In this document: positions 1 to 64,000 of the stretch, in pieces | How positions within the stretch are numbered: position 1 is the first letter of the stretch | How the letters are laid out: every line of letters begins with the position of its first letter | Source of the DNA: Candidatus Daviesbacteria bacterium | Lineage (GTDB): Bacteria > Patescibacteriota > Microgenomatia > Daviesbacterales > UBA10151 | NCBI GenBank assembly: GCA_016176465.1 | Contig: JACOXD010000010.1 | Coordinates: 7,497 to 71,496, forward strand | DNA: 64,000 nucleotides | Direction of reading: 5' to 3' | Position numbers and translations under genes: made by a program | The notes under the pieces: model-generated | Database searches by the model: none | What the model was told of the DNA's origin: nothing | What the model saw: the letters and a program-made list of their open reading frames with translations, nothing else

Positions 1-228
1 TTTCTTGGAAGTATAGTAAGGGACCTGGGTTTAATTGCTGTTAGAGGAGTTGCGCAAGAAGTTCCACCCACTCCAACTCCGACTACATCTCCTAATGATA
101 ATGCAACTAGGAACTCAGAAGATTTAAGAGAATGGTTGGAGGCGCGCAAATTTCCGCTAGCGATAATGGTTGGGTTGTTAATATCTTGTGGGGTATTTGC
201 TCTTCGTGATCACATTGAGAATCCTTAA
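1..228 (+). CDS. C-terminal fragment of a gene starting upstream of the window; hydrophobic C-terminal segment; product unknown
   Basis: Open frame from position 1 to TAA at 226-228; translation ...REWLEARKFPLAIMVGLLISCGVFALRDHIENP. Confidence 0.4.
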   Translation, partial: FLGSIVRDLGLIAVRGVAQEVPPTPTPTTSPNDNATRNSEDLREWLEARKFPLAIMVGLLISCGVFALRDHIENP

Positions 229-296
229 ATTAATTCTTTAATCTATATGCCTAAAGTTACTCTAGTTGAACCTCAAATGGAAAACTTGTATTCTCT

Positions 297-355
297 GTCA
301 TTCCCGCGGAAGCGGGAATCCATTTAAATAGATTCCGGATCAAGTCCGGAATGAC
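297..355. repeat. Palindromic repeat element: GTCATTCC ... GGAATGAC inverted repeat enclosing two hairpins (TTCCCGC-GGAA-GCGGGAA and CCGGA-TCAAG-TCCGG)
   Basis: Perfect self-complementarity read directly; core related to the in-frame repeats in recX, copA and the reductase gene. Confidence 0.6.
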
Positions 356-376
356 AATATAGACTATAATTCAAGT

Positions 377-1057
377 GTGAAGATTACCCAGGTAGAACCT
401 CAAAAAACCCTTCGATTTCGCTCAGGGCAAGCCCCCAAAAGATTTAATATTTTTTTAGATGGGCAGTTTGCTTTTGGGGCAGATGAAGATTTGGTAGTGG
501 AATATCGTTTATTACCTGGAAAACAGCTTGACAACTCGGAGTTGGAAAGGTTGATTTTTGAGGCTGAGGTTGGAAAATTAATGGAGAGGATGTATGGGCT
601 GTTTAATATAAGACAAAGAAGCGAAAAAGAAATTAGAAACTATTTGAGGAACTTATCTTTTAAAAGAAAAATAAGGACCCGCTTCGCCTCGCGCTCTGAA
701 AATATTATAGCGCTTGCTCGCGGAACCTTGCCTTTTGCTACGCAAAACGTTAAAGAATTTGCTAAAGCTTGGGTGGAGGCAAGGAGAAAATCTAAGAAAA
801 AAGGGAAAATTGCTTTAAAAAGTGAGCTATATCAAAAAGGGATTAGTAGAGAAATAATCGAGGGAGCGTTAAGCGTTAAGGGTGAAGGAGAAAGTGAAGA
901 AGAACTGGCAAAGCAAGCTATAGAGAAAAAGTTAAAAAAATGGACTAGCCTCCCCTATTTGGAAAAAAAGAAAAAGATGTATGAATTTTTAATGAGGAGA
1001 GGATTTGAATACAGTGTTGTTAAGAATGTGGTTGATAATTACCTTAAAAAAGAGTAA
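377..1057 (+). CDS. recX: Regulatory protein RecX
   Basis: GTG start; three-helix-repeat protein with RecX-like pattern (YLRNLSF..., ELYQKGISREIIEGAL, MRRGFEYSVVKNVV); contains an in-frame palindromic insert at ~675-726. Confidence 0.7.
   Translation: MKITQVEPQKTLRFRSGQAPKRFNIFLDGQFAFGADEDLVVEYRLLPGKQLDNSELERLIFEAEVGKLMERMYGLFNIRQRSEKEIRNYLRNLSFKRKIRTRFASRSENIIALARGTLPFATQNVKEFAKAWVEARRKSKKKGKIALKSELYQKGISREIIEGALSVKGEGESEEELAKQAIEKKLKKWTSLPYLEKKKKMYEFLMRRGFEYSVVKNVVDNYLKKE
675..726. repeat. In-frame GC-rich repeat (reverse orientation, CGCTTCGCCTCGCG / CGCTTGCTCGCG) inside recX, encoding ~RTRFASRSENIIALARG
   Basis: Local GC spike in AT-rich gene; motif shared with 51816-51846, 52128-52154 and 56514-56559. 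Confidence 0.5.
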
Positions 1058-1063
1058 AATAAA

Positions 1064-1110
1064 CTCACGTCCGGCATAGCCGGAGGCAAGGTTCTGTGAG
1101 TGCGAAGTAT
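1064..1110. repeat. Intergenic hairpin element (CTCAC-g-TCCGGcataGCCGGA ... GTGAG-tgcgaagt), related to element at 297-355
   Basis: Inverted repeats read directly; contains the TCCGG/CCGGA hairpin module and a GCGAAG core. Confidence 0.4.
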
Positions 1111-1302
1111 AATATTACAAACTGAAGCACGAACAGGTCCTTATAGTAGTCAGAAGTTTGGAAGAAGATATGCAAACTTTTAAGTTTCATTTTTATCTCT
1201 CCCCTAGCTCCGATTAAATAGGAGATCTTCTGATGTCATCTTGAACGATTTGAGTGAAAGATCTGCAAGTTAATTTAGAGATTCTTCGCTAAAACGCTCA
1301 GA

Positions 1303-2718
1303 ATGACAAAAAAGATCATGAAAAAAACATTTGGACCAGCTAAAAATACAGATGAGCAAGTTAATGCTCAACCCTCCGCTATTCCGGTGATCACTGATGC
1401 TGCGCTTAAGGACGTTAGTACGCAAGCTTCGCTTATTACCAAAGAAACAGAGCTAGCTAAAAGAGAAGGGATTTTAGAAGAGAGAGAGCGACAAATTGAG
1501 GAAAAATTAAAAATCCTTGATCAAAAATTAGAGCAAGTAGAAAAAGTAAGAAAAGATTTACTAAGTAAACTTGAAAAATCCTCCAAGATGTCTGCAGAGG
1601 ATGCTCAAAAAATACTTTTAGAAAGTGTTGAAAAAGATTTAGCTTCTGAAATATCTAAAAAAGTAAAAGAAGCAGAGGATCAAATCAAACTCCAAGCTGA
1701 TGAAAAAGTAAGGGAAATTTTAGCAGATTCTATGCTTCATGGAGTCACTGATGTAATCAGCGAATTTACAACCTCAAAAGTCACACTGGAGGATGAAGAA
1801 CTAAAAGGAAGGATTATTGGAAAAGAAGGAAGGAATATCCGTTCTTTTGAACAAGCAACAGGGGTTGACGTAGTTATGGATGATGAATCCCCTAATAATT
1901 TAATTTTATCTTCCTTTGATCCTGTAAGGAGAGAAATTGCTAAGGTATCTTTAGAGAGATTAATTGCTGATGGAAGGATTCAACCCCAAAGAATTGAAGA
2001 GATTGTAGAAAAAACTAAAGAAGATATTGAAAAGTTAATGTTACAAGCTGGAGAGAAACTTTGCCATGATGTTGGAATTTATAACATGCCAGTTGAGTTA
2101 ATGGCGCTACTCGGAAGATTTAAATATAGATACTCATATGGGCAAAATATGATTCAACATACTTTGGAAGAAACCCAAATTGGAGTTGAAATTGCCAGGC
2201 AAATTGGGGCTGATGTTAATGTAGTTAAACTTGGATGCTTGTTGCATGATATTGGAAAAATTTTAACTGATTGGGATGAAGGAACTCACGTTGAAAGAGG
2301 AGTGCAGCTTGCTAAAAAGTTTGGATTCCCGGAAAAAGTTGTTAATTGTATTGCGGAGCATCATGAAGACCAGCCATTTTCTGCAGTTGAATCTATCTGT
2401 GTATATTTGGGAGATGCAATTTCAGGTGGTCGCCCTGGCGCTCGCCATGAAAATGTTCAAGATTACATAAAACGTTTGGAAGATATCGAGCGGATTGCTA
2501 CTTCTTTTGAAGCAGTGGAGAAAGCTTTTGCAGTCCAAGCAGGAAGAGAAGTTAGAGTTGTAGTTTTTCCAGATAAAATCTCAGATGATGAGTTACCAAA
2601 ACTTGTACATGATATTGGTACCCAAATTCAAAAAGAAGTTATGGTTCCTGGTGCTGTTAAAATTACTGCTATTAGAGAAACAAGAGCTTCTGATCAATTC
2701 TTAACTTCAGGTGGGTAA
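1303..2718 (+). CDS. rny: Ribonuclease Y (KH domain + HD domain)
   Basis: KH motif GRIIGKEGRNIRSFEQATGVDV; HD motif LLHDIGK...HH; typical RNase Y C-terminus; no obvious N-terminal TM helix. Confidence 0.9.
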   Translation: MTKKIMKKTFGPAKNTDEQVNAQPSAIPVITDAALKDVSTQASLITKETELAKREGILEERERQIEEKLKILDQKLEQVEKVRKDLLSKLEKSSKMSAEDAQKILLESVEKDLASEISKKVKEAEDQIKLQADEKVREILADSMLHGVTDVISEFTTSKVTLEDEELKGRIIGKEGRNIRSFEQATGVDVVMDDESPNNLILSSFDPVRREIAKVSLERLIADGRIQPQRIEEIVEKTKEDIEKLMLQAGEKLCHDVGIYNMPVELMALLGRFKYRYSYGQNMIQHTLEETQIGVEIARQIGADVNVVKLGCLLHDIGKILTDWDEGTHVERGVQLAKKFGFPEKVVNCIAEHHEDQPFSAVESICVYLGDAISGGRPGARHENVQDYIKRLEDIERIATSFEAVEKAFAVQAGREVRVVVFPDKISDDELPKLVHDIGTQIQKEVMVPGAVKITAIRETRASDQFLTSGG

Positions 2719-3271
2719 AATGGAACCCAAGATTGTTTTTCAAGGACAAACAAAAACCGGTAAAAAAGTAATCATCCGCTACCCTACCATGGATGATCTT
2801 TTACCAATGCTTAATTTTATAAATACTATTTCTGTTGAACAAACTTTTGTACGGCCTCAAGGTGAACAATTCACACTAGAACAAGAAGAAGATTATTTAA
2901 AAGATCAGCTGGAAAAAATTGAAGCCAAAAAAGTTGTTAAATTAATAGCTTTTATTGATGGTAAATTTGTTGGGACAGCTGATATTTTTATGAAAGCTCA
3001 AGTTGAATCTCATGTAGGGGTATTTGGGATAATAGTAGCTAATGGATATAGAAGCGAAGGTATTGGAAGGCTGTTAATGGAGAATGTAATTAAAGAATCC
3101 CTTAAAGAGATGCCCCAGCTTAGAATAGTTGAGTTATCTGTATTTGCCAATAATCCGCTAGCGCTAGATTTTTATAAAAAGATGGGTTTTATAGAGTTTG
3201 GCAGATTACCTGAGGGTGTCTTGCACAGAGGCCAATATGTAGACCATATCTATATGTATAAAAAACTCTAG
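2711..3271 (+). CDS. GNAT family N-acetyltransferase
   Basis: Acetyl-CoA binding pattern RSEGIGRLLM, LALDFYKKMGF. Confidence 0.75.
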   Translation: MGKMEPKIVFQGQTKTGKKVIIRYPTMDDLLPMLNFINTISVEQTFVRPQGEQFTLEQEEDYLKDQLEKIEAKKVVKLIAFIDGKFVGTADIFMKAQVESHVGVFGIIVANGYRSEGIGRLLMENVIKESLKEMPQLRIVELSVFANNPLALDFYKKMGFIEFGRLPEGVLHRGQYVDHIYMYKKL

Positions 3272-3324
3272 AATAGTCTCTTTACAAACGCCTAAACATT
3301 TGTTATCTTTTTGCCACACTAATT

Positions 3325-3597
3325 ATGACCAAGAATCAGCTTATTGAAAAAGTAGCTAAAAAATCCCATTTGACCAAAAGAGCTGCACAGGATGCAGTTA
3401 ATGCTGTTTTTGATTTAATCAGAGATAATCTGCAAAGGGGAGAAAAAACAATTATCACTGGATTTGGTACTTTTTTAGTTAGATCTCGTGCAGCTAGGAG
3501 GGGCAGAAATCCTCAAACAGGTGAGGCTATTCAAATCCCCAGTAAAAAACTCCCTGGTTTTACTGCAGGTAAAACTATCAAAAGACAAGTGAGATAA
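3325..3597 (+). CDS. hup: DNA-binding protein HU
   Basis: 90 aa; MTKNQLIEKVA...GFGTF..RAARRGRNPQTGEAIQIP signature of HU/IHF family. Confidence 0.9.
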   Translation: MTKNQLIEKVAKKSHLTKRAAQDAVNAVFDLIRDNLQRGEKTIITGFGTFLVRSRAARRGRNPQTGEAIQIPSKKLPGFTAGKTIKRQVR

Positions 3598-3609
3598 TTT
3601 TTGTAAGTT

Positions 3610-5091
3610 GTGACAAGATCGAACAAATATCTCCTACTAATTCTCATTACTTTACTAGCAGCGCTACTTCGTTTAAACAACTTTCAATACGAATATGGTT
3701 TCTACGGCGATCAAGGACAGGATTTATTAGCAATTAATGATTGGATTAGAACTAATCAGGTTCCACTTCGGGGAATACTTACAAGTATCGGAAGTTTTTA
3801 TAATGGGCCAATCTATTACTACTTGATTTTTCCCCTAGTAATTTTTTTTGACGGTGATCCAATTGCGCCAGTAATTCTTTTTTTGATTGCAGGAATTCTC
3901 ACTACCCCCTTGGTATTTTACATGGTTGAAAAGTATGTTGATTCCTGGACTGCATTTATTAGCTCGGTACTTATTGCTCTCTCCTCTCATACAATCTTTA
4001 TATCTAAAGGAGCTTATGCACCTAACCTGCAAGTTTTTATATTTATTCTAATGTTTTATTTTTTCTTAAATTTTATTAAAACTGATAAAGCATTAAGTTT
4101 ATTCCTAGGATATCTGGTTATAGGAGTTGGTGTACAGTTTCACTATACGTTTTTTGCAAACCTATTTAGTTTTAGTTTGTTGCTTTTAATTTTAAAAAGA
4201 AAGAAAATAGTTTCAGCTAGGATGATACTATGTGCGATTGGAGGATTTTTACTAACCTTACTCCCTTTTATACTGGGCCAGTTTTTTTATAACTTCGCAG
4301 ATTTCAAAGGTATGGCATCATATATCATAAACGGAAATGATCAATCAAGAATAATAACCTTTCAGAGCATTACAGATAGGTTGGTTTTCCCATTTTTAAT
4401 TTATTTTAGAGTTGAACTAGTTCCTTGGTTTCTAACCTATTTTTTAAAACCAATTTTTTTACTCATCTTAATATTATGTTTTGTTATTGGTTTTACAAAA
4501 AACAGACTAGCGTCTTTTACAAAAGTTGTTTTATTTATTTTTTTTGCGAGTTTAACTTTGGTAGTTGTAGGTAATTTAAATTTTTGGTGGTGGTATAACG
4601 ATTTCTATTCTCTTACATCAATTTTTATGCTAGCGATTGTCTGTTCATACCTTATTCAATATGGCAAATTAAAATTCCTTGGATTATTTATATTTTCTGT
4701 TTTAATATTTTGGGAAATCGTGGGACTACCCTTTGCATACGGAATTTTAAGATCACCTCAGATAGCAAAGGAGATAGCCAGTATAATTAAAGCAGACATT
4801 GCTAAAAATAAAGATAAAGAAAGTTACGGTATCCTGGCGTTAAATCCAATTGCTCCATCCCAAGGTTTTGAATATAGATATTTGCTTGAAAAAGATGGTT
4901 ACCGTACAAGAAATGCTGTGGATTTAGCGGATGCAGATTATGTGATTGTAGAGGGTAAGGAAAGTAGAGGCATTAAAATAGATACTAAGTTAAAGATTAA
5001 TAAAATAAATACTTTAAACTTTAATGATAAAAGTCTTTTAATTAAATACGGCGAAATTTATAAAGTAGAAAGAAATCAAGAAACCCAGTAG
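3610..5091 (+). CDS. GT-C fold glycosyltransferase, ArnT/PMT_2-like (family 39/83) polytopic membrane protein
   Basis: GTG start; >10 predicted TM helices; N-terminal loop motif YGDQGQD...; architecture of dolichyl/undecaprenyl-phosphate-sugar dependent transferases. Confidence 0.6.
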   Translation: MTRSNKYLLLILITLLAALLRLNNFQYEYGFYGDQGQDLLAINDWIRTNQVPLRGILTSIGSFYNGPIYYYLIFPLVIFFDGDPIAPVILFLIAGILTTPLVFYMVEKYVDSWTAFISSVLIALSSHTIFISKGAYAPNLQVFIFILMFYFFLNFIKTDKALSLFLGYLVIGVGVQFHYTFFANLFSFSLLLLILKRKKIVSARMILCAIGGFLLTLLPFILGQFFYNFADFKGMASYIINGNDQSRIITFQSITDRLVFPFLIYFRVELVPWFLTYFLKPIFLLILILCFVIGFTKNRLASFTKVVLFIFFASLTLVVVGNLNFWWWYNDFYSLTSIFMLAIVCSYLIQYGKLKFLGLFIFSVLIFWEIVGLPFAYGILRSPQIAKEIASIIKADIAKNKDKESYGILALNPIAPSQGFEYRYLLEKDGYRTRNAVDLADADYVIVEGKESRGIKIDTKLKINKINTLNFNDKSLLIKYGEIYKVERNQETQ

Positions 5092-6455
5092 TGGTTAAAA
5101 TACATAACGGCAAGTAGACTCATTAATGTTAAAAAAATAAAAGTTCCTATCTTTTGCAAATATTCATTTCTGATCATTCCAAAAATAATAAATAAGGGAA
5201 AAATAACTAGGGCATATCTATGAATTGCGATAAGGGTCCCTGAGAATAAGGGTAAGCTAAATGCAAGCAAATAAAAAATACTGTAGGAGTATCTTAATTT
5301 ATAAGTAGAAAATAAAAGACCAACTAGCAATATACTAAATGAAAAAAATTCTATAATAGAGTGGGCAGTCCAAGGTATAGTAAATATGTTTTTGGCAATT
5401 AAAAAATTAAAGTAAGATATTGGAGCCTCCCAAGGAAGAGATAATTTTCGATGCCAGTTCTCCTCGTTTGTTAAAAAACTAAATGGAGCATTAAATTCTA
5501 GGTGCATAAAGAAAAGATAACCTAAAAAAGGGATTATAGAAACTAAAATAAGGATTAAAGCTTTAGATAATACTGTATTAAAAATTAAATTATTTAGGAT
5601 AAATTCTAAAACAACCAAAGCTAAAATAGCTCCAGCGATGGGGAGAAGAAATGGTACGTAAATATCCATTGCTCCAACAATTGGCCAAAGTTTTAAGTTA
5701 ATAAATATTGTTTGAAGAGATTTTACAAAAAAGGTAAATATTAGAAAGTAGAGGAAAAATCTTCTTAATTTAGTTGAAAACAAGTATTTTAAACTAAATG
5801 GATGAGGATTTTTTAATAAATACTCCGCTAAAATCGCTATGATTACTGCGATGCCGATTAATCGGGTAACTGCTGCCAATCCAGCCAGAAAAAAGGCTAG
5901 CAACCATCTTTTGCTAGATTGGTTAGAGTTTAATCCAAGCTTTGCGGTTCTGGAAAAATAAAAAGCAGAGATTGTTAAAAATAAAAACAATGGTTCAGAA
6001 TAAACGGCACCTAAATAAAAACTGGTAGGAAAAATCAAAAGTGCAAAAATTGCTCTTTTGGCGATTGTTTGGTCAAAATCAATTAGGATGAGTTTATATA
6101 AGAAAAAAAGAGCAATTATTGTTGATAAGTTAGTAATAAGCAGACCTCCCCACAGGGAGGGAATTCCAAGGTGCATTAGGATATTTATTAGTAAAGGGAG
6201 TAAGGGGAAGAAAACTGTTTGGACGCTTTTATATCCTGCTTCGGCAATTCCTCTAAAATGTCCTCCGTCCCAGTTTGCCCAATGATTTAAGTATCTGACC
6301 TCTATGCTTGGAGTACCGTTCCCTTCATTTAAAAAATCAGGAAATTTATTAGGTAAAAGACTTACTCCAATAAAGGTAAGAAAAAGCAGTGCTACCCGCC
6401 ACCCAAGAAATATCAAAACTACATATTTTAAAATTCCAAGATTTTCTTTTGACAA
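5076..6455 (-). CDS. Polytopic integral membrane protein, putative GT-C glycosyltransferase (GT87/DUF2029-like)
   Basis: ~12 hydrophobic segments, conserved loop W..GGHF.GIAEAGY; convergent overlap with 3610-5091. Confidence 0.45.
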   Translation of the reverse strand: MSKENLGILKYVVLIFLGWRVALLFLTFIGVSLLPNKFPDFLNEGNGTPSIEVRYLNHWANWDGGHFRGIAEAGYKSVQTVFFPLLPLLINILMHLGIPSLWGGLLITNLSTIIALFFLYKLILIDFDQTIAKRAIFALLIFPTSFYLGAVYSEPLFLFLTISAFYFSRTAKLGLNSNQSSKRWLLAFFLAGLAAVTRLIGIAVIIAILAEYLLKNPHPFSLKYLFSTKLRRFFLYFLIFTFFVKSLQTIFINLKLWPIVGAMDIYVPFLLPIAGAILALVVLEFILNNLIFNTVLSKALILILVSIIPFLGYLFFMHLEFNAPFSFLTNEENWHRKLSLPWEAPISYFNFLIAKNIFTIPWTAHSIIEFFSFSILLVGLLFSTYKLRYSYSIFYLLAFSLPLFSGTLIAIHRYALVIFPLFIIFGMIRNEYLQKIGTFIFLTLMSLLAVMYFNHYWVS

Positions 6456-6481
6456 CTTAAGAAGGATTATATATTAAAATT

Positions 6482-7015
6482 TTATGGAGTATACTTAAAA
6501 GATTTTGCAATTTGATCAAGATCATCATAGAGCTCTTTAGAGGAGGTAGAGAGTTTATAGACAAAATTGTCAGAATATATAAAATAAATCTTCTCACCAG
6601 TGGGAGAGACATCTGTAGACTTGTAAATACGCACAGAACTTTGATACTTATTGATTTTAATTTCTTTCTTTTCTAAAACTTCTAATTTGGTTACTTTATC
6701 AAAATTGTCTAAATAGCTGACAAGATCATTAAATTGTGTCCCGTTCCTATTTACATATATTTTTCCGTCCGGTGAAGTAAGTATTAATCTAGAAGTTTCC
6801 TCTTTCATATTAAATTCTGGGGGAACATCTAGCTGGAGTTTCAGATTTGAGGAAGAAAATAAATCATGCTTCTGAGTGGAGTTATTTAGAGAACTACTTG
6901 TGCTTCCATTTAATGTTTGGCTATCTTCTTTTTTGTTAAGTAAATTTTGCTTACTATAAACACTTAATAATCCAAAAAGGAAGATTATCCCGATAATTAT
7001 AAAAATAAATTTCAT
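6482..7015 (-). CDS. Hypothetical membrane-anchored secreted protein
   Basis: N-terminal TM/signal anchor MKFIFIIIGIIFLFGLL; Ser/Asn-rich linker. Confidence 0.4.
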   Translation of the reverse strand: MKFIFIIIGIIFLFGLLSVYSKQNLLNKKEDSQTLNGSTSSSLNNSTQKHDLFSSSNLKLQLDVPPEFNMKEETSRLILTSPDGKIYVNRNGTQFNDLVSYLDNFDKVTKLEVLEKKEIKINKYQSSVRIYKSTDVSPTGEKIYFIYSDNFVYKLSTSSKELYDDLDQIAKSFKYTP

Positions 7016-7088
7016 TACGAGTAACTATATTTAAGTGTACCTTTTTCTTTAAAAAACATATAATATTTTTATTCCAAAGTAATTACCT

Positions 7089-9432
7089 TTATTCTGTATG
7101 ATCATGAGGAACAATAATAGGTATTTCCTCAATATTTTCATTTCCCGCCAAATCTCTTGCTATCAATCTTATTATATACACCCTACCATCTTTATCACCA
7201 CCTTTTCTTTTTGCTGGTAGTTGAATGATATCTTGGAAGTTGGTTGCTACTATTTTAGTTGAATCGAATTCGTGGTACTCATCGTCAATCTCCAAAGTTG
7301 TGCTATCAAAATGTTGATCATTACTACTCCCTGTTATATTAATATCTGCCATCTCTCCTGAGGGTGGCCAGAGGATTTTAGGGTTTGCATCTAAAGAAGC
7401 TTCAGGTTGAGTTTTATCAATGTTAAACTCTATTGTTTTCACTTCTTCTAAATTCTCATCGTTATCAACAGAGTAAAATTCAACTCTATGATTGCCCTCA
7501 TTACTAAAAACCAGCGGTGGGCTATATCTTTCCCAATCACCACCTTCTACTTTGAACAAAGTGTAATCTACCCCTAAGCCACTATCATTAGATTCTAAGA
7601 GCACTTCTACATCAGACCTAAACCAGTTTTCCTGACCTTTTTCTCCTTTTAATTTGGCTGTAGTAGTTGGTGCTTCAGTATCTATTCTTTCAGCCAATAA
7701 AGCAAAATAGCTAAAGTGATTTAAATTGGCAACTGCAGTTTTATTATTTAAATTAACAGTGGTTTGCTCTTTAACCCAATTTTTTCCATCTGGGCTGGAA
7801 TATATAGAAATTGTATTTGGGTCAATATTAGAAATATCTTGATTATTAAAGTTGACAGTTAGAGTATAGATACTATTAAACTGATCAACTATATTACCAA
7901 AGCCATTTAATGCGCTCGCAAATAAAGAAGTTCCTATGGAGATGAGATTGTTAGAAGTCTTAGTTGTGGGAGCAGATTCCAATTTTATATCTAAATCATC
8001 ATTTGTCGCCCCTGAGGGAAAATTTAAGTTAAATTTTTCTAAGTTAAAAACCCCACCGTTACTAGTTAACTTGCTATTAAGATTATCTATTTGTTTTTTC
8101 CATAAATAATAGCTTTTAGATCCAGACCTATTTTTGCCTCCGTAGGAAAAAGTATAATTTTCCCATGGGTCGAGTTCGCTGCTTTGCCAGCCAAAAGGAT
8201 CTATTACTCCATCAGGTAAATTATTTTCAAAATCGCCATCACCATCTTTATCATAAACAACCATAAAATGGATATGAGCACCTGTAGATTTACCAGTACT
8301 GCCAGTTAATCCAATCTGTTCCCCTGCCTTTACATCAACATTATCGTTGGGATCACTAATGATAAGTTCTTTTGCTAATAGGTGGTAATATCGAGTTTGG
8401 AAACCGTTACCGTGATCTATTAAAATGGTATTGCCGCAAGCACCACAAGAATTCGTAAAACTTGCTTTTCCATCAGCTGCTGCTAAAACTGGGGTTTCTA
8501 GCGTTACTTTTGCAGGCTTGCCATAATCATAGCCATCATGTGAGGAATAGTCATCAGTAGATCTTGGTGGTCCCAAATAGCTAATTACAGAATTGCTTGA
8601 ACCTGATGGTTCTCCCAACCCACTACTTAGTAATGGATACTCATGGTCAAAAAAAGAATTAATTGATAAAGCAGCATCAGTAAAGGTAAGACCGCTAGAT
8701 TGATAATCCCAAGGTAGTTCTAAGAAAGGCTGAGGAGGAATATCTTTTACTCTAATATAATCTACAATAAAATTTGTCCAATCTGGTAGAGGAGGACCAA
8801 AATAGTCTGGATTTCCCATCCAAATGTATTGAACTTGTTCTGGAATTGGAAGGGAGGTATGAATTAATATATTATCAAGATAAATTCTATATATTATCAA
8901 GATAAATTCTATAAATTTGTTTATCCCTTTCAATTTTTAGTATATGGTCATTTGTATTTGTGGGACTTGTGTAAATACTACTCCCATTAAAATCTATTCT
9001 CATATTTGGACCGACAGATAGATCCTGCCAAACATTTATAGTTAGTAAAAGATCCACAGCTTCCCCATTTTTTGGTTCTTTTTCTGAAAGACCAATTCCA
9101 GTTCCCCAGTATGTAACTTTGGTATATCTAAATTTAATTTCAGCTTCAAAGTTAGAATTTGGCAAAGCATTCTTTGATACAGCTAGGGGGAATTTTGAAG
9201 TATTAAATTTCTGGGTAAAAAGTACAACCCCATTTGACTCTCTAATGGTGAAATTAAAAGGTTCATTATTTGGATAGACAGTCCACTTATTATTATCCAG
9301 GGTATTTACTGCTCTCTCAGTATTAAACTCATCGTTAAAATAATATTCCTGAGCAAAAACTTTTTTGGGCAATAGGATAACTAAAAATGAAGATAAAAAA
9401 ACAATCCAGATAAATTGTCTAATTCTGGGCAA
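7089..9432 (-). pseudogene. Secreted M23 (LytM-type) metallopeptidase with N-terminal GH16/ConA-like lectin domain and C-terminal Ig-like domains, split into two ORFs (8887-9432 and 7089-8933) by a 22-bp tandem duplication
   Basis: Signal peptide in 5' ORF; DEFN..W GH16-like motif; M23 motifs IDHGNGFQTRYYHL and GAHIHF in 3' ORF; both ORFs share YRIYLDNI encoded by the duplicated 22-mer; removing one copy restores one ~780-aa frame. Confidence 0.65.
8869..8912. repeat. Perfect 22-bp tandem duplication (ATATTATCAAGATAAATTCTAT x2) causing the frameshift in the M23 peptidase gene
   Basis: Read directly; 22 is not a multiple of 3. Confidence 0.9.
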
Positions 9433-9546
9433 TTTAATTTAATCTTCTATCCAAATAAACCTAAAGTCAATATAATTACTTTTGGTTTTGGAATTTTTCA
9501 CTGAAGCACTATACATCAGCCAGCTCTTAGTATTAAAATTTAGCTT

Positions 9547-10536
9547 ATGGTAAATCAAGTTATTAAAGTTAAAAACTTAAGAAAATATTACAAGGTTCAC
9601 CAAAAAGAGCCTGGCTTAATTGGTTCTATAAAGTCTTTTTTCAGTAGGAAATATTATGATGTCAAAGCAGTAGAAAATGTCTCCTTTACCATAGATGAAG
9701 GAGAGCTGATTGGGTTTATTGGGCCAAACGGTGCAGGTAAAACTACAACCTTAAAAGTTCTATCTGGATTGCTTTATCCAACCTCAGGAGATGTATCAGT
9801 TTTAGGATATGAACCTTTCAAAAGACAAAGCGAATTTCAAAAACAATTTTCCTTAGTAATGGGTCAAAAAAACCAGTTATGGTGGGATCTGCCTCCTTGG
9901 GAGAGTTTTATTTTAAATAAAGAGATTTATGAAATTCCAGAAGAACAGTTTAAAAAGACAGTTGAGGAGCTCTCAAGAATGTTGGAAATTACTGATATTT
10001 TAAAAATCCAAGTTAGAAAGTTGTCTTTAGGACAGAGAATGAAAGCAGAGCTTGTGGCAGCGCTACTTCACAATCCCAAAGTTTTATTTTTAGATGAACC
10101 AACAATTGGTTTAGATGTATTAGCCCAAAAAAAGATGAGGGATTTTATCAAAGAGTATAATCTTAAATTTAATGCAACAATTATTTTAACTTCTCACTAC
10201 ATGGGAGATGTCAGGGAGCTTTGCAATAGGGTAATTATTATTGATAAGGGGCAAATATTATATGATGGTTTACTTGATGATATAGTCCAAAAATTTGCCC
10301 CTTATAAAGTTATTAAAGCTGATTTAGAAAAAGAAGTTGATGAAAAAAAATTATCAGGGGTTGGAGAGGTAAAAGAGTATCGAGACCTTCAAGTAATTAT
10401 TCATGTACCAAAAGATGAGGCAAGTAAGAAAGCTGCTAAACTTTTGGGGAAGTTTCCCGTAGCTGATTTAACAATTGAGGATCCTCCTATTGAAGATATA
10501 ATTAGAACTGTTTTTTCAAAGGGAATGGATATATGA
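9547..10536 (+). CDS. ABC transporter ATP-binding protein (ABC-2 type exporter)
   Basis: Walker A GPNGAGKTT, signature LSLGQRMK, Walker B LLFLDEPT. Confidence 0.85.
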   Translation: MVNQVIKVKNLRKYYKVHQKEPGLIGSIKSFFSRKYYDVKAVENVSFTIDEGELIGFIGPNGAGKTTTLKVLSGLLYPTSGDVSVLGYEPFKRQSEFQKQFSLVMGQKNQLWWDLPPWESFILNKEIYEIPEEQFKKTVEELSRMLEITDILKIQVRKLSLGQRMKAELVAALLHNPKVLFLDEPTIGLDVLAQKKMRDFIKEYNLKFNATIILTSHYMGDVRELCNRVIIIDKGQILYDGLLDDIVQKFAPYKVIKADLEKEVDEKKLSGVGEVKEYRDLQVIIHVPKDEASKKAAKLLGKFPVADLTIEDPPIEDIIRTVFSKGMDI

Positions 10537-10811
10537 CAAAACCTAAAGAAGATAAAAAATTTACTGTTCCAGAATCAATCATCAAGAACCTTTTAACCCC
10601 CTCTGAAATTAGGATGGTGAAAAATAGATATTTTATCATCCAGCTTTTATCTGAAGGTTTATCAATCAGGAGCGTTGCAAAAAAAGCAAAGGTAGGAACA
10701 GATACTGTTGTTAGAGTTGCCAGATTGATGGAGAAAAGCAACCTTAAAAAAAATATAGTAGTGAAAAAAACCTCAAAGACTTCTTGGGTTTTTGGCAAGG
10801 GTAATGAATAA
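10533..10811 (+). CDS. TrpR/YerC-YecD-like small DNA-binding protein
   Basis: 92 aa; HTH pattern SIRSVAKKAKVGTDTVVRVAR typical of TrpR-related YerC/YecD family; overlaps both neighbours by 4 and ~20 nt. Confidence 0.55.
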   Translation: MTKPKEDKKFTVPESIIKNLLTPSEIRMVKNRYFIIQLLSEGLSIRSVAKKAKVGTDTVVRVARLMEKSNLKKNIVVKKTSKTSWVFGKGNE

Positions 10812-11598
10812 ATATTTGGCGGTCTTCAAAATTAACTGGGAGAATGCCTTGGTTTATAGACTCAACTTTTCTTTATGGAGAGTGCGCTCAGTATTGCAAT
10901 TACTTTTAGTTTACTTTATTTGGTTTAGTGTTTTTCAATCACAACAAAGAATTTTTGGCTATGATCAAAGTTCGATATTAACTTATATTTTAATAGCGGC
11001 TTTGGTTAGGGCAATAGTTTTATCATCCCGGGTAATGGATGTGGCCAATGTAATTAACGAAGGGAGTGTTGCCAATTTTTTTCTAAAACCCATAAGTTTT
11101 ATTGGGTATTATTTTATCAGAGATCTCTCTGATAAGTTATTAAATATTTCTTTTGTTATATTTGAGCTCGCATTAATTCTTTTTCTTCTTAAACCCTCAA
11201 TTCTTATCCAAAAAAATTTATCTATTCTAGCCCTTTTTTTATTAGCCGTTTTTTTAGGGTTATTTCTATTTTTTATAATTTCTTTTATTGTAGGTTTAAT
11301 GTCATTTTGGGTAGAAAATTCTTGGGGTTTGTTTTTTTTAATGTATATATTCCTTGAAACTTTTGGAGGAGGAATATTCCCAATAGATATTTTGCCAAGT
11401 CCCTATTCTCAAATATTTTTAATCGCCCCATTTCCTTATCTTCTTTATTTCCCTGCCAAAATATACTTGGGAACACTCGCAGTCCCAGAGCTCGTTAAAG
11501 GCTTTTTTATTCTTTCTTTTTGGATAATTGTTTTGTATTTTTTAATGGTTAAACTTTATCGCGCTGGTATAAGGCAATACAGCGCTGTTGGTCATTAA
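10792..11598 (+). CDS. ABC-2 family transporter permease
   Basis: 6 TM segments; follows ABC ATPase; TTG start (alternative ATG at ~10804). Confidence 0.6.
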   Translation: MARVMNKYLAVFKINWENALVYRLNFSLWRVRSVLQLLLVYFIWFSVFQSQQRIFGYDQSSILTYILIAALVRAIVLSSRVMDVANVINEGSVANFFLKPISFIGYYFIRDLSDKLLNISFVIFELALILFLLKPSILIQKNLSILALFLLAVFLGLFLFFIISFIVGLMSFWVENSWGLFFLMYIFLETFGGGIFPIDILPSPYSQIFLIAPFPYLLYFPAKIYLGTLAVPELVKGFFILSFWIIVLYFLMVKLYRAGIRQYSAVGH

Positions 11599-11599
11599 A

Positions 11600-12388
11600 A
11601 TGAAAAAATTCTATAAATATTTAAAGGTTTGGTGGATCTATGCTGTTAATACTTTACAAATTCAATTGGTTGTTCGCTGGGCAGTTGCCCTCTTCTTAAT
11701 AGCTAAACTTTTAAGGTTTGGAATATTCTTATTTTTTATTATTATTTTAGTTTCTCAGACTAGAGTTTTAGCAGGATACAGTTTGGATCAAACAATACTA
11801 TTTTTTTTATCTTTTAACTTAGTTGATATCTTAGCTCAAATGTTATTTAGGGAAGTATATCGATTTAGGCAAGCGATAGTTTCAGGAACTTTTGATTTTT
11901 ATTTAATGAAGCCGATTAATGTTTTGTTTAGGTCACTCCTTGGAGGACCTGATATTATTGATTTTATTACTTTAATTCCCTTAATTTGGGCAATAGTATA
12001 TTTTATTAATAGTTTAGATATTTCTTCCATAAATTTATTTATCTATATATTTCTTATAATTGCTGGATTTATTATTAGCATGGCCTTTCATATACTAGTT
12101 TTATCTTTGGCTGTTGTGACAACAGAAATAGATAGCGCAGTGCTTTTATATAGAGACGTCTCCGGAATGGGAAGAGTGCCAATTGATATTTATAAGGAAC
12201 CTATTCGGGGACTGTTAACTTTCGTGATTCCTGTTGGAATTATGATGACATTCCCCACTAAATCACTACTCGGATTGCTTTCTCCGCTAAGTATTTTATA
12301 TGCTTTTTTGTTTTCAATTGTATTTTTATTTACATCCTTAAAAGTTTGGCATCAAGCTGTATTAAAATATTCCTCCGCCAGTAGTTAA
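11600..12388 (+). CDS. ABC-2 family transporter permease (second subunit)
   Basis: 6 TM segments; ATG immediately after stop of previous permease (alternative TTG at 11588). Confidence 0.6.
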   Translation: MKKFYKYLKVWWIYAVNTLQIQLVVRWAVALFLIAKLLRFGIFLFFIIILVSQTRVLAGYSLDQTILFFLSFNLVDILAQMLFREVYRFRQAIVSGTFDFYLMKPINVLFRSLLGGPDIIDFITLIPLIWAIVYFINSLDISSINLFIYIFLIIAGFIISMAFHILVLSLAVVTTEIDSAVLLYRDVSGMGRVPIDIYKEPIRGLLTFVIPVGIMMTFPTKSLLGLLSPLSILYAFLFSIVFLFTSLKVWHQAVLKYSSASS

Positions 12389-13644
12389 AAAGGATTTTTT
12401 GTTAAATTAGTAAGGAAAAAATATTCAAGTAGGTTTTTTGGTAAAGGAATGCCAACTAAAATTGGAAAGGTAAGTAAAAATCCAAATAAAATCAAAAATA
12501 AAAGTAAAGTAGCATATTTTTTGTAAGAGTTATTTTCATATAAATGGTTTAGTTGATACCCAAGTGCTAAAGATAAAAAAGGAATTGAAGGGCTATAATG
12601 ATAAAGAAACATTATGCGTGGGGAAAAAGCCCAAGGAAGTAAAAAAACAAAATATCCCGCCAATATAATGAATAAGGCAAAAGACCTTCTTCTTAAAAAC
12701 TCAATAAATGAAAGTATTATTGCAACAACTCCACTGTAAAAAACGACTATATTACCAGATGCAAAAATATTAGAAATTGAATTTTTATGATAATCAACAA
12801 AATACCAAACCGGGTATAAATTAAATGGCCAGCTCCACCAAGGTGAAGAATAATCATGGGAGGCTTTTAAGCCGGTATGATACCAGAACATTTGTTTTTG
12901 CAGCTCTATAAATTGGGAAAAATTATGACCAAGTGTAAAAAAAGGAATATAAGTTATTAAATAAATGGCTGGCGGTATAGAAAGAAAGTAGATTAATTTT
13001 TTTAGAAAATTAAGATTTATTTTTTTGCTATGGTTTTGAAAGGTAAATATTAAAAAAAGGAATAAATAAAGATAGAGGGCGCTCCATTTTGAGGAAAGAG
13101 ATAAGCCTAAAAAAACAGAAGAAAGAAAATACTTTTTTTTAAAAAAAAATAGTAAACAAAAAAGCGCAAACGTTATAAAATAAATATCATTCATTCCTAT
13201 CCTTGATTGGACAAAATTTAATCCGTCAAAGGAAAATACAAATGCAGAAAATAAAGCCAAAGTAGTATTTTTAAAAAGAAATGAGGCTATTTGATATATT
13301 AATAGAATAGAAATTAATCCAAGGATTACACCCGGAATTCTCCATGCCCAAGCATCAGTTGATTGAAGTACAAACATGGAAGCAGTCATTATTTCTTTTG
13401 CTAGTGGTGGATGAGTCCACTCAAAAGCAACATCTTCAGGAGGCTTTGTCCACCACTCCCAGGCTTCTTTTGACCCCTTTAAATACTCCTTGGCTGTAAA
13501 TGCGTGATAAACCTCATCAAATACGAAAGAGTTGGGATAATCCAGCCTAAAAAAGCGCAAAAAAGCACTAAACAATATAAGAATCACTAACAGTTTTTTT
13601 ACTCGTAGGAAACCTCTGAATATAGAGAGTTTATTTTTTAGCAT
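12385..13644 (-). CDS. GT-C glycosyltransferase family 39 (protein O-mannosyltransferase PMT-like)
   Basis: Loop-1 motif FVFDEVYHAFTAKEY (catalytic DE of GT39) followed by many TM helices. Confidence 0.65.
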   Translation of the reverse strand: MLKNKLSIFRGFLRVKKLLVILILFSAFLRFFRLDYPNSFVFDEVYHAFTAKEYLKGSKEAWEWWTKPPEDVAFEWTHPPLAKEIMTASMFVLQSTDAWAWRIPGVILGLISILLIYQIASFLFKNTTLALFSAFVFSFDGLNFVQSRIGMNDIYFITFALFCLLFFFKKKYFLSSVFLGLSLSSKWSALYLYLFLFLIFTFQNHSKKINLNFLKKLIYFLSIPPAIYLITYIPFFTLGHNFSQFIELQKQMFWYHTGLKASHDYSSPWWSWPFNLYPVWYFVDYHKNSISNIFASGNIVVFYSGVVAIILSFIEFLRRRSFALFIILAGYFVFLLPWAFSPRIMFLYHYSPSIPFLSLALGYQLNHLYENNSYKKYATLLLFLILFGFLLTFPILVGIPLPKNLLEYFFLTNLTKNPF

Positions 13645-14860
13645 AGACTTCTTTTATAATGATAATTGTAACTAAATAAAAAATAACTGTTGAGAGTAGT
13701 GATAATATTTTGGAATAATCCTGCGCAAAAAAGTATAGAAAAGGTATATATAGAACTTTTGGCAAACTTAAGTAAAATTCATTGTAATAAATATAAACAT
13801 AATAAAGATTTAAGAAATGGATTAAAGATAAAATAAAATAAAGCAAAATAAGCCACTTATTTTTTATTTGAATTGCAAAAATTATTAAAAATATTAGGGC
13901 TGGGTAAAGATATCTTTCATGGACTCTAGTTGGTAAGAAAAAAAAGCTTAAGAAAGCCAAAGTGGAAAGACTGAAAAAGAAAAACTTTCTTTTGAAATAA
14001 GAATAAAAAATAATCAGCCAATAAAATATTAACAATATATAACCCCAGTGCTTATAAGAGATACCCTGCCAGATTGTTGAATCATTAATCCAAAATCCAA
14101 TCATGCCCCAAAAATTGTATGCATAAAGACTAATGAATTGATAATCTTCAACCATTCTAAAAAAAAGTTTCCAGATTCCCAATATAGGCTCAGATGGAAA
14201 AAAAGGAAGTGATAGAAAAAAAATGACAGCTATTGAAGACAAAGTTAATTGCAAAAAATGCCTTAAGCTTGGATATTTTAACAGATAAAAACAATAAACA
14301 GGAACTAACGCAATAGCTTGGGGTTTAATTAATATGGCTAATGCAATAAAAATTGAGGAAAGAGTAAGCCTTTTTGAATTTAAATAATAGATACTTAGAA
14401 ATAAAAATAAAGTTAAAATGGAATCAATTTGTCCCCAAATACTACTATTAAATAAAAATGCTGGATTAAATAAAACTACGATTGCAGCAAATAGCGCCAG
14501 CTTTTTCTTTCCCAATAGCTTAAATACTAAAAATGCAAGAATTAAATCTGCAATGATTGCCGGCATTTTTAATAAGTAGTAAAAGTTATAATCAGTAATA
14601 CTAAAAAAATTTTTAAAAGCACCTAAAAAAGCTAAGATGTATAAATACCCTGGAAGATAATTTGTCCAAACCTCATCTGAGTAAAATTTAGAAAACCCGA
14701 ACTCATTTAATCTAACTGCCCAGGCAAACCATGCACTCATATCAATCACCATCCCTGGGAGTGTTGCTAAAGTAAGTCTAATAATTAAAGCAACTATAAA
14801 AACAAATATCGTAATTTTTGCCATCTTTGACAATTTAGAACAAAAAAAGGAAATATTCAA
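13631..14860 (-). CDS. GT-C fold glycosyltransferase-like polytopic membrane protein
   Basis: ~11 TM helices, loop motif FYSDEVWTNYLPGY; adjacent and overlapping with GT39 gene. Confidence 0.5.
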   Translation of the reverse strand: MNISFFCSKLSKMAKITIFVFIVALIIRLTLATLPGMVIDMSAWFAWAVRLNEFGFSKFYSDEVWTNYLPGYLYILAFLGAFKNFFSITDYNFYYLLKMPAIIADLILAFLVFKLLGKKKLALFAAIVVLFNPAFLFNSSIWGQIDSILTLFLFLSIYYLNSKRLTLSSIFIALAILIKPQAIALVPVYCFYLLKYPSLRHFLQLTLSSIAVIFFLSLPFFPSEPILGIWKLFFRMVEDYQFISLYAYNFWGMIGFWINDSTIWQGISYKHWGYILLIFYWLIIFYSYFKRKFFFFSLSTLAFLSFFFLPTRVHERYLYPALIFLIIFAIQIKNKWLILLYFILSLIHFLNLYYVYIYYNEFYLSLPKVLYIPFLYFFAQDYSKILSLLSTVIFYLVTIIIIKEVYAKK

Positions 14861-14868
14861 TCTATAGA

Positions 14869-16125
14869 GTGAATACGTTATTATCTACAGTAATGAATAT
14901 GTTAGTCAAAAAATCTTGGATTTTATACTTACCTTTTTTAACACTTGGAATATTGATATTTCAATCCACACTCCCTTTGTGGTTTGGACATATTTCTACA
15001 GATACTTATGTCTATTATAATAGAGCAAGCTATTTTTTTAACAATCTTAACCTGGCTGATTTCGAGGGAAATGAGCATCTGCCAGGAGCAATCATTTATT
15101 TTATTTTAGCAACCCCTGCATTTTTCTTTAAGTCAACTTGGGAAAGTTATGTTTGGGGCTTTATAACTGTCAATTCAATTGCCACTTTAATAATAGATTT
15201 TTTTATTGCAAAAATTGCAGGATTAAAAAATATATTATTTTTATCCTTAATTTTATTATCAGTTGGCCCGATCTCTCTTTTTAGGTTTGATCTTTTAGTT
15301 GTTTTATTAACTATAATTTCTTTCTATTTTTTTATAAAAGAAAAAAATTTAAAATCTGCTTTCTTTCTTGGAAGTGCAACTTTAGTAAAAATATACCCAG
15401 TAATTTTTTTACCCTATTTACTCTATTTAATATATAAAAAACAAAATATTTTAGAAACTCTTAAATTTTTTTCTACTTATATATTAAGCCTAGTAGGTTT
15501 ACTGTGGCTTTATGTGCTTTTTTTTCAAGTTAGCATGGAAAATATTCTATTTAGTCTAACTTTTCATACATTAAAACCGGTACATACAGAGAGTCTTTGG
15601 ACAACCATCTTAACTATCTATTCGTATCTGGTTAATAATACTTACCCTGAAATTGTTAGTGCCTGGGGAATAAATGGGTTAGCAGAAAAATATTGGCTAC
15701 TACCGCTTTGGTTTTACAACTACGCCTGGGTTTTACCTGTGGGATTGTTTTATATATGGCTTCTTAAAAATAGAAAAAAATTTGAAAATTTTGATATTAG
15801 GATACCAATCTTGATTGTTTTACTTTTTTTAATATTCTCTAAAGTGCTGTCTCACCAATATCTTCTTTGGTTTTTATTACTAATTCCCCTTTTAAACTAT
15901 AAAAGATTAATGAGTAGAGCTTGGATTGTAAATATTTTTTTAATCCTACTAACTAATCTATTACATCAATATATTTATCCTTTAAATTACACACAATTCT
16001 TAAATGATTATTACAACCATAATGTTCTTTCAAGCTATTTATTTTGGCTAAATGCTTTAAGTAATTTAATTTTAGTGATTATTTTTTGGAGAATTTTTAG
16101 GGAAATAAAAATTAAAGATGATTAA
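14869..16125 (+). CDS. Polytopic membrane protein, putative GT-C glycosyltransferase (GT87/DUF2029-like)
   Basis: ~12 TM helices; same architecture as 5076-6455. Confidence 0.45.
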   Translation: MNTLLSTVMNMLVKKSWILYLPFLTLGILIFQSTLPLWFGHISTDTYVYYNRASYFFNNLNLADFEGNEHLPGAIIYFILATPAFFFKSTWESYVWGFITVNSIATLIIDFFIAKIAGLKNILFLSLILLSVGPISLFRFDLLVVLLTIISFYFFIKEKNLKSAFFLGSATLVKIYPVIFLPYLLYLIYKKQNILETLKFFSTYILSLVGLLWLYVLFFQVSMENILFSLTFHTLKPVHTESLWTTILTIYSYLVNNTYPEIVSAWGINGLAEKYWLLPLWFYNYAWVLPVGLFYIWLLKNRKKFENFDIRIPILIVLLFLIFSKVLSHQYLLWFLLLIPLLNYKRLMSRAWIVNIFLILLTNLLHQYIYPLNYTQFLNDYYNHNVLSSYLFWLNALSNLILVIIFWRIFREIKIKDD

Positions 16126-17116
16126 GCAAAGCTTCTCTACGAGTAAAAAAATCCTGGTAATCTTGGGTCCAACTGCAACTGGTAAAACTGATTTAGCTTT
16201 AAGTGTGGCAAAAGAATTTAATGGAGAATTGGTAGCTGCTGACTCCAGACAAGTATACACTTGTTTAGATATTGGAACCGGTAAGTATCCAAGTAAAATT
16301 CCCCTTTGGGGGGGCGATGTAAAAAGGCAAAAATATTACTGGGAAATTGATGGGGTAAAGATCTGGATGTATGACATGGTTGATCCAAAGACTCAATACA
16401 GCGCTTTTGATTATGTTAAAGATGCTATGAGGGTTGTTGAGGATATTTCTAAAAGAGAATTACTGCCTATTATAGTAGGAGGGACTGGGTTTTATTTAAG
16501 AGCTTTAATAGATGGATTCTCCAATTTAGCCATTCCCGTAAATCAAAAGTTAAGAAGGGAGTTAGAGAAGTTAAATTTAGAGAAGTTGCAAAATAAATTA
16601 AGATTACTCTCCCCTGGTATATGGGAGGAGTTAAATGAATCTGATAGAAAAAACCCACGTCGACTCCTCCGTTCAATTGAGTGCTTATCTATGTATCCAT
16701 ACGCTAATAAACCTCAAATTCCAAATCTTAAATCGCAAAATTATAATATTTTAAAAATTGGTCTCGCTGCTCCTAAGCCCTTTTTGTATGAAAAAATAAA
16801 TTCCAGAGTTTTAGGATGGATTAAAGAAGGATTGATTGAGGAAGCATTAACTATCCATAAACAAGGTCTAAGCTTTAAGAGGATGGATGAACTTGGGCTA
16901 GAGTTTAAATATTTGGCAAAGTATCTTAAAGGGGATATAAATAAGGAGTCTCTTATTAGAGAAATTCAAGCTTCAACTCGAAGATATGCTAAAAGACAAC
17001 TTACTTGGTTTAAAAAAGAAAAAGATATTAAATGGTTTGATGTCTCTAAAAATAATTGGGATGCTTTAGTGGAAAAGTTAGTTTCTGATTGGTACAATAA
17101 CCTCTATGATTCGTAA
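16118..17116 (+). CDS. miaA: tRNA dimethylallyltransferase
   Basis: P-loop GPTATGKT, ADSRQVY, DIGTGK motifs. Confidence 0.9.
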   Translation: MIKQSFSTSKKILVILGPTATGKTDLALSVAKEFNGELVAADSRQVYTCLDIGTGKYPSKIPLWGGDVKRQKYYWEIDGVKIWMYDMVDPKTQYSAFDYVKDAMRVVEDISKRELLPIIVGGTGFYLRALIDGFSNLAIPVNQKLRRELEKLNLEKLQNKLRLLSPGIWEELNESDRKNPRRLLRSIECLSMYPYANKPQIPNLKSQNYNILKIGLAAPKPFLYEKINSRVLGWIKEGLIEEALTIHKQGLSFKRMDELGLEFKYLAKYLKGDINKESLIREIQASTRRYAKRQLTWFKKEKDIKWFDVSKNNWDALVEKLVSDWYNNLYDS

Positions 17117-18113
17117 GATTGATATTTCGCATAAAACTATATTTTTTATCGCGGGTTTTTTGGGGTTGCTTTGGGTACTCTACCAAATTAGAGATGTAAT
17201 AATTTTACTGTTTGTGGCGATCATTTTTATGTCAGCGCTGTCTCCATATGTAGAAAAAATGATGACTTGGAGAGTCCCGAAAGCATTAGCGATCACAATT
17301 GTTTATTTAGTTGTCATTTCTTTACTTGGTCTACTTTTGATATTGGTAATAAGGCCATTAATAGAACAAACCTCCAATTTAACTACCAGTTTGCCTGCAA
17401 CCCTAGAAACTATATTACCCCCAGGAACGATAAATAGAAACCTCTTAGAGGATAGATTGGGTGACTTTTTTGGTAATGTACCTAATGTAATATTGACAAT
17501 TTTTTCCAATATTCTTGCCATAATTTCTGTTACAGTTTTAACTTTTTACCTTTTGATTGATAAAAAAAGATTTGAAAGGTTGCTTTCCCAGGTTTTTGTT
17601 CCCCAGCAAGATAGAGCAAGAGGGATAATTGAAAAGATTGAAGAAAAATTAGGAGCGTGGCTACGTGGACAAATAGTTTTAAGTATCGTAATTGGCACGT
17701 TGTCTTATTTATTACTTTTTGCGCTAGGGGTTGATTATGCGCTTCCTTTGGCAATTTTGGCCGGAGTAATGGAGGTTGTTCCGGTTATTGGCCCCATAAT
17801 TTCTGCTATTCCAGCAGTATTAATTGCCTATATTATAAATCCTCCTTTGGCAATTGCAGTTGCAGTTGGGTATTTTTTAATTCAACAATTGGAAAATAAT
17901 ATAATTGTTCCACAAGTTATGAAAAGGGCTGTCGGACTAAATCCGCTAGTTGTAATTGTTGCCATTGCGATTGGTGGTAGATTGCTAGGGATATCTGGGG
18001 CATTGTTGGCAGTGCCTATAACCGTTTTGGTTCAAATTATAGCGGAGGAGTTATTGAATCTAGATTTGGGTTCAAGACCTTTGACCAAAAATAATACTCC
18101 AAAGAGTGTTTAA
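17106..18113 (+). CDS. AI-2E family transporter (PerM/UPF0118)
   Basis: 8 TM helices, conserved C-terminal LGISGALLAVP motif. Confidence 0.8.
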   Translation: MIRKIDISHKTIFFIAGFLGLLWVLYQIRDVIILLFVAIIFMSALSPYVEKMMTWRVPKALAITIVYLVVISLLGLLLILVIRPLIEQTSNLTTSLPATLETILPPGTINRNLLEDRLGDFFGNVPNVILTIFSNILAIISVTVLTFYLLIDKKRFERLLSQVFVPQQDRARGIIEKIEEKLGAWLRGQIVLSIVIGTLSYLLLFALGVDYALPLAILAGVMEVVPVIGPIISAIPAVLIAYIINPPLAIAVAVGYFLIQQLENNIIVPQVMKRAVGLNPLVVIVAIAIGGRLLGISGALLAVPITVLVQIIAEELLNLDLGSRPLTKNNTPKSV

Positions 18114-18125
18114 CTAATAATTTGT

Positions 18126-18524
18126 GCTTAGGAAGCTTGTAAGCCAGATTCTGTTTTAGGCAGAATTTATCTGTAAGAGAGGCTTCGCCTCATCTAATGC
18201 TCCTGATTCCAACTATTAGTGCGAGCAGCTTAGTTGATTCTAGGATTGCAGCGGGGAGGATTGCCCTTCGACTCACTCTGTTCGCTCAGGGTTAAAACCC
18301 ATTGCTAATTAGTAAATCAAATACCCGTGTCGCTTGGTCGTTTCATCTGGCGCCACCCAGTTCGTCACTGTTGCTCTAACTAGGCCTTAGCCTTCGACTT
18401 CGCTCAGGCTACCCTGACTCCTATCGAAGGGTACAGCTTCCGGCTTGCACCGGACACCCTGCTCTATGCTGTCTGGACTTTCCTGTCCGATATAAATCGG
18501 ACTACTGCCCATCTTCCTAAGCTT
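18126..18524 (-). ncRNA. rnpB: RNase P RNA (bacterial type A)
   Basis: On minus strand: P1 pairing GCUUAGGAAG...CUUCCUAAGC; CR-I AGGAAAGUCCAGAC..AUAGAGCAGGGUG; CR-V ACAGAAUCUGGCUUA near 3' end; GC-rich island in AT-rich DNA; not in ORF track. Confidence 0.85.
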
Positions 18525-18582
18525 ACTAATTATACATTTTTTTAAATCTAAATTCAAAAAATTATGTGTTAAACTAAAATAG

Positions 18583-19158
18583 ATGACTGGAAGAACACAT
18601 GATTTGGCGGCATTCACTGCACTAAACTATGTAATTATCTCGCAACCTCTTCAAGAGATATCCCTGTCTACAAGCTTAGTAGCGCTTGGAGCTAACTTGC
18701 TGGGGGGACTCGCACCTGATTTAGATCAATCTACCTCCAATTTTTGGCGTTTTGTGCGGGGAGGATCTTTTTTTTCCAGATTAATATCCCCACTTTTAGG
18801 AGGTCATAGATTTATTTCCCACTCAATACTTGGTGTTATTTTATTTGGGGTTTTAATAAAACAGCTTTTAGGGTTGCTTAGTGATGTTTTATTGGTTGAC
18901 ATGGAAATTGTTTGGTGGGCATTTATGATTGGGTTTATTTCTCATTTGGCAATAGATACTTTCACCAAAGAAGGAGTTCCGTGGTTATTCCCAATTCCAA
19001 TCCGTTTTGGAATCCCACCACTTAAGTTTTTAAGAATTAAAACAGGAGGATTACTTGAAAAGTCTTTACTCTTTCCCGGACTTTTAATTTTAAACGGCTA
19101 CTTATTTTATATTCACTATCATAAATTTCTGGATTTTCTCCGCCAATATATAAGATAG
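18583..19158 (+). CDS. Membrane-bound metal-dependent hydrolase YdjM family (DUF457)
   Basis: MTGRTHDLAAF..., His-rich TM segments HRFISHSILG, ISHLAIDTFTKEG. Confidence 0.7.
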   Translation: MTGRTHDLAAFTALNYVIISQPLQEISLSTSLVALGANLLGGLAPDLDQSTSNFWRFVRGGSFFSRLISPLLGGHRFISHSILGVILFGVLIKQLLGLLSDVLLVDMEIVWWAFMIGFISHLAIDTFTKEGVPWLFPIPIRFGIPPLKFLRIKTGGLLEKSLLFPGLLILNGYLFYIHYHKFLDFLRQYIR

Positions 19159-19175
19159 ATATATTTGCATTTAGA

Positions 19176-19204
19176 TTGACAAATTGAATCATTTGTTTTA
19201 TGTT
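19176..19204 (+). promoter_or_regulatory. Sigma70-like promoter TTGACA-17-TATGTT
   Basis: Consensus -35 with 17-nt spacer, read directly. Confidence 0.4.
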
Positions 19205-19210
19205 TAGGGT

Positions 19211-19369
19211 GTCCGATAGGAAGCATGCATATTGGACTTGCCTAAGATAGCGACTCTAGATAAGTGTATTTTAGGGACTTGTTAGTTTTGGTAATACCTC
19301 ACTTATGTCTTAGAGGATATAAGCATAGAGGATTACCGACAAAAAGGCCTGCGAGCAGCGGGCTTTTTT
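19211..19369 (+). ncRNA. Candidate small RNA (~160 nt) of unknown class, bounded by its own promoter and an intrinsic terminator; contains SRP-domain-IV-like GUCC-GAUA-GGAAGCA
   Basis: No ORF >6 codons; promoter upstream; GC hairpin GCCUGCGAGCAGCGGGC + U6 at 19346-19369. Confidence 0.3.
19346..19369 (+). terminator. Rho-independent terminator (A-tract, 6-bp stem, T6; probably bidirectional)
   Basis: GCCTGCGAGCAGCGGGC followed by TTTTTT. Confidence 0.6.
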
Positions 19370-19379
19370 GTGGATAACT

Positions 19380-19700
19380 CTAGTTAGATCCCTCTCCCCA
19401 GTGTGCCATTTCGTCAAAAATTTGATTTAGTGATAGCCCTTTTTTAGTCAAACTATACTCCACATGAAGAGGTATTTCCGGGAATATTTTTTTCTTAAGT
19501 AATCCTACTTTTTCTAGTTCATCCAAGCGCAGTGATAGCGTTTTTGGACTAACAGTTTGCAATAATCTTTGCAACTGCCCAAATCTTTTTGGTCCATCAA
19601 ATAAATTATGGAGTATATACATACTCCACTTACTGCCAATAACTTTTAGAGTTTTAACAACCCCACAATTTTTTGGGCAATGATCATGAGTAATATTCAT
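19380..19700 (-). CDS. HxlR family winged-helix transcriptional regulator
   Basis: CP...VIGSKWSMYIL..L..GPKRFGQL...SPKTLSLRL..LE..GLL. Confidence 0.8.
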   Translation of the reverse strand: MNITHDHCPKNCGVVKTLKVIGSKWSMYILHNLFDGPKRFGQLQRLLQTVSPKTLSLRLDELEKVGLLKKKIFPEIPLHVEYSLTKKGLSLNQIFDEMAHWGEGSN

Positions 19701-19782
19701 ACTTCATAAAATGTAACTACTTTACTTTTTATAGTAACTATTGATAGTATAGCAAAATCTAGGATTTGTCAAGGATAAAAAT

Positions 19783-20403
19783 ATGTCAAAAAAAATATAT
19801 AGTAAAATACCACTAATTGAGGAAATTAATAAAACCATGTCTGCGCTTAAACAAAACGGCATGGAAGCTTATTTTGTTCCAGATAGAAAAGCCGCCAAGG
19901 AAAAAGTTTTGCAAATAATCCCAAAGGGATCTGAAGTTATGAATATGACTTCGGTTACACTAGACAGTCTTTCCTTATCCAGAGAAATTACTAACTCTAA
20001 TAACTATAAATCTATAAGAAAAATACTTTCAAATATGAATAGAGAAACAGAGGGTTTGAGAATGCAACAGTTGGGAACAGCGCCTTCTTGGGCAATTGGA
20101 AGTGTTCATGCTATAACCCAAAATGGTCAAGTTATAATAGCTTCAAATACAGGTAGTCAGTTGCCATCGTATGCTTACGGTGCAACAGGCGTAATTTGGG
20201 TAGTTGGGGTACAGAAAATTGTTACAGATTTAAATCAGGGAATGGATCGAATCTATCAATATGTTCTTCCTCTTGAGTCCAAGCGGGCTAAAAAAGCATA
20301 TGGGGCATCAGGAAGTAATGTGAGCAAACTATTAATTATTAATAAAGAAATAAAACCTGGAAGAGTTCATATAATTTTAGTTAATGAAGTATTGGGTTTT
20401 TAA
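19783..20403 (+). CDS. LUD-domain (DUF162, LutC-like) protein
   Basis: Length and N-terminal pattern typical of LutC/YkgG-like proteins; weak assignment. Confidence 0.45.
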   Translation: MSKKIYSKIPLIEEINKTMSALKQNGMEAYFVPDRKAAKEKVLQIIPKGSEVMNMTSVTLDSLSLSREITNSNNYKSIRKILSNMNRETEGLRMQQLGTAPSWAIGSVHAITQNGQVIIASNTGSQLPSYAYGATGVIWVVGVQKIVTDLNQGMDRIYQYVLPLESKRAKKAYGASGSNVSKLLIINKEIKPGRVHIILVNEVLGF

Positions 20404-20430
20404 ACAGATTTGTGTTATATAAAATCTGTA

Positions 20431-21948
20431 ATGTTAGCTAAAGTATTATCAGGGGCAAATGTAGGATTGGATGCCCTTTTGGTTACTGTTGAGGTAGATA
20501 TTGCCTCGCAAGGTTTGCCATCTTTTACCATTGTAGGTTTGGCTGATCGTGCAATTGAGGAATCAAAAGAGCGGGTTCGCTCTGCTATTAAAAATAGTGG
20601 CGGGGAGTTTCCTGCCAAAAGGATAACAGTTAACTTAGCCCCAGCTGATTTTCCCAAAGAAGGACCAATTTTTGATTTACCTATTGCTCTTGGATTATTA
20701 ATCGCATCTGGACAAATAACTGCAAATTTAGATGATACATTAGTGTTGGGTGAGCTTTCACTTGATGGGACGCTACGTCGAGTCAATGGAGTTTTACCCC
20801 TTGCACTTCTTGCGCAAAGACTTAATCTAAAAAGAATCTTTCTTCCGAAAGATAATGCACCAGAGGCAGCAGTGGTTGAGGGGGTGGAAATTTATCCAAT
20901 GGAAAGTTTACTCCAAGTTTCCAAGTTTTTACTCAATCAGGAAGAGATAAATATCCAGCCAAAAACACAGTTTAATATTCAATCTTTCGATGAAGAATTT
21001 GATTTTGCCTATATTAAAGGGCAAGAACAAGCAAAAAGAGCCTTGGAAATTGCAGCAGCAGGAGGTCACAATATTTTACTTAAAGGCCCACCAGGTGCAG
21101 GGAAAACTTTGTTAGCCAGGTCTTTCTCTTCTATTTTACCTAAGTTAAGCTTTGATGAAGCAGTTGAAGTTACTAAAATTTATTCGGTTATGGGAAATTT
21201 ATCTGCAGATGAGCCAATTATAACTACGCGCCCATTTAGAGCTCCTCATCACAGCGCTTCTTATGTAGGTATGATAGGTGGAGGAAATACAATTAGGCCT
21301 GGGGAAGTTTCACTTGCTCATCGAGGGGTATTGTTTTTAGATGAATTTCCAGAGTTTTCCCGTCAAGTAATAGAAGCACTAAGACAACCATTGGAAGATC
21401 GGGTTATCTCAATTTCTAGAGCATCTGGATCTATGAGTTTTCCTGCTCAGTTTATTTTAATTGCAGCTTCTAACCCTTGCCCATGCGGATTTTTAGGAGA
21501 TCAAAAAAGGAACTGTATTTGTTTACCAGGACAAATCTCCCGCTATCAAAAAAAAGTTTCAGGCCCAATTTTAGATAGAATAGATATACATCTGGATGTT
21601 CCACCTGTAGATATTGATAAATTAACAGGCAAGGAGCTAGGGGAAGCTTCCAAAAAAATAAAAAAAAGGGTAGATGAGGCAAGGAAAATCCAAAGGCAAA
21701 GGTTTAGAGACTTTAGAATTTTAACTAATTCCGAAATGAATAATATTCAAATTAAAAAATTTTGCTCAATTAGCAAAGATGCGTTAGATTTATTAAAAAT
21801 GGCTATTGCCCAGATGAATTTATCTGCCAGATCCTATCATCGAGTTTTAAAGCTCGCCAGAACAATAGCAGATTTAGGCAAATCTGAATATATTAAAACA
21901 GAGCATATCGCAGAAGCCTTGCAATACCGGGCAAGAGAGGAGTCCTAA
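20431..21948 (+). CDS. comM: YifB/ComM family Mg-chelatase-like AAA+ ATPase
   Basis: Lon-like N-domain, Walker A GPPGAGKT, ChlI motifs; ATG at 20431 preferred over TTG at 20410. Confidence 0.85.
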   Translation: MLAKVLSGANVGLDALLVTVEVDIASQGLPSFTIVGLADRAIEESKERVRSAIKNSGGEFPAKRITVNLAPADFPKEGPIFDLPIALGLLIASGQITANLDDTLVLGELSLDGTLRRVNGVLPLALLAQRLNLKRIFLPKDNAPEAAVVEGVEIYPMESLLQVSKFLLNQEEINIQPKTQFNIQSFDEEFDFAYIKGQEQAKRALEIAAAGGHNILLKGPPGAGKTLLARSFSSILPKLSFDEAVEVTKIYSVMGNLSADEPIITTRPFRAPHHSASYVGMIGGGNTIRPGEVSLAHRGVLFLDEFPEFSRQVIEALRQPLEDRVISISRASGSMSFPAQFILIAASNPCPCGFLGDQKRNCICLPGQISRYQKKVSGPILDRIDIHLDVPPVDIDKLTGKELGEASKKIKKRVDEARKIQRQRFRDFRILTNSEMNNIQIKKFCSISKDALDLLKMAIAQMNLSARSYHRVLKLARTIADLGKSEYIKTEHIAEALQYRAREES

Positions 21949-21950
21949 AG

Positions 21951-21978
21951 AAAATCCCCCAAATTGGGGGATTTTCTT
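21951..21978. terminator. Bidirectional intrinsic terminator ATCCCCC-AAATT-GGGGGAT flanked by A- and T-runs
   Basis: Perfect 7-bp GC-rich stem between convergent genes. Confidence 0.6.
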
Positions 21979-21999
21979 TAGACAGGTATTTATCAAAAT

Positions 22000-22143
22000 T
22001 TAGGCGGCTCCGCCAATTCGATACATTCCTGTTCCACAAACAGAGCAAACACCTTTCATAGCTTTTTTACCATTTTTCATGGTAACTTCTTCTGTGTTGT
22101 TTGCATCTCTTTTTTGCCTGCACTTAACACAATACATTTGCAT
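22000..22143 (-). CDS. Small zinc-ribbon protein (47 aa, two CxxC pairs; DUF5679-like), missed by ORF track
   Basis: MQMYCVKCRQKRDANNTEEVTMKNGKKAMKGVCSVCGTGMYRIGGAA; strong SD AAAGGAGGTGA 8 nt upstream of ATG. Confidence 0.6.
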   Translation of the reverse strand: MQMYCVKCRQKRDANNTEEVTMKNGKKAMKGVCSVCGTGMYRIGGAA

Positions 22144-22174
22144 TTTAAAAGTCACCTCCTTTAAGATCTAGTTT

Positions 22175-22504
22175 TCAAAGCCATATTTGTCCAAAAAGGC
22201 TAAATCTGGCAAGACTTAAATATAATAAAGCTTGTAATCCTAAAGCTAAAAAGGATAAAATAAAAATTTTTAAAAGATCTAACTTTAGGTAGTTAAAATC
22301 CGAGTATAAGCTATCTTTGTTGGCTTTACTCGCAGAGAAGTTTTGCTTATCCGAAGGAAAGCTTTGCTTATCACGAAGGGACAAGCTTTGCTTACTTACA
22401 GGAAAGGTAAGTTTGCTTTTTATACTAGAGGTAGTTGAAGCGCTGCCATATAGCTGCTTTTTTAAATTCTGAAGCTTCTTTTCATCTAAAGTTAATTTAT
22501 ACAT
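22175..22504 (-). CDS. Hypothetical membrane-anchored protein with degenerate tandem 7-8-aa repeats (DKQSFPS-like)
   Basis: ~22-bp imperfect DNA repeats AAGCTTTGCTTAT x4 at 22331-22425; C-terminal TM helix. Confidence 0.45.
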   Translation of the reverse strand: MYKLTLDEKKLQNLKKQLYGSASTTSSIKSKLTFPVSKQSLSLRDKQSFPSDKQNFSASKANKDSLYSDFNYLKLDLLKIFILSFLALGLQALLYLSLARFSLFGQIWL

Positions 22505-22718
22505 CTTTAGCCTCTCCTACTATGGCAATGAGCCTAGCACGTTCAATTGAGCCTGTCAAGCACGAAATGCATTTTTGCACCTTGCCCTATAGTTGAAAAT
22601 ACGATATAATTTTTGAAATGAATGCTAAACTTTTAAGTAAAATGATTAATACCTATTGGTTTTACTTCCTCTAAAAAGGGAGTATTTTCTAACGCCAATA
22701 AAAAGGCCTTGGAAGAAA

Positions 22719-22741
22719 CCTCCCTAAGGGGAGGTTTTTTT
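22719..22741 (+). promoter_or_regulatory. CCUCCC-UAAG-GGGGAGG hairpin plus U7, ending 5 nt before the start codon (SD sequestered in 3' arm; terminator/attenuator-like)
   Basis: Read directly; same architecture at ~39289, ~41219 and ~41787 (minus strand). Confidence 0.5.
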
Positions 22742-22746
22742 GACCT

Positions 22747-23463
22747 ATGAGAGATGAAATTGGAGAATTAGTAAAAGCAAACGTGAGAGATTATGTAGCC
22801 CAACAGGGATCATTAGAACGTTGTGGACTATGTTGTGTTGTTATTCCTACTGGAACTTTTTCAAAAGGTGGAATGGTGTGTAAAGATCTATCTGTAAGTA
22901 CTGGCATTGCAGTATGTCAAATTTATGCTTCAAGACCAGCTGGTTGCCGACAGTTCGACTGTGGTAACTGCAAAGGACAATTTGAAAGACTTGATCATCT
23001 TGTATTAGAAGCTTTAGGTGGTCTAAAAAGTGCAGTTTACTATCACGAATATGAAGAAGGTTACTCAGAAACTGAAGCCATACCTAAAGCGATTAAGGAT
23101 ATGGCAAGGCTAGATTTATTAAGATTTTCACCAACAGTTTTAGGTTTAATAGAAGATGTCGAACTTACTAATAGAACTGCACCAGCTATTTGGGCTTTGG
23201 TAAGACCAGGCCGCCTTGGAGGAGTAGCACTACCAGATGATATTGTAATGGATTGCTTGGGGGTAGACACTTTCTTGAGAAATACTTCTGTAGCTGGAGC
23301 AAGAGAAACTTTAGTTTTTTCCAGGATGGTCGTTGCTAATGGGAACTCAAGTCCAAATGGTTTGTGGAGACCTGTTGAGAATTTAGTTGCCAGAGGATTA
23401 GGTTTAGGAAATAATGCATTCGCAAATTCCAATATTGGTGACCTATTATATGAAACAGGTTAA
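22747..23463 (+). CDS. YkgJ-family cysteine-cluster (CxxCxxCC) protein with uncharacterised C-terminal domain
   Basis: N-terminal ERCGLCCVV...C...C..C.C..C; K-poor C-terminal half; overlaps aroA start. Confidence 0.5.
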   Translation: MRDEIGELVKANVRDYVAQQGSLERCGLCCVVIPTGTFSKGGMVCKDLSVSTGIAVCQIYASRPAGCRQFDCGNCKGQFERLDHLVLEALGGLKSAVYYHEYEEGYSETEAIPKAIKDMARLDLLRFSPTVLGLIEDVELTNRTAPAIWALVRPGRLGGVALPDDIVMDCLGVDTFLRNTSVAGARETLVFSRMVVANGNSSPNGLWRPVENLVARGLGLGNNAFANSNIGDLLYETG

Positions 23464-24730
23464 AAGTCTAAGAATAAGAAAACTTAAAAAGATACTCTCT
23501 AAAAAAATCTCTATCCCTGGTTCAAAAAGTTATACCAATAGAGCTCTAATTTTAGCAGCTTTAACTAAAGGTAAAGTAGAAATTATTAATCCTTTATTTA
23601 GTGATGATACAGAGGCGATGATTGATTGTATAAAAAAATTAGGGATAAAAGTAGAAAAAAAGGAGGGTGATTTAGTAGTCTATGGATCTTTTAGTGATGT
23701 TAAGAATAAAATATTTAAATTAAATTGCAGACTTTCGGGAACTACTATTAGGTTTTTGCTGGCTTTTAGCTGTATTGTGCGAGGGATTGAAATTTTATTC
23801 GGAGAGAAAAGTTTAAATAAAAGGCCTATCAAAGAGTTAGTAGATGGGTTAATAAAGTTAGGAGCAAAAATTGAATATATAAATAAGGTAGGTTATCCTC
23901 CCATCAAAGTTAGCTCATCAAGCTTAAATGGAAAATCGACTCAACTTAAAGGTGATATAAGTAGCCAGTATTTCTCAGCGATTTTAATGATTGCACCAGT
24001 GGTGGGAAAAATGACTATTAATGTTTTGGGTAGGCAAATATCCAAGCCCTATATAGATATGACCATTGATACCATAAATAAGTTTGGGGGGAAAGTAAAA
24101 AATAATAAATATAGACAATATATTATTCCTAGAAAACAGAAATATAAAGCTAAAAAATACCTAGTGGAAGGAGATTATTCATCAGCAGGATATTTTTTTG
24201 CAATTGCAGCTTTAGCTAAAAGCAACCTAACTTTAACAAACTTAAATAAAGATTCCCTGCAAGCTGATAAAAAATTATTAGAGATTTTAGGAAAAATGGA
24301 CAACCAGGTAGTTTATGAAAAAAATGGCATCACCATAAAAGGAAAAGGGGTTAAACCAATTAGCACTGATATGGAGGACTGTCCTGACCAAATCCAAACT
24401 GTTGCAGTGATGAGTGCCTTTGCTGATGGGGAAACACAAATTAGAGGAGTTAGTAGCTTGCGAATTAAAGAAACAGATAGGGTAGCTGCGCTGCAAAACG
24501 AATTAGCTAAGATGAAAATTAAAACTAAAGCAAACAAAGATACATTATTAATATATGGGGGAAGTCCCAAGGCAGCATCGATTGATACCTATAATGATCA
24601 TCGCATGGCAATGTCTTTTGCCATAGCCTCCTCCAGGCTAGATGGAATGGTAATAAACAATCCTGAAGTTGTCTCAAAAACATTCCCACAATATTGGGAG
24701 AAATTAAAAGAGATAGGATTTAATTTATGA
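23450..24730 (+). CDS. aroA: 3-phosphoshikimate 1-carboxyvinyltransferase (EPSP synthase)
   Basis: ISIPGSKSYTNRALILAAL, LNCRLSGTTIRFL motifs; ATG at 23450 chosen over upstream ORF-track start. Confidence 0.9.
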   Translation: MKQVKSLRIRKLKKILSKKISIPGSKSYTNRALILAALTKGKVEIINPLFSDDTEAMIDCIKKLGIKVEKKEGDLVVYGSFSDVKNKIFKLNCRLSGTTIRFLLAFSCIVRGIEILFGEKSLNKRPIKELVDGLIKLGAKIEYINKVGYPPIKVSSSSLNGKSTQLKGDISSQYFSAILMIAPVVGKMTINVLGRQISKPYIDMTIDTINKFGGKVKNNKYRQYIIPRKQKYKAKKYLVEGDYSSAGYFFAIAALAKSNLTLTNLNKDSLQADKKLLEILGKMDNQVVYEKNGITIKGKGVKPISTDMEDCPDQIQTVAVMSAFADGETQIRGVSSLRIKETDRVAALQNELAKMKIKTKANKDTLLIYGGSPKAASIDTYNDHRMAMSFAIASSRLDGMVINNPEVVSKTFPQYWEKLKEIGFNL

Positions 24731-25230
24731 AAATTATATTAATTGGTTTTATGGGTTCTGGTAAAACAACTGTTGGTAAGGAGTTGGCTAAAAGATTAGG
24801 GGTAAAGTTAATTGATACTGATTCTTTAGTAATTAGAGCATCTGGAAGAAAAAGTATAAAGGAAATTTTTCAAAAAGATGGGGAAATTAGGTTTAGAGAG
24901 TTGGAAATCGAAGTTGCCAAAGAAGTTGCTATGCGAAAAGAAGATCTGGTTGTGGCAACAGGAGGGGGAGTCGTTTTGAACAAAATTATTTTGGATTACT
25001 TAAAAAAAGAGGGAGTAGTTGTCTACCTTGAGGCCTCTTTTAAGGAAATTGCCAAAAGATTAGAAGGTTTTAAAGATAGACCTTTATTTAAAAATTTAAA
25101 AGATGCGAGAAGGCTTTATCTGCTTCGAAAAATACTCTATCGCAGCTATAAAGATATTAAAGTTTTCACAAATAATAAAGATATAAATGAGATTGTTGAT
25201 AATATAATGAAAAAAATAAGGATTTATTAA
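24727..25230 (+). CDS. aroK: Shikimate kinase
   Basis: P-loop GFMGSGKTTVGK; size 167 aa. Confidence 0.85.
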   Translation: MKIILIGFMGSGKTTVGKELAKRLGVKLIDTDSLVIRASGRKSIKEIFQKDGEIRFRELEIEVAKEVAMRKEDLVVATGGGVVLNKIILDYLKKEGVVVYLEASFKEIAKRLEGFKDRPLFKNLKDARRLYLLRKILYRSYKDIKVFTNNKDINEIVDNIMKKIRIY

Positions 25231-26313
25231 ATGTCTGGAAATTCTTTTGGAACACTTTTTAAAATAACAACTTTTGGAGAATCCCATGGTAGGGCAGTTG
25301 GGGTAATTATTGATGGGTGTCCTCCAGGAATAGAAATTACTGAGGAAGAAATCCAAAAAGAATTGGATAGGCGAAAACCCGGACAAAGTAAAATTACCAC
25401 CCCAAGGAAAGAGGCAGATACTATCCAAATTACATCAGGGGTGTTTGAGGGCAAAACTACAGGAACTCCCATTATGATGATCGCTTACAATGAGGATATT
25501 GAATCTGATGATTATTTAGACTTAAAAGATTTGTACAGGCCTTCTCATGCTGATTATACATATGAAGCAAAGTATGGAATTAGAGATTGGCGAGGTAGTG
25601 GTCGAGCTTCAGCCAGAGAAACTATGGCTAGAGTTGCAGCAGGAGCCATTGCTAAAAAATATCTTAAGGAAAAATTAGGAATAGAAATTTTAAGTTATGT
25701 TGAGCAAGTTGGGGATTTAAAAACCAATATTGATTTTGAAAAGGTAACCCCCAAGCAGATTGAATCTAATATTATCCGCTGTCCTGATTCTAAAATAGCT
25801 TCAGAAATGATTAAGCTTATAGAAAAAGTTAGAGATGCTGGTGATTCGCTCGGAGGGATAATCAAAGGAGTTATCAAAGGAGCTCCGCCAGGTTTAGGGG
25901 AACCTGTTTTTGATAAGTTACATGCAAACTTAGGAAAAGCTATGCTTTCCATAAACGCTGTTAAAGGCTTTGATATAGGCTCTGGTTTTGCGGGAGTTTC
26001 TATGAGAGGATCGGAGCATAATGATCCTTTTTATATTGATGAAGGTAAAGTTAGAACTAAAACAAACTATGCTGGTGGAGTCTTGGGTGGAATCTCCTCT
26101 GGCCAAACAATTTATTTTAGAGTTGCCTTTAAGCCTGTTTCAACAATTAAAAAAAAGCAGCAAACAATAAATACCGCAAAAAAACAAGTTTTCTTGGAAG
26201 CTTCAGGAAGGCATGATCCTTGTGTTTTGCCTCGGGCTGTACCAATTGTTGATGCAATGGCAGCCCTAGTAATAATGGATTTTTATCTAGTTCATAGAGG
26301 TAAAAGTGAGTAA
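25231..26313 (+). CDS. aroC: Chorismate synthase
   Basis: GNSFG..F...[18 protein letters not shown] motifs. Confidence 0.9.
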
Positions 26314-26362
26314 TTTGTTGACAAATTCTAAAGCGTCAGGTTAATATTAAAAAGAGTAATAT

Positions 26363-26824
26363 ATGTATCCGGCTTGGGTATGGGATACCTTCCTTCTTTT
26401 AGGGTTAGTTTGGCTTTGTATTTTAACTTATTTTTTTTGGAAGGAAAGAAAAATATATAAAAAATTTTTTCCAAATGAGCAGGATAAAGATTTTACTGAT
26501 AAATTAAAAGAGATCTTAGCTAATTTAAAAGAGGGGGAAATTAAAGATAGGCTGATTATTAAAAATCAAAGGCAGATATCCTTTGAAGGCTTAAGTCATC
26601 TTCAAAATATAGCTGTTTTAAGATATAACCCTTACGAGGATACAGGTGGGAGTATGAGTTTCTCGCTTGCTTTGCTGGATGGTCACAGTAACGGAGTAGT
26701 ATTAACGAGTTTACATACCAGAGCAGGAACCAGAGTTTATACTAAAGAAATTAAAAAAGGCGAAAGTGAAATTGCACTCTCAAAAGAAGAAGAGCAGGTT
26801 ATAGAAAAAGCAATTAACAAATGA
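26363..26824 (+). CDS. Hypothetical membrane protein (N-terminal TM helix)
   Basis: ORF with sigma70-like promoter TTGACA-17-TTAATA at ~26318-26346. Confidence 0.4.
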   Translation: MYPAWVWDTFLLLGLVWLCILTYFFWKERKIYKKFFPNEQDKDFTDKLKEILANLKEGEIKDRLIIKNQRQISFEGLSHLQNIAVLRYNPYEDTGGSMSFSLALLDGHSNGVVLTSLHTRAGTRVYTKEIKKGESEIALSKEEEQVIEKAINK

Positions 26825-28002
26825 GTCCAATAACTTCAGTATTTAATAATTTAACTAAAATTCAAAAATATTTGGTCATTGCCATCTTGGTTGTTTTAAT
26901 GTATATAGCGACATCAACAATTTCTTATTCCTTACTTATAAAATCTTTTGTAGGTAAACAGTCTGAAGATTTAGCCTCATCTATCCCTACTCCCAGTAGT
27001 ATTGTTGAAGAAGATCCTAAAGAACCAAAGACTGAGGAGTGTCCATTAAACGGTAGAATGCATACTAAAAAAGCTAAAGCAGCCTGGGATTTAAGACGCC
27101 CACTGGCTATAATGGTTGAGAACCACAGCGAAGCAAGACCACAATCAGGTTTGACATCAGCAGATGTAATCTATGAGGCTGTGGCCGAAGGAGGAATTAC
27201 TAGGTTTATGGCTGTTTTTCTTTGTAATTTGTCTGAGGTTCAAGTTGGACCTGTTAGATCAGCAAGGACTTACTATTTAGATTGGTTATCCGAATATGAT
27301 GCCCTTTATGCTCATGTAGGAGGAGCCAATACTCCAGGTCCTGCTAATGCCTTGGGACAAATTATCCAATTTGATCTTAAATCCCTAAACCAGTTTGGAA
27401 TTGGCTATCCCACTTATTGGAGAGATTACCAAAGATTAGGTAAACCTGTGGCAACGGAGCATACTATGTATTCCACAACTAAAAAGTTATGGGAAGTTGG
27501 CGCTAAAAAAGAATGGACAGCAACCGATTCATCAGGGCTTCGCTGGGACTCTGAATTTGAGAAATGGTTGTTTAAAGATGATAGTGCATCTGATGCCTCT
27601 GCTAAATTAATAACTGTGAATTTCTGGGAAGGCAAAGGAGATTACCAAGTTGAGTGGATATATGATGGCGCCTGCAATTGTTATAAACGTAAAAACGGCG
27701 GAGCTGACCATACGGATTTAAATAACAAACAACAAATTTCTCCTAAAAATGTAGTAATTCAATTTATGAGAGAATCAAGGGCAAATGACGGTTATGAGGG
27801 AAATGTCCATTTACTTTATGCCAATAAAGGGCAGGGCAAAGCATTAATTCTCCAAGATGGTAAAGTCATTGAGGGGCAATGGGTTAAGCCAAATAGGCAG
27901 TCAAGAGAAAAATTTATAGACAGTGAGGGTAGCGAAATTGAATTTAATAGAGGTCAACTTTGGATCCAAACTGTCCCGGAGGGATCCAAAGTTAGCTATT
28001 AA
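26821..28002 (+). CDS. DUF3048 (YerB-like) lipoprotein-type domain protein
   Basis: N-terminal TM; conserved MVENHSEARPQSGLTSADVIYEAVAEGGITRFMAVF block. Confidence 0.55.
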   Translation: MSPITSVFNNLTKIQKYLVIAILVVLMYIATSTISYSLLIKSFVGKQSEDLASSIPTPSSIVEEDPKEPKTEECPLNGRMHTKKAKAAWDLRRPLAIMVENHSEARPQSGLTSADVIYEAVAEGGITRFMAVFLCNLSEVQVGPVRSARTYYLDWLSEYDALYAHVGGANTPGPANALGQIIQFDLKSLNQFGIGYPTYWRDYQRLGKPVATEHTMYSTTKKLWEVGAKKEWTATDSSGLRWDSEFEKWLFKDDSASDASAKLITVNFWEGKGDYQVEWIYDGACNCYKRKNGGADHTDLNNKQQISPKNVVIQFMRESRANDGYEGNVHLLYANKGQGKALILQDGKVIEGQWVKPNRQSREKFIDSEGSEIEFNRGQLWIQTVPEGSKVSY

Positions 28003-28042
28003 TTATTAGTCAAATTAATCTGTCCAGAAGGGTGGTGGGAGA

Positions 28043-28627
28043 ATGGATGAAATTATAATTTCCAAAGTCCGGGTAAAAATCCTTCAGCTTTTTTTATCTT
28101 CAAGCGAGAACTTGTTTCATGTAAGAGAAATAGTCAGGCGTGTTGATGAAGAAATCAATGCAGTAAGACGTGAATTAGCGCGGATGGAAAAATATGGACT
28201 ACTCTCTTCAGAATGGCGGGCAAATAGAAGATTGTATAGATTTAGGAAAGAATATATTTATTTTCCCGAACTTCTAGCGATGGTTGTAAAATCCGCTGGG
28301 ATAGGAGGAGATATCATCAAAAATAAAGTGAAACTGGGAAAAATTAAATATGCAATGTTGGCAAAAAGATTTGTTAATAATGAACCATCCGGTGCTGAAG
28401 ATGTTGATATATTAATAGTAGGTCAAATTATTTTACCCGAACTTCAGGTAGTAGTAGCAGATGAACAGGCAAAAAGAGAGAGAGAAATAAATTACTCCTT
28501 TATGGATGAAGCGGAGTTCAATTTTAGAGTCAAAAGAAGAGACCCTTTTATTTTGAGGGTTTTAATCCAGCCTAAAATTATGTTAATTGGGGATGAAGCC
28601 GACTTTTTATCTGGTGTAATACTTTAG
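28043..28627 (+). CDS. Hypothetical protein with N-terminal winged-helix-like segment
   Basis: ORF only; weak wHTH-like pattern. Confidence 0.35.
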   Translation: MDEIIISKVRVKILQLFLSSSENLFHVREIVRRVDEEINAVRRELARMEKYGLLSSEWRANRRLYRFRKEYIYFPELLAMVVKSAGIGGDIIKNKVKLGKIKYAMLAKRFVNNEPSGAEDVDILIVGQIILPELQVVVADEQAKREREINYSFMDEAEFNFRVKRRDPFILRVLIQPKIMLIGDEADFLSGVIL

Positions 28628-28630
28628 TTT

Positions 28631-29992
28631 ATGAATCGCTCTCGCTTAAGTTTGTGGTCTATTATTTTTTTAACCCTGATTGCAATTTTTGTGAATCTGC
28701 CCTTTATTCCCTCAAATATTGAAATCAAACTTAAACAAATTAATTTACCCTTCAATAGATCTATTCCAGAAGTTGAATTTAATCCTACGAAGCTTACTAA
28801 TTTATTTCCCCTAAAATTAGGGCTAGATCTACAAGGAGGTACGCAACTAGTTTTGCAAACTAATATGGAAAAAATTACTAGAGAAGCTAAAGATGATGCT
28901 TTGGAATCTGCTAGGCAAGTAATTGAGAGAAGAGTTAATTTATTTGGAGTATCTGAAGCAATTGTCCAATCATCCAAATTAGGTAATGAGCGAAGAATAT
29001 TAGTTGATCTTCCGGGTATCAAGGACGCATCAAGCGCTGCTTCTTTAGTTGGTAAAACAGCGCAGCTAGAATTTAGGGAAGTGCCAGCATCACAATCCGC
29101 AGAGGCTACCCAATCTGCTTTTTTAGCAATTTATTCAGCAGTTCCGACAGGATTAACTGGCGCAGATTTAAGCAAGGCGCAAGTAGTTTTTGGACAAAGT
29201 GCTACCGCTTTAGCGGGCGCTGAAGTCTCAATTCAGTTTACATCTTCTGGTGCAAAAAAGTTTGCTGATTTAACCAAAAGAAATATTGGTAAACAAATCC
29301 CTATTTTTTTGGATGGAGAAGTAATTTCCTCTCCTGTCGTTCAAACAGAAATACTTGATGGAAATGCGCTAATAACCGGGGATTTTAGCACAGATGAGGC
29401 AAAAAATTTAGTAGTTCAACTAAATGCCGGTGCACTTCCAGTACCAATAAAAATTATTGAACAAAGATCAATAGGAGCCAGCTTAGGATTAGAATCAATA
29501 AATAAAAGTATAATAGCCGGCGTGGTAGGGTTTGCTATTGTCATGATTTATATGATTGCATATTATGGCTTTTGGGGATTAATTGCTGATTGCGCACTAG
29601 TAATTTATACGTTAATTGTTTTGACAATTTTCAAAACAGGTTTATTTATATTACCTCCTGTTACTTTGACACTAGCCGGTATTGCTGGGTTTATTTTATC
29701 TATTGGAATGGCAGTTGATGCCAATATATTGATTTTTGAAAGAATGAAAGAAGAAAGAAGGTGGGGAAAATCACCCTCATTGGCTCTTGAGTTGGGTTTT
29801 AAAAGAGCTTGGTCATCAATTAGAGATTCCAATATTTCCTCACTAATTACTGCATTGGTTTTATACATTTTTGGTAGCGGTTTAGTAAGAGGGTTTGCAG
29901 TTACATTGGCAATTGGTGTTGCAATCTCAATGTTCACGGCAATTATTGTTACCAGAACCATCCTTAGATTATTCTTTAATAGATTAAGTTAA
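28631..29992 (+). CDS. secD: Protein translocase subunit SecD
   Basis: GLDLQGGTQL motif, 6 C-terminal TM helices. Confidence 0.85.
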   Translation: MNRSRLSLWSIIFLTLIAIFVNLPFIPSNIEIKLKQINLPFNRSIPEVEFNPTKLTNLFPLKLGLDLQGGTQLVLQTNMEKITREAKDDALESARQVIERRVNLFGVSEAIVQSSKLGNERRILVDLPGIKDASSAASLVGKTAQLEFREVPASQSAEATQSAFLAIYSAVPTGLTGADLSKAQVVFGQSATALAGAEVSIQFTSSGAKKFADLTKRNIGKQIPIFLDGEVISSPVVQTEILDGNALITGDFSTDEAKNLVVQLNAGALPVPIKIIEQRSIGASLGLESINKSIIAGVVGFAIVMIYMIAYYGFWGLIADCALVIYTLIVLTIFKTGLFILPPVTLTLAGIAGFILSIGMAVDANILIFERMKEERRWGKSPSLALELGFKRAWSSIRDSNISSLITALVLYIFGSGLVRGFAVTLAIGVAISMFTAIIVTRTILRLFFNRLS

Positions 29993-29993
29993 T

Positions 29994-30854
29994 ATGAAAT
30001 TCAAATCAAGAAATCCAAAATATGAGCACTTAAGAAAAAAGTGGACCCAGGATAATAAAAACTTAGCGGAAAACTTATTTGACAAACATTTAAGACATAT
30101 GGCAATTGGTTCACTAGGAGGACTTATGCTTTTAAACACCTCAGGTTTATCTCTAGCACCTTTTTCTCCAATGAGTAGCGACCAATTTAAAGTAACCGGC
30201 GAAGAAAATAAGAACTTAATTTTAGCTGCTAAATTAAAAGATAAAATTCCAAATGAAATAAGATCCTTAACTCCTTTAGAAGAAGATGAAATTACTCAAA
30301 TTTTAAGCCAAGATTTTGGTTTTAAAGTAGCATCAGAGTTAAATGGCAAACGATTAAATAGATATTATGGGTTAATTGGTGGAGAGCAGCATTTGTATAG
30401 ATATCCAGGAGATACAATTTATGCTCATGCTAAAACAGCTCAAGATTGGGCAATGTATGGGAGTTCTGGAATCGCCCCTGGGCTTGGAGCATGGGGATAT
30501 TTTGCACCTTCTAAAGAGGAATTCACAAGCTTAGATGAACAAAAAGAAAGATATTATTTAGCTATACAAACATTTCTAGCCTCTGGTTTTGCAGAAAGGG
30601 TGGGAGAATATAGGGATTTTTTTAAGTTTAGAAAAATGCTGGTGGTGAACCCAAATACTGGTCAAGCCGTGGTTGCTGTTATTGGAGATGCTGGTCCAGC
30701 AGAGTGGACAGGTAAACACTTAGGAGGTTCCCCAGAGGTGATGCATGAAGTTGGACTAGCAGGAGGACCAAGAAAAGGAGCGGTACTTTATTTTTTTATT
30801 GATGATCCGACAGATAGTATCCCTTTGGGACCTGTTAAAGTTAAGGAAACTTAA
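29994..30854 (+). CDS. Membrane-anchored protein with RlpA-like double-psi beta-barrel (DPBB) domain, inserted between secD and secF
   Basis: C-terminal VVNPNTGQAVVAVIGDAGP...GGSPEVMHEVGL resembles RlpA VTNL.NG.S..VR.NDRGP... block; weak. Confidence 0.4.
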   Translation: MKFKSRNPKYEHLRKKWTQDNKNLAENLFDKHLRHMAIGSLGGLMLLNTSGLSLAPFSPMSSDQFKVTGEENKNLILAAKLKDKIPNEIRSLTPLEEDEITQILSQDFGFKVASELNGKRLNRYYGLIGGEQHLYRYPGDTIYAHAKTAQDWAMYGSSGIAPGLGAWGYFAPSKEEFTSLDEQKERYYLAIQTFLASGFAERVGEYRDFFKFRKMLVVNPNTGQAVVAVIGDAGPAEWTGKHLGGSPEVMHEVGLAGGPRKGAVLYFFIDDPTDSIPLGPVKVKET

Positions 30855-30857
30855 GAT

Positions 30858-31181
30858 ATGAAATTTTACTCACATTTAATTGAGATAGAATCAATAATAC
30901 TTGAGCTGGATCATCTTGATTTATCTGATAAAGAAAAAAAACACTTAGCAAGTTTAATAGATGATAATTTGCATCAGTGCATTTTAGATGCAGTATTATC
31001 CCACCTAACACCTGAAGATAAAAAAACTTTCATCAACCACTTAAATGCTAAGGATCAAGAAAAAATTTGGGAATTTCTAAATAATAAAGTTGAAAATATA
31101 GAAGAGAAAATTAAAGTAGCAGCTAAAGATTTAAAAACAAAAATTCATAAAGATTTAAAGATAGCAAAAAGGATTTCTTAA
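30858..31181 (+). CDS. Hypothetical acidic coiled-coil protein
   Basis: ORF only. Confidence 0.35.
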   Translation: MKFYSHLIEIESIILELDHLDLSDKEKKHLASLIDDNLHQCILDAVLSHLTPEDKKTFINHLNAKDQEKIWEFLNNKVENIEEKIKVAAKDLKTKIHKDLKIAKRIS

Positions 31182-31182
31182 A

Positions 31183-32046
31183 ATGCTAAGATTAATGCGT
31201 TATAAATATGTTTTCTTTATTATCTCCACTTTAGTGATTTTACCTGGTTTGTATTTTCTAATAACTAGTGGATTAAAGTTAGGTATAGATTTTACCGGAG
31301 GTTCGCTTCTTGAATATCATTTTGAAAAAGAAATAAACATTGATGAGCTAAAAAAGTATGGGCAAGTCGTTAAATCCGGTGATAAAACTTATATTCTAAG
31401 AACAAAGCCTCAAGAATTCCAAGAGTTGCAGAAGTTAAAAAGTGAATTAGCTAAACTATTTGGAAAATTTGATGTTAGAAGAGAGGAAAATGTTGGGCCA
31501 ATTATTGGTCAAGAGTTAAAACAAAAAGCCATCCTGGCAACTATTGTTGCTTGTGTGGCAATTTTAATTTATATTAGTATTTCTTTTAGAAAAGTTCCTA
31601 AACCAACATCCTCTTTTCGCTTTGCCCTCTCAACAATAGTTGCACTTATTCATGATGTATTACTCATAGTGGGAGTTTTTGCAATTTTAGGGAAATTTTA
31701 CAATATAGAGATAGATACTTTATTTGTCAGCGCATTACTTACTATAATTGGGTTTTCCGTTCATGATTCTATTGTAGTTTTAGATAGGGTTAGAGAAAAT
31801 CTAACTAAGTTTTCAGGAAAAAAATTTAGCGAAATTGCTGATATTTCTATTACCCAAACTTTAGCAAGATCCTTAAATACTTCTTTAACAGTGGTATTTG
31901 TTTTAGTGGCCCTGCTTTTGTTTGGAGGAGAAACAATCCGCTATTTTACGATTGCCTTGCTTGTAGGGGTGATCTCAGGCACATACTCCTCAATTTTTAA
32001 TGCACTAGCTTTCCTTACTTGGTGGGAAGAAAAATTAGGACATTAA
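31183..32046 (+). CDS. secF: Protein translocase subunit SecF
   Basis: GIDFTGGSLLEY motif, 6 TM helices. Confidence 0.85.
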   Translation: MLRLMRYKYVFFIISTLVILPGLYFLITSGLKLGIDFTGGSLLEYHFEKEINIDELKKYGQVVKSGDKTYILRTKPQEFQELQKLKSELAKLFGKFDVRREENVGPIIGQELKQKAILATIVACVAILIYISISFRKVPKPTSSFRFALSTIVALIHDVLLIVGVFAILGKFYNIEIDTLFVSALLTIIGFSVHDSIVVLDRVRENLTKFSGKKFSEIADISITQTLARSLNTSLTVVFVLVALLLFGGETIRYFTIALLVGVISGTYSSIFNALAFLTWWEEKLGH

Positions 32047-32049
32047 ATA

Positions 32050-32433
32050 TTACTTTTTTTGTCCAAGAAGGTAAAGAGCATAAAGTCCTGGTAAACCTAA
32101 TATTACTCCGATTAAAACAGATGAAACATTTGGATCAGCTGTTGAATTTTCAAAAAGCAAATCTATTCCATACAGATTTTGAGTTCGAAGGAAGCTATAA
32201 TATAAAATATCCAAAGTCCAAGCTATAGTTAATACCCAAAATAAAACTCGAGCAGTTTTTCTGGAAAAAATAACTTTAGAAAATGCAAGTGAATAAACTG
32301 CAACTAAAATTATAATCATCTCAACAAAACCTCTATAATCTGCTAAAGTTAACAGTGAAATTTGAGCAAAACTACCAATCACTCCTAAAACAAAAAGTGC
32401 TAAATAGATGGCAAAAATAATCTTCCAGATCAT
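32050..32433 (-). CDS. Hypothetical small membrane protein (4 TM)
   Basis: ORF, hydrophobic profile. Confidence 0.4.
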   Translation of the reverse strand: MIWKIIFAIYLALFVLGVIGSFAQISLLTLADYRGFVEMIIILVAVYSLAFSKVIFSRKTARVLFWVLTIAWTLDILYYSFLRTQNLYGIDLLFENSTADPNVSSVLIGVILGLPGLYALYLLGQKK

Positions 32434-32469
32434 AATTTAATATTCTAACTATTTTTTAAAAATGTCAAG

Positions 32470-33918
32470 CTAGGCTTGCTCTTTGATTTTACTAAACAAG
32501 TATTCTTTGGTATTTTTAGATGAATCATCTGACACTTCTTTAAATAACTTTTCTAAAACTTCTCCCACTTTTGGTCCTGGTTTTATATTTAATATTCTCA
32601 TCACATCATTACCATTTACTTTTAAATCATTTATAGAAAAGGGTTTTTTTAAAACTTGTTTTATTCTTTCTTTAAATTTTTCCATTCTCCAAGAAACAGG
32701 TTTGCTGGTATCCCCTCCAAGTCTATCCCCAATTCTTAAAGCAAACATATCATCTAAATTTTCTAAGCCTACATTTTTAATAAATCTTCTAATAGCAGAA
32801 TCTGTTTGTCTTTCATCTGTTGAAAACATATGCCACCTAATTAGCGAGTATAATTTATCGGTTTGTTTTTTAGAAAGATTAAACCTTTTAGCAATATTTA
32901 ATGCTAAATCTGCTCCAACGATATCATGATTGTAAAAAGTTACATTCCCCACGGAGTCTTTTTTAAAAGTTTTAGCTTTCCCAATATCGTGTAAGAGAGC
33001 GGCAAACTTCACAATAGGATCTAGTGAGGGAGTTTCTCGCATAGTTCTCAAAGAGTGATCTCCAATGTCATAAATCCTATCATGCTTAGGTCCTTCTTGG
33101 ATTATCCCAAAACATTTTTCTACCTCAGGCAGTATTAGTTTTAGTATCCCAGTCTCTTTTAATAGCTTTATTCCGAAATAAGGACTGCCTGATTCTAGAA
33201 TTTTAAAAAGTTCATCCCTAATTCGCTCCCTAGCAATTTCTTTAATTAGTTTGGCATTTTCCTTAATGCTAGAAAAAGTAGTTTTTTCGATCTCAAATTC
33301 CAACTCTGTGGCAATCCTAATTGCTCTCATTAGACGCAGTGCATCCTCCTGGAAGCGTTTGGAGGAATCTCCAACTGCTCTGATTAATTTTTCCTTAAGA
33401 TCTTTTTGTCCATTAAATGGATCAATAATCCCTTTTTTGTCATCCTGAGGTGCGGGTCCCTTTAGGGAGGAAGGATCTAGAGATTCTTCGCTGGCGCTTA
33501 AAATGATAGAAGGAAGAAACGCCATTGCGTTGATTGTGAAATCGCGTCTTCCTAAATCTTCTTCAATTTTATTAGTCCAAGAAACTTCAACTGGGTGACG
33601 ATGATCTTTATAGTTTCCCTCTTTTCTCATTGTTGTAATTTCATAAACTTTTAAATCTTCGCTATGGTCGGCATCCCCGCTCACTTGTTCACTAACGCTA
33701 GCAGGGATTCCCACAGTTCCAAATTTATTATCATAAAAACCATCCGGGAAGATTTTTAAAATCTCTTCTGGCTTAGCATCTGTTGTGAAATCAAAATCTT
33801 TAACCTCCTTCTTCATTAAAAGATCACGAACAGCTCCTCCCACAATATAAATTTGGAAATTTGCTTTTTTAAACTTATTTATAATCTCTAAGATATCTTT
33901 AGGTATTGCAAGTTTCAT
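32470..33918 (-). CDS. cca: CCA-adding tRNA nucleotidyltransferase / poly(A) polymerase family with HD domain
   Basis: IVGGAVRDLLM..DFDFTT head motif; HD motif HDIGK; C-terminal tRNA-binding region. Confidence 0.8.
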   Translation of the reverse strand: MKLAIPKDILEIINKFKKANFQIYIVGGAVRDLLMKKEVKDFDFTTDAKPEEILKIFPDGFYDNKFGTVGIPASVSEQVSGDADHSEDLKVYEITTMRKEGNYKDHRHPVEVSWTNKIEEDLGRRDFTINAMAFLPSIILSASEESLDPSSLKGPAPQDDKKGIIDPFNGQKDLKEKLIRAVGDSSKRFQEDALRLMRAIRIATELEFEIEKTTFSSIKENAKLIKEIARERIRDELFKILESGSPYFGIKLLKETGILKLILPEVEKCFGIIQEGPKHDRIYDIGDHSLRTMRETPSLDPIVKFAALLHDIGKAKTFKKDSVGNVTFYNHDIVGADLALNIAKRFNLSKKQTDKLYSLIRWHMFSTDERQTDSAIRRFIKNVGLENLDDMFALRIGDRLGGDTSKPVSWRMEKFKERIKQVLKKPFSINDLKVNGNDVMRILNIKPGPKVGEVLEKLFKEVSDDSSKNTKEYLFSKIKEQA

Positions 33919-33971
33919 ATAAGGGAATTTTAACCTGATTACCTCTATGTTACAATTAGCGCTGCCTAAAA

Positions 33972-35609
33972 ATGATTACTGCCAAGATTTGGAAAGTTAA
34001 AGAAAGAAGTAAAGAGGATTTAATAGAGCAGCTTTTGCTTAATAGGGGGCTAAATTCAAAAAAACAAAAGGATGAATTCTTTAATCCTAAATTGGAAAAC
34101 TTCCAAAAGGATTTAGAAATCAAAGGAATAAAGATAGCCCAAAAAAGAATACAGAAAGCTATATATAACCAGGAGCTAATTATAGTCTATGGGGATTATG
34201 ATGTTGATGGAATTGCTGCATCGGCCATAGTATATAAGGCCTTAACTTCTTTGGGAGCAAAGATTTTGCCCTATATTCCCCACCGCGAAAAAGAAGGATA
34301 TGGATTGTCAAAATTAGGTTTAGAGCATGCCAGGGATAGTGGTGCAACTTTAGTTATTACAGTTGATAATGGAATTGTAGCAATAAAGCAGGCTGAATTT
34401 GCTAAAGAATTGGGTTTGGATTTAATTATTACTGACCATCATTTACCGCTTGATGAAAAACCACAAGCTTTTGCAATTGTCCACTCTATTAAAATGTGCG
34501 GAGCTGGTGTGGCTTGGTGTTTAGTTAAAGATTTAATAAAAAAAGATCTAAGTGATGAACTTTTACAGTTTGTAGTAATTGCCACCATTGCAGATTTAAT
34601 GCCTTTAGTGGGATTAGGTAGAGCATTTGCAGTTGAAGGTTTAAAACAGCTTAATCAAACTAAAAACTTAGGTCTAGTTGCACTGATGAAAGAATCTGGT
34701 TTAGAGCCAGGTGAGATTACTGGTTATGACGTAGGTTATATTTTAGCTCCCCGCCTAAATGCTATTGGCAGGTTGGAACATGCAATTGATGCATTAAGGC
34801 TTCTTTGCACTAATGACCCTATTAAAGCTACAAAATTAGCAAAGCTTTGCAGTGATACAAATTCCATAAGACAAAAAATAACAGAGGAGGCTATGATTGA
34901 TGCTAAAGCTCTTATAGATAGTAAGGACAAAAGCAAGATTCACATTGTTGATAGCGAAAAATGGGTTCCGGGAATTATAGGTTTAATAGCAGGTCGGATT
35001 TCTGAGGAGTATTATCGTCCGGCCATAGCAATATCTATCGGTGAGGGTATATCCAAAGGATCTGCCAGATCAATAAATGGGGTAAATATTGTTGAAATAA
35101 TTAGGACCTGCTCTGATATTTTAGTGGATGTAGGAGGACACTCAGGAGCTGCGGGATTTAGCATAGCAAATGATAAAATTGCTGAATTTAAATTAAGAAT
35201 TCGTAAACATTTAGAAAGTTTAGAGGATTTTTCAGACCCAATCTTGGAAATCGATGCAGAAGTTTCAAAAAAGGATTTGACGCTACATTATGCTAGGTTA
35301 ATAGAAAAATTTGCACCATTTGGATTGGGTAATCCTAGGCCCTTACTTATTAGCTCTGCCATGGCAGTTTCCGATTTAAGAACAGTGGGAGAGGGAAAAC
35401 ATTTAAAATTTAAAGTCTCTCCCTCTGTCATCCACAGTGGAGCAGCACGGAATGAAGGATCTATTGATTGTATAGCTTTCAATATGGGAGATTTAAAAGA
35501 TATTTTAATTGATGGAATTTTAGTTGATTTGGTTTTTTACTTAGAAGTGAATAGGTTTAACGGAACAGAAAAAATACAATTAAAAGTTAAAGATCTTAAG
35601 TTAGCTTAA
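33972..35609 (+). CDS. recJ: Single-stranded-DNA-specific exonuclease RecJ
   Basis: DHH motifs IVYGDYDVDGIAAS, ITDHH; DHHA1 GGH..AAG. Confidence 0.85.
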   Translation: MITAKIWKVKERSKEDLIEQLLLNRGLNSKKQKDEFFNPKLENFQKDLEIKGIKIAQKRIQKAIYNQELIIVYGDYDVDGIAASAIVYKALTSLGAKILPYIPHREKEGYGLSKLGLEHARDSGATLVITVDNGIVAIKQAEFAKELGLDLIITDHHLPLDEKPQAFAIVHSIKMCGAGVAWCLVKDLIKKDLSDELLQFVVIATIADLMPLVGLGRAFAVEGLKQLNQTKNLGLVALMKESGLEPGEITGYDVGYILAPRLNAIGRLEHAIDALRLLCTNDPIKATKLAKLCSDTNSIRQKITEEAMIDAKALIDSKDKSKIHIVDSEKWVPGIIGLIAGRISEEYYRPAIAISIGEGISKGSARSINGVNIVEIIRTCSDILVDVGGHSGAAGFSIANDKIAEFKLRIRKHLESLEDFSDPILEIDAEVSKKDLTLHYARLIEKFAPFGLGNPRPLLISSAMAVSDLRTVGEGKHLKFKVSPSVIHSGAARNEGSIDCIAFNMGDLKDILIDGILVDLVFYLEVNRFNGTEKIQLKVKDLKLA

Positions 35610-36526
35610 GAGGAGATTTTAGTTAAAAATTCTAAATATTTTGGGTATTCCCCATGGACTAATTTGTTATAAATATCTTGGACTTTGCCAGTAATTTCTC
35701 CTACCACACCATCTCCAATCTTTCGATCATCAATTTCTATAACTGGTAAAATCTCTGCTCCTGTTCCAACTAAAAAAACCTCATCAGCAGATGTTAGTTG
35801 GGTTTTAACTAAACTTTCCTCCTTAACCTCAATGTTTAAATCTTCCTTTATGATTTTTATAACAGTGTCTCTGGTTACACCTTGTAAAATATCATCTGAA
35901 ATAGGAGGAGTGTAAGCAATATTGTTTTTAACAATAAATAAATTTTCTGCACTTCCTTCCACTACATTACCTTTATGGTCTAAAAATAAAGCTTCATCAT
36001 ATCCCGCTAATGAACTCTCTGTCTTAGCAAGTGAGGTATTAACATAAGACCCAGTAATTTTGCCTCTAGGAGGAATTTGATTATCTGATACCCTAACCCA
36101 GGATGAAATTTTACAATGAATACCTTTTTTTATATCTCCATACCTTCCAAGAGGGACAGTGTAAATAAGGAAGCTATCTCTTAAGGTTTTTAAATTAAAA
36201 TTACCAACAGCGGGATCTGATTTAAATGCTAGCGGTCTAATATAAAGGTCAGTTTTTTCAAAATTTTTTTTGACCAATTCTTTAGTTATATCAATCAACT
36301 TTTCTAAAGAGTAGGGCAAGTCAATAAATAAAATTTTGCATGATTGAAGCATCCTCTTATAGTGATCATCAACTCTAAAAATAAATAGTGCATCCATCTT
36401 TTTTGAATAATAGGCCCTAATCCCTTCAAAACAACCAGTCCCATAATGCAAAGCATGAGTAGTTATGGGCACATTAGCTTCATCTAGTGGGATAAATTTT
36501 CTATCAAAAAATACTTGTGGTTTCAT
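35606..36526 (-). CDS. ilvE: Branched-chain amino acid aminotransferase (class IV PLP)
   Basis: HYGTGCFEGIRAY, GTGAEI fold motifs. Confidence 0.8.
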   Translation of the reverse strand: MKPQVFFDRKFIPLDEANVPITTHALHYGTGCFEGIRAYYSKKMDALFIFRVDDHYKRMLQSCKILFIDLPYSLEKLIDITKELVKKNFEKTDLYIRPLAFKSDPAVGNFNLKTLRDSFLIYTVPLGRYGDIKKGIHCKISSWVRVSDNQIPPRGKITGSYVNTSLAKTESSLAGYDEALFLDHKGNVVEGSAENLFIVKNNIAYTPPISDDILQGVTRDTVIKIIKEDLNIEVKEESLVKTQLTSADEVFLVGTGAEILPVIEIDDRKIGDGVVGEITGKVQDIYNKLVHGEYPKYLEFLTKISS

Positions 36527-36816
36527 TTTTCTATTTTATACGAAATTTTAAATAAAGCATGCCAAACATTTTTAATTACCTCTTCGTTTATTCCAAGGGC
36601 TCTCGCCTCTATAATTAAGGTATTAATCTTAGCCTTCTCTCTACTTGGATCCTTTACTTCTTTACCATTTATTTTTTTTATTTTCCCGATTTTTTCGACT
36701 ACTATTATTCTTTTTTTCAGTAACTTTAGAATTTTTTTGTCTATTTGATCAATATCTTTTCTATATTTACTTAAACTATCCATTAAACTGCTCCTAAAAT
36801 CTTGGTTACCGGGCAA
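36523..36816 (-). CDS. Chorismate mutase (AroQ class)
   Basis: 97 aa; IDQIDKKILKLLKKR.. helix typical of CM_2. Confidence 0.7.
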   Translation of the reverse strand: MPGNQDFRSSLMDSLSKYRKDIDQIDKKILKLLKKRIIVVEKIGKIKKINGKEVKDPSREKAKINTLIIEARALGINEEVIKNVWHALFKISYKIEK

Positions 36817-38408
36817 TATTGTTTTAAAATATTTAAAGCTTGAGTTAACTTTTGATCATTTAAGTTTACCTCAACTTCAATAAAAAAGTAATAATCCCAT
36901 ACCTTTTCTTTACTAGGACGGGATTCAATTTTATTTAAATTAATTCCTAAATCCGCAAACACACTTAAAATATCCCTTAAAATTCCTACTCTGTTAAAAA
37001 TAGTTAGAAAGAGTAAGGTTTTCGTAGAAACTTTTGCCAAAGGATTTAAGTGTTTGGAAATTAAATAAAATTTGGTGATATTATTTTGATTATCCTCAAT
37101 ATTTTTGGCCAAAATATTTAAGTTATAAAGTTTTGCCGCGAGTGATGGGCCAATAAAAGCTACTCCTTTTTTAGCTGCATCATTAGCAATCCCGGATAAT
37201 GTGCTGGCAGAGTATTCCAACTGTACTTGTGGCAAATTCTCATTCAAATAGTGTTTGCATTGAGCAATTCCTTGAGGATGGGAAATTACTTTTTTTATTT
37301 TATTTAAGCTAGATTCCTTGGAAAGTAAGTTTTGATTAACTTTAAGTTCTAAAGATCCATTAGTTTTCAAGTTAAACTTTACAAGAAAGTCTAGTGTTTC
37401 CCGGATAGTCCCTTCAGTTGAATTTTCTGCTGGGACTACCCCAAAATCTAGCTCACCATAAGATAGCGCTTGAAAAATATCAAACAAAGTGGGTTTAGGT
37501 ATTAGAGTTTGTTCGTTACTATCAACAACTTTTAAAGCTGCTTGGTGAGAAAAAGTTCCATTTGGTCCTAAAAAACCCAATTTTACCTTTTTTAGATTTA
37601 GCTTTAAACTTTTATGTTTGTCAATAATAGTTTGGATTTTTGTAGGATTTGGTTCAACTTGGGATTTCAAAGTTCTAATTTCTTTTTTAATTAAATCTTC
37701 TTTCTTTTTGATAATTAATTTAATTAAAACTTCCTGGTTTTTAAGATGATTTTTTAAAATAGCAGGATACTCAGGGTTATTAATCTGTAGTTGAGAGATT
37801 AATTCTTCATCTTGAGCGAGTACTCTACTCAAAACAGAAACTTGATTTAAAAAAACAGGTGTAGAAATTTTTCCTGCTGTATTTATTTTATTTTGAAGTA
37901 AGGTTTTTGCCAAACTTATGTTGATGAAATGAATTAGGGCTTGAATGTGAGCCATCTGGAAATCGTGTTCTTTAAGTCCTAAGTTTATGATTTGTCCTCC
38001 CGCATTTTGAATTAGCTTTCTTAAGTTTTCAATAAGTTTATGTTTTTTAATTTCCACAAAAATTACTTTTTGATTCTCAATAGATGATAATTTAGGTCCA
38101 AATAATAAATGCATACATAAAGCTCCATTTTTAGTTTTTTCTAAACTTTTTGATGTTTTGGAGATGATGGAAGATAAATCCACCAATAAAACATCATCCC
38201 TGCTAATTTTGGAAGTCTCATCAATTACTTTTGGTGCAATAGAAATCGGGACAGAGATAAAAATAATATCTGAATTTTTTACATCATCTGATTTGGAATT
38301 ATTTTTCCCACTGATAGTACTAGATACTCCTTGGCTTTCCAAAAAATTTTTAAGCCAATTACCCATTGCACCAGTTCCACCAATAATGTGAATTCTTAAG
38401 TTGTCCAT
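36783..38408 (-). CDS. Bifunctional prephenate dehydrogenase (TyrA) / prephenate dehydratase (PheA) fusion with C-terminal ACT domain
   Basis: N-terminal Rossmann IIGGTGAMG + PDH region; central PDT motif GFLGPNGTFSHQAA; C-terminal ACT LLFLTIFNRVGILRDIL. Confidence 0.75.
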   Translation of the reverse strand: MDNLRIHIIGGTGAMGNWLKNFLESQGVSSTISGKNNSKSDDVKNSDIIFISVPISIAPKVIDETSKISRDDVLLVDLSSIISKTSKSLEKTKNGALCMHLLFGPKLSSIENQKVIFVEIKKHKLIENLRKLIQNAGGQIINLGLKEHDFQMAHIQALIHFINISLAKTLLQNKINTAGKISTPVFLNQVSVLSRVLAQDEELISQLQINNPEYPAILKNHLKNQEVLIKLIIKKKEDLIKKEIRTLKSQVEPNPTKIQTIIDKHKSLKLNLKKVKLGFLGPNGTFSHQAALKVVDSNEQTLIPKPTLFDIFQALSYGELDFGVVPAENSTEGTIRETLDFLVKFNLKTNGSLELKVNQNLLSKESSLNKIKKVISHPQGIAQCKHYLNENLPQVQLEYSASTLSGIANDAAKKGVAFIGPSLAAKLYNLNILAKNIEDNQNNITKFYLISKHLNPLAKVSTKTLLFLTIFNRVGILRDILSVFADLGINLNKIESRPSKEKVWDYYFFIEVEVNLNDQKLTQALNILKQYCPVTKILGAV

Positions 38409-39271
38409 ATTGAATTTTCATCCTCTCTATTTAACTTTCTGTATAATTTTAAAATTAACCCTGCCAGTTTATCCCAAGTTAAGTGTTGGTTAGAATCTGT
38501 TAGTGCGTTTCCTGGATCAATCCTAGTTTCTATAATAAACCCATCAAAGTTCTTTCCTAAGTTTTGACTAAAGGTTAGTGTTTCCTCTATTACTTTTTCA
38601 ACATTAGCAGTTGTGCCGCCAATATGGGAAGGATCAATTATCATGGATAGATCTGATGTTTCTTTGACCCTTAAAGCCATTGCTAAATCATGAGGATTTC
38701 TGTAAGAGTTTGGATTTCTTGGTTCCTCAGTTCCTGGATCAAACCCACGATGACATAAAATTATTTTACCCTCTAATTTTTTAGCCCTCTCCTCATCACC
38801 TAATACATGGGATAAAATTCCCAGCCAGTGTTTTTCACTTTTCCAGGGTTGATTTTTAATCATTAAATAAACTCCCCCACCTTGAGTGGAAACCAATTCT
38901 CCAATCTCATCTTGATCCAGGTGCTCTTGCATCCTGGAGCCAATCCAGATTAAGACTTGAGGATTATTAGATTTTTGTTTAATGGTTTTTATTATATCTT
39001 TTGCCATTGAAACATTTCGCACCTCGGTTGCAGGAATCATTCCTAAATTTGCTATCTCCACAAGTCCATCTAAAAATTCCTGCCTTTTATCTTTTGATTC
39101 ATGGTACATCCCACTCCAGGATCTTACAGTTCTTGGTTTATAGCCAGATGCCCTAAAAATTAATCCACCCATTTTTTTAAAAACTAGGGCATTCTCAAGC
39201 ATCTGCTTTCTACTTTCAGCAGCACATGGTCCTGCTATTATTATTGGTGATTTAAGATTTATTAATTTCAT
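38396..39271 (-). CDS. 3-deoxy-7-phosphoheptulonate (DAHP) synthase, type I-beta (KDO8PS-like)
   Basis: IIAGPCAAES...GYKPRT motif. Confidence 0.8.
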   Translation of the reverse strand: MKLINLKSPIIIAGPCAAESRKQMLENALVFKKMGGLIFRASGYKPRTVRSWSGMYHESKDKRQEFLDGLVEIANLGMIPATEVRNVSMAKDIIKTIKQKSNNPQVLIWIGSRMQEHLDQDEIGELVSTQGGGVYLMIKNQPWKSEKHWLGILSHVLGDEERAKKLEGKIILCHRGFDPGTEEPRNPNSYRNPHDLAMALRVKETSDLSMIIDPSHIGGTTANVEKVIEETLTFSQNLGKNFDGFIIETRIDPGNALTDSNQHLTWDKLAGLILKLYRKLNREDENSIWTT

Positions 39272-39282
39272 ATTTTTCCATT

Positions 39283-39304
39283 AAAAAACCTCCCATGAGG
39301 GAGG
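39283..39304 (-). promoter_or_regulatory. CCUCCC-UCAU-GGGAGG hairpin + U6 located 17 nt upstream of DAHP synthase start (minus strand)
   Basis: Read directly; member of the recurring anti-SD/SD hairpin family. Confidence 0.45.
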
Positions 39305-39441
39305 TTTGCTTTTAAAGACTTTTAGTCTTTAAACTACTAACAAACCCCCTCCTTACGGAAGGCAAAATAAGCAAAAAACCACTTATTAACTTGGTTTGTT
39401 TTCATAACTTTAAAAAAGTCTAACAAATACTATATAGCTTG

Positions 39442-41211
39442 TCAAATTTTATAAAAGCCTCTACCTGGTTCTAATATAATTTGATCAACGTTAGCACCAG
39501 GAGGCATAATTGGTAATATCTTTTCATTAGGATCAACCCAGAAATCCAATAAATAAGCATCAGGAGAGGTAAGCATTCTAACAAGACCAGGTTCTACTTC
39601 ATCCCACCTTGTAACTTTTTCCCCTCCAAAACCACGAGACTCTGCAATCTTTACAAAGTCAGGAGGTTTTCTATCGACTGAAGAGCGTTTTCTATCGACT
39701 GAAGAGCGTCTCCCATCCCAAAAATCTTCTTGCCACTGTCTTACCAAACCTAGTCCTCGATTATTAAATAGAGCTATTTTTACAGCTACTCCATGATTAG
39801 CAGCTGTTGTTAATTCTCCCTCTGTCATTTGAAAACCGCCATCTCCTACTATTAAAACTACTTCCTTTTCTGGGTGGGCAATTTTTATTCCAATAGCGGC
39901 TGGTAATCCCCATCCCATGGTTCCTGCTCCTCCGGTTGTAAAAAAACTGTAAGGATCTTCTTGCATTAAATGTTGAAACGCAGCCATTTGATGTTGACCC
40001 ACATCTGCCACAGCTATTGTTTTTCCTTGAGTTAATTTTGAATATATGTGTGTTATTCCTGCCATTGTTAATGGACCTTCAATGGCTATTGCTTTCCTAG
40101 TTACTCTTTCGTATTGGACTCGAGCAAGCTTTCTAAATTCTTCCAGCCATTCCTCATGACTATTTTCTCTCAAAGCTTCTGCTAATGCTTGTAATCCCAG
40201 AAGTGCATCAGCTTGAATTGCTACATCAGCATTAACTACTCGATTGAACTCCTCTAGATTAATATCCATGTGTATGATCTGTGCTTGTTTTGCGTACCCT
40301 GCTACTTTTCCAGTTACTCTATCATCAAATCTCATTCCAACCCCGAGTATAGTTTGTGCCCTATTAGTGTTTATATTTGCTCCTAAGTCACCATGCATAC
40401 CCAGTCCTCCAACATATAAAGAATGATCACTTGGCATACTAGATAACCCCAGTAATGTGGTAGCAACTGGTATTCCTCCTTTTTCAGCAACTGCTTTTAG
40501 AGCTTCAGCAGCTCTGGATCTCGATACTCCTTGACCAGCAAGAATATAAGGCCTTTTAGATTTATTTAACAAATCAGCAGCCCTTTCTATTTGCCCCAGT
40601 GCTTGAGGTGTAAGTTCTGGGCGCATAAAGCCTGGCGCTGGGGAAAATATCTTAAATTCTGCTTTAGCAACCTGCCAATTTCTGGGTATATCAATTAATG
40701 CAGGACCAGGAGCACCATCTTGGGCGACGTGGAAAGCTTGATCCATGATAGCAGGGATTTCTTCCACGTTTTTTATTTGATAGGCCCACTTAGTAAAGGG
40801 GAGAGCTCCAGAAACTATATCTGCTTCTTGGAATGCTCGGGTTCCTTCTACAGTTGAAGCAACATTTCCAGTTATAATTACCATTGGCACATTATCCATT
40901 TGCCCGGTATAAAGACCAGTTAGTGTGTTTGTTGCTCCGGGACCTGATGTAAATAAACCTACACCCACTTCCCCTGTGGCACGAGCGTAACCATCCATTA
41001 TATGTGTACCACCCTGTTCATGAGTTACCTCAATTCGTTCGAAGGGATAATCATATAAGGCATCAAAGGTAGGCATAATTGCCCCTCCCGGAAGAACGGC
41101 AATCTTCTTGACATGATGACGCTCTAATGATCTCATCACTGCTTGACCACCTGTTAACGTTTCTCGCCCAGTGGATGACTGGGCTTCTAATTGTCTCTCT
41201 GCTATTGCCAT
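39442..41211 (-). CDS. Thiamine-pyrophosphate enzyme, acetolactate synthase large-subunit-like
   Basis: TPP motif GDGGFQMT...N, FAD/central domain; start taken at MAIAERQ (ATG 41211) because upstream codons are the hairpin; K-poor, GC-richer than neighbours. Confidence 0.75.
   Translation of the reverse strand: MAIAERQLEAQSSTGRETLTGGQAVMRSLERHHVKKIAVLPGGAIMPTFDALYDYPFERIEVTHEQGGTHIMDGYARATGEVGVGLFTSGPGATNTLTGLYTGQMDNVPMVIITGNVASTVEGTRAFQEADIVSGALPFTKWAYQIKNVEEIPAIMDQAFHVAQDGAPGPALIDIPRNWQVAKAEFKIFSPAPGFMRPELTPQALGQIERAADLLNKSKRPYILAGQGVSRSRAAEALKAVAEKGGIPVATTLLGLSSMPSDHSLYVGGLGMHGDLGANINTNRAQTILGVGMRFDDRVTGKVAGYAKQAQIIHMDINLEEFNRVVNADVAIQADALLGLQALAEALRENSHEEWLEEFRKLARVQYERVTRKAIAIEGPLTMAGITHIYSKLTQGKTIAVADVGQHQMAAFQHLMQEDPYSFFTTGGAGTMGWGLPAAIGIKIAHPEKEVVLIVGDGGFQMTEGELTTAANHGVAVKIALFNNRGLGLVRQWQEDFWDGRRSSVDRKRSSVDRKPPDFVKIAESRGFGGEKVTRWDEVEPGLVRMLTSPDAYLLDFWVDPNEKILPIMPPGANVDQIILEPGRGFYKI
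39667..39708. repeat. Perfect 21-bp tandem duplication (in frame) inside the TPP enzyme gene, encoding RSSVDRK twice
   Basis: TTTTCTATCGACTGAAGAGCG x2 read directly. Confidence 0.9.
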
Positions 41212-41240
41212 AAAAAAACCTCCCATTTGGGAGGCTAAAA
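41212..41240 (-). promoter_or_regulatory. CCUCCC-AAAU-GGGAGG hairpin + U7 immediately followed by ATG of the TPP enzyme (minus strand)
   Basis: Read directly; downstream of mini-ORF 41261-41356. Confidence 0.5.
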
Positions 41241-41260
41241 AAATCCTTTCTCTTTTAGTT

Positions 41261-41356
41261 TTACCTAAAAGCGCCTCCCAACATAAGGGTAATAATAATT
41301 ACCCCAAGAGAGACTAAAATTTCTTCATTTAAATTTATTGTTACTATCTTTATCAT
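41261..41356 (-). CDS. Mini-ORF, 31 aa, Ile/Val/Leu-rich (MIKIVTINLNEEILVSLGVIIITLMLGGAFR); candidate leader peptide or small membrane peptide
   Basis: ORF below track threshold; paralog of 41832-41942 (both end LGG-x-FR); followed by hairpin+U-tract then ALS start. Confidence 0.35.
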   Translation of the reverse strand: MIKIVTINLNEEILVSLGVIIITLMLGGAFR

Positions 41357-41429
41357 ATTTTTGTCTTAATTTAGACTTTTATGAAGTGTTTAATCAGGGG
41401 TGCGAACAGAGCACCCCCATTAAAAACTC

Positions 41430-41717
41430 TTAGCGATTCCCTGATATTCTCTGACGATCTCTAAATGTTCCAAATTTTGTATCCACATATTCTGCATAGA
41501 ATGGATGTCGTCCCTCCGCTATTTCTGGTACTGGCCTTAAACCATTGAAGGAAATACTGCCTGTTGGATTCATAGGTATTGTAGATTTTACTCTAGAACC
41601 CTCAGGTTGATAAAGTACATCTCGTGTTCCAAATACTGCTGTATCCTTACTTACCCTAATAGGTGAAATTCCTTCTCCAACCTGGACTTTGACAGTTTCT
41701 TTATTTCTTCCTTCCAT
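41430..41717 (-). CDS. Hypothetical 95-aa protein (K-poor, Gly/Arg/Pro-rich)
   Basis: ORF with SD AAAGGAGGTG 9 nt upstream; atypical composition for this genome. Confidence 0.45.
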   Translation of the reverse strand: MEGRNKETVKVQVGEGISPIRVSKDTAVFGTRDVLYQPEGSRVKSTIPMNPTGSISFNGLRPVPEIAEGRHPFYAEYVDTKFGTFRDRQRISGNR

Positions 41718-41786
41718 TTTTTAACACCTCCTTTCTAATTTTTAGACTAAGCAAAGCTTTCCTTTTGCTTCTCAAAACGTAAAAAA

Positions 41787-41802
41787 CCTCCCCGTAGGGA
41801 GG
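41787..41802 (-). terminator. CCUCCC-UACG-GGGAGG hairpin + U-tract on minus strand, after mini-ORF 41832-41942
   Basis: Read directly. Confidence 0.5.
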
Positions 41803-41831
41803 CTAAATTCTTTCTTTAGGTTTATTTAAAT

Positions 41832-41942
41832 TTACCTAAAAAGACCTCCCAAGATAAATCCTCCAACAAGGAGGACCTCAAGTAGGAGGCCAAGAACTAA
41901 AACTAACTGTGTTTTTGAATCAATTGCTAAAACTTTACTCAT
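41832..41942 (-). CDS. Mini-ORF, 36 aa, Leu/Val-rich (MSKVLAIDSKTQLVLVLGLLLEVLLVGGFILGGLFR)
   Basis: Paralog of 41261-41356; preceded by promoter/operator at 41967-41995. Confidence 0.35.
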   Translation of the reverse strand: MSKVLAIDSKTQLVLVLGLLLEVLLVGGFILGGLFR

Positions 41943-41966
41943 AACTATTCTAAATATTTTAATATT

Positions 41967-41995
41967 TATGCCTGCTATTGTCAAGCTAGGCATAA
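41967..41995. promoter_or_regulatory. Divergent promoter region with 10/11-bp palindrome TTATGCCTaGC-N7-GCaGGCATAA overlapping a TTGACA-17-TAAAAT promoter (minus strand)
   Basis: Read directly; likely operator. Confidence 0.45.
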
Positions 41996-42044
41996 AACTG
42001 GTACTATTCCTTCATGGAAAGAACACTAGTTTTATTGTGGCTGG

Positions 42045-43370
42045 GTGCAAACAAGGCGTGATCATGGCAAGATTGCCTTTTTAGATATTAGGGATAGATC
42101 TGGGATTATTCAGGCTGTGGCAACTGGTGAGAAGTTAGGAAATTTAGGGACTGAGGATGTAGTGGAGGTAGAAGGAAAAGTAGTTGAGCGAGGGGAAAAA
42201 AATATTAACGATAAAATCCCAACAGGCAAAATTGAGTTACAAGTTGAAAAACTAACTATTATCTCTAAAGCAACTGAGTTGCCGCTACCAATAGATAGCG
42301 ATGGCCATGATATTTCTGAAGAGACTCGTTTAAAATATCGCTATTTGGATTTACGGCGCCCGAGAATGACTAAAAATTTAAGGATTCGCTCCAAAGTGGT
42401 TAACTTTATTAGAAACTATTTATTTAATGAGGATTTTGTAGAGATTGAAACCCCAATTTTAACTAAAACCACCCCTGAGGGGGCAAGAGATTTTATTGTT
42501 CCATCCAGGTTACAAAAAGGAAAATTTTACGCACTTCCTCAATCTCCTCAACAATATAAACAGCTCTTAATGGTTTCTGGTTTTGAGAGGTATTTCCAGA
42601 TAGCCAGATGTTTTAGGGATGAAGATCCAAGAAAAGATCGAGCTTATGGTGAGTTTACTCAACTTGATTTAGAGATGTCTTTTGTTACTCAGGAAGATAT
42701 TTTAGAGCTTACTGAAAAAATGTTTACCCAGCTAGTCTCTGAATTATTTCCTGAAAAGCATATTACAAAATCTCCCTGGCCTAGACTTTCTCATAAGGAA
42801 GTAATTGAAAAATATGGAACTGATAAGCCTGACTTAAGAGTTAACAAAAATGACCCAAATGAACTAGCTTTTTCTTGGACAATTGATTTCCCACTATTTA
42901 GCGAACAATCTGAAGAGGATTTTTATCATGGCTCAGGAAGTGCAAAATATGCTCCTTCCCATCATATGTTTACATCTCCTCATCCAGATGATCTTGCCCT
43001 TTTGGATACTGAGCCTTCCAAAGTAAGGGGTTTGCAGCATGATTTAGTGTTAAATGGATTTGAAGTTGGGGGAGGAAGTATTAGAATTCACCAAAGCGAA
43101 ATCCAGGAAAAGATTTTTGGTTTGATTGGATTTTCAAAAGAGCAAAAGAAACAATTTAGCCATATGCTAACTTCTTTTGAATATGGTGTCCCGCCTCACG
43201 GTGGGATTGCTCCTGGAATTGATAGATTTTTAATGGCATTACTTGGGGAACCAAGCGTAAGGGAGGTAATCGCTTTTCCAGCAACTTCTTCAGGTCAAAT
43301 AGCTGTTATGGATGCTCCATCAAAGGTTGACCCGAAACAGTTAAAGGAACTAGGAATATCTCTTAAATAG
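42045..43370 (+). CDS. aspS: Aspartyl-tRNA synthetase, compact form lacking GAD domain; N-terminal ~25 aa of OB fold absent
   Basis: Class II motifs (FRDE, HHMFTSP, GGGSIRIH, GIDR); GTG start; in-frame TAG at 42027 precludes longer N-terminus. Confidence 0.8.
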   Translation: MQTRRDHGKIAFLDIRDRSGIIQAVATGEKLGNLGTEDVVEVEGKVVERGEKNINDKIPTGKIELQVEKLTIISKATELPLPIDSDGHDISEETRLKYRYLDLRRPRMTKNLRIRSKVVNFIRNYLFNEDFVEIETPILTKTTPEGARDFIVPSRLQKGKFYALPQSPQQYKQLLMVSGFERYFQIARCFRDEDPRKDRAYGEFTQLDLEMSFVTQEDILELTEKMFTQLVSELFPEKHITKSPWPRLSHKEVIEKYGTDKPDLRVNKNDPNELAFSWTIDFPLFSEQSEEDFYHGSGSAKYAPSHHMFTSPHPDDLALLDTEPSKVRGLQHDLVLNGFEVGGGSIRIHQSEIQEKIFGLIGFSKEQKKQFSHMLTSFEYGVPPHGGIAPGIDRFLMALLGEPSVREVIAFPATSSGQIAVMDAPSKVDPKQLKELGISLK

Positions 43371-43381
43371 TTCTATATAAT

Positions 43382-44371
43382 ATGCCCAAGAAGAAAAAGA
43401 ATCGTTTTCTACAAAGATACTGGGAAAAACTTTTCTATTTTAAATTAATTACTTTTTTATTATTTATTTTTTTCCTAACCAGCGGCGCGTTACTACTACT
43501 TCCTAATTATTTAAATCAAGCTCAAGGGGAAATTACTTCGCTTTCTTCCACTAAAGTTTTATCCTACAATATCGCCCCGGAAAAAAATGAGCCAACAAAG
43601 AAATTAGAAGATAAAATAATTGAAGGTGAGCTCTCGCCACCTATTTTAACAGCAGAGGCTGTATTGGCGCTAGATTTACTAACAGGTCAGACACTTTATC
43701 AAAAAAACATCCATAAACGCCTTCCTCCTGCCTCAACTACAAAATTAATGACTGCCTTGGTGGCAATTGAGCACTACAAAAATCCTGACATTTTAACAGT
43801 TTATCCTGAGGCAATAGTTGGTGGGGCTGATATGGGGTTAAACCCGGGTGAGGTCTTAAGTTTTAGGAGCTTACTTTACGGTATGCTTTTAAATTCAGGT
43901 AATGATGCCTCTTTTACTATTGCTTTAAATTATCCAGGAGGGTTACCGATGTTTGTCATGCATATGAATAAAAAGGCCAAAAGTTTAGAACTTATTAATA
44001 CTAACTTTGATAATCCAGCTGGGTTTGATTCCCCAAATCACTATTCATCTGCATATGATTTATCTTTAATTGCCAAGGAAGCTATTGCCAATCCGCAAAT
44101 TTCCCGAGTTGTTGCTACAAAAGAAACAACAGTTACTTCAACAGATAGTAGCAAGCTACACATTTTGAAAAATTTAAATGCCTTACTAAGTGAGGGATTC
44201 TTGGGTATAAAAACAGGCTATACTGAAAATGCAGGAGAGAATTTTGTGGGTCTTTTTGAAAAAGACACTCATCGGATTTTAACAGTTGTATTAAATAGCA
44301 AAGATCGGTTTGGGGAGACTAAAAAATTGACCAATTGGATTTTTCAAAATTTTACATTCATAAAAATTTAA
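43382..44371 (+). CDS. D-alanyl-D-alanine carboxypeptidase (S11 family, PBP5-like)
   Basis: SxxK ASTTK, SGN LNSGND, KTG motifs; N-terminal TM. Confidence 0.8.
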   Translation: MPKKKKNRFLQRYWEKLFYFKLITFLLFIFFLTSGALLLLPNYLNQAQGEITSLSSTKVLSYNIAPEKNEPTKKLEDKIIEGELSPPILTAEAVLALDLLTGQTLYQKNIHKRLPPASTTKLMTALVAIEHYKNPDILTVYPEAIVGGADMGLNPGEVLSFRSLLYGMLLNSGNDASFTIALNYPGGLPMFVMHMNKKAKSLELINTNFDNPAGFDSPNHYSSAYDLSLIAKEAIANPQISRVVATKETTVTSTDSSKLHILKNLNALLSEGFLGIKTGYTENAGENFVGLFEKDTHRILTVVLNSKDRFGETKKLTNWIFQNFTFIKI

Positions 44372-45480
44372 CGGGCTAGCGAGTCTTTTCTAATAGCCCC
44401 CACATAGCCAACATAATTTTCCCCCTCAAATACATAAATGGGTTGAATATAGGGAAGATACTCAAAACTTACTAAATATGCTAAGTAAATTTTACGCAAA
44501 GAAACATTAGGAGTTTGTGGATCAATAACAACAACGCCTTCCCCTCCTTTTAGTTCTTCAAAAGCTTCCGTAACAGCTTTTACGGGATAAGTTCCAAAAC
44601 CACCTTCGTTTTCATCAATGGGCCAGAAAGTGAAGTCAAAGTTTAAATAAATATATTTTTCTTCGCTATATTTAGAAACACTTGCTTTAATTAAACCGGT
44701 ACTAAATTGGGGTGTTACAATAACGTATTGATCAAGGTCTTTTGGCCAAACTGTGACGATTGCTGATTCAGAGTCTGCAATATTTTGGCCACCATATATA
44801 ACCTCGCCTCTTCCAGTCCTTAAAGACTCATTAAGCAACCCCTTTTCATTTAAGAATCCCTTAAAATTTTCGATTATTTTTTCTCTTGTCGCTAGAGTTT
44901 CTAATCGGGGAATATCCAAAGTATTTGCCAAATTCCTAAAAAAACTAAAATTTCCATTTTCTAAGTTGATAGTTATTTCACTACCTAATTCATCATTGAA
45001 TTTATGCAACGTTGGATTGATTACCTCCGGGCCTAAAGGAAAACCTAAATTTTCTGCCAACTCTTTTGCAGCAGATGAGGAGCGTAAATTAACACTCAAG
45101 GGAGTTGAGAGATAAACCTTCATTAACTTAGGGATATTGGTGGGCAGGTTGCCTGTTTCAGTGTCAAGTGAATAAGAAAAGTTTGATGAGGAAACGCTAG
45201 ATTCTGGAAGAGCAGGTGGAGAAAGAGGGCCAAACTTATAATCAGGTAGAATTTCAACCGGTGGTAAATTAGGCAAGTAGATATTGTAATAGTAAAAACG
45301 ATAACTTAGCCAAATTGTTAGGGATACAACAATAAAGATGGATGAAAAAAGCAAAACTTTTTTGGTTATTTTGGCGGCCTCAGTTAAAGTCATATTTTCT
45401 TTGGACGAAATCGGACTTACTTTGACTGTTCTTGTTGTCTCTACTGCCGATTTGTCCAATCCAAACAAAGATTTATTCAA
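44368..45480 (-). CDS. Hypothetical membrane-anchored extracytoplasmic protein
   Basis: ORF, single N-terminal TM. Confidence 0.4.
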   Translation of the reverse strand: MNKSLFGLDKSAVETTRTVKVSPISSKENMTLTEAAKITKKVLLFSSIFIVVSLTIWLSYRFYYYNIYLPNLPPVEILPDYKFGPLSPPALPESSVSSSNFSYSLDTETGNLPTNIPKLMKVYLSTPLSVNLRSSSAAKELAENLGFPLGPEVINPTLHKFNDELGSEITINLENGNFSFFRNLANTLDIPRLETLATREKIIENFKGFLNEKGLLNESLRTGRGEVIYGGQNIADSESAIVTVWPKDLDQYVIVTPQFSTGLIKASVSKYSEEKYIYLNFDFTFWPIDENEGGFGTYPVKAVTEAFEELKGGEGVVVIDPQTPNVSLRKIYLAYLVSFEYLPYIQPIYVFEGENYVGYVGAIRKDSLAR

Positions 45481-45533
45481 ATAGAGACTAATTTAAATTA
45501 TACAGTAACAGATCTGGCTGCTATAATAACCTC

Positions 45534-47009
45534 ATGAAAAATGTTCGGGTTCGTATAGCTCCCTCACCAACTGGTTACCCTCATATTGGCACAATTTATC
45601 AAGCAATGTTTGATTTTGTTTTTGCTAAAAAATATGGTGGTAAATTTATTGTCAGGATTGAGGATACAGATAGAAATAGGTTTGTAGAAAAAGCAGAAGA
45701 AATAATTTTTAACTCCCTTGATTGGTTTGGACTTAAATCGGATGAAAACCCCAAAATAGGTGGACCTTATGCTCCCTATCGGCAATCAGAAAGGTTAGAC
45801 ATTTATAAAAAATATGCCTTTGAATTAGTAGAAAAAGGGCATGCCTACTATTGTTTTTGCACTAAAGAAAGATTAGAAAAAATGCGAGGAGATCAGGAGA
45901 CAAAAAAATTACCTCCCATGTATGATAAAACATGCTTGAATTTAAACAAAGACCAAGTGGAGGAAAATTTAAAAAATAATATACCTTATGTTATTAGGAT
46001 GAAGGTTCCGGAAAATAGGAAGGTAGTAGTTTTAGATACTTTAGCTGGGGAGATAGGGTTTAACAGTAGTCAAATTGATCATCAAGTAATTTTAAAATCA
46101 GATGGTTTTCCTACCTATCATTTAGCGGTTGTTGTTGATGATTATTTAATGAAGGTAACCCATGTATTTAGGGGTAAAGAATGGCTTCCATCAACACCTA
46201 AACATATATTACTTTATGAGTTTTTAGGTTGGGAAGACTCAATTCCCACCTTTATTCACTTGCCTGTCATTTTAAATGCAGATGGTAAAGGCAAGCTCTC
46301 AAAAAGGCTTAAGACTGCATCTGTTGATTACTATAAAAATATGGGATTTTTGCCCGAAGCAATTTTAAATTATTTAGCAAATATAGTTTGGAATCACCCA
46401 GAAGGTAAGGAAATTTATCCTTTAATGGATTTAGGTTTAGCTTTCCACGAGGATCCTTTTAGAGTAGATGTTACATCATCTGGTCCAAGGTTTGATTTAA
46501 CTAAATTGGAGTGGATGAATGGGGAGTATTTAAGAAAGATGGATGATGAAAGTTTAAGTAAAAGGTTAATGGAATTTTTAGGAAGTAAATATGAAGGGGA
46601 AGTTGTAAAAAAGTTAGTACCGTTAACTAAAGAAAGAATTAAAAAATTCGCAGATTTCATTCCTTTAACTTCTTTTATTTTTGAGGAGCCAAAATATGAT
46701 ATGGAAGTGTTAAACAAAGTAAAAATAGAAAGCCCCAAAGAGATTTTGGAGGAAGTTATTAAGACTTTAGATAGTTTGGGAAAGCCCTGGAAGGTAGATG
46801 CTTTTGAAAAGACTTTTAGGCAGTTAGCTGAAAAACTTGAAATTAAAGTTGGGGATTTTTTTCAACTTTTTAGGTTTGCTATATCTGGTAAATTAGTTAC
46901 TCCTCCACTTTTTGAGTCCATTCAAATATTAGGTGAAAAAGAAACTATTGATAGGATTAAAAAACTTGTAGTAATATCTAATAGGATTGGAGGTGAAACA
47001 AATGGCTAA
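45534..47009 (+). CDS. gltX: Glutamyl-tRNA synthetase
   Basis: HIGH-type PHIGT and KMSKS-type KLSKR motifs. Confidence 0.9.
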   Translation: MKNVRVRIAPSPTGYPHIGTIYQAMFDFVFAKKYGGKFIVRIEDTDRNRFVEKAEEIIFNSLDWFGLKSDENPKIGGPYAPYRQSERLDIYKKYAFELVEKGHAYYCFCTKERLEKMRGDQETKKLPPMYDKTCLNLNKDQVEENLKNNIPYVIRMKVPENRKVVVLDTLAGEIGFNSSQIDHQVILKSDGFPTYHLAVVVDDYLMKVTHVFRGKEWLPSTPKHILLYEFLGWEDSIPTFIHLPVILNADGKGKLSKRLKTASVDYYKNMGFLPEAILNYLANIVWNHPEGKEIYPLMDLGLAFHEDPFRVDVTSSGPRFDLTKLEWMNGEYLRKMDDESLSKRLMEFLGSKYEGEVVKKLVPLTKERIKKFADFIPLTSFIFEEPKYDMEVLNKVKIESPKEILEEVIKTLDSLGKPWKVDAFEKTFRQLAEKLEIKVGDFFQLFRFAISGKLVTPPLFESIQILGEKETIDRIKKLVVISNRIGGETNG

Positions 47010-47244
47010 AAGAAATTTTGGAAGAATTGCTGCTATTGGTGCAGCAGGAATTGTTTTAGCAGGAGCAGCATCTGCAGCAGCAGCTGTTTTAGCAAATAAA
47101 AAATTAAGAGATGCGTTTGGTAAAAAAACAACTGAGGCTTTAAAAACAGTTTCTGATTTGGCAAACAATATCCAAGTCAGTGTGGGTGGAGAAGAAAAAA
47201 AGAGTCCCAAGAAAAAGGCATCCAGAAAAAAAGTTAAGAAGTAG
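47002..47244 (+). CDS. Hypothetical small protein (Ala-rich helix, basic C-terminus)
   Basis: ATG at 47002 with SD GGAGGTGA; ORF-track start 46987 less likely. Confidence 0.4.
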   Translation: MAKRNFGRIAAIGAAGIVLAGAASAAAAVLANKKLRDAFGKKTTEALKTVSDLANNIQVSVGGEEKKSPKKKASRKKVKK

Positions 47245-47249
47245 CTTTT

Positions 47250-47597
47250 TTATGAAATAGGCTCTTTGTGCGAAGTAAGGTTATTTATTTTTGCTGCCAG
47301 AATAAAATCATTTTCATGGAGTCCTTTAATAAAGTGAGTGGTTAAGGTAATGGTTACTTTATTGTAGGCAATAAAAATGTTTGGGTGATGTTCCTCTTCC
47401 TCCGCTAAATTAGCTACCTTATTTACAAATTCCATTGCCTCTTTAAAATCTTTAAACTCAAATTTCTTTTTAATTTTTAAATTTTCTTCTGTTTCCCAAT
47501 CTTTTACTTTTTGTAGCATCTCCATTACTTTTTCAGGCGCCATTGGCGGAACCCAACTTTCACAAGGAACACATTTTTTAGAAGTTAGATCGTCCAT
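47250..47597 (-). CDS. Pterin-4-alpha-carbinolamine dehydratase (PCD/DCoH)
   Basis: EEEHHPNI...Y.KV.I.L.TH...GL...DF motif. Confidence 0.75.
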   Translation of the reverse strand: MDDLTSKKCVPCESWVPPMAPEKVMEMLQKVKDWETEENLKIKKKFEFKDFKEAMEFVNKVANLAEEEEHHPNIFIAYNKVTITLTTHFIKGLHENDFILAAKINNLTSHKEPIS

Positions 47598-47647
47598 GGT
47601 ATTAGTTTATTAATATTCTTTAAAATGTTTACTAAAATGATTATGAC

Positions 47648-47671
47648 ATGACGAAAATTTCTGCATTAGCA
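47648..47671. repeat. 24-bp direct repeat copy 1 (ATGACGAAAATTTCTGCATTAGCA), upstream of PCD gene
   Basis: 22/24 identical to copy at 48283-48306. Confidence 0.55.
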
Positions 47672-47681
47672 AAAAAATTAG

Positions 47682-48236
47682 TCAAATACCAAAATACCTT
47701 TTATAAACAGATTCTGCCTCCAGTTCTTTTATAGTTAATAATGTTACATTATTACCCAGGTTGTAAAATTTCTTTAATAACTCTATTTCCTCTTTGCAAG
47801 GGTAAGGAATTAACCATAAACTTTTTTGCAAATTATAAAACTGCATCTTTTTAAGAAGCGACCTAAAAGCTTCTGCTTGGCTTTTCTTCCCCTTAGGAAT
47901 ATCATAAGCCACTAATCTCCATTTCCCATCCCATTTTCTTTTCTCTATTTTAGGGTTATTTAAATTTAGCTTGAATAGTTTATTGCTCCCCGTACTGGTT
48001 AGTTTATAGACAATATCTCCATCCTGGTCGATTTTTTCTACTATTCCGGATTTTTGTAACCTATTTAGCTCAAATTTGAGTCTTCGCTTATCAAAATGAC
48101 CCCAAGTTTTATATTGTTTTCTGAGCAAAGGGGACAAAACAACTGGAAGTCCAGGCATTAACAAACTGAGAGCTACAAATCCCGTAATCCCAAGCAAAGT
48201 TAAAACTTCTTTGGTATAAGGATAAGATTTAATCAT
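47682..48236 (-). CDS. PaaX-like regulator family protein (wHTH + PaaX_C/Cas2-like domain) with N-terminal hydrophobic segment
   Basis: W.G.WRLVAYDIP......R..L...L.....SLW pattern; flanked by 24-bp direct repeats. Confidence 0.5.
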   Translation of the reverse strand: MIKSYPYTKEVLTLLGITGFVALSLLMPGLPVVLSPLLRKQYKTWGHFDKRRLKFELNRLQKSGIVEKIDQDGDIVYKLTSTGSNKLFKLNLNNPKIEKRKWDGKWRLVAYDIPKGKKSQAEAFRSLLKKMQFYNLQKSLWLIPYPCKEEIELLKKFYNLGNNVTLLTIKELEAESVYKRYFGI

Positions 48237-48282
48237 TAGTTTAAATATAACTTTATTTTCAAAGTATTAAATAACGTATCAA

Positions 48283-48318
48283 ATGACGAAAATTTATGCA
48301 ATAGCAGATTTTTTCGTC
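48283..48318. repeat. 24-bp direct repeat copy 2 (ATGACGAAAATTTATGCAATAGCA) with internal inverted repeat GACGAAAA...TTTTCGTC, upstream of PaaX-like gene
   Basis: Read directly. Confidence 0.55.
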
Positions 48319-48377
48319 ACTCTTAGCTAGTAATCAGGTACCTTCTTTGATAAAATTTACATAGCTAAATTAACATT

Positions 48378-48446
48378 GCGGGATCGTCTAACGGCAGGAC
48401 AACGGACTCTGAATCCGTTTATCTAGGTTCAAATCCTAGTCCCGCA
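48378..48446 (+). tRNA. tRNA-Gln (anticodon CUG), no encoded CCA
   Basis: Acceptor GCGGGAU/GUCCCGC, anticodon stem ACGGA/UCCGU with loop CUCUGAA, T-arm GGUUCAAAUCC. Confidence 0.7.
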
Positions 48447-48496
48447 GCACGAAGAGTTAGCGGGGTGCTAAGGGTCCAAGGTTAGCCTAGCAGTCT

Positions 48497-48509
48497 TAGT
48501 CCCGCAGCT
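48497..48509. repeat. tRNA-Gln 3'-end fragment copy (TAGTCCCGCAGCT)
   Basis: 12-nt identity to tRNA 3' acceptor/T-stem region, 50 nt downstream of the tRNA. Confidence 0.4.
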
Positions 48510-48535
48510 TTTTGAGGTATGCCCAGTGTCCTATG

Positions 48536-48985
48536 TTAGAACTTTCTTGGTATACTTTCTTCAGTGAATACATCTCCAATTGTCTCTTTTGCTTTATGGA
48601 CTTGCCCAAGGAGTTTTCCTAAAGCAAAGCATTGATCATTATTTAGTTCGCTTTTAGAGGCATTTGATCCAGAGATAAAATTAAATAAAGCTGCAGGATA
48701 CTTATCTAAATAAAAAATTAATTCTCCCTTTTTATTTTTGATAGGATGGGTAATATTTTTTATTCCACAATTATTAAAAAGCCTATATGTTAAATCAAAA
48801 CGCAATTTGTATTCTTCTAACATAATATGAATCTTAAAAAAGAATGTCTCTTTTTCAGTTTCTACTTTATAACCCCAAGACGCCTCACCTCCAATTACAT
48901 GGGTGAGGTTAGTTATGTTTATTCCATAACTTTCTTCAATCTTTGCTTTAATTACCTTTTTATCAATATTGGGTTCAGTTAACAT
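48536..48985 (-). pseudogene. N-terminal fragment (149 aa) of an aminoglycoside/choline-kinase-type phosphotransferase (APH family)
   Basis: N-lobe pattern; protein about half expected length; ends next to tRNA-fragment repeat. Confidence 0.45.
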
Positions 48986-49028
48986 AATATAAGGAATAAC
49001 AGACGCTTCAATCCATTATAATATTCTT

Positions 49029-49307
49029 GTGTCTTACTCTGTCTATATTTTAAGAACTTCATCGAACACTTTATATATTGGGCAAACCAATAATTTAGAA
49101 AAAAGAATTAAAGAGCATAAAAATAAAAAAGGTAAGGGAGCAAAATATATTAGGTCTTTTTCCTCATTTGAATTAGTTTACTTTGAAAAACTCAAAACTA
49201 GATCTGAAGCAATGAAGAGAGAATGGCAACTAAAGGGATGGACAAAAGCCATGAAAGAGACTTTAATCAACTTGGGAAGCAAGTATTTATCCAAGTCCCG
49301 CAGCTAA
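49029..49307 (+). CDS. GIY-YIG nuclease superfamily protein (YhbQ/UPF0213-like)
   Basis: VYILRTSSNTLYIGQTNNLEKRIKEH GIY-YIG motif; 3' end formed by direct repeat. Confidence 0.7.
   Translation: MSYSVYILRTSSNTLYIGQTNNLEKRIKEHKNKKGKGAKYIRSFSSFELVYFEKLKTRSEAMKREWQLKGWTKAMKETLINLGSKYLSKSRS
49278..49305. repeat. Left 28-bp direct repeat AGCAAGTATTTATCCAAGTCCCGCAGCT (att-like, contains tRNA-Gln 3' motif)
   Basis: 27/28 identical to 63612-63639. Confidence 0.65.
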
Positions 49308-49323
49308 GTAAGATCAGGAAATA

Positions 49324-49371
49324 TTGACACTTTAACTTATTGGTATTAGTATATCCCTACTAGGGGGATAT
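49324..49371 (+). promoter_or_regulatory. Promoter TTGACA-17-TAGTAT followed by palindrome ATATCCC-N7-GGGATAT (CsoR-type operator)
   Basis: Read directly, 20 nt upstream of csoR start. Confidence 0.55.
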
Positions 49372-49390
49372 CCTCCAAAGGCGGACAAGT

Positions 49391-49663
49391 ATGGCATATA
49401 GACCAAAAGATACTCAAGAAAGAATTGTTCATAGGTTAAAAATAGCTAAAGGTCATTTAGAAAAGGTTATCAAGATGGTTGAGGATGACTGCTACTGCAT
49501 TGATGTTCTCCACCAATCTCAAGCTGTTCAAAAAGCATTAAGAGAAACAGATAACCTCATGCTAGAAAATCATCTTAAAACTTGCGCTATGGATGCCATA
49601 GGTAAAGGTAGAAAAGAAGAAGCAGTTGCTGAAGTGATCCAGGTATTTAAGAAAATGTCTTAA
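49391..49663 (+). CDS. csoR: Copper-sensing transcriptional repressor CsoR/RcnR family
   Basis: 90 aa; RL.RI.GH...V.KM.ED..YC.DVL.Q..AV..AL helix pattern with conserved Cys/His. Confidence 0.8.
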   Translation: MAYRPKDTQERIVHRLKIAKGHLEKVIKMVEDDCYCIDVLHQSQAVQKALRETDNLMLENHLKTCAMDAIGKGRKEEAVAEVIQVFKKMS

Positions 49664-49786
49664 AGAAAGGAGCAGATATGTGCCCTAATTGCGGTTAAGT
49701 AAACTATGACACCAGATAAGAACCTGCTTCGCAGAACCTTGCCTTTTTGACTAGCGTCAAAAACGTAAAATTTTAGTTTTAAAATT

Positions 49787-50149
49787 ATGGAATTAGATAA
49801 GATTTTTGTAGCACTATTTAGTTTAGGAGGTATTCTATTTACTTATTGGTTTTTCTTAATGAGAAATGAAAAGGAGGTAGCTGTTACCTCTGATTCTATA
49901 GATATTACAGTTGAAGGTGGTTACCAACCAGAGGTTATATCTATTCCCAAAGGAAAAACTACCAAGCTTAATTTTCTCAGAAAAGATCCTTCCAGTTGCT
50001 TAGAAGAAGTAGTTTTAGGAGATTTTAAAGTTAGAAAAACACTACCTCTAAATCAAACTGTAACCATTCCGATTACTCCTCAAAAAGAGGGTGAATATGT
50101 TTTTAGCTGTGGAATGAACATGTTCCATGGAAAGATAAAGGTTGTCTAA
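49787..50149 (+). CDS. Membrane-anchored cupredoxin-like domain protein
   Basis: N-terminal TM, C-terminal FSCGMNMFHGKIKVV; paralogous to C-terminus of 62235-63275. Confidence 0.55.
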   Translation: MELDKIFVALFSLGGILFTYWFFLMRNEKEVAVTSDSIDITVEGGYQPEVISIPKGKTTKLNFLRKDPSSCLEEVVLGDFKVRKTLPLNQTVTIPITPQKEGEYVFSCGMNMFHGKIKVV

Positions 50150-50150
50150 T

Positions 50151-50300
50151 ATGAGTAAAAGTAAATTATATACCTGTCCTGAATGTAGATTCTCTTATAA
50201 AGATAAGGCTTTAGCTAAAAAATGTGAGGCTTGGTGCAAAAAGTACAATAGCTGTAATTTAGAAATTACAAAATACTCAGTAAACAGGGAGGTGTTGTAA
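50151..50300 (+). CDS. Small Cys-rich protein (49 aa; CPEC...C..WC...SC) between cupredoxin gene and copA
   Basis: ORF below track threshold; ATG 1 nt after upstream stop; 3' end supplies SD for copA. Confidence 0.4.
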
Positions 50301-50305
50301 AAAGT

Positions 50306-52735
50306 ATGCCAGCAGTGAGCAAGCTCTCTCCTTTGGAGATAAAAAGAACATTTTCAGTACAAGGAATGCACTGTGCTTCCTGCGTGAGGCTTATTGAAAG
50401 AGCTTTGAGTAGAACTAATGGCATATCAGAGGCAAATGTTAATCTTGCAACTAACAAAGCCACCATCACTTATGATCCTAAAAGTGTTAATGATGAGCAA
50501 ATAGAATCTTCTGTATCCAATATAGGTTATAAAGCATTATTAGACGAGGAAGTTAAATCAGAAGATGATGAGAAAAAAGAAAAACAAAAAGAATTAAGAA
50601 AGTTACAGCATAAAGTTGGTATAAGTTTATTTTTAGGATTACTAATTTTATGGGGTTCTTTTCCGGGTTTAATGAATACTGCCCCAGCTATTTTAAGAAA
50701 TTTTTGGATACAGCTTCTCCTTGCTACCCCAGTTCAATTTTGGGCAGGTTTAGATTTTTATAGAGCTACTATTCCAGCATTAAAACATAGAACAGCTAAC
50801 ATGGACACTTTAGTGGCAATTGGTACAACTGTCGCTTATAGTTATTCAGCTTTTGTCACAGCCCTTCCTCAGGTAGTTAAAAGTATTGGTATTGATCCTC
50901 TCCCTTACTTTGATGTGGCAACTATAATTATTGGTTTAATACTTCTTGGTAGATATTTTGAGGCTAAAGCTAAGGCTGGTACGTCTGAAGCAATTAAAAA
51001 ACTAATAGGTTTGCAGGCAAAAACAGCCAGAGTTTTGAGACTCTCCTCTGTCATCTCGAACGATAGTGAGAGATCTGCAGATTCTAATCTAGAGATTTCT
51101 CTCCGCCAGCTGGCGGATCGAAATGACAAAAGTGAAACAAGTGATGAGAGCAAATATTTAGAAGTAGATATTCCTATAGATCAGGTGGTTATAGGAGATA
51201 TCATTAGAGTACGTCCTGGAGAAAAAATTCCAGTTGATGGAGAAATTTTGGAGGGAGAATCCTCAATTGATGAATCAATGATTACGGGAGAAAGTATTCC
51301 AGCTGACAAAACTAAGGGCGATACAGTCGTAGGTGCAACAATTAATAAATCAGGAACATTTACTTATAAAGCTACCAAAGTAGGACAAGAGACTATGCTT
51401 GCCCAAATTATTAAACTTGTTCAAGAAGCTCAGGGTTCAAAAGCTCCTATCCAAAGAATTGCAGATCTTATTTCCTCTTACTTTGTACCTATTGTCATAA
51501 TACTTGCTTTTGCTACCTTTGGTATCTGGTATGTATTTGGTCCAACCCCAGCTCTTTTATACGCACTTCTAAATACTGTAGCAGTTTTAATTATTGCCTG
51601 TCCTTGTGCCATGGGACTGGCTACACCAACAGCTATTATGGTAGGTACAGGAAAGGGTGCAGAGCATGGAATTTTAATTAAAGATGCAGAAAGTTTAGAA
51701 ACTGCCCACAAAATTAAGACGGTCATCTTTGATAAAACTGGAACTTTAACAAAAGGAAAACCAGAAGTGACAGATATCATTGCGAGGAGTGAAATGATGA
51801 AGCAATCTATAAAGAGAAGATCGCCACGCTTCGCTCGCGATGGCATACTTCGTTTGGCTGCTTCAATAGAAAAAGGCTCTGAACATTCTTTAGCTGAGGC
51901 AATAGTCCAAGAAGCTGAAAAACAAAATATTCAACTGGAACCTGTCACAAAGTTCAAAGCTATTGCAGGGCATGGAGTGGAAGGAGTTGTTGATGGAAAG
52001 CAAGTTTATTTTGGAAACCGAAAATTAATGGAAAGAGAAAAAGTAAGAATCCTAAAACTTGTTCAGGATGACATAGAAAGGTTAGAAAGTGAAGGTAAAA
52101 CTGTAATGATATTAGCAACCTCCTCCCGTCATTCTGAGCGAAGCGAAGAATCTCAACTTATTGGTCTTGTGGCTGTAGCAGATACCGTCAAAGATACTGC
52201 TAAAGAAGGTGTAAAAGCTTTGCAGAAAATGGGTATAGAAGTTGTTATGATCACTGGAGATAACACAAGAAGTGCTAAAGCTATTGCAGATCAGGTAGGT
52301 ATTAAAAGAGTTTTGGCAGAAGTACTACCAGATCAAAAAGAAGCTGAAGTAAGGAAGATTCAAGCGGAGGGCAAAAAAGTGGCAATGGTTGGAGATGGGA
52401 TTAATGATGCACCCGCCTTAGCAGCAGCAGATATTGGAATAGCTATGGGAAGTGGTACGGATGTGGCAATTGAGGCAGCGGATATTACCTTAATAAATAA
52501 GGACCTTAAATCTGTAGCTCAAGCTATTAACCTCTCCAAAAAGACAATGAGAACTATAAAATTAAATCTTTTTTGGGCATTTGGCTATAATGTTTCACTG
52601 ATTCCTGTAGCAATGGGAGTTTTATATCCTTTTTGGGGAATATTGTTAAATCCAATCTTTGCCTCAGTTGCTATGGCCACAAGTTCTATATCAGTTGTTG
52701 GAAACTCATTACTTTTAAAAAGAGTAAGGATTTAA
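50306..52735 (+). CDS. copA: Copper-translocating P1B-type ATPase
   Basis: N-terminal HMA GMHCASC, CPC motif [26 protein letters not shown]; contains at least three in-frame low-complexity/palindromic inserts. Confidence 0.9.
51040..51140. repeat. ~100-bp in-frame palindromic insert in copA (includes perfect 14-bp palindrome CCGCCAGCTGGCGG) encoding ~35 aa [36 protein letters not shown]
   Basis: Segment has no counterpart in canonical CopA between TM4 and the actuator domain. Confidence 0.5.
51816..51846. repeat. In-frame GC-rich repeat (reverse orientation, CGCTTCGCTCGCG) in copA N-domain encoding ~[11 protein letters not shown]
   Basis: Shares core with recX insert. Confidence 0.5.
52128..52154. 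repeat. In-frame repeat GTCATTCTGAGCGAAGCGAAGAATCTC in copA encoding [10 protein letters not shown]
   Basis: 29/32 identical to 56521-56552; GTCATTC head shared with element at 297. Confidence 0.6.
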
Positions 52736-52736
52736 A

Positions 52737-53324
52737 ATGAAAGCATTACCTTCAAAGTTTATTTTAACAAAAAAACCTAAGGAATATTTAAAACAAGGGC
52801 TAACTCATTGTGGTGCTTACTCTGTAAAAGCTATTATAGAAGCATTTGATAAAGACTACAAAAAAGATCCAAGAGATTATCACACTTTTTGGTTAAATAG
52901 ATTAATAGGTACAGGGCTATGGAGATCTTATTATGTGGATATATTAAAATCATTTGATTTAAACGCAAAAGCCAAAGAAGCTAAGAGTCTAACAGACAAA
53001 GAACATTTAGATTTACTTAAGCAATTATTATCCACTAATAATCCTGTGATGATCTATGTTGGGAATGGTTATACAAAAACTGGTGAATACAATAAGCTGC
53101 GAGCAGCACTAGTTGGTCATTGGGTCACTCTTTGGGGTTATTCTGATTCAGAACAAGTATTTTATGTATATGATTCTGCTGCCCCAAAAAAGTTATACGA
53201 TAATGTTCCAGTCGGTAATAAAAAAAGAACTTATGAGCAAATATTAAGAGATTGGAAGGGTGCAAAAATTACTAAATTTATTTGGCCCTGGGAATATTTC
53301 TATATAGAAGTAAAAAATCAATGA
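52737..53324 (+). CDS. Papain-like (C39-like/BtrH-like) cysteine peptidase domain protein
   Basis: Candidate catalytic Cys in LTHCGAYSV and His in GHWVTLWGY; weak. Confidence 0.4.
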   Translation: MKALPSKFILTKKPKEYLKQGLTHCGAYSVKAIIEAFDKDYKKDPRDYHTFWLNRLIGTGLWRSYYVDILKSFDLNAKAKEAKSLTDKEHLDLLKQLLSTNNPVMIYVGNGYTKTGEYNKLRAALVGHWVTLWGYSDSEQVFYVYDSAAPKKLYDNVPVGNKKRTYEQILRDWKGAKITKFIWPWEYFYIEVKNQ

Positions 53325-53602
53325 AAAAACATTTCTTACTATTTTTTCTAGATGATTTTCATCAAGGGGCTATGAATCATTTAATACATTTTGTGGGTTT
53401 CACAGTTTTAGGATACGGATTAGGAAAACCAAGTTTATTTTTAATAATACTCTCTCCTTTTATAATGGAATCAGGACATATTTATAATTATTTAACTGGA
53501 AGACATAAAGAGCTAGCTATAAAAATAATTCCTTTACAGCTTTTAGCATGGGTTATATTTGTAGGCATCGGCTATTTAATTGCTAATTTTTTTGGATACT
53601 AA
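53321..53602 (+). CDS. Small His-rich membrane protein (3 TM)
   Basis: ATG overlapping upstream stop (ATGA); His clusters HQGAMNHLIHF, ESGHIYNY. Confidence 0.4.
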   Translation: MKKHFLLFFLDDFHQGAMNHLIHFVGFTVLGYGLGKPSLFLIILSPFIMESGHIYNYLTGRHKELAIKIIPLQLLAWVIFVGIGYLIANFFGY

Positions 53603-53603
53603 A

Positions 53604-53739
53604 TAATGGGTCTTTGGATAATATTTTTAACTGGTCTAACAGTTGGAGGCTTAACTTATTTAGCCGTACAAGGAGGTCTTCTTGCCTCAGTTGCTATGGC
53701 CACAAGTTCTATATCAGTAGTTCTAACTCTTTATTGTTA
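53604..53739 (+). pseudogene. Chimeric gene remnant: first ~28 codons of a 62235-like gene (MGLWIIFLTGLTVGGLTYLAVQGGLLAS) fused to last ~12 codons of copA ([11 protein letters not shown]...)
   Basis: 5' part matches 62235-62320 at protein and DNA level; 3' part GCCTCAGTTGCTATGGCCACAAGTTCTATATCAGT identical to copA 3' end (52661-52695). Confidence 0.6.
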
Positions 53740-53834
53740 AAGAGGTTCAAGATATGAACCAGACATGTCCTTTCGTTGAGGTATTCTTCCCATTTTTGAA
53801 ATAACTAGTTAACTCTGATTCTGTAGTTTAACTC

Positions 53835-53873
53835 TTTGACATCTGAATGCAGGGATACTACACTTAGTAGTAG
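53835..53873 (+). promoter_or_regulatory. Promoter TTGACA-17-TACTAC with operator palindrome TACTAC-ACTTA-GTAGTA (copy 1)
   Basis: Same palindrome at 58048 and 61442, each ending at a start codon. Confidence 0.55.
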
Positions 53874-53894
53874 ATATTAGAACGAACCAATAAA

Positions 53895-54941
53895 ATGAAC
53901 AAAATACTAATTCTTATAGTTCTATTAATCGTATCAGCAGCAGGGATATTTTTGTATATAAATAGATTTCAAAAACCAGTTGAAGTCTCTCAAGAGGTCT
54001 TGAATAAACTTAATGAAAATAAACCTACTCTTTCCCAAGATGAGGATAGGTTTTTAAATCTGCTTGAGCAAAACGCAGTCTCAGGTGGTCCTCCAAAAGA
54101 TGGCATCCCCGCCATAGATAAACCTCAATATACAACTGCTGCTGAAGCTGATTCTTGGCTTTTACCAAATGATGTTGTTTTTGGAATAGATTACCAAGGT
54201 TTTGTTGCAGCATACCCTCAAAGGATTTTAGTTTGGCATGAAATATTAAATGATCAAATAAACAGACAAAAGGTATCTATTAGTTATTGTCCTCTAACTG
54301 GCACTGCCATTGGTTTTGAGGCTTCAGTAACTAAAGATCTAGATTCATCCTTTGGAGCATCAGGAAAGTTGGTTAACTCTAATTTAATTATGTATGACAG
54401 AATTAGTGATTCCTACTGGCCTCAAATTTTAGGTAAAGCCATTAATGGTCCAGCTAAGGGGAGGAATTTGCAAGAGTTTCCAGTAGTTTGGACAACATGG
54501 GATAAATGGAAAACAAAGTTTCCAGAAACAAAAGTACTTTCTAAAAATACTGGATTTGTTCGTAACTATGATGTTAATGGTGATCCCTATGGATCATATC
54601 TTAGAGAAGATAAAGGATATTATGCTTCTGACAGGCTAATTTTTGAACCGATAAATAAGCAAAGCTTTTCTTCGAATAAGGATGATCGTTTAAAACCGAA
54701 AACAGTAGTAGTGGGAATTCGTGATAAGGATGGTAATGCTGTAGCAATTTTGAAAGATTCTCTGCGCCAACAAAAGAAAATGGAAGTTTCTTTAGGAGAT
54801 AAAGTGGTGGTAGTTGATTATGATCAAAGCCTAGATTTTTACCAAGCATCTGTAAAAGATACAAAAGAAGCGATTAATGCTTTTGATGCTATGTGGTTTG
54901 CCTGGGTAGCATTCTATCCCAATACTAAGTTAATAGAATAA
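53895..54941 (+). CDS. DUF3179 domain protein
   Basis: N-terminal TM; conserved SYCPLTGT block. Confidence 0.55.
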   Translation: MNKILILIVLLIVSAAGIFLYINRFQKPVEVSQEVLNKLNENKPTLSQDEDRFLNLLEQNAVSGGPPKDGIPAIDKPQYTTAAEADSWLLPNDVVFGIDYQGFVAAYPQRILVWHEILNDQINRQKVSISYCPLTGTAIGFEASVTKDLDSSFGASGKLVNSNLIMYDRISDSYWPQILGKAINGPAKGRNLQEFPVVWTTWDKWKTKFPETKVLSKNTGFVRNYDVNGDPYGSYLREDKGYYASDRLIFEPINKQSFSSNKDDRLKPKTVVVGIRDKDGNAVAILKDSLRQQKKMEVSLGDKVVVVDYDQSLDFYQASVKDTKEAINAFDAMWFAWVAFYPNTKLIE

Positions 54942-54942
54942 A

Positions 54943-55506
54943 ATGTTAGCGTTATTTTTATCAATAATTACACAGAGAAAATTTTTCTTAGTAGCCTTGA
55001 TTGTTTTTGTGGTATATATTCTAATTTATTTAGCTGCAGTAGGACATTTGATCTTCACATCCCGCATGGAGCCAGCTTATTCATTTTTAGAAGTAAAATT
55101 CTTGACAAACTGGCAACAACTTCTACTGCGACAAAGGTCACCTTTTTTGTTTGAAGCAATTGGGGCAATCTATATAGGTCCCAATATCAAACTATTTCTC
55201 TCAATTCCTAACTTGATACTTGCTTCAGTGTTAGGATTTCTTGTCGGATCTAACTTTGCCTTAAGTTATTATAACTTTAAGAGATTAGGGTTATCAGGTG
55301 GAAAAGGAGCAGTTGCACTTTTGGGAACCATTCCGGCTATTGTTTCGGGAAGTGTTTGTTGTGTTCCTACTCTGATTCTGGTGCTAGGATTACAATTAAC
55401 AGCTACTTTAGCCACAGCGTGGTCTTTTTTTATTCCACTTTCAATAATCCTGCTTATTTTAAGTCTAGTATGGTCTGTAAAAAGAATTGAAACTGGAAGA
55501 TTGTGA
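54943..55506 (+). CDS. Membrane protein with MerT-like intramembrane Cys-Cys motif (GSVCCVPTLILVLG)
   Basis: 4-5 TM; CC pair in TM resembling MerT TM1 (TCCLGPLVL). Confidence 0.4.
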   Translation: MLALFLSIITQRKFFLVALIVFVVYILIYLAAVGHLIFTSRMEPAYSFLEVKFLTNWQQLLLRQRSPFLFEAIGAIYIGPNIKLFLSIPNLILASVLGFLVGSNFALSYYNFKRLGLSGGKGAVALLGTIPAIVSGSVCCVPTLILVLGLQLTATLATAWSFFIPLSIILLILSLVWSVKRIETGRL

Positions 55507-55522
55507 GGGGAGGTGAAGAATA

Positions 55523-55771
55523 ATGGCAAAAGTAAAAGTTTATTCAATAACAACGTGTCCATATTGTCATATGCTCAAAGAATATTTAAAGGAGAAGAAT
55601 GTAGCTTTTGAAGATATAGTTCTTGACTACAGTCCCGATAAGGCAGTCGAGGCTATTCACATATGTCAGTCAATGGGTGTCCCTTGCACACATATCGTAA
55701 AGGACGATGGAAAGGAAGTTGCCATCTTGGGATTTGACAAAGAAGCAATAGATCGCGCACTCGGACTGTAA
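55523..55771 (+). CDS. Glutaredoxin/NrdH-like redoxin (CPYC)
   Basis: 82 aa; VYSITTCPYCHMLKEYL. Confidence 0.75.
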   Translation: MAKVKVYSITTCPYCHMLKEYLKEKNVAFEDIVLDYSPDKAVEAIHICQSMGVPCTHIVKDDGKEVAILGFDKEAIDRALGL

Positions 55772-55804
55772 TGGAGGGAGGTGCAAAAGGTTATTAATAA
55801 AAAC

Positions 55805-57193
55805 ATGAATAACAAATATGATGTTATTGTAATTGGGGGAGGATCGGCAGGGTTTTCTGTTTTGGAGCAGATTGCCCATAAAGGCTTAAAGATTGCCCTG
55901 GTGGAAAATAGAAAATTGGGAGGATCTTGTCCTAATTTTGCCTGTGTACCCTCTAAAGCTTTAATCAAATGTGCTGAAGTTCTACACACAGCTTTGAATG
56001 CTGATAAATTTGGTATAAATGTTTCTAATATAGGATTTGACTGGAAAAGAGTACAAGAATTTAGAGCAGGTAAGGTAGCTAATACTGCTGCTGCAGAGTC
56101 TGAACAAGATTTAAAAGAAAAAGAGGTTGATCTTATTTGGGGCACTGCCAAGTTTATTTCAGCTTCTGAGATTGAAGTAGATGGGAAGATTTATTCAGCT
56201 GATAAGTTTGCCATTACCACCGGCTCAAGGCCTTTGGTTTTACCAATTGATGGTTTGGAAGAGATTGGTTTTTTAGATTCTGATCAAGGTCTGCAAATAG
56301 ATAAATTGCCTAAATCCTTAACTATACTAGGTGCTGGGCCTGTGGGAATTGAAATAGCTCAGATGTTTGCCAGATTTGGGGTCAAAGTAGCAGTGATCAA
56401 TAGAGGTGGACAGATACTTGGTAGAGAAGAACCAGAAGTGGCAAATCTCGTTCAGGGATTTTTAGAAAAAGAGGGAGTGGAGTTTTTATTAAATGCTCAA
56501 GTTAAAAAAGTGATGCTTCAGCGTCATCCTGAGCGCAGCGAAGGATCTCAAAATCTGAAGCTACTGGAGATAGAAGTCAGTGGGCAGAAAGGAACAATGG
56601 AAGTGGAGCAAATTCTGGTTGCTCCAGGTAGGATTCCCAATATTGACATGCTTGATCTTAAAAAAGCTGGAGTGAAAACTTATGAGAGAGGAATTGTGGT
56701 TGATGAGTACATGCAGACCTCACAGCCTCACATCTATTCTGCTGGAGATGTGGCAGGAATCATGCTTTTTACCCATGCAGCATCTTATGAGGGCTTTATT
56801 ATTGGACAAAACCTCTTGGGCAACAAAATGGAGGTAGATCATAAGGTGATACCAAGAGGAACGTTTTCTGATCCGGAGGTAGGTAGCGTGGGAATAATGG
56901 AAAAAGAGGCCAGGGACAAGGGTTTGAAAGTACAAACTGCTTTGATGGATTATACAGGAGGGAGAGGAGATATCCAGGATGACCCCCTAGGATTAACTAA
57001 GGTGACTGTTGATGCTAAAACCAGACAAATCCTTGGGGCATCAGTAGTGGGTAGAGGCGCTGCTGAGTTTGTGCATATGATAGCCATGGCCATGCATCAT
57101 AAAATTAAAGTTGATGATTTAGATACTCTTGTTTATGCCTTTCCCACTTATGCAGAAGGGTTAGCTGGAATTACTTCCTATCTTAAGGATTAG
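55805..57193 (+). CDS. Class I pyridine nucleotide-disulfide oxidoreductase (MerA/Lpd-like; lacks NmerA and C-terminal Cys pair)
   Basis: GGGSAGF, redox CxxxxC GGSCPNFACVPSK, HPxE-type dimer interface; ATG 55805 preferred over GTG 55781; carries in-frame repeat at 56514-56559. Confidence 0.8.
   Translation: MNNKYDVIVIGGGSAGFSVLEQIAHKGLKIALVENRKLGGSCPNFACVPSKALIKCAEVLHTALNADKFGINVSNIGFDWKRVQEFRAGKVANTAAAESEQDLKEKEVDLIWGTAKFISASEIEVDGKIYSADKFAITTGSRPLVLPIDGLEEIGFLDSDQGLQIDKLPKSLTILGAGPVGIEIAQMFARFGVKVAVINRGGQILGREEPEVANLVQGFLEKEGVEFLLNAQVKKVMLQRHPERSEGSQNLKLLEIEVSGQKGTMEVEQILVAPGRIPNIDMLDLKKAGVKTYERGIVVDEYMQTSQPHIYSAGDVAGIMLFTHAASYEGFIIGQNLLGNKMEVDHKVIPRGTFSDPEVGSVGIMEKEARDKGLKVQTALMDYTGGRGDIQDDPLGLTKVTVDAKTRQILGASVVGRGAAEFVHMIAMAMHHKIKVDDLDTLVYAFPTYAEGLAGITSYLKD
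56514..56559. repeat. In-frame repeat GCTTCAG-CGTCATCCTGAGCGCAGCGAAGGATCTCAAAAT-CTGAAGC encoding QRHPERSEGSQNLK
   Basis: Flanked by 7-bp inverted repeat; homologous to copA insert at 52128. Confidence 0.6.
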
Positions 57194-57196
57194 CAT

Positions 57197-57730
57197 ATGT
57201 ACAATCAACAAAAACTTTTAAAATTCAGAAAGCAAAAAGACGAAGCTTGGAAAGAAGATGCCCAGTCTCCCTTAGCTGAGGAGCAAAAGCGAAGCTTTAA
57301 AGGTCTAAATTATTTTCCTCCTAATCCTGATTTTAGTTTTGAACTAGAGTTAAATAAAAATATCCCTGGTGTGGGTGAGAGAGTAGTAATTAAAACAACG
57401 GGTGGGGATGAGCAGGTCTATTTAAGAGCTGGAAGGGTCAAGTTCAATGTTGAGGGTAAAGAGGTAGAGGCATTAGTGTTTGAAGATCCAGAGCAAGAAC
57501 AGTTTCAATATTATTTATTATTTAGAGACCAAACAACAGGAAAGGAAACTTATGAAAATGGCAGAATGTTACAAATCCCTAAAAAAGGAGATAAGTTAGT
57601 AATCGATTTTAATTATGCATATAATCCCTATAGCTCATATAATAACAATTGGGATTGTCCAATTACCCCTCAAGAAAATATCTTACCTTTGGCAATTCAG
57701 GCTGGAGAAAAGATTTTTAAGAACTTATGA
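57197..57730 (+). CDS. DUF1684 domain protein
   Basis: Pattern F.GL.YFPP...F; WDCPITP motif. Confidence 0.5.
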   Translation: MYNQQKLLKFRKQKDEAWKEDAQSPLAEEQKRSFKGLNYFPPNPDFSFELELNKNIPGVGERVVIKTTGGDEQVYLRAGRVKFNVEGKEVEALVFEDPEQEQFQYYLLFRDQTTGKETYENGRMLQIPKKGDKLVIDFNYAYNPYSSYNNNWDCPITPQENILPLAIQAGEKIFKNL

Positions 57731-57772
57731 ATGTTGTGTATAAAATTCTGCCTGGAAGGGGGTGATAGCTTA

Positions 57773-58000
57773 ATGAAGAAACTTCTTATAGGAGGGGTTG
57801 CAGCTGCAATAATGTATGCAAGCATGGTAGTACCTGTTTTTGCTGATGGGCCAACTAGTCCCAATGTTAGTCCAGTTGTTGTTCCCTTAGCTCAGACAGG
57901 AACTTTTGGTCAAACTGTTTGTAGCGTTCTTGGCCAGGCTAATCTTGAGAATAATGTGGTTTTAACAGTACAGGGGCATGACCCCTCTCACATTAACTGA
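57773..58000 (+). CDS. Small secreted protein (signal peptide)
   Basis: MKKLLIGGVAAAIMYASMVVPVFA signal; SD GGAAGGGGGTGA. Confidence 0.4.
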   Translation: MKKLLIGGVAAAIMYASMVVPVFADGPTSPNVSPVVVPLAQTGTFGQTVCSVLGQANLENNVVLTVQGHDPSHIN

Positions 58001-58047
58001 AGTGGTCTACTTCCTAAAAATAAACAGTTGCTTTATTAAAAACTTAG

Positions 58048-58067
58048 TACTACACTAAGTAGTAGTA
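58048..58067 (+). promoter_or_regulatory. Operator palindrome TACTAC-ACTAA-GTAGTA (copy 2) ending 2 nt before blaI-like start
   Basis: Read directly; nested larger palindrome ACTTAGT...ACTAAGT. Confidence 0.55.
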
Positions 58068-58069
58068 AT

Positions 58070-58462
58070 ATGGAAAAACAGCAAAAGGTTGGTAAAGTGT
58101 TAGGTGAGTTAGAATCAGAAGTGATGGAGATAATTTGGCAATCTAAAATGCCAATTTCTGTAAGAACTGTTACTCAAATCTTGCAAACAAAGCGCCAGAT
58201 TGCTTATACAACAGTCATGACCATTATGGGGAGATTAACTGATAAAGGTTTGCTTAAGCGTACAGAATCTGGTAAAGCATATATTTACAGATCAGTCTAT
58301 TCAAAAGAAAAGTTTCTTACCAGAGTATCCCGCCAGATTATTAAAAATTTTGTTGCTAATTTTGGTGACGGCGCAGTAGCTCATTTTGCAGCGGAAGTGG
58401 AAAAACTAGAACCTTCTAAGAGGAAAGACTTAACTAAATTATTAAAGGAGGTAAGAAAATAG
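58070..58462 (+). CDS. BlaI/MecI/CopY family winged-helix repressor (no C-terminal metal-binding Cys motif)
   Basis: LGELESEVMEIIW....VR.V..IL...R.IAYTTVMT...RL..KGLL. Confidence 0.8.
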   Translation: MEKQQKVGKVLGELESEVMEIIWQSKMPISVRTVTQILQTKRQIAYTTVMTIMGRLTDKGLLKRTESGKAYIYRSVYSKEKFLTRVSRQIIKNFVANFGDGAVAHFAAEVEKLEPSKRKDLTKLLKEVRK

Positions 58463-58463
58463 C

Positions 58464-59477
58464 ATGGGTGCTAACAAAGCCTTCTGCATGCTCCTACTCT
58501 CTTTTGTTGTTGCTTTAGTTGGTTTGGGTACTGTGTTTTTTAAAACAGTTCCGCTCCTTCTTTCTCATGCAGTTTATGTTTGCCAAGAGACTTTCTCTAA
58601 TATTCTTTTTGGCATCTCGCATTCTGTTCCTCTTGTTCTAATTACTTTAGTAATCATGGTTTTACTTATTGGTCTTGTAACTTTATTGATACAAGTTTTA
58701 AAAACTAGAAATTATCTTAAGAAGCATATGAGAGAAAGAGTACCCATCCCCTCTAGTTTGATAGAAATAACCAAAGAACTTGGCTTAAATGATAGCGTTG
58801 ATGTTGTTAAAGATAGAAGTAAATTTTCTTTCTGTTATGGATTGATTCACCCTAGAATTTGTTTAAGTACAGGTCTTTTAAGATCATTAAATACAAGAGA
58901 ACTTAAAGCAGTGATACTTCATGAGAGTTACCATGTTAAAAATCGGGATCCACTTAAAATAATCCTTGGCAAAACAGCATCTTTAATGTTCTTCTTTATT
59001 CCATTGCTAAAAGATATTCAAAACTTCTATGCTTTATCAAAAGAGATAGCTGCAGATAAACTTGTGGTCGGTAATGGATATAGACATTCCCTAATTTCCG
59101 TTCTTTCAAAGCTTTTAGTGGCTGGCTCATCTAAATTCAGTGGCGTAGCAGCACTAGCTAGTTTAGATGATTTAGAAAGAAGGATACTGTTGCTCACAGG
59201 TAATCAGAAAAGATCAATATTTAAACCCTCACTGCTCAACATATCAATGTCGGCTTTTGTAGTTTTGTTTTCCCTGGCACTTATGAATACCCCAGCTTAT
59301 GCAGTTTCTGATCATGAAGGGTCTATGGAAAGCTCAATGTTTACTGCGAAGCAGGAAGTTTACTTCATTTGTCCTTTTGGGGATAAATGTGCGCTGTCTT
59401 GCAAGGCAAAGGAAGAGGAGGGTGGAAATTACAGTCAAGACTTAATGTATACACCGATGCATTACACACCAAAATGA
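58464..59477 (+). CDS. BlaR1-like M56 family membrane metalloprotease lacking penicillin-binding sensor domain; Cys-rich C-terminal tail
   Basis: HEXXH HESYHVKNRD; 4 TM; C-terminal CPFGDKCALSC. Confidence 0.7.
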   Translation: MGANKAFCMLLLSFVVALVGLGTVFFKTVPLLLSHAVYVCQETFSNILFGISHSVPLVLITLVIMVLLIGLVTLLIQVLKTRNYLKKHMRERVPIPSSLIEITKELGLNDSVDVVKDRSKFSFCYGLIHPRICLSTGLLRSLNTRELKAVILHESYHVKNRDPLKIILGKTASLMFFFIPLLKDIQNFYALSKEIAADKLVVGNGYRHSLISVLSKLLVAGSSKFSGVAALASLDDLERRILLLTGNQKRSIFKPSLLNISMSAFVVLFSLALMNTPAYAVSDHEGSMESSMFTAKQEVYFICPFGDKCALSCKAKEEEGGNYSQDLMYTPMHYTPK

Positions 59478-60442
59478 ACAGTAAATTAGTTTATATCATA
59501 GTTGCGGTTTTGCTTTTAGGAGGAGTAGTTTTCTTTGCTCAAAAACAAGCGGGTGCTCCGAAACTTAAATCTGAAACAGCACAAAGCTTACCTGCAACAA
59601 CGCAAGAAGAATCTGTTAGGGAAAATTCAACTTATGGTCATGTACACGCTTTAATTTCTAATCCTCAAGATAACAGCCTATTGTTGGGTACTCATGAAGG
59701 TTTGTTTAAGAGTGCAGATGGAGGGAAAACTTTTCAGAAAGTGGGTGTTAAAGGTGAAGTTAATGCAATGGATTTCATGAACTTTGCGTATGACCAGAAT
59801 AATAAAATCATTTATGCTGGTGGACATGATTTGGGAGTTGTTAAAAGCACTGATGGTGGAGTAACTTGGGCAAAAACAGATTCAGGGATTCAAGGTACGG
59901 ATATTCATGCTTTGGCTATGAACCCCCTTGATACTAACAGGTTATATGTTTTCTCAGTAGGTAATGGAGTTTATGGAACTAAAGATGGGGCAAAAAGTTG
60001 GTATAGAATTGATGATGGACCAGCGAACCCATCTGTAGTAGCTTTTGGATATATGGCAACTCCCTCAAGTATGGACCGCGGTATGAAAACTGATAAAACT
60101 ACTAATATTGGCTACCTTTGGGCAGGAACTGGAGGAGGGTTATATAGCTCATTTGCTTGTTTCTGTGGCTGGACTAAAACATCAGGTGTAACAGATAGAG
60201 CCACTATTTATACACTTGCTCCTGATCCAATAGACAAAAGTAGTATGCTTGCAGGAACCAAAGATGGTATTTACAAAACGACTGATGAGGGGAGAAATTT
60301 TACTAAGATAAGTGATATTAAAGACATTGCTGCCCTTAATTTTAATACATCTAATCCTAAAACAATTTATGCTGCTACTGCCGATGGTGCGATTTATAGA
60401 AGTGATGATGAAGGTAAGAATTGGAGTAAAGTGAATGAATAA
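59474..60442 (+). CDS. Ycf48-like/BNR-repeat beta-propeller protein, membrane-anchored
   Basis: Repeated S.DGG.TW / T.DG..W blades; ATG overlaps upstream stop (ATGA). Confidence 0.55.
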   Translation: MNSKLVYIIVAVLLLGGVVFFAQKQAGAPKLKSETAQSLPATTQEESVRENSTYGHVHALISNPQDNSLLLGTHEGLFKSADGGKTFQKVGVKGEVNAMDFMNFAYDQNNKIIYAGGHDLGVVKSTDGGVTWAKTDSGIQGTDIHALAMNPLDTNRLYVFSVGNGVYGTKDGAKSWYRIDDGPANPSVVAFGYMATPSSMDRGMKTDKTTNIGYLWAGTGGGLYSSFACFCGWTKTSGVTDRATIYTLAPDPIDKSSMLAGTKDGIYKTTDEGRNFTKISDIKDIAALNFNTSNPKTIYAATADGAIYRSDDEGKNWSKVNE

Positions 60443-60671
60443 GCAAAGCTTGTCTTTTGCTGTCGCAAAACGTAAGTTTTTTAACAGCTGTAGGCGCTGT
60501 TTAAACCCCTGGATAATTGCCTTAATTACTGTTGTAGTGGTTGGATTATTAATTTTTCTTCCTATTTTAGGAGTAGCAACTTTGATAGCAGCTCTTCCTC
60601 TGGTAGGTTGTACTGTAATGTGTGGTGCAATGGCTCTTATGATGCGGGATCACAAAAAAGATAAAAGTTAA
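60435..60671 (+). CDS. Small membrane protein with intramembrane Cys cluster (GCTVMCG)
   Basis: ORF, 2 TM. Confidence 0.4.
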   Translation: MNKQSLSFAVAKRKFFNSCRRCLNPWIIALITVVVVGLLIFLPILGVATLIAALPLVGCTVMCGAMALMMRDHKKDKS

Positions 60672-60673
60672 GT

Positions 60674-61414
60674 ATGAGATTGATTTTCCTGCCCATTGTT
60701 GTATTTATTATCTTAGCTGTAACGCTTTTATCGCAAAATTTATTTCCAAAAAATACACTCGAGTCAACTATTGCAAATTGGAATGATGGAACAGATGCTT
60801 TTTATCAGCAGGTTTTAAAAAGTGATGGTGATTGGGTAGATCATGCAGGTGAGGCAGTTTTTGATAACTATCCTGTAAAAAGTATTTCAAAGCTGGAAAC
60901 AGAAAATATTTTGGCACAAGCAAGGCAGCCACAACCACCAGTTTTGGGACTGCATACTGCACCTGACGGAGCAGAAAAATGGATTGAGATAGACCTATCT
61001 AATCTTAAACTTTATGCTTGGGAAGGAAACCGCAAAGTTTATGAATTTTTAATATCAACAGGCCGTCCTGGCTATAACACCCCTACAGGTGAGTTTAGGG
61101 TTTGGAGAAAGGTACTATCACAAGCCTATAAAGGCGGCTCAAGAGAAAGGGGCGATTACTACTACTTACCTAATGTTCCCTTCTCTTTATTTTTCGGTGG
61201 CGGAAATGTTTCTAACTGGAAAGGTTATGCTATCCATGGAGCATATTGGCACAGTGACTTTGGTATAAAAAACAGGAGTAGTGGGTGTGTAAATGTGAAA
61301 CCTGAAGAAGCAGGACTTTTGTACCAATGGGCTGGTCCTGCTATGCCTGCTGGGACAGGAGTTTTAAATTCAACTCCTGATAACCCTGGTGTAAGAGTAA
61401 TCGTACATGATTAA
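60674..61414 (+). CDS. L,D-transpeptidase (YkuD domain)
   Basis: YAIHGAYWHSDFG...SSGCVNV catalytic His/Cys motif. Confidence 0.75.
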   Translation: MRLIFLPIVVFIILAVTLLSQNLFPKNTLESTIANWNDGTDAFYQQVLKSDGDWVDHAGEAVFDNYPVKSISKLETENILAQARQPQPPVLGLHTAPDGAEKWIEIDLSNLKLYAWEGNRKVYEFLISTGRPGYNTPTGEFRVWRKVLSQAYKGGSRERGDYYYLPNVPFSLFFGGGNVSNWKGYAIHGAYWHSDFGIKNRSSGCVNVKPEEAGLLYQWAGPAMPAGTGVLNSTPDNPGVRVIVHD

Positions 61415-61421
61415 TTTCCCC

Positions 61422-61461
61422 TTGACAAGTTAAAGTTTATCTACTACAGTAAGTAGTAGTA
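61422..61461 (+). promoter_or_regulatory. Promoter TTGACA-17-TACAGT with operator palindrome TACTAC-AGTAA-GTAGTA (copy 3) abutting start codon
   Basis: Read directly. Confidence 0.55.
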
Positions 61462-62231
61462 TGGATAAACAGTCAGGTATTCGAATCAACCTTTTTATTT
61501 CAACCCCAATAGCTATTTTAATTGGGTCTGTGATAATCGCTTTAGCTATTCTGGTAAATGGTGGAATCATCAAATTTAAAGGATCAGTTGCTACTAAATC
61601 ACCAACTACTCAAGCAGCTCAAGCTCCAACTGCAACAGCCCCACAAGCTCCCCAACCAGAACCTCAAGCTGGCCCTGTAGAACCCCTAAAAGATGAAGAT
61701 CATGTCAGGGGTGAAAGAAAAGCTAGGATTTTACTTTTTGAATACTCAGATTTAGAGTGTCCCTTCTGTAAAAGATTTCATCCCACTGCTAAACAAATAG
61801 TAGATACCTACAAAGGAGAAGTGGCTTGGGTATATAGGCATTTTCCTTTGGATCAAATCCATTCTAAAGCAGATAAAGAAGCAGAGGCTATAGAGTGTGC
61901 AAATGAGTTGGGTGGTGAAGATGGGTTTTGGAAGATGACAGACAAGATATTTGAGGTAACACCTTCTAATAATGGTTTAAATTTGGAAGATCTGCCAAAA
62001 CTGGCAGGGGAAGTAGGGCTAAATCAAGCTACATTTAAGTCATGTTTAGATAGTGGTAAATACACAGCTCATGTAGAAGAGGATTATCAGGGTGGAATAA
62101 AAGCTGGTATTACAGGTACACCTGGCAATATTCTACTTGATACTAAACTCAATAAGACTAAATTAATACCTGGTGCACTACCCTTTGAGCAATTTAAACA
62201 AGCAATAGATGCTATGCTTAAGGAAGCATAA
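61461..62231 (+). CDS. DsbA-family thiol:disulfide oxidoreductase (CPFC), membrane-anchored
   Basis: FEYSDLECPFCKRFH thioredoxin-fold active site. Confidence 0.75.
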   Translation: MDKQSGIRINLFISTPIAILIGSVIIALAILVNGGIIKFKGSVATKSPTTQAAQAPTATAPQAPQPEPQAGPVEPLKDEDHVRGERKARILLFEYSDLECPFCKRFHPTAKQIVDTYKGEVAWVYRHFPLDQIHSKADKEAEAIECANELGGEDGFWKMTDKIFEVTPSNNGLNLEDLPKLAGEVGLNQATFKSCLDSGKYTAHVEEDYQGGIKAGITGTPGNILLDTKLNKTKLIPGALPFEQFKQAIDAMLKEA

Positions 62232-62234
62232 CAA

Positions 62235-63275
62235 ATGGATCTTTGGTTAATATTTCTAACTGGTTTAACTGTTGGTGGACTTACCTGTCTAGCTGTGCAG
62301 GGGGGTCTTCTCGCCTCTACTATTGCTGCAAGGGAAGAGGAAGATATAGACGCAGGAAGCAGAAGAAAACATACTATATTCCCCACTGCAGCCTTTTTAA
62401 CTACTAAGCTTATTGCCTATACGATTTTAGGCTTTCTTTTAGGACTATTCGGACAAACCCTACAGATCTCTGGTAGTGCTCAAACTGTGATGCAGCTTCT
62501 AGCTGGAGGATACATGATAGCTGTGGCACTAAATCTTCTTAATGTTCACCCAATATTCAGATACGCCATTATTCAACCCCCAAGATTTTTAACCAGATTA
62601 ATTAGAAATCAAACTAAATCTAAAGATATTTTTGCTCCAGCCTTGCTTGGTGTTATGACCATCTTTATTCCTTGTGGAACAACTCTAGCTATGGAAGCAT
62701 TAGCAATCTCTTCAGGTAAACCATTTCTCGGCTCAATGATTATGGGAGCATTTACTTTAGGCACTATGCCACTATTTTTTGGTATTGGGTTCTTAACTTC
62801 TTTGCTGGGGGATACTTTCAGAGCCAAATTTTTCAAAATAGCAGGAGTTTTGGTGTTATATCTAGGTATTATCTCATTTAATGGGGCACTAGTTGCTAGC
62901 GGTTCTCCTATTACTTTACAGTCAATTGGACAAGCTTTACCAATTGAGATTGATTTATCTGGAGGGCAAGCTGCAGCATCTGCTGATTCAAATGTAAAAC
63001 TCGTTGGTGGAGTTCAAACTGTCGATATGTCTGTTTTCCCCACCAGCTATAGTCCAAACTACATTCAGGTAAAAGCAGGCACTCCTGTTAGGTTGAATTT
63101 AACTCCATCAGGTGGTTTAGGATGTACTTCATTTTTTAGAATTCCAAAACTGAGAATTACTAAAAAATTGGCTCAAGGCGCAACTGAAACTGTTGAGTTT
63201 ACCCCTCAAAGTCCTGGAAGATTAACCTTTACCTGTTCAATGGGAATGTATACAGGGACAATAGAGGTTATATAA
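62235..63275 (+). CDS. DsbD/CcdA-like (DsbD_2) membrane protein with intramembrane Cys pair fused to C-terminal cupredoxin-like domain
   Basis: TM Cys in GGLTCLAVQGG and FIPCGTTLA; C-terminal FTCSMGMYTGTIEVI. Confidence 0.55.
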   Translation: MDLWLIFLTGLTVGGLTCLAVQGGLLASTIAAREEEDIDAGSRRKHTIFPTAAFLTTKLIAYTILGFLLGLFGQTLQISGSAQTVMQLLAGGYMIAVALNLLNVHPIFRYAIIQPPRFLTRLIRNQTKSKDIFAPALLGVMTIFIPCGTTLAMEALAISSGKPFLGSMIMGAFTLGTMPLFFGIGFLTSLLGDTFRAKFFKIAGVLVLYLGIISFNGALVASGSPITLQSIGQALPIEIDLSGGQAAASADSNVKLVGGVQTVDMSVFPTSYSPNYIQVKAGTPVRLNLTPSGGLGCTSFFRIPKLRITKKLAQGATETVEFTPQSPGRLTFTCSMGMYTGTIEVI

Positions 63276-63320
63276 GCGGAGCTTGATACTTCGTATTGAG
63301 GCGAAGCCTCTAATTTCATT

Positions 63321-63557
63321 ATGAGTAAAATAGTAAAGAAAAAATTAAAGATTGATGGGATGCACTGCAGCAGCTGTGCCATGAATATAGAGTTTGATTT
63401 AGAGGATGTGGAAGGTATTAAATCGGCTAAAGCTAGCCTGGTAAAAGAGGAATGCGAAGTAGAATTTGATGAAGAAAAAGTTAATGAGCAAATGATTATC
63501 CAAACTATCCAGAAAACTGGGTACCAAGCAAGGTTACAAGAAGAGTCTAAGCAGTAA
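63321..63557 (+). CDS. copZ: Heavy-metal-associated (HMA) copper chaperone
   Basis: GMHCSSC motif, 78 aa ferredoxin-like. Confidence 0.8.
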   Translation: MSKIVKKKLKIDGMHCSSCAMNIEFDLEDVEGIKSAKASLVKEECEVEFDEEKVNEQMIIQTIQKTGYQARLQEESKQ

Positions 63558-63611
63558 TAGGGTTTCTGATTCCTACTGCGCACCAGTTCCTGACAAGCTT
63601 TTCTTTTGCAA

Positions 63612-63639
63612 AGCAAGTATTAATCCAAGTCCCGCAGCT
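63612..63639. repeat. Right 28-bp direct repeat AGCAAGTATTAATCCAAGTCCCGCAGCT (att-like)
   Basis: 27/28 identical to 49278-49305. Confidence 0.65.
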
Positions 63640-63673
63640 TTGAACTGAAACCATCCCTTGTGGGACATAAAAC

Positions 63674-63994
63674 TTAGTTGTCATGAACGTTTAATGAAGC
63701 TCCAGCAGCATCAACTTCAACTTCCCTATCCTTAATAGTGAACTTTCCATCCTGTTGTATTGCTATTCTTCCTCTTGTATTTACGACATTTATTCTTTCA
63801 ATAACTACTCTGTGAGGGTTTTTAGCAGAATTTGGCTTATATCCTAAATCAATGTTATAGCACATAGCTTGAGGTATACTATGTCTTGTGTAAACCTCAT
63901 TTTTAAATAACTCCATAGATCCTCGTTGAGTAAATACCCATTCAATTTCTTCCCATGTTTTTCTGCCTCGTAATACTTCAACAATATCTCTCAA
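63674..63994 (-). CDS. Hypothetical protein; 5' end may lie beyond window
   Basis: ORF only. Confidence 0.3.
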   Translation of the reverse strand: MRDIVEVLRGRKTWEEIEWVFTQRGSMELFKNEVYTRHSIPQAMCYNIDLGYKPNSAKNPHRVVIERINVVNTRGRIAIQQDGKFTIKDREVEVDAAGASLNVHDN

Positions 63995-64000
63995 TGCTTC

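What the first reader, a model, noticed from the sequence alone, without database searches (positions are those of the whole stretch)
247..400. Palindromic element sits between a duplicated, degenerate recX 5' end
An orphan start ATG-CCT-AAA-GTT-ACT-CTA-GTT-GAA-CCT-CAA (MPKVTLVEPQ) at 247-276 is followed by a ~60-bp nested-hairpin element (297-355). The real recX start follows at 377 with GTG-AAG-ATT-ACC-CAG-GTA-GAA-CCT-CAA (MKITQVEPQ). The ~24-nt coding segment is therefore present twice (18/24 identical) on either side of the element. This looks like an insertion footprint (a long target duplication, or a duplicated gene 5' end) of a small mobile palindrome, with the gene start re-created downstream.
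Basis: seen in the sequence. Interest (0 to 1): 0.6.

Follow-up and report, generated by a model that had tools for sequence, protein, structure and literature searches.

The report
Imported hairpin cassette gives recX new start
In this Candidatus Daviesbacteria genome, a roughly 130-bp block of foreign DNA sits inside the first codons of recX, carrying two inverted hairpin repeats of the Neisseria NTS/dRS3 type and a spare copy of the gene's start, so the original start is orphaned but the gene stays intact.

Summary
An orphan recX start lies at 247-276 (MPKVTLVEPQ). A two-hairpin palindrome lies at 297-355. The annotated start is GTG 377 (MKITQVEPQ). The 24-nt repeat matches at 18/24 and has no other match that good in the 64-kb window.

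The palindrome is not an unknown element. It is an inverted pair of NTS/SRM-type hairpins, the class recognised by GIY-YIG Ssn single-strand nucleases. Hairpin 1 matches the Neisseria dRS3 definition exactly. Related hairpins are about 7-fold enriched in the window, and several lie in frame inside genes.

The duplication is not a target-site duplication. A second Daviesbacteria genome (RecX 63% identical) carries the same block at the same codon. That block has 2 substitutions in 133 nt, while its orphan copy and flanks are diverged and host-like. About 140 other recX loci have neither the element nor the duplicate. The downstream copy was therefore imported together with the hairpins. It joined the resident gene at a 9-12-bp identity (GAACCTCAA).

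A near-identical genome pair (L033/L067) shows the same module, hairpin pair plus KITQ-type 5' end, swapped by ordinary recombination.

The enzymology and the first origin of the duplication are inferred, not shown.

Verdict: a new variant of known kinds, of moderate interest.

The parts
1..228 (+). 3' end of the upstream gene (stop TAA 226-228). It is not recA, unlike most relatives, where the order is recA-recX-rny.
   Evidence: Translation; synteny in relatives.
247..276 (+). Copy A: the orphaned resident recX start, ATG plus 9 codons (MPKVTLVEPQ). The orphan ORF continues to TAA at 325-327.
   Evidence: The peptide is identical to the true N-terminus of ortholog P0047 and matches the consensus MPK(I/V)TSVEPQ of orthologs.
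268..277 (+). Left copy of the 10-bp direct repeat GAACCTCAAA. The tract shared with L002 begins here.
277..296 (+). 20-nt left arm of the imported block (ATGGAAAACTTGTATTCTCT). Its origin is unknown.
   Evidence: Identical in L002 and found nowhere else in 153 loci or the window. There were no hits in viral contigs.
297..320 (+). Hairpin 1: an NTS/SRM-type hairpin in forward orientation. It is an exact match to dRS3 (ATTCCC-N8-GGGAAT) and matches the 28-nt NTS consensus at 25/28.
   Evidence: definitions from PMC11893778.
321..330 (.). AT-rich spacer CATTTAAATA between the two hairpins. It contains the stop codon of the orphan ORF.
   Evidence: Other hairpin pairs have comparable AT-rich spacers.
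331..355 (-). Hairpin 2: an SRM-type hairpin on the minus strand (GTCATTCC-GGA-CTTGA-TCC-GGAATC). Relative to hairpin 1, the stem interior is changed in a compensating way.
   Evidence: The TCAAG loop is shared with Francisella FtrB and with L141.
356..376 (+). 21-nt leader of the imported start, AATATAGACTATAATTCAAGT. TATAAT at 365-370 lies 6 nt before the GTG. It may be a -10 box for a leaderless mRNA (inferred).
   Evidence: ATAGACTATAAT is identical to the native leader in front of copy A in L002. The consensus scan called no full sigma-70 promoter here.
377..403 (+). Copy B: the imported recX start, GTG plus 8 codons (MKITQVEPQ). It is now the working start of recX.
   Evidence: 27/27 identical to L002. 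The KITQ type occurs on unrelated RecX bodies.
395..404 (+). Right copy of the direct repeat GAACCTCAAA. Near-identity with L002 ends at 409.
407..436 (-). Degenerate SRM-type GC-rich insert, in frame in recX (TLRFRSGQAP). It sits at a site that holds at least 6 different inserts among orthologs and none in most of them.
377..1057 (+). recX (226 aa).
   Evidence: Pfam RecX_HTH2/3. 100% identical to NCBI RecX of Candidatus Daviesbacteria (P0001).

Best explanation
**What the element is.** The palindrome is a gene-less inverted pair of NTS/SRM-class hairpins. In sister genomes, repeats of the same class flank a small GIY-YIG gene at the same recA/recX junction.

**How it got here.** The pair did not insert on its own. 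It arrived as part of a block of about 127 bp, window 277-403. The block consists of a 20-nt left arm, the hairpin pair, a 21-nt leader containing TATAAT, and GTG plus 8 recX codons. It came from another Daviesbacteria recX allele. In many species a hairpin pair lies a few nucleotides upstream of the recX start, so such alleles are common.

**How it joined.** On the right, the block recombined with the resident gene through recX homology. On the left, it joined through only the last 9-12 bp of the resident 5' end (GAACCTCAA). This genome has no recA homology upstream, so the module was added instead of substituted. The resident ATG and its 9 codons were left as an orphan that runs into a stop inside the element.

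**Consequence.** RecX is now made from the imported GTG, and its N-terminus is of a type that occurs naturally. Deleting exactly between the two GAACCTCAAA repeats would restore a canonical MPKVTLVEPQK... gene.

**Shown:** the identity of the hairpins, the foreign origin and shared junction of the block, and exchange of this module between genomes.

**Inferred:** the joining mechanism (short-homology or break-repair recombination, possibly after DNA uptake), how the first duplication arose, and the use of TATAAT and GTG.
For: 1. **Same block, same site, distant genome.** L002 (GCA_964459095.1) has RecX 63% identical to the window's. It carries an orphan ATG CCC AAG ATT ACT TCA GTA GAA CCT CAA, followed by the same 20 nt, hairpins, leader and GTG AAG ATT ACC CAG GTA GAA CCT CAA. 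Window 268-409 differs from L002 by 2 substitutions and one 24-nt insertion in the loop of hairpin 1. By contrast, copy A matches at 14/21 before the repeat and the upstream DNA cannot be aligned.
2. **Background divergence is high.** Identical codons among identical residues between window and L002 are 9/9 for codons 1-12, 28/37 for codons 13-60, and 43/91 for the rest.
3. **Copy A is the resident copy.** The recX body of L002 is closest to L003 (50-55 of 60 nt per segment). L003 has an A-type start (MPKVTSVEPQ), no element and no duplicate. The first 54 nt of L002's gene are instead closest to the window (50/54, against 39/54 for L003).
4. **The join lies in different places within the repeat.** In L002, copy A equals copy B over GTAGAACCTCAA (12 nt). 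In the window the match covers GAACCTCAA (9 nt). This fits homology-guided joins better than one fixed cut.
5. **Empty sites are common.** About 140 distinct recX loci lack both element and duplicate. Orphans occur only in window, L002 and L069.
6. **The module moves.** L033 and L067 are 98-99% identical in recA and in recX from about codon 55 onward. They differ across about 270 nt that swap [hairpin pair + MKITQVEPQ] for [no hairpin + MPKITSVEPQ].
7. **KITQ-type starts are polyphyletic.** Only 4 of 16 have a KITQ-type nearest neighbour, where 2.2 are expected by chance. They are also linked to hairpins within 200 nt upstream: 7/16 against 5/97, Fisher p = 1.6e-4, not corrected for phylogeny.
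8. **Hairpin identity.** Hairpin 1 is an exact dRS3 match and matches NTS at 25/28. Family-type hairpins number 14 in the window against 2.06 expected. SRM-GIY-YIG-SRM units lie between recA and recX in L041 and L058.
Against: - Only two genomes carry this particular block, so independent insertion and a single origin followed by transfer cannot be fully separated.
- The block was not found in any other context. The metagenome scan gave 0 hits and the viral scans gave 0 hits. No donor or master copy is known, and the 20-nt left arm is unexplained.
- For two genomes to share the same left junction, the donor must already have carried the duplication. The first origin is therefore unexplained.
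- Nine to 12 bp is very short for RecA-type recombination.
- No recombinase or nuclease has been tied to the event. The boundaries of the block do not coincide with where an Ssn nuclease would cut, which is a few nucleotides 5' of each hairpin.
- The third case, L069, has a different 47-nt insert and no identical core (GAGCCACAG against GAACCGCAA). It may be a local tandem duplication instead.
- The 5' third of recX is unusually conserved at synonymous sites in all pairs compared, which blurs the right-hand boundary.
Confidence: 0.55

Rival explanations
1. Nuclease-driven or recombinase-driven site-specific cassette. The block is a non-autonomous mobile unit that is copied or integrated specifically at the recX sequence ...GTNGAACCTCAA|AAA. 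One route is break repair after cleavage by a trans-acting nuclease, for example a GIY-YIG enzyme, as in intron-less homing. Another is integration of a small circle. The block carries a substitute 5' end so that the host gene survives.
For: The junction is the same in two diverged genomes, and the tract starts exactly at the repeat. Identity falls off gradually on the recX side, 100% then 87%, 82% and 76%, like a co-conversion tract. Copy B differs from A-type starts mainly at synonymous or conservative positions next to the junction, as immunity variants do in homing systems. GIY-YIG genes flanked by the same hairpins sit at this junction in L041 and L058, and a GIY-YIG gene lies at 49029-49307 in the window. 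The topology is that of attL/attR with a gene-end copy.
Against: There is no ORF in the 127 bp. Characterised Ssn enzymes cut single-stranded DNA next to the hairpin, not coding duplex DNA. The join position differs between the genomes, 9 against 12 nt. Only two carriers were found among about 140 loci, and none in the metagenome or viral scans.
Confidence: 0.15
2. Single ancient origin, inherited vertically. The duplication arose once in a common ancestor. The cassette is held constant by selection, for example as a regulatory hairpin and promoter. Copy A drifts, and most lineages lost the cassette by deletion between the direct repeats.
For: The junction is identical in window and L002. Precise loss through the 10-bp repeats is mechanistically easy.
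Against: Only 2 substitutions in 133 mostly non-coding nt, against near-saturated synonymous sites (43/91), is hard to reconcile with constraint. Family members vary freely in stem, loop and spacer. Differences between the two A copies are synonymous or fall at positions that vary among working RecX proteins, which suggests recent function. L002's closest relative by gene body, L003, has an intact A-type gene. Many independent precise losses would be needed.
Confidence: 0.12
3. First reader's model. The hairpin element inserted by itself and generated a long (about 24-30 bp) target duplication or local tandem duplication, and the copies have since diverged.
For: The duplicates flank the element in direct orientation. 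L069 may be a local tandem duplication of codons 2-16, because the sequence before its copy B resembles codons 11-16.
Against: Copy B is the same in different genomes, while copy A tracks the host. In L002, A and B differ in blocks, not evenly. Other hairpin pairs in the window and in relatives have no flanking duplications. The 20-nt arm and the 21-nt leader are not part of a palindrome.
Confidence: 0.07
4. The arrangement is kept because it regulates recX. The orphan ORF would act as a leader peptide. The hairpin pair would act as a transcription or translation barrier, or as an FtrB-like small RNA. This concerns why the arrangement is retained, not how it arose, so it could hold alongside the best explanation.
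For: Rfam FtrB (an expressed Francisella sRNA) matches 274-374 at 40.9 bits, E = 1e-5 for the region. Hairpin pairs lie 4-21 nt upstream of the recX and rny starts in many species. The orphan frame is preserved in L002 despite a 24-nt loop insertion. In L069 the orphan's stop overlaps the new ATG as ATGA.
Against: The FtrB score is below the gathering threshold (66 bits), and FtrB does not hit the other pairs. No terminator or full promoter was predicted. The hairpins occur in both orientations and inside ORFs, which points to a DNA-level element. No expression data are available.
Confidence: 0.15
5. Assembly artefact: a chimeric join of two strains' recX alleles.
For: Both records are metagenome-assembled genomes, and the region contains repeats.
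Against: Sequence shared at the junctions is only 9-15 nt, shorter than usual assembler k-mers. Two independent assemblies of different organisms give the same junction, each with its own private differences: the 24-nt loop insertion and 2 substitutions.
Confidence: 0.03

Closest known systems
Neisseria NTS / dRS3 repeats and Ssn-related motifs (SRM), targets of GIY-YIG single-strand nucleases (Chenal et al. 2025, PMC11893778)
   Same: Hairpin 1 is an exact ATTCCC-N8-GGGAAT and matches the NTS consensus at 25/28, including the oriented GTC 5' flank. The family has many copies. In relatives (L041, L058) the hairpins flank a single-domain GIY-YIG gene of about 90 aa, in the same 'NTS-ssnA-NTS' layout.
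   Different: The host is a CPR/Patescibacteria bacterium, a group the paper does not mention. The published SRM search string misses these copies because of one loop position. Here the units often come as tight inverted pairs, frequently sit in frame inside genes, and in this case travel with a piece of a host gene. No cleavage data exist.
Integrative elements that carry a copy of the target gene's end, such as phage 21 and e14 in E. coli icd and islands in tRNA 3' ends (from established knowledge, not tested here)
   Same: Short direct-repeat core at both junctions. The resident gene end is orphaned. The element-borne copy differs mostly at synonymous or conservative positions and keeps the gene intact. 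Empty sites occur in relatives.
   Different: The block is only about 127 bp and has no integrase. It replaces the 5' end, bringing its own start codon and possible promoter. The join position is not fixed to the nucleotide.
Rickettsia palindromic elements (RPE) and REP/BIME pairs (from established knowledge)
   Same: Short GC-rich palindromic repeats are scattered through a small AT-rich genome. Other copies in this window are inserted in frame in the ATPase, the oxidoreductase and recX, as RPEs are. Inverted pairs resemble BIMEs.
   Different: The copy at 297-355 is not read through, because it contains a stop. No RAYT-type transposase or GTAG motif is present. The sequence family is different.
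Francisella sRNA FtrB (Rfam RF02748; PMC3091763)
   Same: Same composite: an NTS hairpin, a UUUAA spacer, a second hairpin with a UCAAG loop, and a UAAUU tail. The FtrB Northern probe contains GTCATTCCCGCGTAGGCGGGAATC.
   Different: 40.9 bits against a gathering score of 66. The 5' stem of the model is not formed. There is no evidence that the region is transcribed here.
Intron-less homing of free-standing GIY-YIG/HNH endonuclease genes in T-even phages (from established knowledge)
   Same: A selfish DNA lies next to or inside a conserved gene. Identity of flanking sequence falls off gradually. The carried allele has variant nucleotides near the junction.
   Different: The block contains no nuclease gene. 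A duplicated gene start is not a feature of known homing events.

Membership tests
dRS3 (Neisseria duplicated repeat sequence 3) | [quoted passage not shown] | tested here: met
   Exact match at 300-319. With one mismatch allowed, 2 hits were found against 0.25 expected. Definition from PMC11893778.
NTS (Neisseria transformation sequence) | CGTCATTCCCGCGMAVGCGGGAATCYRG, with at most 1 mismatch as used by the authors | tested here: not met
   296-323 has 3 mismatches: the first base, one loop base and the last base. The core GTCATTCCCGCG...GCGGGAATC is identical.
SRM (Ssn-related motif) | Match to the degenerate string HGTCWYN(0-2)YYVSBRHN(0-5)WNVSBRGN(0-2)RNCYNB | tested here: not met
   0 hits in the window. 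Hairpin 1 fails only because its loop has 4 nt (GGAA), which shifts one constrained position.
SRM (Ssn-related motif) | Oriented hairpin (GTC + A-Y-Y-Y stem ... R-R-R-T + C) present in many copies, above chance | tested here: met
   14 copies in the 64-kb window against 2.06 expected (maximum 7 in 200 randomisations). Stem interiors differ but stay paired.
SRM (Ssn-related motif) | Spatial association with a single-domain GIY-YIG (ssn) gene flanked by the repeats | tested here: inconclusive
   Met in related genomes. L041 and L058 have hairpin-GIY-YIG-hairpin between recA and recX (PF01541, E = 1e-14 to 1e-15). In the window, a GIY-YIG gene lies at 49029-49307 but is not flanked by hairpins, and its nearest solved relatives are UPF0213 proteins. 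Assignment to cd10448 could not be checked.
SRM (Ssn-related motif) | Cleavage of the single-stranded forward strand by the cognate Ssn nuclease | not testable with these tools
   This is a biochemical assay.
Rfam FtrB (RF02748) | Score at or above the gathering threshold (66 bits) | tested here: not met
   40.9 bits at 274-374. Other hairpin pairs are not hit.
MITE/IS-type insertion with target-site duplication | Flanking direct repeats made from the target, so identical when formed and specific to each insertion | tested here: not met
   Copy B is identical in window and L002, while copy A differs. Other hairpin pairs have no flanking repeats.
Integrative element carrying a surrogate gene end | Core direct repeat at both junctions, with the element-borne copy keeping the ORF intact | tested here: met
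   GAACCTCAAA at 268-277 and 395-404. GTG 377 gives a full-length RecX whose N-terminus matches natural forms such as L001 and L044.
Integrative element carrying a surrogate gene end | Encodes its own integrase or recombinase | tested here: not met
   There is no ORF within 277-403 apart from the read-through of the orphan.
Rickettsia-palindromic-element-like in-frame insertion | The element is translated as part of the host protein | tested here: not met
   The orphan frame stops at TAA 325-327. Other copies in the window do meet this feature: 51050-51127 and 52128-52152 in the ATPase, 56523-56547 in the oxidoreductase, and 407-436 in recX.
Programmed translational bypass (T4 gene 60 type) | Matched take-off and landing codons, with a stop directly after take-off and a gap of about 50 nt | tested here: not met
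   The CAA/CAA codons match, but the next codon is AUG and not a stop, and the gap is 127 nt. A normal start at GTG 377 suffices.

The most novel reading that the evidence does not exclude
The block is a new kind of non-autonomous mobile cassette. It consists of an inverted pair of nuclease-recognised hairpins plus a 'spare first exon', meaning a leader, a start codon and the first 8-9 codons of its target gene. It spreads into recX by break-induced copying or short-core integration triggered by a trans-acting GIY-YIG (Ssn-like) enzyme. It avoids harming the host by replacing the gene's 5' end, not by splicing as introns and inteins do. The KITQ-type start would then be the cassette's immune allele.
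Probability: 0.15. Interest if true: 0.8.

Novelty: new variant of a known kind. Interest (0 to 1): 0.55.

Why it matters
- It places the recently described NTS/SRM hairpin system (Ssn nucleases, Neisseria dRS3) in the Candidate Phyla Radiation. There these repeats pepper coding regions and sit at gene starts.
- It shows that such hairpins can carry a functional gene start with them. The result is mosaic 5' ends of a DNA-repair regulator across species, plus an orphaned start. This mode of gene-start turnover is easily misread by annotators.
- If the cassette proves to be actively targeted, it would be a selfish-element strategy distinct from introns, inteins and integrase-borne islands. It would also give the Ssn family a testable role outside Neisseria.
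- In practical terms, the two GAACCTCAAA repeats predict an excision allele that can be searched for in population data.

Tried and rejected
- **Published SRM regular expression.** It gave 0 hits in the window, so I used a structural pattern instead.
- **Collection scans for the cassette.** The right arm GGAATGACAATATAGNCTATAAT gave 0 hits in metagenome contigs. The central and left-arm patterns gave 0 hits in viral contigs.
- **Protein search with the first 67 residues**, to find more KITQ...TLRFRSG carriers. It returned only 16 short fragments and was not useful.
- **Exact-protein look-up of the window RecX.** It is not on record.
- **Target-site duplication.** Rejected; see the rival explanations.
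- **Copy A extending further.** I asked whether the 20-nt arm and hairpin 1 are a diverged copy of recX codons 11-24. The similarity is too weak, and the spacer is a typical hairpin-pair spacer.
- **Unequal recombination between the upstream hairpin pair and the in-gene hairpin at 407-436.** Their orientation and sequence do not match well enough.
- **Extended terminal inverted repeats** (ACTTGTATT/AATTCAAGT). These are seen only as a weak outer stem.
- **Translational bypass or splicing.** No supporting features were found.
- **Intrinsic terminator or full sigma-70 promoter in 230-400.** None was predicted.
- **Homology between the genes upstream of recX in L002 and L003.** None was found, so the left flank gives no information.
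- **FtrB as a general detector of hairpin pairs.** It hits only the window copy.
Full report
**1. The observation**

The window (34.7% G+C) comes from a Candidatus Daviesbacteria (CPR/Patescibacteria) genome. The ORF at GTG 377..1057 is 100% identical to an NCBI RecX of that taxon and has the RecX HTH2/HTH3 domains.

- ATG 247 followed by nine codons (MPKVTLVEPQ). The frame runs on to TAA at 325-327.
- A palindromic element at 297-355.
- The annotated start, GTG 377 (MKITQVEPQ).
- The repeat 253-276 against 380-403, matching at 18/24.

The match is not a chance event. No other position in the 64 kb reaches 18/24. recX is the only one of 52 long ORFs with such an upstream copy of its own codons 2-9. 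The element folds far better than shuffled sequence, with z about -4 as RNA or DNA.

**2. What the palindrome is**

It is two copies of one hairpin unit, in inverted orientation, separated by 10 AT-rich bases:
- Plus strand, 297-320: GTCATTCC-CGC-GGAA-GCG-GGAATC.
- Minus strand, 331-355: GTCATTCC-GGA-CTTGA-TCC-GGAATC.

The ends are conserved. The inner stems differ but remain paired.

A full-text search for the core sequence led to Chenal et al. 2025 (PMC11893778). That paper describes the Neisseria repeat dRS3 (ATTCCC-N8-GGGAAT) and its longer form, NTS (CGTCATTCCCGCGMAVGCGGGAATCYRG). NTS is the binding site of SsnA, a 94-aa GIY-YIG nuclease. SsnA cuts only single-stranded DNA, a few nucleotides 5' of the hairpin. 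Related 'SRM' motifs flank ssn genes in many phyla in an IS-like layout, NTS-ssnA-NTS.

Hairpin 1 is an exact dRS3 and matches NTS at 25/28. The published degenerate SRM string misses it because of one loop position.

A structural pattern (GTC + AYYY ... RRRT + C) finds 14 copies in the window against 2.06 expected:
- Further inverted pairs at 1235-1307, just upstream of the true rny start at 1318, and at 51050-51127.
- Single copies at 52128-52152 and 56523-56547.
- Several copies are translated in frame inside a P-type ATPase and an oxidoreductase, as Rickettsia palindromic elements are.

Rfam's only sub-threshold hit over the element is Francisella sRNA FtrB (40.9 bits, gathering score 66). 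The Northern probe for FtrB contains an NTS hairpin. The resemblance therefore reflects the shared repeat, not family membership, and FtrB does not hit the other pairs.

**3. Comparative evidence on the duplication**

Orthologous RecX proteins mostly begin MPK(I/V)TSVEPQKK, which is like the orphan copy A. A minority begin MKITQVEPQK, which is like copy B.

I collected about 150 recX loci, roughly 140 of them distinct. An orphaned 5' end exists in only three: the window, L002 (the same contig as L006) and L069.

L002 is decisive:
- Its RecX is only 63% identical to the window's.
- It has the same architecture and the same intervening DNA.
- Window 268-409 differs from L002 by two substitutions and a 24-nt nested hairpin in the loop of hairpin 1.
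- Before the shared GAACCTCAA, copy A matches at 14/21. The upstream DNA is unalignable and belongs to an unrelated gene.

Synonymous sites between the two recX genes are near saturation in the 3' two-thirds (43/91 identical codons among identical residues) but 9/9 in codons 1-12.

The body of L002's gene is closest to L003, which has an intact A-type start and no element. Its first 54 nt are closest to the window. So copy A is the resident start, and copy B came in with the hairpins. This rules out a target-site duplication.

The two genomes also differ in how far copy A equals copy B: 12 nt in L002 and 9 nt in the window. This suggests the left join formed by pairing within this short identity and not at one fixed phosphodiester bond.

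**4. The module moves between genomes**

RecX proteins with the KITQ start do not group together when only the protein body is compared. Only 4 of 16 have a KITQ nearest neighbour, where 2.2 are expected.

They are enriched for SRM hairpins within 200 nt upstream of the start: 7/16 against 5/97, p = 1.6e-4, without phylogenetic correction.

In many species the hairpin pair sits between the upstream gene and recX, 4-21 nt from the start codon. The same holds for rny. In L041 and L058 the hairpins enclose a GIY-YIG gene at exactly this junction.

The cleanest case is L033 against L067. They are 98-99% identical in recA and in recX from about codon 55 onward. A tract of about 270 nt between those points is only 50-75% identical. 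It exchanges [hairpin pair + ATG AAA ATA ACT CAA...] for [no hairpin + ATG CCA AAA ATT ACT TCA...]. That is ordinary homologous replacement of the junction module, with crossovers in recA and in recX.

**5. Proposed mechanism**

Where recA lies upstream in both partners, the module is substituted. In the window and in L002 the gene upstream of recX is not recA and differs between the two genomes, so there is no left-hand homology.

The product is what one expects if the incoming DNA is anchored by recX homology on the right and closes on the left at the only available identity, the end of the resident 5' segment (GAACCTCAA). The module is then added, and the resident start is left stranded.

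The same topology would result from three other routes:
- Campbell-type integration of a small circle.
- Break-induced copying that anneals at the repeat.
- Action of a site-specific enzyme.

I cannot tell these apart.

Because both genomes share the same left junction and the same 20-nt arm, the donor must already have had the duplicated form. The very first origin of the duplication is therefore unexplained.

L069 is an independent event with a different 47-nt GC-rich insert and no identical core. The sequence in front of its copy B resembles recX codons 11-16, so it may be a local tandem duplication.

**6. Likely consequence**

GTG 377 is the only start that yields the conserved N-terminal strand. 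TATAAT at 365-370 lies 6 nt upstream, as it does in L001, where TATAAT is followed by 7 nt and then GTG. This fits a leaderless transcript. No full promoter or terminator was predicted, however, and no expression data exist.

The orphan encodes a bona fide RecX N-terminus, identical to that of P0047, but runs into a stop within the spacer. Deleting between the two 10-bp repeats would regenerate MPKVTLVEPQKTLRF..., a canonical gene.

**7. Context**

recX in this clade is unusually exposed to these elements:
- The position after VEPQ(K)(K) carries at least six different GC-rich in-frame inserts among orthologs. The window's version is TLRFRSGQAP at 407-436.
- A second element at 675-752 is 85% identical to an in-frame insertion at the same codon in a RecX that is only 57% identical.
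- The recA-recX interval holds different unrelated genes in different species.

**8. Novelty**

The following are all known: the hairpin class, in-frame palindromic insertions, and mobile DNA that brings a replacement gene end. What appears new is the combination. A gene-less block of about 127 bp pairs SRM hairpins with a substitute start for recX, is shared almost unchanged by two distantly related CPR genomes at the same codon, and forms part of a recombining junction module.

I rate it a new variant of a known kind, with interest 0.55. A targeted, nuclease-driven 'spare first exon' cassette remains possible, at a probability of about 0.15.

Noticed in passing
window 675-752 and 1061-1142: A GC-rich element of about 78 nt is read in frame inside recX (RTRFASRSENIIALARGTLPFATQNV). 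It is 85% identical over 72 nt to an in-frame insertion at the same codon in L070/L071, whose RecX is only 57% identical. In the window the next 26 canonical codons (the rest of HTH1) are missing, so the protein length is unchanged and RecX_HTH1 scores only partially. An inverted copy, 70% complementary, lies just after the recX stop.
   Followed up: partly
window 48377-49307 and 63606-63639: The 3' 11 nt of tRNA-Gln(CTG) at 48377-48448 (AGTCCCGCAGC) recur at 48498, 49294 and 63628, where 0 are expected. They look like nested att-type repeats of small islands. Between them lie a 149-aa ORF with no Pfam match (48536-48985, minus strand) and a 92-aa GIY-YIG gene (49029-49307). That gene is 38-44% identical to the hairpin-flanked GIY-YIG genes of L041 and L058, and its nearest solved structures are UPF0213 proteins.
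   Followed up: partly
window 51050-51127, 51813-51861, 52128-52152 (in ORF 50306-52735); 56523-56547 (in ORF 55781-57193): SRM-type hairpins, including a complete inverted pair, are translated in frame inside a P-type ATPase and a pyridine-nucleotide-disulfide oxidoreductase-like ORF. Typical peptides are RHSERSEES and RHPERSEGS. This resembles Rickettsia palindromic elements.
   Followed up: partly
window 404-436; orthologs in A1 and P0002-P0120: The site after recX codons 10-12 is an insertion hot spot. At least six unrelated GC-rich in-frame inserts occur among orthologs (TLRLRSGQAP, NLPAGPLRRSFSEASRQVH, SSKGRSAYGGKN, SSYAKASERRGI, SASRRT, and a double TLRLLRQSSGQVRSGQGP). Most orthologs have none.
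   Followed up: partly
window 1235-1307 and 1318; L002 about 4150-4217; L003 about 1510-1576; L041 about 3790-3859: Inverted hairpin pairs sit 7-11 nt upstream of the true rny start (M[KQ][KR][TS]FGP) in several species. In the window, the longest-ORF start at ATG 1303 lies inside the hairpin and is probably wrong. ATG 1318 matches the orthologs.
   Followed up: partly
L041 2880-2960: Downstream of the GIY-YIG unit, a half-hairpin unit of about 22 nt (GAGATGACAGAGAAGTTTAGYYC) is repeated in tandem 4-5 times just before recX.
   Followed up: no
L001, L002, L003, L068, L070 (recA-recX interval): The interval between recA and recX holds different, unrelated genes in different Daviesbacteria: a 158-aa ORF, a 102-aa ORF, a NYN-domain gene, a YafQ toxin pair, or GIY-YIG units. 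The junction appears to be a general hot spot for gene insertion.
   Followed up: no
recX codons 13-60 (window 413-556) against L002 and L003: Synonymous codon identity is 73-85% in the 5' third of recX in all three pairs, against 47-63% in the rest. This suggests either frequent recombination of the 5' region or nucleotide-level constraint.
   Followed up: no

Follow-up and report, generated by a model that had tools for sequence, protein, structure and literature searches.

Five GT-C glycosyltransferase genes of Candidatus Daviesbacteria: a probable variable island around a conserved two-gene unit

Genes of the locus

The window, the whole 64,000-nt stretch of DNA that was analysed, carries the following features between positions 3610 and 16125:

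3610..5091, + strand: A, accessory GT-C of the PMT_2/ArnT-like kind, 493 aa (PMT_2 above the gathering cut-off, GA)
5076..6455, - strand: B, accessory GT-C, PIG-V (GT76)/PMT_2-like, 459 aa (PIG-V and PMT_2 matches)
6482..7015, - strand: p177, small protein with an N-terminal anchor (sequence reading)
7089..9432, - strand: secreted M23 peptidase gene, in two ORFs (M23 and OmpL47-type domains)
8869..8912, - strand: perfect 22-bp tandem duplication, 2 x ATATTATCAAGATAAATTCTAT on the + strand, which frameshifts the peptidase gene
9547..10536, + strand: ABC ATPase with a DrrA-like nucleotide-binding domain (ABC_tran)
10533..10811, + strand: Trp-repressor-like HTH protein, 92 aa (PF01371)
10792..11598, + strand: ABC permease 1, PF06182 family (ABC2_membrane_6)
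11588..12388, + strand: ABC permease 2, PF06182 family (ABC2_membrane_6)
12385..13644, - strand: C, PMT (GT39-like) enzyme, 419 aa, without MIR domain (PMT and PMT_4TMC)
13631..14860, - strand: D, GT-C, GT87/ALG6-like, 409-aa ORF, 397 aa in NCBI (profile and AF2)
14869..16125, + strand: E, accessory GT-C, PIG-M/PimE-like, 418-aa ORF, 408 aa in NCBI (profile and AF2)

The five ORFs A to E were found exactly where a first, sequence-only reading had placed them, and their GT-C nature, also proposed there, was borne out by Pfam for A, B and C and by family profiles and AF2 models for D and E. All five are thus GT-C enzymes and none is a transporter. The description of these transferases as paralogous did not hold, as BLASTP showed no pairwise similarity (best E 0.004) and the proteins belong to different GT-C families. 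The five genes were distributed over four transcription units shared with the HU, MiaA and peptidase genes. The A gene begins 13 nt downstream of the HU gene, B is the final gene of the minus-strand unit peptidase-p177-B, and E is divergent from D and overlaps the start of miaA. In Candidatus Daviesbacteria, the site is fixed on the chromosome, with RecX-RNaseY-HU on one side and MiaA-AI-2E on the other.

The C and D proteins

C is a genuine PMT (GT39-like), with scores of 53.7 bits for PMT, 77.4 for PMT_4TMC and 43.6 for PMT_2. Its family profile matched yeast Pmt1 (6p25_A) at 5.6e-14, and in the profile alignment the D43-E44 pair of its FVFDEVYHA motif corresponded to the catalytic DE of Pmt1 (VVFDEVH), in agreement with the GT39 catalytic motif recognised in the sequence-only reading. 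The N-terminus of C is positively charged and hence cytoplasmic, so that the DE motif faces outward. Against the NCBIfam Pmt equivalog, C scored 56.8, far under the cut-off of 800. C is a candidate initiating protein O-mannosyl/glycosyl transferase.

D alone gave a single Pfam signal, GT87 at 20.2 bits, under the GA of 25. Its family profile matched GPI mannosyltransferase I at 1.4e-9, and the top ~30 structure matches of its AF2 model (pLDDT 88.6) were all GT-C proteins, the best being yeast ALG6 (TM 0.73). It is possible, though rather unlikely, that D is a catalytically dead scaffold dimerising with C, as proposed for Rv0051/ML2687c, elongation, if any, being left to E, A or B. A mycobacterial GT87-like Pmt partner without catalytic residues, acting like Pmt2, has been described (bioRxiv 10.64898/2026.07.15.738315), and the score of D under the GT87 cut-off points the same way. 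The D family, however, keeps a near-invariant D40 where the first outer helix begins, together with many invariant polar residues (R50, K98, N138, K179, Q181, R312, H314 and R316), a pattern that would be typical of an active GT-C site. An Asp equivalent to D40 was also present in the Chloroflexota fusion described below (one sequence read).

The D gene and the start of C share 14 nt, and D is translationally coupled to C. The two genes were adjacent, overlapping and co-directional in 28 of 28 Daviesbacteria loci, and no further GT-C gene was found among the scanned ORFs of the remaining 51 kb of the window. Together these two observations indicate that the GT-C clustering is not due to chance. 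The Daviesbacteria synteny, which shows gene order within one order of bacteria, is partly inheritance, and the sole independent support for a C-D unit comes from a gene fusion in Chloroflexota. In a set of about 50 loci, ~47 uninterrupted ORFs, each of ~1250 aa, were D-C fusions with the D part first (GT87, PMT and PMT_4TMC in Pfam). The PMT module of the fusion carries a ~290-aa insert matching WD40/beta-propellers (1.1e-6). In 42 loci a 240-aa GT2 (PF00535) gene, putatively of the donor-synthase type, was located two genes upstream, the intervening gene encoding another polytopic membrane protein. This combination of fusion, propeller and GT2 matches the mycobacterial complex in which Pmt co-purifies with a GT87-like Rv0051 homologue and a beta-propeller; GT39-GT87 fusions also exist in Paenibacillus (bioRxiv 10.64898/2026.07.15.738315).

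Accessory GT-Cs and a proposed pathway

Among the five GT-Cs only D->C is constant; the accessory genes A, B and E vary between loci. A scored 28.2 bits for PMT_2 (GA 26.1) and belongs to a family of 2150 homologues whose first outer loop contains the invariant residues D34 and D38. The ~720-aa homologues were GT2+PMT_2 fusions in five of five cases tested, which ties the A family to polyprenyl-phosphate sugar donors. No A homologue was found at E<1e-5 in 29 related loci. B matched PIG-V (38.2 bits, GA 22.4) and PMT_2 (37.8 bits), shows the invariant motif N61-W62-D63-G64-x-H66 in its first loop, gave no match in a sequence search of the PDB and had orthologues in six of the 29 loci. E alone matched nothing in Pfam or NCBIfam. 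Within its family of 22 members, 15 matched GT87 and 10 matched PIG-M; the family profile matched GPI-MT-I at 4.6e-7, and the AF2 model (pLDDT 92.4) matched GPI-MT-I (TM 0.63), PIG-U and PimE. The E slot is filled in other genomes by E (an orthologue in 2/29 loci), an E-like protein (6/29), an unrelated membrane family 'F' or a PMT_2 protein.

On balance, and with modest confidence, we read the whole region as an island of GT-C glycosyltransferases whose content varies around a single conserved two-gene unit, D->C. C-D is likely a protein O-glycosylation core with accessory GT-Cs, and not part of one ABC-centred pathway. An O-mannosylation-like function at the outer side of the membrane, which the sequence-only reading had extended to the whole set, is the best reading for this core; for the set as one ABC-centred pathway it was not supported.

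Beyond the observed family and fold assignments, DE alignment, synteny and fusion, we infer that C and D would form a membrane heterodimer, as in yeast Pmt1-Pmt2 or mycobacterial Pmt-Rv0051. With a polyprenyl-phosphate sugar as donor, C would attach the first hexose (probably mannose) to Ser/Thr residues in secreted or envelope proteins. D would either lengthen the glycan, a task carried out in mycobacteria by the GT87 enzyme PimE, or present the acceptor. The lineage-variable A, B and E may attach additional sugars or work on different acceptors. The GT2 donor synthase and any flippase would be encoded elsewhere in the genome. Neither the 64,000-nt window nor any of the 29 related loci was found to contain a gene for a GT2 donor synthase or a GtrA-type flippase, so that use of a lipid-linked donor is deduced solely from family membership. 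A GT87 role for D has its counterpoint in the best fold match, since ALG6 is a glucosyltransferase whose substrate is a lipid-linked glycan, and in the low GT87 score.

The GT-Cs, C-D included, could instead act on non-protein acceptors, either glycolipids/lipoglycans, for which PimE, PIG-M and PIG-V might serve as models, or wall polymers, with YfhO and ArnT-type enzymes as possible models. GT-C/PMT_2 enzymes do also modify lipids and wall polymers, PMT_2 members that act on lipid A or teichoic acids among them; similarity to the lipid-directed mannosyl/glucosyl transferases PIG-V, ALG6, GPI-MT-I and PimE was seen for B, D and E, and the low equivalog score of C fits as well. We nevertheless regard this as unlikely, as C shows the complete PMT + PMT_4TMC domain architecture and its DE motif is aligned, the Chloroflexota beta-propeller falls in the position class of the protein-acceptor-recognition domains of mycobacterial and yeast PMTs, and no characterised GT39 enzyme is known to act on lipid.

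The proposed protein O-glycosylation core resembles actinobacterial O-mannosylation (Ppm1, Pmt Rv1002c, the GT87 enzymes PimE/Rv0051 and the beta-propeller Rv3212) in combining a short, MIR-less DE-motif PMT with a GT87-like GT-C, to which the Chloroflexota relatives add the beta-propeller and neighbouring GT2. The actinobacterial order is Ppm1 (GT2), then Pmt (GT39), then the GT87 PimE (PMC12757957). In contrast, D seems to have retained a catalytic-type Asp, while Rv0051 is reportedly inactive; the best fold match of D is ALG6; the window is devoid of Ppm1, beta-propeller and DivIVA-like partner; and the host is a CPR bacterium without a mycolate envelope. The eukaryotic Pmt1-Pmt2 heterodimer (GT39, PDB 6p25) shares PMT + PMT_4TMC, the aligned DE and the two-GT-C unit, but D belongs to another GT-C family instead of being a second GT39, and C, without MIR domains, is about half the length (419 vs ~800 aa). 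The three-component extracytoplasmic glycosylation systems GtrA/GtrB/GtrC and CsbB-GtcA-YfhO also comprise GT-Cs using polyprenyl-phosphate monosaccharides outside the membrane, and the GT2 synthase fusions of the A family recall these systems. However, the window contains no GT2 or GtrA gene, and the acceptors of those systems (teichoic acids for CsbB-GtcA-YfhO) are polysaccharides, not proteins. E, D and B are similar in fold or profile to the ER-lumenal GT-Cs (PIG-M GT50, PIG-V GT76, ALG6 GT57) and PimE (GT87), but sequence identity is 13-18% and D and E lie under the Pfam cut-offs. Bacteria are not known to make GPI or N-glycan precursors, so D, E and B must have acceptors other than those of the ER-lumenal enzymes.

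The ABC transporter and the peptidase gene

The ABC ATPase scored 99.4 bits for ABC_tran and 212.8 bits against TIGR01188 drrA, under the drrA family cut-off. The permeases scored 75 (permease 1) and 125.7 bits (permease 2) for ABC2_membrane_6, and permease 1 matched KpsM at chance level (E 0.037). Membership of the Wzm/TagG family (PF01061) was rejected for both, which are PF06182; the ABC-2 exporter of the sequence-only reading is thus real as an ATPase with two permeases but not as a Wzm/TagG-type transporter. Separate ATPase and membrane subunits in an ABC-2-type architecture are shared with Wzm/Wzt and TagGH; the differences are two distinct PF06182 permeases, no detected Wzt-type C-terminal domain, no cytoplasmic polymer-assembly genes and an optional association with GT-Cs. 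Permease 2 has 1539 homologues, and the best 120 of these were all from Microgenomates (60-72% identity) and named only 'ABC-2 family transporter protein'. Titles and abstracts of the papers listed for PF06182 pointed to no characterised member. The Trp-repressor-like HTH gene (PF01371, 40.8 bits) is nested in the ABC operon, alike in L007, L010, L011, L022, L032, L086 and L087, and remains beside C in loci without ABC genes.

A single pathway, with the ABC transporter as exporter or flippase of a lipid-linked glycan or a polyprenyl-phosphate sugar and the five GT-Cs as the enzymes that transfer it outside, would agree with the physical proximity of the genes and with permeases more conserved than the GT-Cs. 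It would also agree with an ABC operon that abuts GT-C genes both in 7 of the Daviesbacteria loci and in a different Microgenomates lineage (L086, where DUF2298, two genes for PMTs, DUF2079 and a sugar epimerase lie nearby), and the actinobacterial polyprenyl-phosphate-sugar flippase is yet to be named (PMC12757957). Such a pathway is very improbable given that the permeases are PF06182, that the operon and C-D are transcribed convergently and not together (the stops of permease 2 and C overlap), that 22 of the 29 related loci lack the ABC genes while none lacks C-D, that the window has no cytoplasmic glycan-assembly genes, and that no ABC ATPase was found within 10 kb of the ~50 Chloroflexota fusions. 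In the other seven loci the ABC system always occupies one inherited backbone position; since all ABC-bearing loci share the RecX-RNaseY-HU backbone, the associations are not independent. The transporter looks like an optional passenger beside D->C; both it and the M23 peptidase would owe their place next to the system to inheritance and are not demonstrated parts of it.

p177 gave no significant Pfam match and has a Ser/Thr/Asn-rich stretch; that it could be a glycosylation acceptor is only a guess. The peptidase gene product is a secreted lectin-like/M23 protein with an OmpL47-type barrel (M23 66.9 bits, OmpL47-type domain 55.6 bits). The GH16-lectin part of its earlier description found no counterpart, the N-terminal domain having no Pfam or NCBIfam match even with a repaired reading frame, while the M23 part stood. 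The two ORFs are one gene split by the 22-bp tandem duplication: deleting one repeat copy restores a single 773-aa ORF, and the homologue in L007 is intact and reads through at the duplication point.

GT-C genes in a variable island

The five large ORFs at the centre of the cluster seen by the sequence-only reading were all recovered at exactly the coordinates it had assigned. The window has a GC content of about 33%, and housekeeping genes are found in it (RecX, RNase Y, HU, MiaA, the shikimate pathway, SecDF and tRNA synthetases). The features of the cluster are as follows, D and E being 100% identical to their NCBI entries.

Features of the GT-C region
3610-5091, plus strand: A, GT-C protein
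5076-6455, minus strand: B, GT-C protein
6482-7015, minus strand: p177, N-terminally anchored protein of 177 aa
7089-9432, minus strand: secreted peptidase gene
9547-10536, plus strand: ABC ATPase
10533-10811, plus strand: TrpR-like helix-turn-helix (HTH) gene, 92 aa
10792-11598, plus strand: ABC permease 1
11588-12388, plus strand: ABC permease 2
12385-13644, minus strand: C, PMT enzyme
13631-14860, minus strand: D, GT87-like protein (HYS91_04390)
14869-16125, plus strand: E, GT-C protein (HYS91_04395)

From their coordinates, the five GT-C genes are spread over four transcription units: HU followed by A (unit 1), the lectin-like/M23 gene followed by p177 and B (unit 2), D followed by C with a 14-nt overlap (unit 3), and E followed by MiaA and AI-2E (unit 4). 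The ABC operon, in the order ATPase, TrpR-like gene, permease 1 and permease 2, with every neighbour overlapping, is convergent to C. The GT-C/ABC region is not one operon.

Pfam matches, family profiles and structure models together identified all five proteins as GT-C enzymes, as had been claimed, and no indication that they are unrelated transporter families was seen in these checks. The suggestion that they are paralogous was not borne out. An all-against-all BLASTP of the five gave a best E-value of 0.004 and no significant pair. Recent paralogy was rejected, and the proteins fall into four or more GT-C families. Protein A passed the PMT_2 cut-off (PF13231) marginally, with 28.2 bits against a gathering cut-off of 26.1; its homologues matched PMT_2 repeatedly, D34 and D38 in the first loop were invariant, and its profile gave a weak match to AglB in the PDB (0.0041). 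An N-terminal extension of approximately 230-250 residues was present in seven of 150 A homologues among the matches listed. The five extended homologues scanned (P0184, P0187, P0204, P0236 and P0277) were all GT2+PMT_2 fusions of about 720 aa, which carry donor synthase and transferase on a single polypeptide. Because homologues of A are fused to GT2, the A family appears to be tied to lipid-linked monosaccharide donors. Protein B matched PIG-V (PF04188; 38.2 bits, cut-off 22.4), the match being limited to the N-terminal half of the model (4-214 of 443), and PMT_2 (37.8 bits); no solved relative was found in the PDB by single-sequence or profile searches.

Since D alone remained below the GT87 cut-off (PF09594; 20.2 bits against 25) and E alone matched nothing in Pfam or NCBIfam, PF05007 and PF09594 included, family alignments were built for both. 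Single-sequence PDB searches with D and E gave no match. The D family comprised 372 homologues, predominantly from Daviesbacteria, whose members matched GT87, PMT_2, ALG6 or PF26314; the GT87 cut-off was passed by many of them and by fusion proteins from Chloroflexota. The D profile matched GPI-MT-I in the PDB (1.4e-9). The closest fold to the AlphaFold model of D (pLDDT 88.6) was yeast ALG6 (GT57; TM 0.73, Foldseek), and only GT-C structures were present among the top 30 or so Foldseek matches. Within the E family (n = 22), GT87 was matched by 15 members and PIG-M by 10, the family profile found GPI mannosyltransferase I in the PDB (4.6e-7), and the AlphaFold model of E (pLDDT 92.4) matched GPI-MT-I (TM 0.63), then PIG-U and PimE.

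Scanning genomes with the D profile yielded 80 loci, the ORFs of which were searched with all the window proteins; 29 non-redundant loci formed the Daviesbacteria/Patescibacteria comparison set. A backbone, RecX-RNaseY-HU-(variable)-C-D-(variable)-MiaA-AI-2E-ChlI, was conserved across the 29 loci. D and C were adjacent and co-directional, D first, in 28 of the 28 loci holding both genes. The remaining components were scattered: the ABC operon was present in seven of the 29 loci, B in six, an E orthologue in two and E-like proteins in six. No homologue of A was found at E<1e-5 in these 29 related loci, and no other locus among them combined A, B, the ABC operon and the peptidase. The window contains the most expanded form of a variable GT-C island.

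In ten of the 29 loci, the slot beside D, which is that of E in the window, was occupied by F, a polytopic family absent from the window (for example L021:4584-5807, L012:8875-10065 and L007:8863-10065, numbered as loci of the scan). Its members are about 400 aa long and have no Pfam match, and hhalign related them weakly to D and E (probability 15-47%). F is probably another unannotated GT-C family, here termed "GT-C-like, unproven". Family F and proteins D and E, now annotated as "hypothetical" or DUF2029, can be renamed GT-C.

The PMT enzyme and its GT87-like partner

C scored 53.7 bits with PMT (PF02366; cut-off 22.7) and 77.4 bits with PMT_4TMC (PF16192; cut-off 32.4), and was also above the PMT_2 cut-off; its family profile matched yeast Pmt1 at 5.6e-14. 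The catalytic DE proposed within FVFDEVYHA was confirmed by the profile alignment, which placed D43-E44 of C on the catalytic DE of VVFDEVH in yeast Pmt1. These two residues were invariant in 19 of 19 family members. An outward-facing DE loop is predicted from the six K/R residues that precede TM1 at the N-terminus. Eukaryotic PMTs alone carry MIR domains in loop 5, and no MIR match was found by Pfam in the 419 aa of C. The actinobacterial Pmt is likewise devoid of MIR domains (10.64898/2026.07.15.738315). Against the NCBIfam equivalog PrMnsylTfPmt (NF058602), C scored 56.8 bits, below the cut-off of 800, a score that makes it a distant relative of the curated actinobacterial Pmt rather than its orthologue.

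In the D family, D40, at the start of the first outer helix, is near-invariant, and many basic and polar residues are invariant. This conservation suggests that D is active and not a scaffold.

Outside Patescibacteria, D and C were found as a single uninterrupted ORF of about 1250 aa, with approximately 47 such ORFs in about 50 Chloroflexota loci (L034-L084 of the scan; examples are L048:9857-13582 and L057:1094-4834). Limnocylindria predominate, with a GC content of about 70%; gene calls from these genomes were GC3-filtered, and stop-to-stop ORFs were swamped by spurious ones. The order within the fusion is D (positions of about 10-370), C (about 20-90, including the DE loop), an insert of about 290 aa, and C again (97-411). 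By Pfam the fusions contain GT87, PMT and PMT_4TMC, the D part reaching 41.6 bits with GT87 (cut-off 25). The insert, which follows directly on the DE loop in the PMT part, had no Pfam match, and its profile matched WD40/beta-propellers in the PDB (UTP4, 1.1e-6; Prp19, 3.3e-6; YncE, 1.7e-4). That a second phylum carries D and C joined, with D first as in the translationally coupled pair of the window, is strong evidence that the two act as one unit.

The surroundings of the fusion were also regular. An F gene was immediately upstream in 43 of 45 loci, and two genes upstream, in 42 loci detected by phmmer, was a 240-aa GT2 (PF00535, 94.9 bits; for example L063:8049-8771) of the polyprenyl-phosphate sugar synthase type. 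Downstream were an N-terminally anchored repeat protein of about 396 aa, which had no Pfam match and was beta-propeller-like by eye, a Ser/Thr kinase and a PP2C phosphatase. DnaA-DnaN-RecF is encoded a few genes away from the fusion locus. Judged by the common fusion architecture, the MAGs titled Udaeobacter, Bathyarchaeia and Saccharimonadales among the fusion loci look like mis-binned Chloroflexota contigs.

The ABC operon and the secreted proteins

The exporter had been compared with Wzm/Wzt or TagGH. Both permeases belong instead to PF06182 (ABC2_membrane_6) and not to PF01061, the permease family of Wzm/TagG, and their sole glycan-exporter match was KpsM (E 0.037, 14 bits). A single pathway centred on the ABC transporter is not supported: the operon is present in seven of the 29 loci, is convergent to C-D and is absent near the Chloroflexota fusions, no ABC ATPase being found within 10 kb of about 50 of them. 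An independent association of ABC and GT-C genes was considered and rejected. Three further ABC contexts occupied the identical backbone position, among them one from another lineage of Microgenomates, with DUF2298, DUF2079 and two PMT genes as neighbours, and every context retrieved (all from Microgenomates) lay on the RecX-RNaseY-HU backbone. Because this position is shared by all contexts, the adjacency is not an independent sign of a functional link. In the titles and abstracts of the PF06182 literature, nothing resembled a functional study. A flippase role for the PF06182 system is without specific support, and its annotation as a glycan exporter should be avoided.

Inside the operon, the TrpR-like gene follows the ATPase and precedes the permeases, its start and stop overlapping those of its neighbours, and this nesting is kept in at least seven other Microgenomates loci. 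In genomes devoid of the ABC genes it still adjoins the PMT gene, as if the ABC genes had been gained or lost on both sides of it.

The label "GH16-lectin" given to the secreted peptidase was not upheld either, so that from the cluster claim the GT-C genes stand, and the paralogy, the Wzm/TagGH likeness and the GH16 assignment do not. The N-terminal domain had no Pfam match at E<=1, even as a repaired domain of 236 aa, and no ExDxxE catalytic motif was seen on reading its sequence; it may have a jelly-roll fold. The ORFs 8887-9432 and 7089-8933 (minus strand) are one gene, interrupted at 8869-8912 by a perfect tandem duplication of 22 bp (two copies of ATATTATCAAGATAAATTCTAT). The resulting frameshift produces the two overlapping ORFs, and the peptide IYRIYLDNI is encoded in both halves. 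Deletion of one copy gave a 773-aa secreted protein composed of the unknown N-terminal domain, M23 and an OmpL47-type barrel. The duplication may mark a pseudogene, serve phase variation or be an artefact of assembly. A homologue at L007:15417-18053 has the same N- and C-terminal domains, but M23 is replaced by a lipase/LCAT/PGAP1-like alpha/beta hydrolase, which indicates domain swapping in this family of secreted proteins. Flanked by the peptidase gene and B, and co-directional with them, p177 shows a Ser/Thr/Asn-rich stretch (NGSTSSSLNNST...SSS) directly after its anchor, and it is conceivable that it is an O-glycosylation acceptor.

A model of the C-D unit

Protein O-mannosylation is usually associated with eukaryotes and Actinobacteria. 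In actinobacteria, Ppm1 (GT2) makes polyprenol-phosphate mannose, which is moved outward by an unknown flippase; Pmt (GT39) attaches the first mannose and the GT87 enzyme PimE then extends it (PMC12757957). The mycobacterial Pmt is reported to co-purify with the GT87-like Rv0051/ML2687c, for which an inactive, Pmt2-like role is proposed, with Rv3212, an eight-bladed periplasmic beta-propeller located above the active site, and with a DivIVA-like protein, and in Paenibacillus GT39 enzymes are fused to GT87 (10.64898/2026.07.15.738315). C-D of the window is the same pairing of a PMT with a GT87-like protein, in a CPR bacterium, and the Chloroflexota fusion is a single-chain analogue of the mycobacterial complex with the propeller built in. 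The pairing in the window also shows differences. D keeps D40, by which it would be active, and its closest solved fold is ALG6. In Daviesbacteria, neither a propeller nor a GT2 adjoins C-D. A search by Pfam of essentially all window ORFs of at least 100 aa, and by phmmer with the Chloroflexota GT2, revealed no GT2 synthase or GtrA flippase in the window, and none was present in the Daviesbacteria flanks; no beta-propeller is adjacent to C-D in the window. A BNR/sortilin-type protein is encoded at 59387-60442, 43 kb away from C-D.

The O-mannosylation-like reading put forward earlier holds for the C-D core and not as a single ABC-centred pathway. We propose a model based on the families and folds of all its parts, the DE alignment, the coupling of D to C, the synteny and the fusion. 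C and D would form a membrane heterodimer in which C, with its DE loop outward, would move a hexose, probably mannose, from a polyprenyl-phosphate sugar onto Ser/Thr of exported proteins. D would act in glycan extension or acceptor presentation, A, B and E would be extra transferases specific to the lineage, and the donor synthase and any flippase would be encoded elsewhere in the genome. A bolder version appears improbable to us: a PMT-centred multi-GT-C machine in Daviesbacteria, and also in Microgenomates and Chloroflexota, with an active D giving the heterodimer initiating and elongating sites, a swappable third GT-C (E, F or PMT_2) setting the glycan structure of each lineage, and PF06182, where carried, as the missing polyprenyl-phosphate-sugar flippase.

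In the proposed model, C-D is a bacterial PMT with a GT87-like partner, of a kind already known, and the novelty is its reach to CPR and Chloroflexota; a literature search for glycosyltransferase family 39 in Patescibacteria found nothing. A PMT/GT87-like unit in CPR, with a single-chain propeller form in Chloroflexota, would bring the pathway into very different bacterial groups, and the D-C fusion would lend independent support to the newly proposed heteromeric architecture of the bacterial Pmt complex. The surfaces of CPR bacteria mediate host attachment, and for this group the model points to surface-protein glycosylation with glycans that vary by lineage.

Other genes of the window were observed in passing. 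Rfam and tRNA scans of the window found nothing besides a tRNA-Gln (48377-48448), unconnected with the GT-C island and adjoined by a gene (47682-48236, minus strand) for a protein of 184 aa that contains a PaaX central Cas2-like domain (65 bits). The segments 23414-26313 and 35606-41226 encode EPSP synthase, shikimate kinase, chorismate synthase, a prephenate dehydrogenase/dehydratase fusion, DAHP synthase and a class IV aminotransferase, with an acetolactate-synthase-like TPP enzyme beside these aromatic amino-acid genes; CPR genomes are usually credited with less biosynthetic capacity than this set implies. Envelope copper/redox genes were located at 49787-52735 and 61461-63275 (a cupredoxin-like protein, a heavy-metal P-type ATPase, a DsbA-like thioredoxin and a DsbD_2-cupredoxin fusion).

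Follow-up and report, generated by a model that had tools for sequence, protein, structure and literature searches.

Does a Daviesbacteria genome carry a short duplication that switches off a cell-wall hydrolase, is it in the course of losing the gene, or does the duplication belong to the deposited assembly and not to the organism? The question arises from a window of 64,000 nt (the whole stretch of DNA analysed here, in whose positions all coordinates are given) on a 147,299-bp GenBank contig of a Candidatus Daviesbacteria bacterium. In this window, a perfect tandem repeat lies exactly where one minus-strand open reading frame (ORF) ends and another begins. A sequence-only reading of the window had offered three explanations for this arrangement: a recent pseudogenization by strand slippage, a reversible ON/OFF switch and an assembly artefact. 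We have followed up these explanations using orthologues, an independent assembly of the same population and the remainder of the deposited contig.

Extent and uniqueness of the duplication

At 8869-8912, the 22-bp unit ATATTATCAAGATAAATTCTAT occurs twice head to tail, without a mismatch between the copies. Both a direct check of the sequence and Tandem Repeats Finder (array at 8867-8917, period 22, 2.3 copies, score 95) agree with what had been read from the letters. Identity at this period runs slightly beyond the two units (Table 1), and the exact junction of the repeat is ambiguous by 3 bp. The window has a GC content of 34.7% and zero Ns, and among perfect tandem duplications whose unit is 10 nt or longer it contains just two. 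The second of these has a 21-nt unit at 39666-39709, which matches the further short duplication that the sequence-only reading had pointed to at 39667-39708. As units of at least 15 nt appeared in none of 200 first-order Markov simulations of the window (0/200), a chance origin of the 22-bp duplication can be dismissed. Microhomology of 2-3 bp is present at the ends of both duplications. Rfam and tRNA scans of the whole window detected no RNA element near the 22-bp repeat; the sole match in the window was a tRNA-Gln (48377-48448).

Table 1. Positions of the duplications, the affected genes and the independent coverage within the window.
Feature	Position	Strand	Details
Copy 1 of the 22-bp unit	8869-8890		ATATTATCAAGATAAATTCTAT
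Copy 2 of the 22-bp unit	8891-8912		ATATTATCAAGATAAATTCTAT; missing from Logan contig L001
Full period-22 identity	8867-8913		two units plus 3 bp of flanking microhomology
Two-copy form, copy 1-copy 2 junction of the 22-bp repeat			ATAAATTCTATATATTATCAAGATAAATTC
Single-copy form, diagnostic	8840-8940		GAATTAATATATTATCAAGATAAATTCTATAAATTTG
5' fragment of the split gene	8887-9432	minus	181 aa; GenBank MBI2011975.1, locus tag HYS91_04360
3' fragment of the split gene	7089-8933	minus	ORF of 614 aa; GenBank MBI2011974.1
Whole gene	7089-9432	minus	773 aa after removal of one repeat copy
Acetolactate synthase large-subunit gene (ilvB)	39442-41226	minus	GenBank MBI2012009.1
Second perfect tandem duplication	39666-39709		unit of 21 bp; identity at this period spans 44 nt
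Junction of the 21-bp duplication	39640-39740		...GACTGAAGAGCGTTTTCTATCGACTGAAGAGCGTCTCC
34-nt absence in the window relative to Logan contig L003	42035/42036		missing sequence ATAGTAGTAGAAAGATAGGTGAACAGGTTAAAGT; aspartate-tRNA ligase gene (aspS)
Window form at the 34-nt deletion site	42000-42070		CTAGTTTTATTGTGGCTGG
Coverage by SRR12113430 contigs	2686-10107, 10125-18154, 22365-27988, 27966-30641, 34268-39418, 41652-47633		

The split gene and its restored product

The 181-aa ORF ends in ...KQIYRIYLDNI, followed by a stop codon, and the 614-aa ORF includes ...IIYRIYLDNILIHTSLPIPEQ... (also quoted as ...YRIYLDNILIHTSLPIPEQ...). When one repeat copy was deleted in silico, the two became a single uninterrupted ORF of 773 aa reading ...ERDKQIYRIYLDNILIHTSLPIPEQ..., and so the proposal that the duplication splits one gene, whose frames are fused by the loss of one copy, is borne out. 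In GenBank, the downstream part is represented by MBI2011974.1, which is titled 'M23 family metallopeptidase [Candidatus Daviesbacteria bacterium]' and starts at an internal Met. This protein has 576 aa (7089-8819) and is 100% identical to the window over all 576 aa. Further GenBank proteins of the deposited contig are MBI2011976.1, MBI2012009.1 and MBI2012011.1.

The restored protein begins with an N-terminal hydrophobic segment resembling a signal peptide, followed by a domain of about 200 aa, an M23 peptidase domain and further beta-rich domains. The M23 domain (Pfam PF01551, residues 291-387) scores 66.6 bits against a gathering cutoff of 28.7, and its zinc-ligand motifs, HxxxD (H291, D295) and HxH (H379, H381), are invariant among the homologues aligned. 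From this score above the gathering threshold and from these motifs, the restored protein is classified as a member of peptidase family M23. An OmpL47-type barrel domain was also recognized (NF047446, 55 bits against a cutoff of 40).

The duplication breaks the reading frame within the N-terminal domain, ahead of its last strands. Thus, the 5' fragment holds the signal peptide and most of this domain, and the 3' fragment holds the end of it together with the M23 domain, the beta-sandwich domains and the OmpL47-type barrel domain, without a signal peptide of its own. The two-copy form would yield a truncated and probably misfolded secreted fragment, with the peptidase part left lacking a signal peptide, and would thus be a null allele.

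The nature of the N-terminal domain needed separate attention, as the gene had been described as encoding a secreted GH16-lectin/M23 protein of about 780 aa. No Pfam family matched this domain. An AlphaFold2 model built with 10 homologues (mean pLDDT 86.5, pTM 0.85) is an all-beta sandwich. In a Foldseek search of the PDB, it most resembled GH16 glycoside hydrolases and the Emp47p L-type lectin domain (E about 1e-9 to 1e-7, TM about 0.6-0.7). The predicted model therefore has the beta-jelly-roll fold of GH16. At the level of sequence, the best profile matches in the PDB had E = 0.04-0.1 (the carbohydrate-binding module of a levanase, and GH16 enzymes), and the catalytic ExDx(x)E motif of GH16 was not found, the candidate strand GDFxAEIKFQY having one conserved Glu. 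A true GH16 enzyme is thus rejected: the fold agrees, but both the catalytic motif and a family-level sequence match are missing. Going by the model, the domain is probably a non-catalytic, lectin-like module with a concanavalin-like/GH16 fold, and with the catalytic motif missing 'lectin-like module' is the safer description. Of the original description, therefore, the predicted secretion, the M23 domain and the approximate length (773 aa) stand, and GH16 applies at the level of fold only.

Orthologues are unsplit

A search of 5.8 billion proteins gave 413 relatives at E <= 0.001, and most of the named ones come from Microgenomates (Daviesbacteria, Curtissbacteria and Levybacteria). Nine orthologues, with identities of 41-53%, are single ORFs that are collinear with the restored protein and show no gap across the junction, where the consensus in the alignment is ER....Y.IYLD..LI.TS......YIWMGNP. 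None of the nine has a repeat at the duplication site. Two other aligned proteins (P0036 and P0084) have a more divergent N-terminal domain with a match to PF06439 and are uninformative on the junction. The comparison with orthologues that had been proposed as a check thus supports one gene, and the alignment indicates that ancestrally there was a single gene containing the 22-bp unit once.

The multidomain M23 peptidoglycan metallopeptidases of Microgenomates, within the Candidate Phyla Radiation (CPR), are one of the closest known systems. Hundreds of CPR homologues have the same domain order, and the HxxxD and HxH motifs are shared. Once one repeat copy is removed, the restored gene is an ordinary member of this family and nothing notable sets it apart.

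These comparisons also bear on two readings in which the two-ORF arrangement is functional. It is next to impossible that the locus holds two genuine genes, one for a small, secreted lectin-like protein and another for an M23 peptidase, as the two CDSs annotated in GenBank (MBI2011975.1 and MBI2011974.1) would have it, because the break lies inside a single predicted beta-sandwich domain and leaves the downstream fragment without a signal peptide, and because the nine collinear orthologues and the Logan contig of the same population described below each have one ORF. Programmed ribosomal frameshifting was likewise rejected, as neither the orthologues nor the same-population contig need it and the shift results from 22 extra nt that are absent elsewhere.

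An independent assembly of the same population has one copy

The most direct evidence on the second copy comes from Logan contigs of the run SRR12113430, which were retrieved through a protein cluster (L001) or by exact look-up of window proteins and cover about 35 kb of the window (Table 1). Contig SRR12113430_2657 (L001, 7,400 bp) aligns to 2686-10107 with 0 mismatches and one gap of 22 nt. It has one repeat copy and an intact gene, and it encodes a protein (P0122) of 753 aa, called from an internal start, that reads through the junction exactly as predicted for the single-copy product (...ERDKQIYRIYLDNILIHTSLPIPEQ...). The restored window protein is identical to P0122, which shares a 90%-identity cluster with MBI2011974.1. 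Over the whole of the roughly 35 kb, the window departs from these contigs by the 22-nt duplication, a deletion of 34 nt and 3 substitutions (46714, 47613 and 47627). The same population was also seen in contigs from SRR12113420, SRR12113424 and SRR12113384, and hence in at least four runs in all; the contigs from SRR12113424 differ from the window by 2 substitutions.

A short repeat can be lost when an assembler collapses it, and we considered whether L001 might have arisen in this way. Logan assembles its contigs at k=31, using read k-mers seen at least twice. In 8801-8980, the longest repeated word is 25 nt, shorter than k-1 = 30, and there are no repeated 30-mers. A de Bruijn graph at k=31 would therefore be unable to collapse a true repeat at this site, and single-copy reads must exist. 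Five 31-mers spanning the single-copy junction are specific to L001 and missing from the window, and 27 are specific to the window relative to L001. Judged from these words, single-copy molecules must be the dominant or only path in the SRR12113430 sample, and the single-copy allele is present in public reads of this population.

The two-copy form was also sought in other collections. No indexed assembly encodes the truncated product, either as the 181-aa protein or as the 161-aa version expected from the alternative start of the Logan caller. Exact look-ups of the downstream fragment (P0001, identical to MBI2011974.1), of the neighbouring ABC ATPase and of the 809-aa and 348-aa ORFs gave no match. 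Furthermore, a search for one-copy, two-copy and other variants by an anchored pattern with a variable gap gave 0 matches in genome and metagenome contig collections that do not include the window's own genome.

Further anomalies on the deposited contig

The 22-bp duplication is not the only irregularity of its size on this contig. Compared with Logan contig L003, the window is missing 34 nt within aspS. This puts the gene out of frame, such that the ATG at 42013 in the window meets a TGA after 15 codons, and GenBank gives a truncated aspartate-tRNA ligase of 441 aa from a GTG at 42045 (MBI2012011.1), compared with 463 aa in L003. The OB-fold anticodon-binding domain (PF01336) begins at residue 17 of the 463-aa protein, and the window ORF begins at residue 23.

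The third anomaly is the 21-bp duplication in the acetolactate synthase gene, which is in frame and repeats RSSVDRK in the protein. These 7 extra residues are missing from all of the acetolactate synthase homologues aligned (8/8). The gene sits in 39419-41651, which is outside the retrieved Logan contigs, and look-ups with the full-length protein, its C-terminal 156 aa and two single-copy versions of the protein found no near-identical Logan counterpart. Thus, two of these three 21-34-nt anomalies, the 22-nt duplication and the 34-nt deletion, are contradicted by an independent assembly with otherwise identical flanks.

Origin of the second copy

Taken together, these results make it quite likely that the second 22-bp copy is an error from the building of the deposited metagenome-assembled genome (MAG), either in scaffolding or in local assembly. 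In the real genome there is most likely a single copy, and the gene would encode an intact, secreted 773-aa protein with lectin-like, M23 and beta domains. What would be expected of an artefact was found on two counts: an independent assembly of the same population lacks the duplication, and the scaffold shows other small structural anomalies. Of the three explanations offered originally, an assembly artefact is thus by far the best supported, by the single copy in Logan, the aspS deletion and the 21-bp duplication. Two further arguments point the same way. Three indels of 21-34 nt set against 3 substitutions in about 35 kb is an implausible ratio for natural variation, and aspS is essential, so that a frameshift in it should not reach the consensus in a viable population.

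The probable source of the MAG is the study of He et al. (2021; PMC7906910, BioProject PRJNA640378), an assignment suggested by the organism name, the GC content, the range of run numbers and the era of the accession. In that study, samples were assembled individually with MEGAHIT, after which the scaffolding function of IDBA-UD was applied (He et al., 2021). Daviesbacteria MAGs of 34-35% GC with names ending in _15 and _16 are listed there, and these suffixes, if read by the naming convention, would denote a coverage of about 15x. Neither the SRR numbers nor the HYS91 locus tag appeared in the supplementary files of PMC7906910 that were examined, and a literature search for SRR12113430 found no paper. 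Local assembly errors have been described as prominent in IDBA-UD, as has duplicate sequence that flanks scaffold joins and needs manual removal (Chen et al., 2020, Genome Res; PMC7111523). The duplication studied here resembles those errors, being short, perfect and gene-breaking in a scaffolded short-read MAG and missing from an independent assembly, but it differs in form in that Ns lie between the duplicated ends in PMC7111523 and there are no Ns here.

We infer that the software step responsible was the joining of contigs by the scaffolder. The IDBA scaffolder trims or pads joins by estimated distance and not by verified overlap, which would leave small duplications or deletions without Ns. 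Neighbouring contigs would have been joined without exact treatment of their ends; residual overlap at a join would then be repeated perfectly in tandem over a short length (22 bp here and 21 bp in acetolactate synthase), and a small real gap closed without Ns would appear as a short deletion (34 nt in aspS). A single technical origin of this kind would account for all three anomalies, and the two-copy junction would have no read support. The microhomology at the ends, of the length seen in real slippage duplications, sits less easily with an artefact.

A real, unprogrammed duplication by replication slippage, present in part of the population or in another sample and captured in the consensus as an incipient pseudogene, is in our view unlikely, although several observations are in keeping with it. 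The perfect copies and the 3 bp of microhomology are what a recent slippage event would leave. A secreted M23 hydrolase might also be dispensable where paralogues exist; the family has many members in Daviesbacteria, and paralogues are putative for this genome. Furthermore, microdiversity exists, and with 3 substitutions separating the MAG from SRR12113430 and the population occurring in several runs, the MAG possibly derives from a different run and the two alleles could differ between samples. However, this explanation needs three independent indels of 21-34 nt in conserved genes, one of them frameshifting an essential gene, and the independent assemblies show the single-copy allele only. 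We therefore continue to prefer an assembly error.

A reversible switch, in which gain and precise loss of the 22-bp copy would toggle the cell-wall hydrolase in the manner of cap3A, appears very improbable. Duplications in cap3A span 11-239 bp, a range that includes 22 bp, and a two-copy repeat of 22 bp is expected to revert at a low rate. The capsule gene cap3A of Streptococcus pneumoniae undergoes phase variation by tandem duplication (Waite et al., 2001, as cited in PMC11163986): a duplication within its ORF turns it OFF, and it is turned ON again when one copy is lost precisely. The locus described here is similar insofar as both states are on record with identical flanks, two copies in the MAG and one in the Logan contig, and insofar as the frame and the product return when one copy is removed exactly. 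A surface or cell-wall enzyme of an episymbiont would also be a plausible target of phase variation. However, one copy is seen in the SRR12113430 assembly and two in the MAG only, and coexistence of both forms in one sample is hypothetical; the site has no pre-existing repeat tract and nothing to suggest elevated duplication; and the nine collinear orthologues were aligned without a duplication there. Unlike cap3A, moreover, the anomalies are not specific to the gene, as others of the same size affect essential or housekeeping genes of the same contig (aspS and ilvB), where switching is senseless and a technical cause is indicated.

The simple sequence repeat (SSR) contingency loci of Neisseria, Haemophilus and Campylobacter offer a second comparison, since a gain or loss of repeat copies would there, too, put a surface-related gene out of frame. 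In those loci, however, many copies of 1-8-nt units undergo frequent slippage, whereas the present repeat has two copies, and its 22-nt unit is unique among the orthologues. An SSR contingency locus was rejected on these grounds. The wider proposition, that both forms are real and interconverting and that tandem duplications of about 20 bp are frequent, reversible mutations in an ultra-small CPR bacterium, one of which toggles its secreted lectin-M23 hydrolase, is also highly doubtful. If it were true, this would be phase variation of the cap3A kind in an uncultivated episymbiont, and the hydrolase concerned may act on the envelope of the host or on the cell's own.

Significance

If the second copy is an assembly error, as we think likely, the consequences are chiefly for the sequence record. 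Four GenBank proteins of the deposited contig are probably wrong: MBI2011974.1 and MBI2011975.1, which are halves of one gene; MBI2012011.1, which is an aspartate-tRNA ligase without its first 22 residues; and MBI2012009.1, which is an acetolactate synthase with a 7-residue insertion. The pipeline behind this MAG collection may leave a recurrent signature, in the form of small deletions and of perfect tandem duplications about 20 bp long. Anyone scanning such MAGs for pseudogenes, split genes or phase-variable repeats should verify the candidates against reads or independent assemblies beforehand. For the organism itself, the 22-bp duplication is most likely not a new biological feature, and the intact gene would be an ordinary peptidoglycan hydrolase of the CPR M23 family.

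Differences between the deposited contig and independent assemblies

Comparison with Logan contigs, which are independent assemblies of public runs, revealed a deletion and several substitutions in the deposited contig (see table). As 34 nt are absent from the window relative to the Logan contig L003, the reading frame of the aspartate-tRNA ligase gene is shifted there; the GenBank protein (MBI2012011.1) is N-terminally truncated, at 441 aa, and the Logan protein (P0248) has 463 aa. At position 46714, the window has A and the Logan contigs of both runs compared (SRR12113430 and SRR12113424) have G. The single-base differences show slight strain microdiversity, or else consensus differences between samples.

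The Logan contigs themselves are interrupted in places. Those of two different runs (SRR12113430 and SRR12113420) break at the identical place, 27966-27988, with an overlap of 23 nt, which suggests that the assembly graph branches at this point, not that coverage lapses. Furthermore, 17 nt are uncovered between two SRR12113430 contigs (10107/10125).

Features of the window
Feature	Position	Location or source
Trp-repressor-like small ORF	10533-10811	PF01371 in Logan gene call
Repeat of ~21-24 nt, AAGCTTTGCTTATCACGAAGGGAC-like, three imperfect copies	22338-22394	Intergenic
Aromatic amino-acid pathway and acetolactate synthase genes	22747-26313 and 34268-41226	
Second perfect tandem duplication, 21-bp unit	39666-39709	Inside acetolactate synthase large subunit gene, 39442-41226 (minus strand)
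34 nt missing	Join 42035/42036, within 42013-42060	Logan comparison; same 34 nt, L003 385-418
Single-base differences	45900, 46714, 47613, 47627	Deposited contig vs Logan contigs of two runs

Short repeats

The 21-bp duplication is in frame and adds RSSVDRK to acetolactate synthase, an insertion present in none of the eight aligned homologues. No independent assembly covering this stretch was found when Logan was searched with the acetolactate synthase protein. The imperfect repeat lies in an 800-nt region between ORFs 20410-21948 and 22747-23463, and contains the start of another Logan contig, L007 (22365); Rfam and tRNA scans of the window gave no match to it.

Gene content

Immediately upstream of the M23 hydrolase gene, and divergent from it, is the Trp-repressor-like ORF, which has the gene for an ABC ATPase on one side and those for two ABC-2 permeases on the other. 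The window also encodes EPSP synthase, shikimate kinase, chorismate synthase, DAHP synthase, a prephenate dehydrogenase/dehydratase fusion with an ACT domain, chorismate mutase and a class IV aminotransferase, together with an acetolactate synthase of the biosynthetic type. The aromatic amino-acid pathway looks fairly complete in this Daviesbacteria (CPR) genome. CPR bacteria are usually described as lacking such biosynthetic capacity and, given that description, its presence in a Daviesbacteria genome is notable.
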